From NCBI GenBank assembly GCA_000934665.2, contig JYFJ02003361.1:1-42989 (forward strand): a stretch of 42,989 nt of DNA. Reading direction: 5' to 3'. A program made the position numbers and the translations under genes. A model generated the notes under the pieces. The model did no database searches, was not told the origin of the DNA, and worked only from the letters and a program-made list of their open reading frames with translations. This document shows positions 1 to 42,989 of the stretch, one piece after another; within the stretch, counting starts at the first letter, position 1; each line of letters opens with the position of its first letter. This DNA is from Catajapyx aquilonaris (taxonomy: Eukaryota).

Positions 1-822
1 TTGCGAATGCTTTCCGTCGTGTCCGCGGTTAATTCAAAGTCAAATTCCTCATATCTCGCAGTCAACCAGGCATTTCCGTGTACCCTTTCGATTGGCCTCC
101 GCGTTTTTCCCGCCAATTTTGAAGGCACTTTTAAATGTGCCGTAATTTATCCAGTAATGTCATTTTGATGCAACAGAGTGATGGAATGTATGTTTACAGG
201 CATGGGCTAGCTAGTTATGAACAAAAATCCCAAATCCCAGACCAAGGCTAGTTCCCCATTGCCCTAGTTGATTTTTGGAGATTTAGACTTAATTACGGAG
301 ATAATAATCGATTGGTGTAAGTATTGCCTCGCAATAGACTCTGATCATAAGGCTCACCCTGCTCGCCAAGCAACCCGCCAAACAGCTTTGGCAAATGGTT
401 TACCTGGCCTTATCACCGCACCGGCGCGGCGATTCAAATGTTACCAAGCCATTATGTCCGTAATGGATTCGAAATCGCCAAAATCAACTAACTTACTAGA
501 GTAATTTGTTATTAGAAATCCGGAAAAAGCCTAAATCCGAGAGGAAGTGAGCACATTGCGCCCCACCCTGTATAACGTGCAATTTTTAAAGACCTAAATA
601 ACCTCGGACTGTACTGGCGTTGGTGGTGCAAGTAATGCTTGATAGTGTGCAAAAATGAAAGCTATAGTACTGCAACCCAGGGATTCAGAGATGAAATATT
701 ACGGTCATATAGTGCTGCGAGTTAGATACCGGTATATTTCAAGTTTCAAATTGGCACAGAAGAATTTTTTATTTATATTTTTATGGCAATGATATATGAT
801 AGCAAATTTTTTTGAGCCACTT

Positions 823-958
823 ACTGCTCACTAAAGCTGGCATTTAATGAGCTTGATGATTGCGCAATACTTTTTGCATCATGTAGCAGCCCGTCAAAAC
901 GTGGCATTGGAATGGGATAACTCATCAAGTTCATTAAATGTCAGTTTCAGTGAACAAT
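823..958. repeat. Imperfect inverted repeat (about 37-bp arms), MITE relic
   Basis: actgctcactaaagctggcatttaatgagcttgatga matches the reverse complement of 922-958. Confidence 0.6.
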
Positions 959-1206
959 ATAGGCCTGTCTGTCGAAAAATCGGGTATCACCTACCAGTGC
1001 CATGAAAATAAAAATTATTTCCAGTTTTCACACTGATAACACACATACTGTAACTAGCGCAGGAGATAACCAACTGAACTCGCCCTCTATTGGCGAAAAT
1101 TTCGCTAATTTGCCCGTGTGTGAACTCACACGTTTGGCATGCTGGAATCAGGCTTTTAATGACCTCTCCAATGGTGCATGTCATTCAGACACAGGCTTAG
1201 AAGTTC

Positions 1207-1279
<73 letters not shown>
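1207..1279. repeat. (AGT)n microsatellite, about 24 units
   Basis: Directly visible. Confidence 0.98.
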
Positions 1280-2410
1280 ACAACAACACAAAAAAGAGCT
1301 CTTTGACTGCCAAACCTACGTATCATTATGATTGCTTGCATAGCGAAAACCGGCGAAAACTGTACACTGTACAGTAGGGTATACAGTCATCTTGGGTACA
1401 GTCGGTACAGTCACTGATCTGGTACAGTACATGCACGTGTTACTTTCGCACACCCAGGCCATCTATGAGACTTCAACGCAACCCTTCAGATATGAGCTCG
1501 ATTTGAACCCACTCGGGACAGCACAGTAGCCTACTGTACAAGGCGAAACCTGGGGCGAAACCATTGCAATATCACACAGGACTGTTTAGAAATATATTTG
1601 AGCTTATTCTAAGACCATGGCTGGGCTGAACTGTGGGCGTAAACGGCGCAAATGGACGTGAGATGTTCGATACGATATTCAAAGAGGGGCAATCGGGGCT
1701 TATCGATACGATGCATCAGTGTTTCCAACTGTGATTTTTATGACGGCATTGCTCTTCACCGCGAGTAATTGTGCTGGTAATATGGTGTGTTGCCTAAAGT
1801 CTGAATTTTAAATATTGAATTTAGCCTAAAATAGGGCTTTATGAAGAGGCAAGTGGGGTTTTCACCACATTGTATTGGCAACCTTGGGGATGTTGACTCA
1901 TCATGAATGCCTTTGTAGCCGACAGCCGCGAAGGACAGCCGTCTCCGCTTTGCAGTTTGCACCTCGTGGACCTGTAAATTCTCCCTGGACCCTGGTGTAC
2001 GTATTGGAGGCCTGTTATGCAACTAGATTAGTTTATACACTGTAAGTACATAACTTCAAGGGTAGGCTTTATTTCAAGCGTACCACTTCCAAGACACATT
2101 TCACACTAAACTAGGATTCACTGTTTGCTTCACTTTGGTATTGAAAGTAGCTACATGTACACATGAGTTTGCCCATGCTTGGTAATTTTCAGGCCAAGTA
2201 ATTGAACTGCAGTAACCGGTACCTCTGGTTTTTCTTTCATAGCTCATCAGAACTTTATTTTTAAAATGGCCTCATAACTCATGTGCTTGACTTGCGAAGT
2301 TAATGAAGGCATATATTATCTCACATGTCTAGATTTTACGAAAAGCCTGTGGGAGAGGTGGTTTACAGTGTTATGCAGGCAATAATTAAAAAAATACTGA
2401 ATTCAGATAT

Positions 2411-3326
2411 CCTCCTGAGACCCAAGAAGAATTTTTAACGCAATGTCAGTTCCTATTTCATTTTCTGAACATTTTCACAATAAGAAACGAGAAAAAATAT
2501 TTAATTTTAAAATATTGACAAAAATAGTGACAAGCAACCAATGAGAGCATTAATGCTCTCATTGGTTGCTTGTCACTATTTTTGTAGCACCAATTGGGTC
2601 CTAATTAGGACCCAATTGGTGCTACAAAAGCAGAAAGGATGAAAGCTGAAAATTGAAATACCACTTAATTGATCACTAACATAGTGCTCTATCCTCCAAA
2701 CAATGTTTTTAAAATTCATTTGTGGAATTCGTGGTAGCAATTCCTCCCAGAAGACGATTAAAGATAAATGAAATTATTTTTGAACGCCACCACTCCAGGC
2801 ATGGGGCTTGCTCCTCCCTTCTTACCCCCTCTCACTATTCTAGATTTTAAAACTGAACTGTATAATGCAAAGCACACTTCCTTGTGGGTGTATTATGTCA
2901 CAGCCCATTCAGCTAAAAAATAATCATTTCAGATGTCCATTTAAATGGGCATTTGGTCTCAGGAAGAAAAGAAATTACCAGTTCTCTACAGCTACAAAGA
3001 TTGTCACAGACACATCTTTTCGTATTTCCCAATACACATTCCTTGAGAATCCCAGGACATTCACTGCATTGCGAAAATCGCACTCTAAATATGAGTAAAA
3101 ATAAATAAAACTTATCAGATGAGCGCCTAGCTTCAGCAGTGGCATCCACCATTTTCATAAGTGATTTCATTTCCGCGGCCAAAGTCAGATATTTGACACT
3201 CGGTGGCTACACCTATTGAGGCCAGATTGTAATCATGGGAACAGATTACAGTTCTGTTGGTATCACCAGTTGGCGGCAATTTTTTTTTGCTGATGTCAAC
3301 ATATGACGACACCAGGTCTCAGGAGG
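2411..3326. mobile_element. Non-autonomous TIR element flanked by ATAT (piggyBac-like termini)
   Basis: atat|cctcctgagacc ... ggtctcaggagg|atat; a diverged partial relative lies at about 3730-4068. Confidence 0.65.
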
Positions 3327-4124
3327 ATATTCTTAGTTGTTAACACAGAACATCCTGTAAGACACTACACTGCCTGCTTGTTGCATTTTTTACTGAAAGA
3401 TTATGGTAGCCATTGGAAAAATTTTAACTACTGATTTTTGGTTGAACCAACCAATTTTGGAAAGTCTATCGTTTATCCGCACCTAGTGACATGGCGGGGT
3501 TGGGCGGGCGGGGCTGGCTCCAAACAGGTTGGCTATGCAGCGCAAACAATAGGTTGCTGGGAGAGCACAACAAAGGGTGTCTTCTTACCCCTGTCACGCA
3601 AACCAATCAGATGAGTGCTGGGACCACGGTCTTAATGAAGGAGGTGACAAATTTGAACGCCATGAGGGTTGCTGCAGTTCGTTAACCCAAAGAACAACAT
3701 GATTTAAATGCCACGTAATGGATCACTGGCATAGTGCTCTATCCTCCAAATAATGTTTTTTACATTCATTTGTGGAATTCCTGGTAGCAATTTGTCTCAG
3801 AAGACAATTAAAGATAAACTGCAATTATTTTTGAAGGCCAAAACTTAGGGTATGGGGATTGCTCCTGCTCTTCTTACATCCTAGCATGGTACCTCACTAT
3901 TCTAGATTTTAAAACTAAACTGTAGTGCAAAGCACACTTCCTCGCACACTTCCCTGTGGGTGTATAGGTACAGGCAGGAGGTGACAATATCTAGCGTTGC
4001 CGCAGAATTATATAAAAAAAAACAACAACTTATGTATCCTATAGGATACTCCAGGTCTGAGGAGGTTATGACACTGTCATTAACTTTTTTGACATCCATA
4101 ATTCAGGTAATATACCTACCTGAA

Positions 4125-4404
4125 TTATGGATGTCATCCCGTTATCAGCCATCGGCTATTTAGGGGGGAAGTTTGTTTTGCCTGGAACTCTTTGCTTTTC
4201 ATTTTACTGTGCTCTTTGGGATAGGATAGGGATGGAAGGTAGCGGCTGTGGCCTATTAATTACGGAAGCAACTCCGGAATTTTCCTGGAAGGACCATGGG
4301 AAACCACAGAAAACCACGGTCAGAGTTGCCGGCCCCGGGATTTGATCCCAGGACCTCCCGATTAGCAGTCGGACACCATATCCCATCCTCCAAACTGCTT
4401 CGGT
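4125..4404 (-). mobile_element. tRNA-derived SINE, family B
   Basis: Homologous to the copies at 27829, 28255 and 28797 (accgaagcag head, gactgctaatc loop, B-box-like motif, ccgtggttttctgtggtttccc body). Confidence 0.85.
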
Positions 4405-4667
4405 GTAATCTGGTGTATGTGTTAGGCTCAAACCCCGAAAACGGCCATTGGGCGAAAAAAAAACGTCCATTCTGCAGAATATATTTCAAATTATCCATTC
4501 TGCAGAATGAGCGGCTAGACCCCGAAATGCTCTTTTTAAAAAGGCCAGAACGCTTTCCTGGGCTAAACTTAAACATCAGAACGCCAATTTTGTGTCGGGA
4601 TGGCTGGTATAGAAGACGCTTATAACTCGTGGCAGTTTCCTGTTTCCCACTATGCCATGCGCATGTA

Positions 4668-5407
4668 CAGGGCAAAAGTCATGGGCTGGTTTAAACGACG
4701 CAGCATGGCGTAAGTAATGAACGATTATATTTAAAAAAATTACACTACACAGAGAAAGATATGCCATTTATGAATCAAGGTCCAAAAAAGTCACTTCTTG
4801 AAAACAACACCGGATAGATGTCCACCTTTGCGGGCAACACATATTCCTCCAAATGCCGGACGAAACCCTTCATAACAACGCGCTCCGGCATGTCCAGGGA
4901 AATGTTTCTCATGGCGTGTCTTATCTGATCCTTAAGATCAGCCAATGACTGAGGACGTGTGGCGAACACCAAACTCTTCAGGTACCCCCACAAGAAGAAG
5001 TCGGGGTGGTCAAATCAGGCGACCGCGACGGCCAAGGAATGTCCCCAAATCTCGAAATGACCATCCCAGGAAACACTTAACTTTTAATTTGTTTGGTGTT
5101 TGCCACACGTCCTCAGTCAATGGCTGATCTTAAGGATCAGATAAGACACGCCGCGCCGGGAGAAACATTTCCCTGGACATGCTGGAGCGCGTTGTTATGA
5201 AGGGTTTCGTCCGGCGTTTGGAGGAATATGTGTTGCCTGCAAAGGTGGACATCTATCCGGTGTTGTTTTCAAGAAGTGACTTTTTTGGACCTTGATCCAT
5301 AAATGGCATATCTTTCTCTGTGTAGTGTAATTTTAAAAAATATAATCGTTCGTTACTTACGCCATGCTGCATCGTTTAAACCAGCCCATGACTTTTGCCC
5401 CACCCTG
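4668..5407. mobile_element. Foldback derivative of a Tc1/mariner-superfamily (maT/rosa-like) transposon 3' end
   Basis: About 310-bp inverted arms (4668-4975 / 5091-5407); the minus strand encodes WPSRSPDLT-PDFFLWGYLKS; caccctg terminus. Confidence 0.85.
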
Positions 5408-5473
5408 TCAGTGCTGGAAATAAATCACCCTATTGTTGTTTGGCAAATGGTTGAAATACTTAACATTTGATTA

Positions 5474-5881
5474 GGGGCCGTCCAATAATCCGCGCGGACA
5501 AGTGAAGGGGGGGAGGGGGGTTGCACTTTGTCCGCTTTTGTCCGTACAGGGGGGTGGGGGTAGAAGTAAGTTGTACGCGCGGACAATAAACGTCAAATCA
5601 ATATTATAAGGACTCGGCCGTTTTTTTAGTCAGACCTCTCAAATATACTGTAATGCCTCTGAAAAAAGGAATTTGTGTGTAGATATTAAAAAATAAAAAA
5701 TACCAATATATTGAAAATAACACTTTCAGTGTGGCGAAGCGGGGGCAGGGNGGGTCAAGCAGGCCATGTCCGCGCAATTTTTAGGGGGGGAGGTAAGAAA
5801 TTGTCCGCTTCTGTCCGCAAAGGGGAGGGGGGGGAGGTAAAAAAGTGAAAAAATCTGTCCGCGCGGATTATGGACGGCCCC
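5474..5881. mobile_element. PIF/Harbinger-type MITE
   Basis: tta|ggggccgtcca(a)taatccgcgcggaca ... tgtccgcgcggattatggacggcccc|tta. Confidence 0.85.
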
Positions 5882-6152
5882 TTATGCTGTTTATTTTTCA
5901 GGAATGACACTTGTACAAAAAAAATTATCATATGGAGCAACATGTCTTATCTTAATCATTATAAAACATCATTTACGGACGAACGTGCCATTTAAGCTTT
6001 CCTCCAAATCTTTGGTTTAGGATATTACTGTATCACCAAGTCCGGTTGTAGACAGAGACTCACATGCAAGGGTAAAAGCTGAAAATGTTACTCCTGGAGC
6101 AAAACTTAGGCCAATCTTTCATATCAATTTATATCAATTGTACTACAGTATA

Positions 6153-6673
6153 CAGGGTGTAAATGAATTTAGGGGACAAACTTGTAGGGGTGATAGAGGG
6201 GACCAAGACAAACATATTTGACCTAGGAACCCGTGTCCGGAAACGCCATCTAGAGGGGGTTCATAGACAAGGAACGGGTGCGCTCAGACGCGGGAGGCGC
6301 TAATGACCGGACCGTTTAGTTGCTAGGTGGCGCGCGGATTGTACACAACTTTGCAATTCGCCATAACTTGGCAACAACAGAGTTGTTGTTCATTATTTGC
6401 GCGCTACCTAGCATGCTGACTTTAGTTGCTAGGTGGCTCTGTTGTTGCCAGGTTATGGCAAATTGCGAAGTTGTGTACAATCCGCGCACCACCTAGCAAC
6501 TAAACGGTCTTCTCGTTAGCGCCTCCCGCGTGATGCGTCTGAGCGCACCCGTTCCTTGTCTATGAACCCCCTCTAGATGGCGTTTCCGGACACGGGTTCC
6601 TAGGTCAAATATGGTTGTCTTGGTCCCCTCTATTACCCCTACAAGTTTGTCCCCCGCATTCATTTACACCCTG
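6153..6673. mobile_element. Tc1/mariner-type MITE with about 230-bp TIRs
   Basis: ta|cagggtgtaaatgaat ... attcatttacaccctg|ta. Confidence 0.9.
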
Positions 6674-6909
6674 TATTGACAATCAAGACAAGTTCTAAAA
6701 AATGTGATGAACCAAAATGTACGTGACATTGCAACAATGCCTTCCATTACCAGACATTGTCCGGACAAGAATTTTAAACCCAAACCTACAAACCAGTGAG
6801 TTAAACTTTTTTTTTTTAAAGTTCATTATTGCTACATGCACAGAAAGTGCATGAAACACAACACTCATGTAATAGTTATCGCTTATTTTTGTAAAGATAC
6901 ATGACTAGA

Positions 6910-7007
6910 TTACCCTAATTTGGCAAGGTAGTTGGGAGGGCCCCAACATTTGAGGAACTGAACTACTGCATCAACCGAGCTCTCGTTGGCAAGGCTGTAT
7001 GGATTTT
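6910..7007 (-). CDS. CENPC: CENP-C-like terminal coding exon (end of cupin)
   Basis: Acceptor ttttatttcag; encodes (Q)NPYSLANESSVDAVVQFLKCWGPPNYLAKLG*. Confidence 0.85.
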
Positions 7008-10000
7008 CTGAAATAAAAGTAAATTTTTTGTATGATATTCTTTGCAGTCTTCTTTGAAGCTAATGGGATACACATTGCACAGTACTTACGAGGAGGCACA
7101 ACGAAGGTGTCACCAGTGGTGCAGAGGATCACTTTGTCATTCACGGATACCGTCGTTGAGCCACTGAGCACATTACAGATCTGTAATTAAAATCCTTTCT
7201 GAGTAATTGTAGCAGCAGGAGAAATGATGGCAGTGGATACTTCATGACTTTATCCACTGCCACTTCCTTGATGATAATAGATTCTGAGAATGGGAGACAA
7301 CGGGGTAATCCCAAGGTAATCCAAGCAGGTATGGTGAAAACCTGCTTAAAAATCCAATCCATTGATGCCCAGTTCCACCAACTTTGCTATCTGTTGGTTA
7401 ATTCATTCAATAGCTAGCCATATAGTCGTAGTTTAAGTCCTCAGTGAACTAAAATGCATGGTACCAACTTCATTAAATGCCAACTTTCAGTTTGCCCGAG
7501 GCATTACTGGATTGGTTATGTTGTATCTGGACCTTGTTCACAACAGAAATGGGTTTTATATTGGCACCAGTCACATGGTCGGATGGAATCACCAATCTCC
7601 CCAGCCACCACTAGCTAAACTGGAAGATAACCTGAACCACAGGATTTGCCCAGAAAACTCTTAAACGCATCTTGGACCTGGGCAAAAGATGTACTGCAGT
7701 ACAGGGTATGATTTATGGTATGTGGGCTGCAGTACCATGGACTTCATAAACATAATGCATGCATATTTCAGTCCTACCCGGGAAAAATAAGTGCAGACCC
7801 ATCTGCACCAAAGTGCATCAAGAAAATCAAATTTTGACTACTAAAATGGGTTAGTTTTGATGAAAATGTACTTTGTTGGCCTGGCACCACATCAATTAAT
7901 TCAAGTGACAGGTTTCTGAAACTGTGCCTGTTAACTGCATAATCTGAATTAAATGAGATGTTGTAGAAAACAATTAAATTAAAATTGCTCTGTGATTTGC
8001 ATAAAGTTCACCAAATGTGTCTGGCCAAGCCACTGTACATATTTAAAATTAAACAGGCATCTTATTAAATGCTCTGGATTCTTATGTGAGCAGTGGCTAA
8101 ATCAAAGCCATGCGGTGGGCACGATCACAGACAAAGGGTGAAATGCGGCAGTTGACTGCTGCAAATGTGCACCTGGAATGTGTAATAGGCCTTACTGTCA
8201 GACAGAATAATAATGAAAAATGGTGTGGATCTCTGCTTGCCCTTCACACCCATCACGAGATTGTTGGCACCATCATCTTATGTCATGTGCACATTCATAG
8301 GATACAACTTCACCCACTTCCTTATTTGTCCATACTTGCAAACACATGTATAGAGTAATGAGGTTAGGCACATTCTAGCTGGTACCTACTGGGCAATTCC
8401 ACGCGTTACGCACAGACAATCGGAAGCTGTATTGAGGTGTTTAGGAGTCCACCGCGTCTAGGTACTTGCCGTAATAGATTAACTGTTATGAAAATCAGAT
8501 GCAGCGCAGGAATGTGAAGGTGAGGGACATCATGGAAATTTCATTCGATGGCCATCCACGCGTGTGCTATTGTCTGAAATCTCGTTGCGTACAATCCGTC
8601 ATTGGACACCAGTTTCTGGGGTATATGCAACTAGGGGGAAACTCTGCGAAATTTGACAGCACAGGTTTCGAAGCTCAAGTGCATGTGGGGTAGTAGGGTG
8701 CGAGGAACCTCATCATGCCATTAGATTGGGAGAATTCTCATTTTGAACGTGAAAACATTCGAGATATCCACCCGTTACGTACCACCCGGCATCGTTACGT
8801 ACAACCTACAGCGATTTACTGGGAGTAGCATAAATTTTTGGAGATTGGAATGTCTGTGAATTCATAATCTTATAATGGCTCCGCTGCACTGAAATAGGAA
8901 CTAGGTCAGTTTTTGCCCTTTGGATACCTTTTGGTGTGGCTGTGGAAGGTCACACATTCATGAATACAGCAAAGTGATTGCACAGGTCGATGTTGCATTT
9001 TGTGCCCTTGAATTATATGAAAACGTCTGTCTCTCTTCCTTTCACATATCGCTACAGCGAATAACCAGCTGGCAATGAGCATTAGCCGAACGGATATCAC
9101 AGAGGGCACGCTTAGATACTCTGGGAATAATACTGTGTTGTTGGGAATGATACGGTCACAAACTAACATGTCTAAGGAAACCATGGTCCACATGCTATCG
9201 GTTTTAGTCACTCAGATTCCAACTGCGTCAAGATGTAAGAACTGCACCCCGCGTCCGCTCTTTTGTGGAATTGCCCTACTTGTTTCTGACTACTGTTGCA
9301 CATGAACCCAACACGCATTCTCAAGGTCAACCAAAGAATAAAAGGATGTCTATCAGCCACCGGAAAAAAACTTTCAGCGACGGCTAATATGTCCCATATT
9401 AGCCGTCGCTGAATGTTTTTTCCGGTGGCGGCGGGGGCAGCGTTACCTGGCAACCCTGTCTGGCAGGCCAATTCAAACATCAGCCCATGGAGAGCGCTTC
9501 CATTGTTGCCACTGTTTACAAATCGAGTGAGTGACCCCAAAATGACTTATTGCTTCTAACATCATTATTTTCCCCGTTTTCTCCTGCGTATCCCTGCAGA
9601 TACTGTGTAAGCAGGCAGAAGAGACCCGTCGATGGGTCGTCCGCGTCACTCACTCGATTTGTAAACAGTGGCAACAATTGAAGCACTCTCCATGTGCTGG
9701 TGTTTGAATTGGCCCGCCGGACGGGGTTGCAAGGTAACGCAGCGCCGTCGCAGACGGAAAAAAAACATTCAGCGACGGCTAATTTGTCCAGCACTTTACA
9801 AAATTAAGTCTATTGGCTTCAAAATATAAATATGCAAAACTTATTTTCAGACTTTCTAAGTACTTAGATTTCCTGGTCAAGCAAAAGACTGAACAGGCCC
9901 TGAATTGTGCACTTAGGGGAACACATTCGAATATATGTTAATGAGTACTATTGACCGCAAAAGTAATGTCGCGACTGTTTATGTGCTTTTGTGTTTATGT

Positions 10001-13000
10001 GTTGGTAATCCTGGGCGCTGCCAGGTTACGGATATGTTTATTTGGTAATGTTCCGTAATCCACAACACTCTGCTCACCGGTCACGGCCATGGTCCCGCAA
10101 GTGGCCGCACGGTCTGGGTCGCTGTTTGAGAGCGACGCTACTTATTCGTGCAACTTATTTCTAGTTTGGGTAATTATATGTGAGATCATACAACTATGTT
10201 CACCCGACATGTTTTTAGAAAATCGAAATTTGGCACTTAGGATCGTATTTTGTCAAGAACCGCTATAGGTGATGAGAAATGACGAGGTCAAAAATGGGAT
10301 TGTTTCCATTCTGATGTTTACAATAACCTGATAATTTCTCTAATTATGTGTCCCAAATAAGTGCAAAATGGGGCTTAATATTCTACAAGGTAATGCCGAA
10401 CCCGCAAATAACCTCCAAAAAATTCTACGATTAAAATCACGTGTCATTTTGGTAGGTCATATCCCTTCAGTGATGCAAGTTTCATTTTTGCCCTCGTATT
10501 AGGGTCCGAGATATAAAATACAGCAAATAAGGGGGCCGGATGCGCCTCTTTTGCCCATTTGCCCAATATTACGAAGTTGCGTGACCCTTGACGTGACGAC
10601 CCGCGCAGAGTCAAATTTTGCGAAATTTTTGGTGAGTAATCTGCTACTCATAACCTTTCAGAGGCATGTATTTCCATTGTTGTGTTCGTATTAGGTTCCG
10701 AGATATAAAATAAATAAGGTGGCCGGGAGCGTCTGGGTCATTCTATCTCAGAATGTATTTTTGTAACCCCATTATATTATACGTAAATTATATCAAAGGG
10801 GGAGGTGTGGTGGCCGAGATGGTAACGTCTCGGCTTGCTGAGTGAAAGGCCCCAGGTTCGGTCCCCGCCTGGGGAATTTTCCTTTCACCTGCGTCGGGAG
10901 GGTCTCTGACCTGCACCAAGGAGGTGTCTGGCAACCCAGCCTCCTGGGGGACTGGCACATGACCCGTTTAACGACATTGCACCTGCACCCGTGTCCCCTC
11001 CCCGATAAATCCCTATCCCTACCCAATTTCCTTGATTCCTTGCACCAGAGTGAAGTTAAGAGAAAAACTGGAAAATAAAAGTTCATGTGATATACCCCGT
11101 AAGGGGTGAAAGCATTACCCACAATTATTATTATTATTATTTTAAAAGTTATATCAAATTAACGGGCGTGAGATGAGGATCATTTTGGAAGCAACCGTTT
11201 TAACCTAGAGCGTAAAATGGAAATACTAAAAAATTCCCATTGTTGTGCAAAAAGGGCACATTTCTGGTGGTCCAATGAAATTGTTAGCCGCATGCTAAGA
11301 GTATGAAATTAATATGGTGAGTACATGGTCATCTACTCATTACCTCTGGAGAAGGGCAACATCACAAGTCTAGCAGTCTTGGAAATAAGAAATCCTGAAG
11401 TGTCATTTTTTCCATCATTTGGTCATCTTGGTGCTGAATTGAGCGATTTTCTGCTGGTGATGCGCTCAGGGCAACTGAACCTTGTAACCCTGTAATGCCC
11501 CTTGGGTCATATCTGGCACACCATTTAGTGCAATTTGGCACTTACAGGAAATATAAAAATTGCACAAATTGCAAAAATTGCACTAAATGGTGTGCCAGAT
11601 ATGACCCAGTGGGCATTACAGGGATAGGTCAAGCATGACATGACGCTTCTTTTAACACGTGTAAATTTAAAATTTGCCCAGTGTCACATAAGAGTAAAAA
11701 AAACAACAAAAAATGACCAAATACGGGAAAAACGACATTTCATGATTTGGAATTTTTTAGTACTGTACTTCCATTTCACGCTCCAGGTTAAAACGGTTGC
11801 TTCCAAAATTTTCTTCATCTCAAGCCCATTCATTTGATATAACTTACGTATAATATAATGGGTTTACAACAATACATTCTGAGATGGCCGAGCCACCAAC
11901 CTGGCTGCCTTATCATAGAATGACCCAGACGCTCTAGGCCACCTTATTTATTTTATATCTCGGAACCTAATACGAACACAACAATGGAAATTCATACCAC
12001 TGAAAGGTTATGAGTAGCAGATTACTCACCAAAAATTTCGCAAAATTCGACTCTGCGTGGGTCGTCACGTCAAGGGTCACGCAACTTCGTAATATTGGGC
12101 AAATGGGCAAAAGAGGCGCATCTGGCCTCCTTATTTGCTGTATTTTATATCTCGGAGCCTAATACGAGGGCAAAAATGAAACTTGCATCACTGAAGGGAT
12201 ATGACCTACCAAAATGACACGTAATTTTAATCGTAGAATTTTTTGGAGGTTATGTGCAGGTTCGGCGTTTGCAAATAAACATATCCGTAACCTGGCAGCG
12301 CCCAGGATTACCACCACATAAACACAAAAGCACATAAACAGTCGCGACATTACTTTTGCGGTCAATAGTACATAAAGTTATTTTTCCTATTTTAGTAAGG
12401 GAGATCAGGGTCGGTTGTAACACTTTTAGTCTGGATTTTTAAATTCAGTTACATATGCATTTAGGCAAAGGTTTATGACATGGTGGAAATAAGGCAACAT
12501 TTCTCTTTGTAAAATTAACATGTAGTAAAATCTTAATATTAAAAATTGATAGATTTATAAATATTTTTCTAAGGCAAGGCAGAGTGTTACAACTGACCCC
12601 ATCATAGGGACAGTTGTAACAGAGGGTGGGGTCGATTGTAACACTATGTCTTAAGGAGAAAATATAATATGGAAGAACAATTTACACCCAATCATCTTCT
12701 TGGCAATTGTCTTATAGCCTACTTGATCCACCTAGATTACTCTTTATCTCTCGATACTCTGGAATTTATTCAGTAGAATAGTATTGCAAGGGAATGAATT
12801 TTTTATTCATATTTTTCGACAGCAAACTGGTTATCACTAAGAGGCTTTATTGCATAAAATAATAACTATTTCTACTCTCAATATCCTGTGAGATATGTAG
12901 CTGTAACATCTGTACACAGACTTGACCTAAATTCTCCCATGATTTTACTATGTTACAACTGACCCCAAGGAAGCTATTACAACTGGCCCCATTGCATGTG

Positions 13001-16000
13001 GTCTTGTAGTTATGCTTACTACTTTTTAACTGTGCACATGATATTAATGGTCATCCATACTGTCAGTGTGACCCCACTAAAGGAACCTTTCTCATGATAC
13101 CAAGGGCAATTCAATGTCACCTCTAATCTCCACATAATCACTTGATTACTGCCACTCAAAAAAGTAGGGAACATACCTTGATTTTGGTTTTTTGCCTATA
13201 CGTAGAATAACAAAAAGCCAAAAAGGAGAAGCCTAAGTTTTGCCTGGCTTAGAGGCCGTAGTGACACACGTCCAAACGTATTTATTATTGGCGATGTTAC
13301 AACTGTACCCTGTTACAACCGACCCCGATCTCCCGTATACACTGTGCTCCCAATTATCTGGATACGAATTATTTATATGTGCATCGTCAAAAAAAGGTTA
13401 GAAATTTAAAAATCTGAAAGGTCAAAAATTCTCAGAAATAAATATGACAGACTTTTTCCAGAAGACAAATTAAAAATCTATGGTAAGGTTTATAGATTAA
13501 ACCTGCTTATTTAAAGCAGCATAAAAGTATGTACACCCTTGAGCATAAAGATGGAGACGGTAGGCTCTCACCTTCGGCAGGCTGCTCTGCCAATGTCAGC
13601 TATTACGGTATCAAAATTAATACACTGTCATAAATACACGAACACATGCCTGAAGCAGCTAGCTCGGTCCAAAAAGAGTTCATTAATTTGAGTCGGATAA
13701 AGAAAGGTCAAAAAAATGCCTGCCGTCTCCATCTTTATGCTTGCGGGGGTACATAGTTCATTTAAAACCTGTGAATACCTCATTTGTATGGTATCTAGGA
13801 CCATTTTTGGAATATCTTATTATTATCATCCAGGCACACCTGTGCTTTCATTAGCACGGATAATTGGGAGTGCAGTGTAGTCCAATATAGCTGATGTAGT
13901 CCGTTATGGAAAATATTTGTGGAACATACTAATTCCATTAAATGCAAAGATTTAACTGTAGACACAATTTATCCTAAAAATTATTCACTGCCTGGAAAAA
14001 CAAGAACTGAAATATGTCCTTGTTTGACACCACACTTTCTTTCCCACTGAATCTCGCATGCCTTACAGCAACATACCAGGGTTTCCTCCTCGAGGTAGGA
14101 TGTGTCCTTTTTATGCTTGGCAGGGATCCTCAAATGGATGATTTCCAGTTTCTTAATACCATCCATTCCAAACACCTGCCTGGCACTTAATGTTCCTCCT
14201 TTCCTGTCACCATCCACGTGCTCCTCAGGATAAGGCTGGAAGCTTGGCTCAGCCAGATGCTGAACATGGTCTGCATCATGGAAAATTAAATGAGACCAAA
14301 TAAAACACCTCACATTTGGAATCATAGATAAAGCATATTGTACTTACTAAAAGAGACCTCACGCTTTGTGGCCGTATCGTAGACCCTCACGGTGGAATTC
14401 CAACGAGGATCACCTAATCGGATGGAATAAAAATATGCAACTTGCTATGAGACAATCAATTCAGTGCACCCATCTCCCTGGAATGCTTCTTCCTAACAGG
14501 TCAGTTTGTCTCAGCATATAATATAGTATTGATGTAACATAATTTCCAAGTGCATTACTCTTGGGTAACTAGCGCACCCGTAGCCAAAATTTGGCAAAAC
14601 CTGCAATGAGGAAGACAATAATGGGAATGACAAAATAGAATGAGAGGGCTCGCGGAGTGACAACTAAGAAAATATCGTATAGATGGTCGTAAGATGCGGT
14701 TGAAAAATTTAGTGGCATTGGTTGAATCAATGGACATACTGTACAGTACACTTCCTGAATCGGATATGAGAAAAATTTTAATAAAACCTTGCGATATAGT
14801 CATATACAACATTCTGTGTAAACACACTGTTGTTGGAGAGCAATGTTCCATGTTGAGCAGTAGGAGTAGTGAACACTTTGATCTGACTAATTCCGGAGAT
14901 ATAATATACCTTGCAGTGTTCCGGACACAAAAAAATTAGACGAATATTATAGGGGGAATTGGCGGTTATACTGGGATTTGCTGTCAGTTTGAGAGGAGGG
15001 GGAGGAGGAGGAGGAGGTGGCCATCAACAGAAGGCGGAAGGACACACCAGCAGCGATATACCTTGGAGCGTCACAGACAGCAAAAAAAAATTAGACTAAT
15101 ATTATAGGGGGAATTTTTGGTCCAATTATTTTGTACCACTAACTAAAGGAATCAACACCCATACACACAGGCCGTCGACGGTTTTGGTCTTTGGTCGCGT
15201 TGACGCTGCGGACCAAGCATGACTCATGTAAACAAGCGCAACACTAAAGACCGAAACCGTCGACGGCCTGTGTGTATGGGCCTTTAGTATGAAAGATCTG
15301 TCGTTGCAAAGTTAATGCTGAAATTATTGTTTTATTTAAATATCAGCCAAGGTTCAAACTGCAGCCTAATTCATATAACAAACCTGCTTCAGAAGTGGTT
15401 TAAAATTCATCTCATTACAGATGATATAAATGACAACATTACTGAACAACTGGCCTCATCTCTATAGGCAGGCCATGCTAGCTTCCAATTGACGTCATCG
15501 TTTTGTTTACCAATTCCGGAAATATGCCGAACATACCCCTGGAACCTCCCACTTTTCAAGTTGCCACGAGATGCCCCCATGCAACAGTGGCCCACCCTTT
15601 CTTCCATTAACTTCCAATCATGCTTCCAATTGACGTAAAAATTGAGTAAAAATGGCCAAAAAAATGCCTTAAGGTGGGGATAAAGAAAATCCGGACTTCT
15701 TTGAGTTCCAACTCTGGTCGAAAGAGGAGACAGTGGATTCCACCCTCCCTACACAAAAGAAGGGTCGCGTTTGCGGTTGACCATTCCCTCTAGGCACAAT
15801 AAAAACCGTGAAAATTAGGGTCCCCCCAACTTCTAGTAGTTCTCAAATCAGTCAAATTTTGACAAAATTATTTGCCGAAAGGTTATAGCTAAATATAAAC
15901 ATCGGCTTCATGGGTCCGGAGCACCTCATTTTTCCGCATTATTGTATGCTTATTACGACATCACTTAAAAGTTTACGACGGCGTAAATTACTCCCGAATG

Positions 16001-19000
16001 CAAATGTCTTTTTAAAATACTACATTAAGAATATGGGAAAAGTACAGCACACATGTGTAAGAGAGAGGTCAGTTACACTTACACACACAAAAAAAAATCG
16101 GTTCTGATGTTGTTAGTTAGCCTTAGCGAGAACTTTACTCCCAAATTCTCTTTATCTCCCCCCCCCCCNCACTTAAATTGTTGCATGAGAGCATCTCTAT
16201 AGAACCTTGAAAGATGGAAGGTCCCAGCCAGGAACAAATCAATGCAAGTTTGGCAACATGAGACTGACAACCAAACTACTACATTTTACTCACCTGAATT
16301 TTGAAAAATTTTCCATTTTGTAATAATTCTGCTTTGCCTATTGTGTTATGCCGACATCACCTCAGCTGCTAATTAGCTAATTAGTAGGGTCAAAATATAA
16401 GCAAACTATAACAATAATGGCATACAGAAAAGGTGATACTTCAAAGCCACAACACCTCCAGCTGCTCACTGGTCGCTGTCAGGTTCAAGTGAATCACCTC
16501 ACCTATTCCATCAACTTGGTCAGAGTCGGGGGAGGTGTGGTGGCCGTGATGGTAACGTCACGGCTTGCTGAGTGAAAGGCCCCAGGTTCAATCCCCGCCT
16601 GGGGAACTTTCCTTTCACCTGCGTCAGGAGGGTCTCTGACCTGCACCAAGGAGGTGTCTGGCAACCTAACCTCCTGGGGGACAGCACATGACCCATTTGT
16701 ATACATTGCACTTGCACCTATGTTCCCTCCCCAAAAAATCCCTACCCGTACCCGACATCCTTGACTCCTTGCACCGGTGAATGAAGAAAAAAGTGTAAAT
16801 ACACAGAGAAAACTGATGGTGGTGTGCCACCCCCCAAAGAGGCCTTTGATGCCTAGCACGGGGTATTTAAAAAAATAAAATAAAATAAAATAAACTTGGT
16901 CAGAGTCATTTTAAAATTCTGGTGAGTAAAATGTAATAGTTTGGTTGTAAGAACACTCAATCACTTAATGAATGTAATCAAAGCAGATTTCCTGAAATTT
17001 TTCATATCACCAACAGTACAACATGCAAGAACCAGACAGACCAAATAAAAAGGCATGATGAATGAGGAGATCTGAAAATCTTTGCACTCATGTTATGATG
17101 TACTCACAATTATCTTGTTTCGAATTTTTTTTCCTCTGCCCAGTTCTTCCCCTTTTGCCTCTTCCAGCAGGAGTCTTCTCCATGCGTACCTTGCTCTTCA
17201 CACCAGAGGAGCTGGTGGATTCATGCTCCATGCCCTGATTGCTTGCAGTTGGGCGACCTCTTCCACTCTTAACAGTTGACCGGGTTTTAGTAGCCACAAT
17301 TTTCTTGCCACTTCCTGGCTTGCGACCCCGCTTCGATGGTGCAGGGATCATCGCAGATTCTGCTTCCTGCTCATTCACTGACTCACCAGCCAGTGAGGCA
17401 AGTTTCCTTCCACGTCTCTTTGGAGGAGGGGCAGTGACAGGCTCACCTTCTTTAACTATCGGTTTGTTTTGCTGAATGGATAACTTCCTCCCCCACTTCT
17501 TAGCAGAGGTGTTTTCTGCAGCATTTGTTACCAAATGTGAGTCTGGCTGCCTTGTTTTAGAGCCAGGTTTCCTTCCCGGCTTCTTCAGAGGCAGATCACT
17601 GACATTTATTTGCACCTTGTTGTTTGCTACACTGCACTTATTCAGGGTGCTGCTCTTTGGTGTAGGCTTCCTTCTTAATCGCAGTAGCAGACGCTTTTCA
17701 GGTTTCATAGTTGGCAGTTGTGGCTCGACCAGCTCTGTTAACTCGGTCTCCCATTCACAGGCTGAGAGGCCACTGGGTGTAGTTGGCTTTGGTTGGGTGT
17801 GTGGCACCTATTTATAAACAATTATTTATAATAGCATGTCCATTAAGAATGTGCCAAGCACCCTGCCACGTATTAAGTTGTGCCCAATATATTCTGTTCC
17901 ATGTCAATTACAAGAATAAAGTCATACGCTGGATTGTACCAACAGAGTGAAACTCGATCTATCTTTCGTGGATATATAGTTTTCCCAGACCCATCGTTCA
18001 ATTTCTAGGGTGCTGGAATAAATGCTATTTAAACAATGTAATATTGTTCCTCAATTTATTGTTTTCCCGCATATATTGTTCAGAATTATTAGTCCTGAAG
18101 AACCTGAATCTCGTATTTATCATTTTTAAGAAATAACAAATCCGTACACAAAACTATAAATGTTAGAATGCATTGGTAGTAATAACAGCAGTAAATGTGA
18201 ATATAAACAACTTTCTGAAAATGAAGTATTAGTATAGTCAGTAAGTTCCCGTCCTGGCCGCAGGAGGCCGGCAGGTGACACGGAGACAGGTGCTGCTGTG
18301 GTTGGCTGTGAGGTACATTAGCAGTAACCAACCTCGCCAAGAGTAAACTCGGTGTGCTGCGTAATAGCTGCGGTACACAGTCGAAAAATGTCGTTCACCA
18401 TATCAGGCGCGTCTGAGGCGGACGAACGGGCAGTAATTCAGTTCCTGTGTGCAGAGGGAGCGGGACCAAAAGAGATTCATACACGCATGAGGGCTGTGTA
18501 TGGAGACACTTGCGTGGCGTACTCGACAGTGAAGGACTGGGTATGCCATTTCCGCAGCGGTCGACAAGGCACGTCGGACATGGCACGGTCAGGCCGACCT
18601 GTTACAGCCTCCACTGATGCACGCCTAGTGTGCGTCGAGGGGTTGGTTCAAAGTGATCGGCGCTTGCATGCCTGCTCAGCAATCCTGTCGATGGACAAGC
18701 GCCTTGTCGACCACTGCGGAAATGGCGTACCCAGTCCTTCACTGTCGAGTACGCCACGCAAGTGTCTCCATACACAGCCCTCATGCATGTATGAATCTCC
18801 TTCAGTCCCACTCCCTCTGCACACAGGAACTGAATTACTGCCCGTTCGTCCATCTTGGACGCGCCTGATATGGTGAACGACATTTTTCGACTTGTGTACC
18901 GCAGCTATTACGCAGCACACCGAGTTCACTCTTGGCCAGGTTGGTGACTGCTAATGTACACCTGCGAGCATAAAGATGGAGACGGCAGGCTGCTCGGCCA

Positions 19001-22000
19001 ATCTCAGCAATTACGGAATCAAATATACTGTCATAAATACACGAACACACGCTTGAAGCAGCTAACTCAGTCCAAAAATAGTTCATTAATTTGAGTCGGA
19101 TAAAGAAAGGTCAAAAAAGGGCCTGCCGTCTCTATCTTTATGCTCGCAGGGGTACCTCACAGCCAACCACAGCAGGACCTGTATCCCGTATACACTGTGC
19201 TCCCAATTATCTGGATACGAATTATTTATATGTGCATCGTCAAAAAAAGGTTAGAAATTTAAACATCTGAAAGGTCAAAAATTCTCAGAAATAAATATGA
19301 CAGCCTTTTTCCACAAGACAAATTAAAAATCTATGGTAAGGTTTATAGATTAAACCTGCTTATTTAAAGCAGCATAAAAGTATGTACACCCTTGAGCATA
19401 AAGATGGAGACGGTAGGCTCTCACCTTCGGCAGGCTGCTCTGCCAATGTCAGCTATTACGGTATCAAAATTAATACACTGTCATAAATACACGAACACAT
19501 GCCTGAAGCAGCTAACTCGGTCCAAAAAGAGTTCATTAATTTGAGTCGGATAAAGAAAGGTCAAAAAAGGGCCTGCCGTCTCTATCTTTATGCTCGCGGG
19601 GGTACCTCACAGCCAACCACAGCAGGACCTGTCTCCATGTCACCTGCCGGCCTCCCGCGGCCAGGACGGGAACTTGTTGACTATACCTAATAATACAGAC
19701 TAGGCAAGACAGTGGAAAAACAACATTGGTAGACACTGATGTCGAAAATATATTCAAGCAAATGTGACTTTGAATTTTATATAAGCCCGGCACTTATCAC
19801 TTTCCCAAATTCATCGGTTTTTCCCAGGGGTGCCCAATAAAACTACGAGTCAGGTTGGCACTGTGTCTGGAAGTTTTGAAGGCTCTTGTTTTGCTGTTGC
19901 TGATCATTACCAAACAATTTAGCATAAAATACAAGCAGCAAAAACTTGACAACACATTGACACAATCCAGCAGTAAAGTCTATCTGTTACGAAATCATGC
20001 TTGGGCACACAATATTAATGCTAATTTAAACTTTACAAGTTAGATCTAACAATCCGATGTTCAATAAGGTAACATAAATAAAACTAAAAATGTCAAACCA
20101 CAACTTCTTGCTTGTGGTCACTTAACACATGTGTACAGCATAATCTAAGATAGGGCATGGCGGCATGCAGAGCCAGAGAATAAAAGCACATAAGCAGGGG
20201 TATCACTGGACATATTGGCAGGGTAAATGATAGAAGTGCAAAGGCCCTTGACAATGTATAACCACATATTTAGACTTTTCTCTGCTGAGTATATGCAGTA
20301 CTGTATGTATAGCCCCTCTGTAACACCACTCCATGTATGGCCAGCCCCCAACTTGCATAAGTGGATCATTCCACAACAATGACAACATGATATGCAAGTC
20401 AAAATTTTGTAACTTGGAACATGTTTTTGTATTGCACAGTACTGTACCTTATACATTGATACTGGAGTCACTGTCTTGTTCAATAGAGGCCATTGCGAGT
20501 GGGAAAGAATTCCCTGAGAAGCTCAAAGACAAATTGCAAATGTTTGTCAGGTTCACAGAGTCAGAGAAGGAGTCTGAGCAGGCATGTCTGATTTGCCACA
20601 TGCCACCTTTATGTTACTGACTTCTTCCATAAATTGTGCATGTCAGAAGTGTTTATCATAATCTGAATCTACAGAAGTTGGCACTATGTATACTCCGATT
20701 CACGTAAGTCTGAACCTTTTTGGATATCATACCCCCGAAAGTAGTGCCCCCCATGTCAGGCCATACCGCCCCTCACATCAAAATGTGCAGTTTGTGTAGC
20801 GCTGCACCTACCGCATGGGCTGCCCATGATAACTAGGCATTAGAATTACACGTACCAGCACTGTTTCTTCGAGAAAGGCAGCGATACCGGAGACTAATTT
20901 TGTGTCGGCTCACCCCCTCAGGCGTATGTATATCCACAAAGGTTTGGACTTATGTGAATCGGAGAGTAAGTTGGGGACTTGCTGTAATGGCTTTTAGTAA
21001 TTTGACTCAGAGCACCTGTCTGAGTCTGCCATCCTATGAAAAATGGCATATCTGCCCTGTGTCATAAGGCTGAGAGGCAACATCAGCACAATATGTTATT
21101 GTAGCGTACTATCAGTCCAACAAGAATTGTCGCAGCGGCAGCGCACGAACTACAATCTACGAGCACAGGTATACGAGAGACTGTAGTTCGTGCGCTGCCG
21201 CTTGCGACAATTCTTGTTGGACACCAGGTACACTGCAGTTTTAAACTTATTTTCTTATGATGGCAAATATGAATGACATGGCACCATCCTTATGGGAAAC
21301 GGCTTTTGGCTAAATTCTCAAAATTTTTTGTATGTTGTAGAAAATAAGATGGTAGACTAATCAATTCTTAACGTTATGCTAAGACCTGAAACTCATCACA
21401 TCACCTGCTACATTGGATCTAAGGGCAGCCTACAGTTCCCTCATAAGGTCTAACAAATGTGGTACTGTTGTAGCCGGGTTCGGTGGAGGGAAACTCGGAG
21501 ACTGTCTAAACCATGGGTTTATTCGTTTTTCTGAACCAGCTAACCAATCCCTCTTCATTGGTCCCACATTTGATGGACCTTATGAGGGGACGGTAGGCTG
21601 CCCTTTGACCCGATGTAGCGGGTGACCTAATGCCTTTCAGGTCTTGGCGCAATGTTAAGAATTGATTACCATCTTAGGGCCGAATTCAGAGAGGTTGCTT
21701 AACGTAAACGAGCCCGATTAAATCCTTTAGTCATCCTCGATTAGCAAATTTAAAAGTGCTAGCAAGTGCGATTAGGGGGCATTTAGCGCTAATCGCCGTC
21801 TTTGTATTAGCAGGTTGATTAAATTTGCTAATCGAGGCTGACTAAAGGATTTAATCGGGCGCGTTTACGTTAAGCAACCTCTCTGAATTCGGCCCTTATT
21901 TTCTAAAACATATATTATTTTTTTTAAGAATTGAGCCGAAAGCAATTTCCCATATAAGGATGGTGCCATGTCCTTACACTAACATGTGAGCAAGAAATTC

Positions 22001-22987
22001 AGCCACACATAAATTGAGTGCAGTAACAACAGTTTAAACTAGAATGTTTTGCTGCATGACGTTACCTTCTTTACACCCTGCTCTGCAAGCACCAATGTCT
22101 TCTTGCTGGTTCGTTTCTGCGCAGGTTTTTTAGGGACACTGTCTGGAAGGCTACTTTTCATTGGTGAGGCAGGGTTGGTGCTGTCGATGAGACCTTCTTT
22201 GGCATTCCCATTCAAAGTGCAAATGGGGATTTGGGCAGCAGGAGTGGTGGTGGGTGGTAATATTTTCATATCATCATCAGAAGGCTTAAAACCAACTGCA
22301 AAGAGTCAACAAGAAAACTGTTGAGTCAATGTAGCATAAAGGCCATTTCACAAAAAAAATGTCGCGCGGCAAACGGCGCGACTTGCGGCAAATTTTATTG
22401 TTGCCAACAATTGGCAACAATAAATATAAATAAAAATTTGCCGCAAGTCGCGCCGTTTGCCGCGCGACATTTTTTTTGTGAAATGGCCTTAATGCTGGCC
22501 CATGAGCAATTTTAAAACTGGAAGAATTACGTCCTATTAGAGAGTTACTTTTAATGTAAGCAGTTGAACAATTTCGACAAATAGTTAGGTAATGAATTCT
22601 GCATCCTTCTGGCATCTCATAAGGTGGTAGTCAGCTGAAATTTTCCAATTAATGATCTATTTCATACCACGAGAAAACATTTGCAATTACCCTGACAATT
22701 GGAATTTTTGGGGGGTTCTGCCAGCATTAAATAATAATAATTAATGGAAAGTCAGTGCAGTTACTTTCCGCAAACGAATGGGTATCACAAACGGTGGTCA
22801 TCATCATCTGATTCATTCATGAGTGAGAGTAAAAGTTAAAACAATTATTATGAATTTTAAAAGATGTCAGTTTAAAATGAATGCATTCATTAAATGAAAA
22901 CTGAAAGTGACGGGTTTAAATTTACTCACAAAGTCGTCGTGGACCTATAGTTGACTTTTCGTCCCTTTGGCAGAACATTCTAAATGC
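6910..22987 (-). CDS. CENPC: CENP-C/Mif2-like centromere protein, multi-exon: join(22930-22987, 22066-22295, [optional 20448-20513], 17108-17807, 14348-14413, 14077-14270, 7090-7180, 6910-7007); about 480-500 aa; 5' end unresolved
   Basis: All listed exons have AG/GT boundaries and matching phases (1437 nt without, 1503 nt with the optional exon; open to TAA at 6910-6912). The C-terminus DPRWNSTVRVYDTATKREVSF...LEIIHLRIPAKHKKDTSYLEEETLICNVLSGSTTVSVNDKVILCTTGDTFVVPPQNPYSLANESSVDAVVQF aligns by eye with the CENP-C cupin domain (human ...STGDSFYVPSGNYYNIKN...). The upstream part is basic and low-complexity, as in CENP-C. Confidence 0.8.
7090..7180 (-). CDS. CENPC: CENP-C-like cupin exon
   Basis: ttaattacag / gtaagt boundaries; ICNVLSGSTTVSVNDKVILCTTGDTFVVPP, containing the cupin GDxFxVP motif. 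Confidence 0.85.
9395..9786. mobile_element. MITE with about 140-bp TIRs, abutting the end of a second copy
   Basis: Arms 9395-9535 / 9645-9786; an additional terminus cagcgacggctaatatg at 9375-9391. Confidence 0.75.
9948..12368. mobile_element. 2.4-kb foldback/long-TIR DNA element with TA flanks
   Basis: ta|ctattgaccgcaaaagtaatgtcgcgac ... gtcgcgacattacttttgcggtcaatag|ta; arms pair over several hundred bp; inner palindrome at about 11488-11625. Confidence 0.85.
10798..11145 (+). mobile_element. tRNA-derived SINE, family A, inserted in the left foldback arm
   Basis: A box tggccgagatgg, B box ggttcggtccc, (att)n tail; 13-bp TSD aa(a/g)ttatatcaaa; the empty site is preserved in the right arm. 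Confidence 0.9.
12398..13335. mobile_element. TA-flanked MITE (pogo-like)
   Basis: gggagatcagggtcggttgtaaca ... tgttacaaccgaccccgatctccc; internal gttacaactgacccc repeats. Confidence 0.8.
13340..13877. mobile_element. Tigger/pogo-like MITE containing a nested MITE X (13534-13749)
   Basis: ta|cactgtgctcccaattatc ... gataattgggagtgcagtg|ta; nested TIRs gcataaagatggagacgg / ccgtctccatctttatgc. Confidence 0.8.
14077..14270 (-). CDS. CENPC: CENP-C-like exon (start of cupin)
   Basis: atgcag / gtatgt boundaries; phase 1 to 0; HVQHLAEPSFQPY...KKDTSYLEEETL. Confidence 0.8.
14348..14413 (-). CDS. CENPC: CENP-C-like exon (pre-cupin)
   Basis: cgattag / gtaagt boundaries; DPRWNSTVRVYDTATKREVSF resembles human DPLQPTRVKDPETREII. 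Confidence 0.8.
15158..15280. mobile_element. Short palindromic MITE (Harbinger-like)
   Basis: cccatacacacaggccgtcgacggttt...aaaccgtcgacggcctgtgtgtatggg. Confidence 0.8.
15673..16172. mobile_element. TTAA-flanked MITE (Kolobok-like)
   Basis: ttaa|ggtggggataaaga ... tctttatctcccc(n)cac|ttaa. Confidence 0.6.
16267..16948. mobile_element. MITE with about 40-bp TIRs, host of a SINE
   Basis: acaaccaaactactacattttactcacc / ggtgagtaaaatgtaatagtttggttgt. Confidence 0.7.
16528..16892 (+). mobile_element. tRNA-derived SINE, family A, second copy
   Basis: Same head as the 10798 copy; (aaaat)n tail; perfect 15-bp TSD aacttggtcagagtc. Confidence 0.92.
17108..17807 (-). CDS. CENPC: CENP-C-like large basic exon with AT-hook-like motifs
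   Basis: 700-nt open exon, aaatag / gtgagt boundaries; contains KKPGRKPGS, KKWGRKL, KRRGRKL, KRGRKPGS, GRGRP and GRGKRGR. Confidence 0.8.
18229..19690. mobile_element. Mariner 5'-end foldback with truncated transposase HTH, interrupted by MITE X copies (18959-19152, 19387-19602)
   Basis: ta|ttag(g)tatagtca TIR at both ends; ATG at 18388 gives MSFTISGASEADERAVIQFLCAEG...KEIHTRMRAVYGD...TVKDW..HFRSGR...RSGRP; the same N-terminus is present inverted at 18701-18883. Confidence 0.9.
20448..20513 (-). CDS. Candidate symmetric (phase 0/0) optional exon of the CENP-C-like gene
   Basis: cttctcag / AAG|gtacag boundaries; GILSHSQWPLLNKTVTPVSMYK; no homology support. Confidence 0.35.
20693..20964. mobile_element. 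MITE with about 33-bp TIRs
   Basis: ctccgattcacgtaagtctgaaccttt / aaaggtttggacttatgtgaatcggag. Confidence 0.7.
21115..21222. mobile_element. Short hairpin MITE
   Basis: gtccaacaagaattgtcgcagcggcagcgcacgaactaca and its reverse complement. Confidence 0.8.
21275..21972. mobile_element. Long-TIR MITE with a nested Harbinger-type MITE (21677-21895, TTA TSD)
   Basis: gacatggcaccatcctta / taaggatggtgccatgtc; nested tta|gggccgaattcagagagg ... cctctctgaattcggccc|tta. Confidence 0.8.
22066..22295 (-). CDS. CENPC: CENP-C-like exon
   Basis: ctctttgcag / AAG|gtaacg boundaries; GFKPSDDDMKILPP...EQGVKK; phase 1 to 0. Confidence 0.75.
22340..22489. mobile_element. Near-perfect palindromic Harbinger-type MITE
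   Basis: taa|aggccatttcacaaaa ... ttttgtgaaatggcct|taa, about 60-bp arms. Confidence 0.88.
22930..22987 (-). CDS. CENPC: CENP-C-like 5'-most confidently placed exon (contains a possible start Met)
   Basis: Strong tttttgtttcag acceptor and gtgagt donor; AFRMFCQRDEKSTIGPRRL; phase fits the next exon. Confidence 0.65.
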
Positions 22988-24867
22988 CTGAAACAAAAAT
23001 TAAATCAGTTGTTTTTGCAGGGTGAAAAAAACCATGTGACAACAGATGGTGAGAATTTGCAGCCATGTAGACTATGGATTGTAAGATTATAAGAGTAACA
23101 ATTGCTGCTGTAGTTTGGTTACCATGGTGGTCGCTATGGTTACCACACTTTGACGTGTTTGTGATGTCATTGTCTGATGGAACAACTGTTGTAGTAGCAT
23201 GGTAACCATGGTATTACTATGGTTACTGAGGATATGACGTGTTTGTCTGACGCGTGACAGACCCTCGTTTTCTGACTTAACGATGCATTTGACGCACCAA
23301 GTGTATTGCCAAAAAATGTTTCTTTTGAGTCACACTATCATTCTGCGTAAAACACGCACTTATGTCATTTACACAGTGTATATGTCTGCAAAGCTAGAAC
23401 GTGGAAAAATCGGGGACAGCTCTGGATTGGACAGTGAAAGTTTTCCCTAATGGGATGTAGCTTTTCTTTTATCCCTGCATGCCCTGTACTGTACTGCATG
23501 CCACTCCACCTTTCTGTTGCACTATATTAACCTCTCGGTATTTCCACTGCTATTGGATGATGCCCCTTGATTTGGCTGAAAATTTCCTTTCAAGTTGATG
23601 ACCACCAAGGCCTTCCACCACTTTCCACTGGACAACTGAAGCTGCTGAACTGACTAATTCCCAGACTCCTCAATATGGGTGTAATCTGCTAATGGGGTCC
23701 CAACATTGATGGTATCTTCAACCAATCTTTGGTGTACCCACCCAACCAGTTGCACATACTCTATCTCAGGTCCTATGCTGATAACACTAGTCAACAAGGT
23801 TTTTGGCACATGAACAATTTTAGTTAGGGGGGAAGCTGAATTTGTAGTTTTTAACATAAAAAGAACATGATGCATTTCTGAGATTGCTCACCAAACGGAC
23901 ATATGGGAGGGGGAGAGAATAAAGGAAATATTGTGAGAGTCCAATATCAGGCGAAAGATCAGTATGGTACTTATAACGGGACGAAACTTGCATGTGCGCT
24001 CTATCGAGCTCCAGGGATGTAATTATTTGATTTTTGACTAAAGCTTGTGTGTTTGTGAAATCTCCATTCATCCCATCATCCATTCAACCATTCTTTCCAA
24101 GAAAAGCCCGCTTTCCAAAACAATTCCCTAACTGATCTCGACCACTGGAGCTCGACAGTCTGCGAATTGAGCAGCCACATCAGTGCCCTCTTACTCCATC
24201 TATCTTCCGGTAAAGCTATAGTTTTTATCAAAAAAGTTAGAGATGTTTAAATATGTTCACTGATAATTTCAATCTCCCAGTCTCCAGCCGGGCAAAATAC
24301 CCTGCTGTGTTCCTAGGGAGAGTCAAAAACTTTTTGATAAAATAAGTGTATCCTCTCAACCTCGTCCAATCGGTCCAGCGCCCAAAAACAAGCACCATAG
24401 AGTGAGACGGGAATAATTTTGGCATCACAAAGTTTGAAAGGCTATTCTTATATCTCTTATTTTAAAATTAATCAATGTAGGCCAAAAAGCATTTATCAAT
24501 GTAAATGCCTTTGTTAAAAAATGCTACGTCGTCCGGGCTGTTTGCTTGGAGGCTGCAAATGGAACTCCCAAATATTTATATTCTGGAACAGATTCGATCC
24601 TAGTGGTTTTCCAAAAAAATCTATCCTTATCTGAGGGTTTTCCCCCTTTCCGAAAAATGACTACCTGTCTTTTAAGTACATTTAATCTAAGTTCATTCTC
24701 GTCAAAATATATTTCCAGAGCTTTTAGGCTTTTTCTCAGGTCCAGCGGGTTATTAGCCAGGATCACTAGATCGTCAGCAAATTGTAAAAAAATTATTTCC
24801 GCATCGTTGTTGCTAAATCTTACCCCTGTTCTCATTTTTTACAAAAATTGTAGGTAAATCTGCTAGA

Positions 24868-24872
<5 letters not shown>

Positions 24873-24930
<58 letters not shown>

Positions 24931-25257
24931 CTGGGGTAGTGCTTGACCTCATCTGAGGTATACTGCACAGACCTTTATTTATTACATCAAGTACATTTGA
25001 GCCTTTTTACGTAGCGCCCGGGCCCATGGGCCGGATGACAGGAGGGGATGTGCAAGGTGCAGTGCAATGTCTTAATGTGGCCATTTTTAGTGAACTCCCC
25101 CGGGTGATTTAGTGTGTGGAAATACCACCCGAGACGAAGCCAGAGGTGATCCTGAACTCTGCATGAGATGAAGGGGGTGTCCCCGGGTTGGGATCGAACC
25201 CAGGACCTTAACATGCATGGGCACATACTTTACCGCAGCACCACTCCGCCTCCCCTC
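24873..25257 (-). mobile_element. tRNA-derived SINE, family C, with a long (TTA)n tail
   Basis: B box ggttcgatccc; about 20 tail repeats; 18-bp TSD taaatctgctagaaataa. Confidence 0.92.
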
Positions 25258-25758
25258 TAAATCTGCTAGAAATAAGTTAAACAGTAATAGACGACTCAGC
25301 GGCTCCCCCTGCAACACACCATGAGTAATCGGAATACTTTGCTGACCGTCTTGTGAGACAATCTTGGCTGTGGAATATATGGCTTGAAGAGTGCTCATAA
25401 ACCTAACTTTGACTAACTCCCAGAGTCAATAGCTTCGCTAAAAGCTTGCTGTGCTCTACCGAGTCGAACGCCTTCGCAAGATCCACAAGCAGTGCGTAGA
25501 GTTTTCCTATTTTTATTGATGTATAGGCCTATTTCTGTATGAACGTTGTGAGAACGTATATGTGGTCCATACAGCCTCTGGTCCTTCTAAATCCCGCCTG
25601 GTTTTCCGGTAATATATTGTTGTCCTCCGCCCAAGACCGTAGTCTAGTTCCTAATAGCCCCGAAAAATGTTTCATTATATTGTTGACCAGTGAGATCGGA
25701 CAGTAATTTTCTGGGCACGTATCTGGCTCTGTTGTGTAAATTGCTATCACTGATATAG

Positions 25759-25854
25759 ACATTAGTTTTAATTCAGTTCATATGTTGGGTTAGCTTGCGT
25801 CTCCCTGCATCGCTGACTACCCTTTATAGGGAAATGTCTTGATGATGATGATGA
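25759..25854 (+). mobile_element. Severely 5'-truncated retroelement 3' end with (GAT)n tail
   Basis: 8-bp TSD tgatatag; removing it restores the LINE reading WMAISVIAIY. Confidence 0.7.
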
Positions 25855-26025
25855 TGATATAGCCATCCATGCAGGTGGTATCTTTCCAGACTCTAAGAAA
25901 CTGTTAAACATTTTTCAAGATGAGTTCTTGTAGTGCAGGGGAGGAGAGGTTAAAGAGTTCGTTTGGTATCTGATTCGGACACCCAGCTTTTTTATTTTTT
26001 AGTCGCGATATGGCAGACTGGAGCT

Positions 26026-27094
26026 CACTCACAAGGGGGGACCATGAAGTGGGCTCTGTCAGATTTGCATGAAACTTGCACAGTAGGTGTATCACAGGCC
26101 TACAATTTCACTGGTATGGGCCATTTTCTGCTATGGCCAGCTGTTGTCGATCTATGAGGGACAATAGATCCGCATGGGTGCTTTCAGGAGAGTAAGGTGA
26201 AGGTACGGGAAGCGTTAGGAAAGCGGGATATTCAGTTTCCAGGGGCATGCAGCAAGTAAACAACAAGGTACCCAACAGCGCAATGCTCCAGGGAGGGTTC
26301 AAATCACATTAGAATCATCTTCAGTTGTTGTTCCATTGGCAAGCTGCTTTGCAAGTGAGGCCTGGTTTAATTTTTGACTTGTTTTCCTCCAATCACTGAT
26401 TTGTTTCACAATGGAGAGCCCCGATGACCCTTTCCAATGTGTCAGTTTCAAAAATATTGCTTCCATTTTGATGGAGCAATGCAAAATGTATTGCCGAAAG
26501 ATTTTGAGGAAAGCAAGCCCACAAGGGCACTAGAACAACTCATCGGAAGGAAAGGTTTCGAGTGGTTTCTGGCAGATGGTTTCGGATGATGTCTGCACGA
26601 AAGTGTGCAGCAGAGTCTCGAGGCAGCTACCCCCCTGTTTTGTTCCTGATTTGCGTCGAAAGTTGTGGTTATTGCGTCATGTCGATAAGAGGCGTGCAAC
26701 GTGAGTCCCATAGATGAAGGGAATCCTGCATTGGCATTATGGGTACAGGGTAAAGGTAATGCGGGACGGAAAAAAGCAAACATAAAATGAACCAATAATA
26801 ATTGGTCCTGAAGATAATTCAAACCCTCCCTGGAGAATTGCGCTGTTGGTTACCTTGTTGTTTACTAGCTGCGTGCCCCTGGAAACTGAACAGCCCCCTT
26901 TCCTAACGCTTCCCGTCCCTTCACCTTACTCTCCTGAACGCATCCATGCGGAGCTATTGTCCCTCATAGATCGACAACGGCTGGCCGTAGCAGAAAATGG
27001 CCCATACCAGTGAAATTGTAGGTCTGTGATACACCTACTGTGCAAGTTTCATGCAAATCTGACAGAGCCCACTTCATGGCCCCCCCTTGTCAGT
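26026..27094. mobile_element. CACT...AGTG long-TIR element (CACTA/EnSpm-like), about 275-bp arms
   Basis: ct|cactcacaagggggg ... ccccccttgtcagtg|ct; 2-bp TSD. Confidence 0.8.
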
Positions 27095-27828
27095 GCTATG
27101 GGGCCATCAATTGATGGTATCGAAAAAAATATTAAGAGAAGTAGGCAATACATTTTTAGCTCTGGGTAAGTACCACTGTTGCAAATACTCTAGCCAAACT
27201 TGTTCTTCCACGCAATGTTTCGAGGGACTGCCCCCTTTTTTGTGATCTTTTACTAGAGACCAAAATTCCACTGGATCTGTAGCTCCTAACAGCGTCTGTA
27301 TTTTAACATTATAGTAATTTTTCTCATTCGCCTGACACTCTTTCTTGTACATCTGTGCTCTCGTTTTATAAGTTTGGCGCTATTCCTCTGTTGGATCTGA
27401 TTTCCAAGCTGCCAATGCTTTGATAACAGCTCGAGATTTTTGGCTTGCGTTGATGGATTTCCAGTTTTATGAATTATTTCCGTTTCACTCAAGATCGCTT
27501 GCAGCACCGAAGGGAATTTTTCCCTTATTTATGCGGATTTCTGAATTAACTGGAGACACCCTTGAGTTACCCTGCACTCCAATATGTCTTTTAACTTCTT
27601 CTGTCTTTTTCCAGCTGATAGTTTTTCTTGGGTCCCTTCTTTGGGGGGCTACATTCGACCAGAAAGTAGTGCATATTGAAAAATGGTCTGATCCAGTAAT
27701 TTCTAATACTTTAAAATCTAATATACTGATGAGCAGTCCTTGATATAAGATGGAGTAGTCGAGCACCGTGTTTGCTTTTGGCGAGCAAAAAGTAAATTCT
27801 CCCATTCTATCTGAACTTGACCATTCAA

Positions 27829-28087
27829 ACCGAAGCAGTGGCGGCGGAGGGGATATGGTATCCGACTGCTAATCGGAAGGTCCTGGGTTCGAATCCCGGT
27901 GCCGGCAACTCTAACCGTGGTTTTCTGTGGTTTCCCACGGTTCTTCCAGGAGAATTCCGGAGTTGTTTCCTAAACTAATAGGCCACAGCCGCCTCCTTCC
28001 TTTCCTATCCCATCCCAAAAAGTGCAGTAAAAAAAAACCCTAAAGAGCCGCCGGCTGATAACGGGGTATGAATTATTAAAATTATTA
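27829..28087 (+). mobile_element. SINE family B
   Basis: B box ggttcgaatccc; 15-bp TSD aacttgaccattcaa, partly re-duplicated at the 3' side. Confidence 0.9.
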
Positions 28088-28254
28088 AACTTGACCATTA
28101 AACTTGACCATTCAAGAGCGTCAAGGAGGCCACATCCAAGTACTGAAAAAGTTTCCGACCTTGAGTATTAAGTGTATGGTCTCTCGAACATTTTGTGCAT
28201 TGTACTTTATAATTGATATTTAAGGAGGTTGGCCCAGCATTGCCTTTCAACTTC

Positions 28255-28436
28255 CAAGGATAGGGAAGGAAGGAAGTGGCTGTGGCGTATTATACGGAAG
28301 CGACCCCGGAATTATCCTAGAAAGACCGTGGAAAACCACAGAAAACCACTGTCAGGGTTGCCGGCCCCGGGATTCGAACCCAGGACCTCCCGATTAGCAG
28401 TCGGACGCCTTATCCACTATGCCAACCTGCTTCGGT
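28255..28436 (-). mobile_element. SINE family B
   Basis: Reverse-complement homology to the 27829 copy. Confidence 0.85.
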
Positions 28437-28796
28437 TTTAATGGAATATAATGTCAAATGTATCTATCGCCACCATTTGGATACTAAAAGTATCATCTGC
28501 TGTACCATGGGAAAAAAGATTGTTTTTTTCTGCATCTTGCGCAACTTGTCATCTCCCATCGGCCTTTGCGGTTCTCTTACCAACCACTGTACACCTGGTC
28601 AGGTGACTCTTCCCATCTTGCTTTGTTGCGTTGTGCATTGTACTGTGAAAACCTCATTAGGATTAAAAAATTAGCTTTGTTCCGTTCCAACTCGGGCGTT
28701 AAAATCGCCAGAGAGGATTACCTCGTACCCTTCCTCCGACCAAGGGGAAATAACTGTTTTCAATTGTAGTAAACAAACATTGTACTGCTTAGATGG

Positions 28797-29100
28797 ACCG
28801 AAGCAGTGGTAGCGGAGGGGATATGGTATCCGACTGCTAATCGAGAGGTCCTGGGTTCGAATCCTGGGGGCCACCGACCCTGACCGTGGTTTTCTGTGGT
28901 TTCCCATAGTCTCACCAGGAAAATTCCGGGGTCGTGTCCGTAATTATAGGCCACAGCCGCTTCCTTCCGTCCCTATCCCATCCCCATATACGAGAAGTAA
29001 AAACGAAAGCAAGAGTTCCAGATTTTTAAAAATGTGGTGGTATCCCACCCCCCTAAGAGGGCCCATGGCTCTAGCACGGGGTACAAATTATTATTATTAT
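28797..29100 (+). mobile_element. SINE family B
   Basis: 14-bp TSD tactgcttagatgg; (tta)n tail. Confidence 0.92.
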
Positions 29101-29489
29101 TACTGCTTAGATGGGGAAAAATACACTAAACCGAATATTACCTTTAAAGCAAATGGTGTATCCAGTTCAACAAAAATAAACAAGGGAGACAACAACAAAA
29201 GTTTCGGTTTCCATCCAGGGACTAAAGATGTTCAAAACTTAAAAATAACTGTCATAGTGTCACTAACACACTTACACTACTGTTCCTCGTTGTTTTGTTG
29301 TAAAAAAAAACTCTGTTATGGACCTTTGCCAACTCTTAGATTCAAGGATTCAATTGTCACAATCGAGTCAAACACTTCTTTTGGTACGTCTGGTAGACAG
29401 AGATCAGGAAATTGAGCCTTTCTGTACATGTGGCCTACTCTCGACCCTTCTGCTGGGAAATGAGACAATTTTCCATACTCGCCAACATG

Positions 29490-29676
29490 AACTTCGACTT
29501 AGGGAGACTGAAAATGCATTGATGTCCCATCGTAAGGCCTTGCCAGCACTTCGAGTTATGGAGAACTTATACTATACATTGGATAACTATACATTGTGAC
29601 CAACCAAGCTCATAATTTTCTTCGACTTATAGAGAACTTCGACTTAGGGAAGTTCGACTTATGGAAGTTTTACTGT
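29490..29676. mobile_element. Tigger/pogo-like MITE end with repeated ttcgactta motifs
   Basis: Several ttcga(c/g)tta units, ending in ttttactg|ta. Confidence 0.5.
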
Positions 29677-30429
29677 AAGTACACTCAAAATGTGACTTGC
29701 CCTGTAGGCTAGTCACACGTGAACATTCAAAGGGCCAAATGTTAACAATACTATGAAACAATGTGTATGCTATAAATTCACATGGCACTTTTCTCACGTT
29801 GTTAAATAGTAACACACACGTGGCACTGTACAGTGTACATACATGGTATGAATAGTTTTCCTATTTTTGTTCATCATTACACCATGAGTCCAGGATGCCC
29901 CACTTGACAGTGGTGGGTTTTTTCCTTGCAGTGTTAGATGAAAATGTAAAACTCATTTTTTGATTGTCTTAAATATAGCCTGCAGTGTAATGTTTTTAAC
30001 TTAAAATGTCACAGAAAGCCTTGGGAGCCAGTGATAATTTTTATGTAATTTTTTACAGCAATAATACGAGCTAGGTAATATATTGAGCTGCACATTAGGC
30101 CACTGATGAAAATAGACAATCATGAAGTAATATGCATACATTATTGCTTTACCATTGTACTACCCTTTTGGGACTTGGGAGGGGGGGGGGGGAAGGTATG
30201 GGATCAAAATGGCCTGGCATCCTTCAATGTGGCAACTCCAGCATAACTGCAGGAGAGGAAGACTACTCCCATTTTCAAATTTAAATGAGTTTAAGTGACA
30301 CACGTGCCTTGGAAATAATAGGAATAGTTCCAACTCATAGCAGTTCAAAATCATACAACAGAGTAGATGTAAATAGCTACAATAGTACAATTATCCCTTG
30401 ACTTCCACCATGTTAGCCTACAAAACCAG

Positions 30430-30900
30430 TGGCATACCTCCCTGGCATTCCTCTATTCCGAAATGCCAGTTGTGGCGCCTACATTTCGTGTCTCTTCCTC
30501 GTCACTGGATGACGAGCGACGGCTCATTCATGCGAGTGCATTTTCTCACCATTTGTGGAGTTTCCTTTCTCGCCTGAAAGAGTCAGAGCCAGGTCCGACG
30601 AAGCTATTACCTTATCCGAATCCGAAAGTAGCCGGGGCCGGGGCATCATCGAGTCGAGAGTAGCGTACGGCGGCAAAGTGGCCCCTCTCTAGACCCAGGG
30701 GCCAGCGACGGAGCCCTTGAAGCAACCGACGACTGTCTTGCACCTATAAAAAAGCGATAGGAATCCAATACCGGAGACGTCCAACACGCACGATGGGGTG
30801 GGTGGCTGGCGTGGTGGCTGGCGTGGTGGCTGGCAACGGCGCGACCGTTATTAACGGCCAACCGACGGGGTCTTGAAACGCTTAGCAGCTGGTGCCAAAC
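30430..30900 (-). promoter_or_regulatory. CpG-rich probable promoter / first-exon region of the CENP-C-like gene
   Basis: Local GC/CpG enrichment; minus-strand donor GAG|gtatgc near 30437; 3 copies of a 12-bp unit (gtggtggctggc) at about 30799-30834. Confidence 0.45.
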
Positions 30901-30984
30901 CGATGTGGGTAATTCAAAAGCGGCTATTTTGTGCACTGAGATGGGCATTAGGTTCGAAATGCGAAGAGGTCGTAGATTATTTTC

Positions 30985-33449
30985 TAGAGAACGGATTTCT
31001 AGGTTTTTACCTACTTTTTCTTTTGTAGACAGAACACCAGAACCAAAATATCTATCCGTTTCATAACACAAGGACCTCAAAAATGGTAATTTTATAGAAC
31101 CTAAAAATGCCTATTTCGGGTGTTGGGACCTAAATGGCATATTAGCACCTATTAGTGCCTATTTCTACCTTTATGACGCCTTTCGGAAAGATTTTCGAGA
31201 GTTCTGCAGGTTTTCCGTTCAAGGAATCCTCCCACGTAACCTGTGACGAGCTAAGAAGCGGTTGATGGGTAAGATCCCGGGTAATATACCGTTAACCGTT
31301 ATTGCGACTCGAAATAACTTATTAATAGCCGTTAAATAAGCTGCTACATTCGGCCCTACGGCTTTTCTATCGGCCACGTGAGGGAGGATCTTAACTGTCA
31401 CCGAATAACTGCGATTAACCAACGAAAATATAGAATAACTGCTAGTTCGTTACTGTGCTGCAAAATTCCATGGCCAGGAGTAGGCTGTAAATATGTGTAG
31501 AAATTAAAATAAATTAGAACCAGCTTGATTTATAGTGCCTATTTAAGAGCTGTTTTCAGGGCCTAAATGCCTACTTATTTGAGGGGTCATTCCATGTCAG
31601 TGGGGCCCCCAAGGGGCCCCTTTGTACCCTTGATGTGGCGGATTTGAATGATATTCCCAAAATGGTGACCTAGCGCTGCTAAAACATTGTACCAAAGCGG
31701 TTTGAAATATTTTGATTTTTACCCGTTTTTTGGGGGGTGGTAATTTTGAGCCTTTTCTTTGAGAGTCATTTTTCTTTTGGCTGTTTCTCCGCAACTAATC
31801 GTGAGACAGATGTGCGTTTGATATCAATTTACTCAGAAAGGTTGATATAATCGTATTCTATGGTTAATTTTAAAATTTTACATTTTTGCGTTAAAAATAT
31901 TGAAATATATTGCAAATTTAAAACATTTATTTTGTTTAAAATCATAACACTTTTTTTCGCTGGTTTTCACGTATGTTGTAGCCCTACATGTGAACTACAT
32001 GTGGCCATATCAGTTCTGTTGGCTAGTATATAATACTACGGAAGATTGGGCCTCTTAAGTGAGACCCCCTCCATTATGTCGTCATTATGATGGGTACACC
32101 CAACATGCAAATCGCCTTGCTCAGTGCAAATGTTGATATTCAAGTTGGGATGATCACTGGTGAGAGTACGACACATGTAAGACTCCTTTGGTAGCCCACA
32201 CCCCCCTCCCCAAGCAAAACCATGCCTTCCACCCCATCAAGTCCTCATAAGTCGTGACGATTCGCATATTGGGTAATGACGTCATTCGGAGGGGGTCTCA
32301 CTTGAGATGCGAAATCTCCCGTAATATGAGACTAGCCAACACAACTGTTGTGCACACATGTAGACCACATATAGGGCTACAACATACTGTAACTCAAAAG
32401 CAGCGAAAAATAAAGGGGTATAATTTAAAATATTTAATGTTTCGATTTTAAAATTTAAACAATTTTAACAAACAAAATTTAAATTTCACATTTTACCATG
32501 GCGTACGCTTCTACCAGTATTTCTGAGTACAATGACACCAAATTCACTTCTGTATCTTGATTAGTTCCAGAGCAAAAGCCAAAAGAAGAAGAGTCTGTAA
32601 CGAAATTATCACTCCCCCAAAAATCAGCAAAAATCAATATTTTTCAAAACGCTTTGGTACAATGTTTTAGCAACGCTGTGTCATCGAAAACCCAGAAAAT
32701 CATAAAAATCCGCCACATGAAGGGTCCAAACGGGGCCGAACTGACAAATCAATTTGTGTTTATTGTGGGGTGGGAGGCATGGGTTTGCTTGGGGAGGGGG
32801 GTGTGGGCTACCAAAGGAGTCTTACATGTGTCGTACTCTCACCAGTGATCATCCCAACTTGAATATCAACATTTGCACTGAGCAAGGTGGGGCGATTTGC
32901 ATGTTGAGTGTACCCATCATAATGACGACATATATGGAGGGGGTCTCACTAAGAGGCCCAATCTTCCGTAGTATTATACTAGCCAACAGAACTGATATGG
33001 CCACATGTAGTTCACATGTAGGGCTACAACATACGTGAAAACCAGCGAAAAAAGGTGTTATAATTTATAAAAAAAATGTTTAAAATTTGCAATTTCAATC
33101 TTTTTAGCGCAAAAATGTAAAATTTTAAAATTAACCATAGAATACGATTATATCAACCTTTCTGAGTAAATTGATATCAAACGCACATCTGTCTCACGAT
33201 TAGTGGCGGAGAAACGGCCAAACGAAAAATGACTCGCAAAGAAAAGGCTCAAAATTACCACCCCCCCCCCCCCAAAAAAACGGGTAAAAATCAAAATATT
33301 TCAAACCTCTTTGGTACAATGTTTTAGCAGCGCTAGGTCACCATGACCTGTGAATATCATTCAAATCCGCCACATCAAGGGTACAAAGGGGGCCCCACTG
33401 ACATGGAATGACCCTGAGGGATTTTTAGAACCTAGAAATCCGTTCTCCA
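30985..33449. mobile_element. Short-TIR (hAT-like) element hosting a large foldback
   Basis: 19-bp TIR gagaacggatttctaggtt (30987-31005 / 33429-33447); subterminal gcctattt/cctaaa repeats; TSD not clear. Confidence 0.6.
31584..33414. mobile_element. 1.8-kb foldback element with about 650-bp arms
   Basis: tgag|gggtcattccatgtcagtggggcccc ... ggggccccactgacatggaatgaccc|tgag; arms 31584-32236 / 32766-33414. Confidence 0.9.
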
Positions 33450-36286
33450 TAGATTTCAAATGCTACACAGGGACTGAGGTAGACACTCAAATTGCTATGA
33501 TATTTATGCATTATGTTTTATGTTAGCACGTCGTGGGATTTCCCCAGCTGCAGAAAACTGCAGAGAAATCGCGTGTCGAAAGGAAATACGTAGCTACACC
33601 TGCAAGTAATACGTATCAGCATGTTAATAACTTGTATTATAAGTACAGTTGCACAGTGCTGGACATATTAGCAGTCCCTCCTTATTCCATTCCTGATTCA
33701 CAGAAGCACATAGTTTTATTAAGAAACTCAATAAATTCGCTACGCATAATTTTGGAAAAATTTGTGGGGGACGATACCATAAGCGTCCCCCCCCCCCCCT
33801 TCCCAAATATTGTGGGGGACATGTACCCCACGGGATCGCCGCCCCTGGTACTGTATATTGTTGATTTCTCCATTCCTCGAAGTACCGCGTTGTTACCGTT
33901 GTTACCTCAGAACTTGATGACCATCAAGGTGCGTTCACATGTGACCGATTTCAAAAGCGAAATCTTCGCCGTGGCGGAAATTAACAATCGATTTTCGCCT
34001 CAAACAATATTGGTTACTTATGTTATGTAGCGTAGGCGAAGATTTTGCTCGTCCGATCGCCCACATCCACCGATCAAAATCCATCACACCAAAGACAATG
34101 ATTAAAGTCAGCCAATTAAAAGTTGATCCCCTAAAAAGCACAAGGAGGCTTATCACGGGGTATCCTTTATTATCATCTTCAACCTGGAACCTCCCATTAA
34201 ATGTGTGTAATAAATGTTTAAAATGTTCAGCATTAAAAACAGTAGGCCCCTAATATTCGTCCTCTCTGTGGGGAAATAAATTTTGGAACCTATCTCATTT
34301 ACTTACATTATACGTATTTCTGTCTCGTTTTACTCCGGTTCACTTTACGCCGCTAGGGGCCAGTTTCACCAAGACTGGTTTTATTATAAACCGGCCCTAG
34401 GTTGCTGGAACCAAATAACGGCGTAAAACTGTTACCGGTGCTTCCTGTACTGCTGAGCTTGTGTCTAAATCACTGAGACTATTTTCCGAAATCAGAGAAG
34501 TACGGAAAGTGGAAAATCTTTGACAAGCAGCAACCGAATCCAGAAGAGGAAACCCTCTTGGAGATTCTAAGGCGAAGCAGAGACGAGGAGTGATACGCGA
34601 ACGGATCCGATGTTCACACGTTTTCGTGTATTTTACAAATCACGTGTGCCGTTTTATTATCCAGATCGGATCACTTTTTGTCCGCACTCCTAATATTGGA
34701 TCCCTGCGACATTTACTGCCCAATTGTCTCGGCAATCACATGACCTTTTTCGAGGAAGAACACATGCCCAGTGTGTATGTGCAAAGTTGCCTGGAGTGGA
34801 GTGGAGTGGAGGTATGTCACAAATTCCATGTCGGGCAAGCTTGATTCGCTTGCGGAATAATTTTACCTGGGCAAAAATCGCAGCCAGTTTTCTTTACGGT
34901 AAAAAAATATTTGATTGTGATAGCTTGTTATGTCTACGATTTACTGTATCGGGACTCTCAAAAAACTGACCATGTTGTACAGTAAGGCTTTTCGATGATT
35001 TACGATCTTATAAAAATTTTGGCGTTTTAAATAATATTATTCAGAGGCTAAGTATATGTATTTGAAAACTACTTAAAGAGTTTTGGGTGGGAGAGATTAT
35101 GCAATACTATGCTGGTACAGTACATGACAACAATTGCGCTGCCGGGCGAGCCATAATCCATGTGGCAGTCAGTCTGTTGATTTTTTTGGAAGGAAAAAGT
35201 TCGTGGCATTTGACCTTCATCTCTTATTCATAATCTGGTTGATTTTCCATTGTTTTTAAATGGCTAATGATTTTGTAATATTTGTGTCATTTTCCGTTAG
35301 TTGTACGCAAGATTTTCTTCCCCGACTTTCGGGCTCTTGGCGTACAAATTCCATGTGTAAAACGAGTTTTTTTAAAAAAACATGCTTTTAGCACTGTAAC
35401 TTTCTGGTAAATTAGATTTTACACGATGATTCCAACATCCATGGAGACTCGAAAGCTTAACTCATATGACATACGCTACTTTCCGTGCTTTCTGCTTCGC
35501 ACTTGCATTTTCGTAAGGGTTCGGATGGACGGCATACTTCACATCCCGAGTGCACGTGGAAATTCACGCCAGAATTTAATTATTTTCCTGCCAGAGAAGC
35601 GACAGATTTCGTCATTGGCCCTGAAGAATTTGCACACCGGAATTACGGATAGAACGAAAAGAGCATGTGCCGTCTGAGCATGCGACTTATTACTTGATGG
35701 AGCCATTTACAGCGTTATGTGGCCCAGACACTTTCACTAATAATATTGATAGGAACAAATCTCGGTTAATAAAAGCTCCTGCGTATATCACGTTCCCATA
35801 CGAGTTTTTTTGGGGGGCATTTCAACAACAAAAAACACTGAATGCAAGCTACAATATTGATTGTCTTAAAGCACGTCCTTCATGCCCATTACGTAAGAAA
35901 ATCAACTGTCCGTAGACCTGGTTACAAGTTCATGAACAAATATTCCAGCTATCAGAACCAGTCTTCTTTATCGTTATTCTCAGCAAATAGTGGTGAGGTC
36001 ACATGCCTTCAATATTATGGTTTAACGACTGACATTGTTGAGCAATTGCTGCCCATTGTGACATCACCATTCTTTCTCCTGCTGAATAACGATGCTGGTG
36101 GACCTGATTATCTTAACAGCAACAAATCTCTCTATCTTTATCTTTATTATCTTATCTTATTCAATCTTATTATCTTTATCTTAAATGGACACTCCACTCA
36201 AAATACAAGTTGGGCTCTAAAAATCGGGCAAAAACTCCTGATTCCGAGGGTATAAGCAGTTTTTCTGAGAGACGAACGGTAAGGCC

Positions 36287-37633
36287 ATGGCGAAAGCTGG
36301 AGGTGTGTCATTCGAAAATCGCCACCAGATGAGAGCGGAACCGGGCGAACTAGACGCGGGGATGGCGCGAATTAAAGGTGCTTCGCATATCGCACTATTT
36401 CCCCCCGTCCGAGGTAAGTGATGCCTTCTCCACACCGTTGGGGCTTCTGACTACCTCCTCCGTATCAGGTCACGCACTCTCTTTTTCCATGATATTCGGT
36501 CGCGGAACAGATTCACTGGACTGCACCGTCATGGAATAACCGCGACGCGTTTGAGAATAGCAGCTATAATATGTGTTAGGTCCCAGAAGATTGCTAATGG
36601 CTCTGTTTCAATGACTAATTCCAATTTTAAGCACTATGGGTGTATGCCAGACTACAGCATTAGTCATTTTGTTGTTAAACAATTATTACGTGTAGGACGC
36701 ACTGCCCTAGGCGAGGGACTTGTCATTAGCAGTTACTTGTAGCTGCTAGAAAATAGCGTTTAAGCCCCATCCTGGCATGTGGTTCGCCGTCTGGCCGCCA
36801 GAAGGGGTTTTGGTGCCACCAGGCGTCGCTACTCACTGAGCGGGAGACTATTTTACGAATCTGACCTCTCGCCCTGGGGTTACCGTTCGGGTGAGAGAAA
36901 AACGAACTGCACCGTCGGAAATCTTATTTTTGGGACAATTTTTAGAGACAAACTTGTATTTTGAGTGGAGTGTCCCTTTAACAGCAACAAAGTCTCAGCA
37001 TGACCACAACTGTGGAGTTGCAAACTTTGTTAAAAATCTTCAAACTGCAACTTCATGTACTGTACAACAAAATTGCGATCCCTTCTTGAAGTGAAAACTT
37101 TCCTCCAGAACTTTTGAGTCTTGCTCAGTGTATCAGACCGTCACGTGTCTGGATGCCCTGCAAAGAGTAAGAGGGAAGCATTGTCATAATTATGACCGAG
37201 TCATCATTAATGAGTCTGTTCTTCTGTTAGGTTCAATGGTTGGCAGACAAGCTCACCTCCAGATACCGGACCACCAGTGCCTTCCCCTGATTCCTGGCCA
37301 GGTCGAGGTGAGTGTTTTATAGTAAGGTCAGTCATCACTGGTCAGTGCTACCTTGTCTCATTGTCAATCATTGTCAAGCGCCTGCAGAATTTCCCTTGTA
37401 CCTGCATGAGTTTTATATACTTTTATATGTACATTTTATTGTCAATTACTGCATGTATAAATGCTAAATTGTGCTTTTGAATAGCCATAGGCTCCCCACA
37501 TGGCACTGTGAGTTCAGATGAGTAAATAAGCAAACACTAGTAACACTTGGATGTCTCACAGGTGCGAGCTGGCCAAAGACCTGTTGGACAACAGAATGAA
37601 ATGCTGAAGCCAAAGAAGCGAAGAGGTGCTTGA
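36287..37633 (+). CDS. Predicted small 3-exon ORF, 91 aa, unknown function: join(36287-36413, 37231-37307, 37562-37633)
   Basis: gccATGG start in CpG-rich DNA; donors GAG|gtaagt and GAG|gtgagt; acceptors cttctgttag and tctcacag; phases 1 and 0 give an open frame ending PKKRRGA*. Confidence 0.45.
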
Positions 37634-37674
37634 GTCACAGGATGGCACCTGCTGTCTTCTGATGGTAGTGAATT

Positions 37675-37943
37675 GCACACTTTTGTTATCTCGGCCGTTT
37701 ATAATCTGAATTACTTAGCGAATGTATCGACGGCAATCCAGAAATGTGCGTGATAAAATTACATCATGCTCTATTACACTAAAAAAAAATTTAAGTATTG
37801 TTTTAGTAAGTTTAATTTTAAGTAGTTTAACAATTTTTAGTGTAATTGAGCATGGTTTAATTTTATCATGCACATTTCTGGCTTCCGTCAATACATTCGT
37901 GAAGTAATTCAGATTATAAACGGCCGAGATAACAGAGGTGTGC
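37675..37943. mobile_element. AATT-flanked palindromic MITE (Sola-like)
   Basis: aatt|gcacac..tgttatctcggccg ... cggccgagataaca..gtgtgc|aatt. Confidence 0.75.
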
Positions 37944-38295
37944 AATTAACTTAATTATTAGCCTACACAAATGGCGATTTCAATGTTTCAAATACAGTAT
38001 ATCATTAGATATAGACAAAGATCTGCACTACAGAATGGCATTACAGATCATCCAGCAGCATTTTTTCTGTATTTGCTGCTGGATGACCTGTAATACCTTA
38101 TTGATTTGTCCACTTAGTTGATGCTCCTGCACAAAGTTCTTGATTACTGGTACTGATTATTACTGCATGTTTTAAAACAATAAGGTTAAATCAAGTTATT
38201 GAGATTCAAGCATTGCTTCCCACAACAGGTCTGGACTCCTTGTCAGTTTATTCCGGTATTCGACATGATCACATAAGTGCTCCATTCATGCATAA

Positions 38296-40622
38296 CTACT
38301 GACTGTCATCAGCTTTCAATGGAGGTATCCTCAGCATTATGCCCTTCCAGGACAAGCGAAACTGTTTTAGTGTCACCAACTCCTGAAGATGAGCCTGGAA
38401 AAGAGAAGGGGGTCTCCGTTACACACAATTTCACACAAACATTTCCATATGGTATACTTACTAGGGCAGGCTTCCTGCCATAGCGCATTGTCCCTTTAGC
38501 GAAGTCAGCGATATCTTTCTTTACTTCTTCCATCCTAGGGCTCTTCAGCGAGCTACCAAGAGCAACTAGGCCATTAAGCAAGGCTTGGCTTGATGCCGGG
38601 GTTAGATCTGGTGGTGGCTTGCCATCACATAAGGTTGCCAAGCAGTGGTAGATGGCACGATAGTCCACACCACCTGACTGCTCTACAGATGGGATTTTTC
38701 CAAACTTGGCATAAGCACGCAGGGTGTCTGATAGTACACCTGCTTCATCGATGTAAGAACACCCTTTTGCACGATATAGTGCCATAAGCCACTGATCTAT
38801 CGCAGGCTTATTCTTGACCTGTAAGCAACACAAGATCTGTAGCAGGCAATTACAATTAAAATAATTTACTTCAACTCGAAAAAATTTCATCCTTTCATGC
38901 AAACAAATTGCCCAATTTACTACCCTAGATCAGCGGTTCCCAAACTGTTCTGCGGAACCCCAGGATTCCGTAGCACCACGAAAAAGTCTCAAAAATAATA
39001 TTTAAGAGTGATTATAATATAAAACCACAAGGGTCAGTTGTCATTCAAGTAGCAAACAAGGAATACATCACTATCACATCATTTGGTTCCTAGAACCTAG
39101 AACTCAGCGTGAAGGTAGGGGGTAGCACAGCAGCTTATCTCCAAATAACACTGTGTCCGACCGTATTCATAAGATCTCCAACTACATTGAAGATGAATTA
39201 ATTCAGACACTGAAAGACTGTAAATGCAACTGGACGAGAGTACTGATGTTGCCGGACTTGCAATATCCTTGTTTTATGAGGCCTTGGCAGGCCAATGCAA
39301 CCAGGGAAGAAATTTTTAAAATCATCCATTGTTACATGCTTAAACACTGTCTCGATTCATAAACATATGCAGCAATAGAGCTGTAGCGATGATGGAGATT
39401 TGTACCAGCAGTCATCGCATCTTGCACTGGCATGCCCTGGTGGCAAAGGACATTCCATGTGACTTAGGGCCAGTTGCACCGACCTCAGTATATCTTAGAA
39501 CCTCGGGTATATCAAGAATTGCCATAGCAATCATTGTTGACCAACAATGATTGCTATGGCAATTCTTGATATACCCGAGGTTCTAAGATATACTGAGGTC
39601 GGTGCAACTGGCCCTTAAAGGACATTCCATGTGACTTAAAGGACATTCTTAATGAAGCTGTAAAAATGGCCAATTATAATGTAAAGTCACTCCCACTACA
39701 GTCAACTTTTTGCAAAGGCCTGTGAAGATATGGGAAGTCAACATCAATCTCTTCTAATGTACACAGAAATAAGATAGCTTTCAAGAGGGAAAGTTCTGGC
39801 CAGGGTTTTTGAGCCATGCAATAAGCTTCGGTTTTTTTCATAGGGAAGACTTTTCCACTCCTAACATGTCTAATTTTTACGCAACCAAAAATGGCCAATT
39901 GGATGTGCTTACCTCGCTGACATATTTGGGAAACTTAATGAACATACTTAACATACACCTTTGCAGAGGACAGATATTACCACGTTCACAGTGAGAGACA
40001 AAATGACATCATTGAAAACCAGACGTAACTTTTGGATCAAATGTGTAACTGAGAAAAACAGGGAATGCTTATACTTGTACCTCTCCTAGCCCAGTTTCTG
40101 AGCGAAAACAAATGGGAAATCAAAGCTGATGTTCACAGAAACATTGCTGACCAATAAATTAATGCACCTCGTGAGTGATTAAAATATGTTCTTCCCTTAT
40201 TTCAAAACTTACTACGGCTATGTTGTGCAAAACACTCATGCAATAGGAGTAGCAGTATTGTCAATCAGTATATGAAAGAAGGAAGAACGTTGAGGTTTCG
40301 CAATGCTTATAGTAAATATCAGGGAGAGAGTTAGGGTTCCATGGGAAGAAAATGTCTTCTGAGAGGTTCCTTGATGGGAAAAGTTTGGGAACCGCTGCCC
40401 TAGATCACTCACCTCTTTTAGAATTTTTGCCTGGTGTTTCCGAAAATTCTTTCGGACGAAAATGCAAACGGCTGCCTCAGTCTTGTTTCCCATAAAGTTG
40501 GCAAGATCTCCATATCTGTACATCCCATACTCCTTCAAGCCTTCCACCAATTTAAGTTTATCCTCATCAGTCCATGTATCATCCATCCTCCTGCTCCACT
40601 TCAGTGCTCGCTTCGAGTTCAT
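38296..40622 (-). CDS. SNAPC2: SNAPC2/SNAP45-like protein: join(40413-40622, 38462-38818, 38296-38394), 221 aa; retaining the last intron gives a stop at 38309
   Basis: N-terminal SANT/Myb-like WTDEDKLKLVEGLKEYG...GNKTEAAVCIFV, then PAIDQW and VDYRAIYHCLATLCDGKPPPDLTPASSQALLNGLVAL. These parallel SNAPC2 APIEVW and VDFEKIYKYLS...ELSAAESAVVLDLLMSL. Canonical splice sites, all phase 0. An acceptor at 40625-40627 implies a further upstream exon. Confidence 0.65.
38931..40397 (+). mobile_element. Internally deleted hAT (Buster/Charlie/SPIN-type) transposon in SNAPC2-like intron
   Basis: 16-bp TIR cagcggttcccaaact; perfect 8-bp TSD ccctagat; remnant transposase motifs NNTVSDRI, LDESTDVAGLA and LSRGKVL. 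Confidence 0.92.
39467..39614. mobile_element. Perfect-palindrome Harbinger-type MITE nested in the hAT
   Basis: 73-bp perfect arms, 2-nt spacer, TTA TSD. Confidence 0.9.
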
Positions 40623-41640
40623 ACCTGCAAACAGTTGTAATCTTTAATCCAAATTCAATAACTCAATCGATTGATGTGTATTGGGTGGCTGATAACAAGG
40701 TCTCAGGTTGATGAACTAACAGGTGTATTGCAAGTATATCATAAGAGCTCAAGAACAGACCAGACTACTAGGTCTGTTCCTACATAACATCAACAACAAG
40801 TCACCTGTTGACTAGCAACTGGTTACAATAATGACAGGACACAACAGATTGAACAAATCATGCACTGTGAGAGGAACGCTAATATTGGTTGAGGTAGAGG
40901 ATCAGGCTTGCACCTCCCTGGGAGGAAGTAACTTTGAGTCTCGGTGCAACAAGTTACCATGACTATGACAACACCAATTTTGTTAAATGCCTAATTGGCT
41001 TCAGGGACTTATTTCTAGGCATGAAACACTGAAATTAAAATTCAGGCCACACTTTTAAAACATTTCCTTTAAATATACTGTAGAGTTGACTCCTGATATA
41101 ACAACCGTGGCTGTAACAAACTCTCCGTTATAATTTACTCAAAAGGCTGATCCCACCATACCTCCATATATGGCACACCTTGGTTATACAGTAGGATACT
41201 GATTTTCGCTGTCCATTGAAGTCTCTTATCTTATACCCAGAGTCGAAAGTGCTAACAATGCTTCTCTAATGGCTATACATTTTGCTACTCTCAAGGTTGT
41301 CACAACTGAATCGTGGAAATCAAAACTGCACTACGTTACATTTTCAGGATAAGTGAAACTCACCCTTATTGAATGAAGCCTATAATAACGAAACATGTGT
41401 ATATTGGTATTCATGGAAAGATTTGGCGAAACTGTTGACATACCAGGTGTTATGAACCCCCTTGACTTGAACGATGACTGAATGGCAAGCGACAGTTTGA
41501 CCCTCCTGCAGAGGCCGAAAAAAAACTGCGGTTTTGATTCCCACACGATCATGGAACGTAAAACCATGCTATGTTAAGCGAAAATCAAATATGATGCATG
41601 CAACTCGCAATTATAATTCGCAGAATAAAGTGCGGGAAAA

Positions 41641-42012
41641 ATAGTGCTGGTGAAACTGAACCCATACCAGGTGGTTCGACGCTCATCACTCCAACAGGAG
41701 CCATTCTGTGAGTGGTACTAAACTACATCCCACACTTGCACCTCACCTCGAACATAGCGCGGTTTTAAGTTCCATGTGAAAGGAAACATGAATGGTCCAA
41801 GGAAGTGCATGGAATCTAAGTACAGTACACTGGGGTCTCCTACTATGCAAGACACCTCTATGTGTTTAGAACACCGCATGTGCCACTGGACTGAAGGAAT
41901 CTGGAACTCAGTGTACCTGGAGTCCATGTGCTTGCTTGGTCAATGTTAAACTGCGCACTCAGCGTAGTGAGAGTCGAACCACCCAGTATGGGTTCAGTTT
42001 CGCCAGCACTAT
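41641..42012. mobile_element. Old TIR element (about 46-bp arms)
   Basis: atagtgctgg(t/c)gaaactgaacccatac..ggtggttcgac inverted pair. Confidence 0.6.
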
Positions 42013-42475
42013 GCCCAGCACTATTAATTTTTGTCCCACTAAAAAATCTGGTTCAACCCAGCAAAATCCCTGGTCAAACCGTCCAGTGATGGCCCACTGC
42101 ACCTGGTTCTTTAATAAATAGGCCGTGTAAATGCCATAACATGAAGAAATGATCATTGTGTGACACCTGTGGTCCCTGGCATGAACTAGGTCGAAAATCA
42201 ATCCACAGCGGCCAGTGGGCATTGCAAGTGCAGTAATGGCATCTGACACAGAGACCTACTGGTCACATTGGAATGCAGTTAGTTAACTTTTTCTTAAGGA
42301 CTTTCTTGCATCGTAAGTGTGTTTCTGGTCTTATAAATATCCTCAAAGCAATGTGAGGTATATGAAATTATTGGCCTAGAAGTGCTTTATTGAAGCATGG
42401 GAATGGAACCAGTCCCTTTGTTCAGGAGTAGGATTCATTAGGATGGCCTTGTCCAGCATTTCATGACTTTTCATA

Positions 42476-42819
42476 TAGTGATGGCCATGCCATGGCCATT
42501 TTTGTGTTAGGATTTTAAAATTTGAATGCCACATATGTTGGTCTGCTCACGCGAGTTATTCTTGGAGAGAAATTACAGCAATGATTTAGGAGGAAATACG
42601 CAGCAATGGCAAATCCATAGGCCTATCTTATTGTGTCACGACCAAAGCCTATTCTTGTATGCGACGAATACTTGCAAAATAAAATAATCAGCGATATTTC
42701 CTCACAACCTGTATAGGCTTTTGTGTTGCTCTATCTCAGATCAGTTAGGCCTAACTTCCTAATACCGATGGGGTCTCTACTGTATATAGCCTATTGTTTT
42801 GCTGCCATGGCCATCACTA
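42476..42819. mobile_element. Old hAT-like MITE
   Basis: tagtgatggccatg / catggccatcacta; TSD not preserved. Confidence 0.5.
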
Positions 42820-42989
42820 TCTTGACACCTGGCCATTATCTGGAGGTGGGCCATTACTAGTTTTTAGGTACAATATTTTGTGCAATTAAATGTACAGGGT
42901 TGGGCAAAATGTATGGCCTGATTTGAATCACGTGGTACTATGATGCTGTTTGAGCATGCAGGGGATATTGTCATGTGCTGGAGTGGGGA

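Follow-up and report, generated by a model that had tools for sequence, protein, structure and literature searches.

How far can a CENP-C protein depart from the family pattern and still be recognised as a kinetochore component? CENP-C is the usual bridge from CenH3 chromatin to the outer kinetochore, and a bridge that was kept without the CenH3-binding motif would reveal what the remaining protein does alone. A locus of Catajapyx aquilonaris raises this question. The original prediction placed there, at positions 6910-22987 (coordinates that we find accurate), a CENP-C-like protein with a C-terminal cupin and no visible CENPC motif. We analysed the window, the whole 42,989-base stretch of DNA that contains the locus, and the reading that we prefer, at about even chances, is that an intact, single-copy gene here encodes a short CENP-C-like inner-kinetochore protein, the CENPC motif of which has been lost or has diverged past recognition.

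Predicted exon structure of the gene

On the minus strand, from 22978 to 6910, six exons and five GT-AG introns of compatible phase are predicted, by splice logic alone, to form a single 453-codon frame, which closes at TAA 6912-6910. The spliceable open reading frame that had been claimed is thus recovered, and the more than 300 residues said to precede the cupin come to about 360. The features are as follows.

Coding exon 1, 22930..22978, minus strand: ATG at 22978-22976, 16 codons plus 1 base, donor GTGAGT
Coding exon 2, 22066..22295, minus strand: 230 bases, acceptor ttgcag, donor GTAACG, inside the unique DNA piece 21871-22362
Coding exon 3, 17108..17807, minus strand: 700 bases, 233 codons plus 1 base, single-copy depth
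Coding exon 4, 14077..14270, minus strand: 194 bases, linker and first cupin strands, inside the unique DNA piece 13727-14593
Coding exon 5, 7090..7180, minus strand: 91 bases (30 aa), cupin core including G-D-x-F-V-V-P-P
Last coding exon (exon 6), 6910..7007, minus strand: 98 bases, second cupin motif and last strand, stop TAA 6912-6910
Candidate poly(A) signal, 5890..5895, minus strand: no other AATAAA/ATTAAA occurs in the 1.5 kb that follow the stop

The exon-1 ATG is preceded, at a distance of 9 bases, by a strong acceptor, tttttgtttcag, from which we expect at least one additional 5' exon upstream, probably untranslated. Exon 3 sits in a 239-codon stop-to-stop open frame, the longest of the region, in DNA of 42% G+C, and its phase-1 donor matches the phase-1 acceptor of exon 4. 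Mapping of unique and repeated DNA along the contig puts the coding exons at single-copy depth (about 35) and shows that repeats make up most of the introns. The candidate poly(A) signal is located about 1 kb into the repeat-rich 3' region. Intron 3 contains one N, at 16169, within a poly-G run; we considered a concealed assembly gap at this position, and from its context it looks like one ambiguous base.

The search for a CENPC motif

The CENPC motif, R-x-S-x-R-x4-P-x2-[YF]-W, is expected some 100 residues before the cupin. Strict and relaxed patterns gave 0 usable matches in the six frames of the 42989-base window; two loose matches were set aside, one being interrupted by stop codons and the other having stops nearby in frame and no aromatic pair. 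Joining of peptides over every minus-strand GT..AG pair at 13.9-32 kb (1016 donors by 1095 acceptors) gave 150 pattern matches, 12 of which passed a splice-quality filter, and no credible CENPC motif: nine of the 12 shared a single donor within a LINE reverse-transcriptase relic, and the other three used an acceptor that precedes a poly-Tyr run. Local alignment of the whole model with one insect motif, that of stick-insect CenpC in the eLife 2014 supplement (PMC4359364), gave a score of 19, rank 239 among the 2285 ORFs of the window. A motif-like peptide at 2712-2831 (minus strand) scored 32 and was rejected because of its position, 4 kb past the stop codon and within repeated DNA. With six-frame patterns, junction search and insect-motif alignment all at or below chance, the model lacks a recognisable CENPC motif of the CENP-C / Mif2 family, as had been claimed, and the earlier by-eye impression that no intronic exon carries it holds over 13.9-32 kb. 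Two optional in-phase exons deserve separate mention.

Optional in-phase micro-exon candidate, 14348..14413, minus strand: 66 bases, located 78 bases upstream of exon 4, with donor GTAAGT
Second optional in-phase exon candidate, 17912..18004, minus strand: 93 bases, donor GTAATT, encoding P-R-K-x-x-R ... W-Y

Both candidates are in unique DNA and adjoin real exons. They bear on an explanation that we consider unlikely, namely that the gene is a canonical CENP-C orthologue, which still binds CenH3 through a motif that has diverged beyond detection or is encoded by an exon omitted from the model. Each candidate holds a partial motif skeleton; the micro-exon, joined to exon 3, yields R-K ... W ... 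Y-D, spaced as in the CENPC motif. Furthermore, divergence has misled before, since Drosophila Cenp-C was first thought absent on this account (10.1101/134817), and the survey of Drinnenberg et al. 2014 (PMC4359364) could recognise no CenpC motif in Tribolium or cricket either, both of them monocentric, so that a missing recognisable motif is weak evidence for CenH3 loss. Against a concealed canonical motif, the two candidates score at chance level (17 and 13, which place them 426th and 1238th among 2285 ORFs), and we rejected both as decayed CENPC motifs; the micro-exon has neither of the two anchor arginines nor the aromatic pair, and its frame found no match among PDB sequences. Nor does a canonical motif occur in any frame of the window or over any of the GT..AG junctions searched.

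We also think it unlikely that the gene is a diverged paralogue, for example a germline-specific or subfunctionalised one, with a canonical, motif-bearing CENP-C elsewhere in the genome. The shortness of the protein would suit such an origin, and there are parallels in Drosophila, where Cenp-C duplicates show alternative motif retention (10.1101/134817), and in Libellula vibrans, for which two distinct transcripts are given as CenpC (PMC4359364). On the other hand, the other indexed windows showed no look-alike of 5400-17399, in a weak test that compared DNA words over a partial index.

The C-terminal cupin

The cupin forms the C-terminus of the model and is divided over exons 4, 5 and 6. Pfam scans were run exon by exon and over a set of 226 minus-strand ORFs (120 + 106) of at least 28 aa in the interval 6.5-27 kb. 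If we leave aside transposon relics and a scatter of weak unrelated matches, the latter all with E >0.01 and below their own cut-offs, the matches were cupins on exon 5 only, CENP-C_C among them. Exon 5, scanned singly, scores 17.9-18.7 bits for Cupin_2 (E 0.0014 at 18.7) and 16.8-17.5 bits for CENP-C_C (PF11699; E 0.0082 and positions 39-64 at 16.8), the latter over profile positions 39-68 of 85 and below the cut-off of 29 bits, and exons 4 and 6, likewise scanned singly, gave no cupin match. The Mif2/CENP-C cupin that had been claimed is thus borne out in part: the expected family does match, but below its cut-off and with Cupin_2 scoring as well or slightly higher. The only PDB sequences matched by exon 5 were the bacterial cupin 2pfw (E 0.7-1.9) and mannose-6-phosphate isomerase 1qwr (E 0.99), neither of them a CENP-C cupin; exons 4 and 6 had no match in that search.

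The metal-free cupin of CENP-C has a motif 1 without H-x-H...E and a motif 2 of the form P-x-G-x-x-Y-x-x-x-N, with Tyr for His. The model conforms to this pattern of the CENP-C / Mif2 family in both motifs: motif 1, by eye, has no His and no H-x-H, and motif 2 reads P-P-Q-N-P-Y-S-L-A-N, in which Tyr replaces the His of metal-binding cupins and the P-x-x-x-x-Y-x-x-x-N signature is kept once the exons are spliced. These features argue against a chromatin protein that combines AT hooks with an unrelated small cupin and has no CENP-C kinship, an explanation that would account for the Cupin_2 score and for the nature of the sole PDB matches, and which we regard as improbable. To our knowledge, moreover, no other animal family couples a disordered region bearing AT hooks with a metal-free cupin at its C-terminus. 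Also against an unrelated cupin is the by-eye, ungapped alignment of the spliced domain with insect CenpC cupins, which for the stick insect covers 50 residues with 11 identities (PMC4359364, supplementary file 3); the stick-insect and L. fulva cupins of that supplement carry Tyr at the motif-2 His position too. We regard membership in the CENP-C family as probable, short of statistical proof.

From motif content to a proposed function

Exon 3 encodes a disordered, strongly basic product (pI 10.9) with GRKP/GRGRP AT-hook-like motifs. Four RGR cores occur in its 233 residues, a number that none of 20000 residue shuffles reached, and the AT-hook-like cores counted are one G-R-G-R-P, two G-R-K-P and two R-G-R-[KT]. 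Judged against the AT-hook definition of an R-G-R-P core with basic flanks (Pfam PF02178), exon 3 had no Pfam family reported, PF02178 included, even at E up to 10. The AT-hook-like motifs of the original prediction are present, with RGR cores that are non-random, but they are no sign of a rewired kinetochore, because Drosophila Cenp-C carries two AT hooks beside its Cenp-C motif and cupin (10.1101/134817; PMC12724597).

Exon 3 found no relative among 1.84 billion representatives, exons 3 and 4 found no homologue among longer proteins or metagenome contigs, exon 4 had no usable match in the ESM Atlas, and the last exon of the neighbour gene found no homologue among proteins of near length. This lack of relatives would fit the view that the locus holds no working gene but an unexpressed relic or open frames lined up by chance, a view that we nevertheless hold to be very improbable given 453 codons intact over five phase-compatible GT-AG introns (five matching phases alone would arise by chance about 1 time in 243), a 239-codon open frame in DNA of this G+C content and a strongly non-random RGR motif.

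Exons 1 and 2 encode a basic-aromatic N-terminal segment followed by a Pro/Ser/Thr/Lys-rich stretch. Four of its residues, Lys8, Arg13, Arg14 and Phe16, align by eye with the human CENP-C residues that contact MIS12C, namely Lys10, Tyr13, Arg14-16 and Phe17 (PMC5101189).

From the exon structure, by sequence logic, and from the motifs that are present and the CENPC motif that is not, all read in the DNA itself, we infer how a short CENP-C-like protein of this kind might work. First of all, the N-terminal basic-aromatic segment would dock the Mis12 complex. Second, the basic middle, with its four or five AT-hook-like RGR/GRP cores, would grip DNA via the minor groove. Third, the C-terminal metal-free cupin would dimerise the protein and, by analogy with the fly cupin, which binds Cal1 (Heeger et al. 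2005, via 10.1101/134817; PMC12724597), may also bind a loading factor. Finally, to be targeted to the kinetochore the protein would rely on other CCAN proteins and on its contacts with DNA, and not on the grip of arginine anchor and aromatic pair on CenH3.

A CENP-C uncoupled from CenH3 is not a new scenario, as PMC4359364 already describes it for dragonflies, the sole such case that we found in print. Lineages with a motif-less CENP-C are candidate cases of CenH3 loss, and another case, of independent origin, would help to establish in what order motif decay, CenH3 loss and holocentricity arose. It is conceivable, though doubtful, that an arthropod outside the libellulid dragonflies has independently uncoupled its CENP-C from CenH3, the 453-aa protein serving as an AT-hook-anchored, dimeric receptor of the Mis12 complex. 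If so, another unrecognised lineage would have a CenH3-independent and possibly holocentric kinetochore, in which CENP-C was retained and not discarded. The present finding is chiefly a gene model, which marks the genome of Catajapyx aquilonaris as relevant to the CenH3 question.

Comparison with known systems

Generic bacterial Cupin_2 barrels are single-domain proteins without eukaryotic exon structure, AT-hook region or Tyr-for-His swap. The match of exon 5 to one such barrel, 2pfw, covers two central strands and the G-D-x-F-x-V-P-P turn and is not significant at E 0.7-1.9. Canonical CENP-C / Mif2 / Cnp3, on the other hand, shares the overall plan of the model, that is, an N-terminal segment resembling the Mis12C-binding one, then a basic middle that is disordered, and a metal-free cupin at the C-terminus. 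The model differs from it in having neither the CENPC motif nor a second central CenH3-binding region, in its short length of about 453 aa, and in a cupin match that, on exon 5, stays below the Pfam cut-off. Fly Cenp-C is about three times as long as the model. Drosophila Cenp-C also combines AT hooks with a C-terminal cupin and has diverged extremely from other CENP-C proteins, but it keeps a Cenp-C motif with the essential R1101 (10.1101/134817; PMC12724597), which the model does not.

There is a parallel with the odonates, for which CenpC cupin proteins with a decayed motif have been published in holocentric, CenH3-less dragonflies (Drinnenberg et al. 2014, eLife 3:e03676, PMC4359364); those dragonflies were shown to lack CenH3. 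The odonate CenpC-like sequences (Ladona fulva Locus_17537; Libellula vibrans NODE_6260 and NODE_13580; PMC4359364, supplementary file 3) differ clearly from the model, with about 15 identities by eye in 54 cupin positions, and the eLife supplement does not contain an 8-residue word taken from exon 5. Such a difference points to another gene or lineage, and by its predicted protein the present gene is distinct from the Ladona fulva CenpC printed in that supplement. Nevertheless, the odonate proteins and the model have in common a C-terminal cupin of CenpC type (assigned by eye in our case) with no recognisable CenpC motif upstream of it. The displayed part of L. vibrans NODE_6260 has K-R-G-R-P AT-hook cores, as has exon 3 here, and the model and L. 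fulva CenpC share, by eye, a K-C-x-G tail past the last strand (PMC4359364).

Gene structure and genomic setting

The window comprises 42,989 bases at about 42% G+C, with two single N characters, at 16169 and 5751. The spliceable reading frame of the original prediction is confirmed, and had been placed accurately. Its exons, read off the sequence with their ends then set with landmarks, form a six-exon gene model with compatible phases at all five junctions and a spliced frame open over 453 codons.

Features of the CENP-C-like gene and its surroundings
22978-22930, minus, exon 1, begins at ATG
22295-22066, minus, exon 2, coding
17807-17108, minus, exon 3, AT-hook-like region
14270-14077, minus, exon 4, linker and first cupin strands
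7180-7090, minus, exon 5, cupin core
7007-6910, minus, exon 6, terminates in TAA at 6912-6910
6627-8441, 13727-14593, 17311-18292, 21871-22362 and 22467-23206, unique DNA pieces holding the exons, from contig depth
38312-38929 and 40239-40643, minus, upstream neighbour gene, 5' boundary of the CENP-C-like gene

The donors are, in order, GTGAGT, GTAACG, GTGAGT, GTATGT and GTAAGT, and every acceptor is an AG after a T-rich tract. A further strong acceptor lies 9 bases upstream of the ATG, and a 5' exon is therefore expected further upstream. When DNA contigs of a public run are placed on the window, the exons fall in single-copy DNA at a depth of about 35; the introns (634, 4258, 2837, 6896 and 82 bases) are mostly high-copy repeats, including mariner-type elements and MITE-like inverted repeats such as 10392-10746 / 11915-12269 (96%).

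Intron 2 holds a palindromic mariner-type relic (18328-18950), with Mos1 HTH_48 in two opposite-strand ORFs (34.2 and 30.9 bits) that lie inside inverted repeats at 18379-18570 / 18701-18892 (94%) and 18313-18379 / 18893-18959. One repeat element occurs in both intron 4 (13331-13783) and intron 2 (19022-19636), with 300 bases at 99% identity and a 165-base unit in three copies. LINE reverse transcriptase fragments in three frames (24527-25777, minus; RVT_1 31.6, 20.8 and 18.6 bits) adjoin a poly-Leu/poly-Tyr simple repeat, and 24892-25555 is very deep in both runs. The neighbour gene carries a Myb/SANT-like domain in one exon (PF00249, 25.1 bits, E 1.9e-5) and a 206-codon open frame that resembles a last exon, with a stop near 38312; homologues at 'near' lengths were not found.

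The predicted protein and its cupin

The predicted product (about 49.5 kDa) is basic (pI 10.0), with many Lys, Pro, Ser and Thr residues. A basic-aromatic segment at residues 8-16 (Lys8, Arg13, Arg14, Phe16) is placed, by eye, like the residues with which human CENP-C contacts the MIS12 complex (Lys10, Tyr13, Arg14-16 and Phe17; PMC5101189). Exon 3 encodes 233 residues of pI 10.9 with four RGR cores; a single G-R-G-R-P and two copies of G-R-K-P are present. In 20,000 residue shuffles RGR averaged 0.13 and never reached four. Word searches against longer proteins gave 2956 candidates for exon 3 and 12 for exon 4, none of which scored; phmmer with exon 3 against 1.84 billion representatives returned nothing at E <= 0.001, and metagenome contigs held no relatives of either exon. 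A DNA-word comparison of 5400-17399 with a partial index of other DNA stretches gave no look-alike either.

The C-terminal 93 residues, to which exons 4-6 contribute, can be read as a small cupin. Its motif 1 lacks H-x-H, and in motif 2 (G-D-T-F-V-V-P-P-Q-N-P-Y-S-L-A-N) Tyr replaces the His of metal-binding cupins. Profile, structure and homology searches were run exon by exon on unspliced sequence. Among 13 long ORFs, and then 226 minus-strand ORFs of at least 28 aa in 6.5-27 kb (batches of 120 and 106), cupin families were matched by the exon 5 frame only; the remaining ORFs yielded transposon relics (mariner HTH, reverse transcriptase) and otherwise a scatter of weak hits in unrelated families, each of these weak hits at E > 0.01 and under its cut-off. 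Exon 5 alone (30 aa) scores 18.7 bits against Cupin_2 (E 0.0014), 16.2 against Cupin_3 and 14.9 against AraC_binding. Its PDB sequence matches are only the bacterial cupin 2pfw (E 0.72, 1.9) and mannose-6-phosphate isomerase (E 0.99); exons 4 and 6, scanned singly, match no cupin profile and no PDB sequence. Of the Mif2/CENP-C-type cupin first proposed, the cupin itself stands on exon 5, but the subfamily does not follow from the profiles, CENP-C_C reaching 16.8 bits (E 0.0082, profile positions 39-64 of 85) against a cut-off of 29 and Cupin_2 scoring higher. Single-exon statistics identify a cupin and do not discriminate its subfamily.

Two insect CenpC cupins that Drinnenberg et al. 2014 give in supplementary file 3 were compared by eye with the spliced cupin. 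Over 50 residues the spliced cupin lines up gap-free with that of the stick insect, at 11 identical and about 12 conservatively paired positions, the motif 2 Tyr and Asn are the same in the insect cupins, and a K-C-x-G tail is common to Ladona fulva CenpC and our protein. Together with the architecture, this comparison makes relatedness to CENP-C highly probable.

Search for the CENPC motif

The absence of the CENPC motif (R-x-S-x-R-x4-P-x2-[YF]-W), also part of the original prediction, was borne out by patterns, junction joins and alignment. Strict and relaxed patterns found nothing usable in six frames of the whole window. To allow for an intron inside the motif, 14 codons preceding each GT (n=1016) were joined, in three phases, to the 14 following each AG (n=1095) across 13.9-32 kb of the minus strand; 150 joins matched. 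After filtering for splice quality 12 were left, all of them rejected as not credible, nine sharing one donor within the LINE reverse-transcriptase relic and three using an acceptor that precedes a poly-Tyr run. When the stick-insect CenpC motif was aligned locally with each of the 2285 window ORFs of at least 12 aa, the best scores (36, 35 and 33) fell at unrelated places; the score of the whole model is 19, at rank 239.

In-phase, stop-free AG..GT segments number 231 in intron 2 and 161 in intron 3, of which a splice filter keeps 13 and 19. Two segments were considered individually.

Optional exon candidates
14413-14348, minus, 78 bases upstream of exon 4
18004-17912, minus, P-R-K-x-x-R ... 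W-Y

Joined to exon 3, the first gives R-K ... W ... Y-D at canonical CENPC spacing, but it lacks the two anchor arginines as well as the aromatic pair. As CENPC motifs the two are at chance level: among the 2285 ORFs the first scores 17 (rank 426) and the second 13 (rank 1238). Each could be a relic or an optional exon. In intron 3, the N at 16169 falls within a run of about 14 G and looks like a single ambiguous base rather than an assembly gap. Separately, a short minus-strand frame at 2712-2831 (R-R ... P-x-L-E-W-W-R; score 32, joint fourth of 2285) is reminiscent of the motif; its spacing is shortened, the DNA around it is repeated and the gene's stop codon is 4 kb away on the upstream side, and it was judged a chance match.

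Interpretation and comparison with known CENP-C systems

We consider a working short CENP-C-like protein, its CenH3-binding motif lost or unrecognisable, the most likely reading, although no better than an even bet. In such a protein the N-terminus would engage the Mis12 complex, contacts of the AT hooks with DNA would serve the chromatin side together with other CCAN proteins, and the cupin would dimerise the protein. A canonical CENP-C orthologue whose motif is cryptic or missing from the gene model is a lesser but real possibility, to be set beside the negative motif searches; Drosophila Cenp-C was itself first missed because of strong divergence (10.1101/134817). A paralogue alongside a canonical CENP-C copy is unlikely. 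An AT-hook and cupin protein unrelated to CENP-C, with the Cupin_2 score on one side and the insect cupin resemblance on the other, is improbable. A non-functional relic, set against the intact frame, is very improbable.

The tie to CenH3 loss and holocentricity proposed in the original prediction stays conjectural and gains no support from the AT hooks: Drosophila Cenp-C has two AT hooks together with a Cenp-C motif with essential R1101 and a Cal1-binding cupin (10.1101/134817, PMC12724597). According to Drinnenberg et al. 2014 (eLife 3:e03676), CenpC is missing from CenH3-deficient holocentric insects except dragonflies, which retain a protein in which the CenpC cupin is clear and the CenpC motif decayed; the authors suggest that CenH3 loss permitted this decay. 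The motif was not found in that study in monocentric Tribolium or cricket. Later papers repeat that both CENP-A and CENP-C were lost in Lepidoptera, which depend on CENP-T and the CCAN. A limited literature search surfaced nothing relevant on CENP-C lacking the motif, whether in basal hexapods or beyond the insects.

The Ladona fulva CenpC in the eLife supplement differs in sequence from our protein and an 8-residue word from exon 5 is missing from the supplement, which sets our locus apart from the Ladona fulva gene. One of two Libellula vibrans CenpC entries has, in its displayed part, K-R-G-R-P cores that resemble those of exon 3. Assignment to CENP-C is probable, but the feature that is most conserved in the family and helps to define it is by construction absent; the gene is therefore filed as CENP-C-like, alongside the proteins without the motif that are already described in Odonata. 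It is chiefly of value in pointing to a CenH3 search in the same genome.
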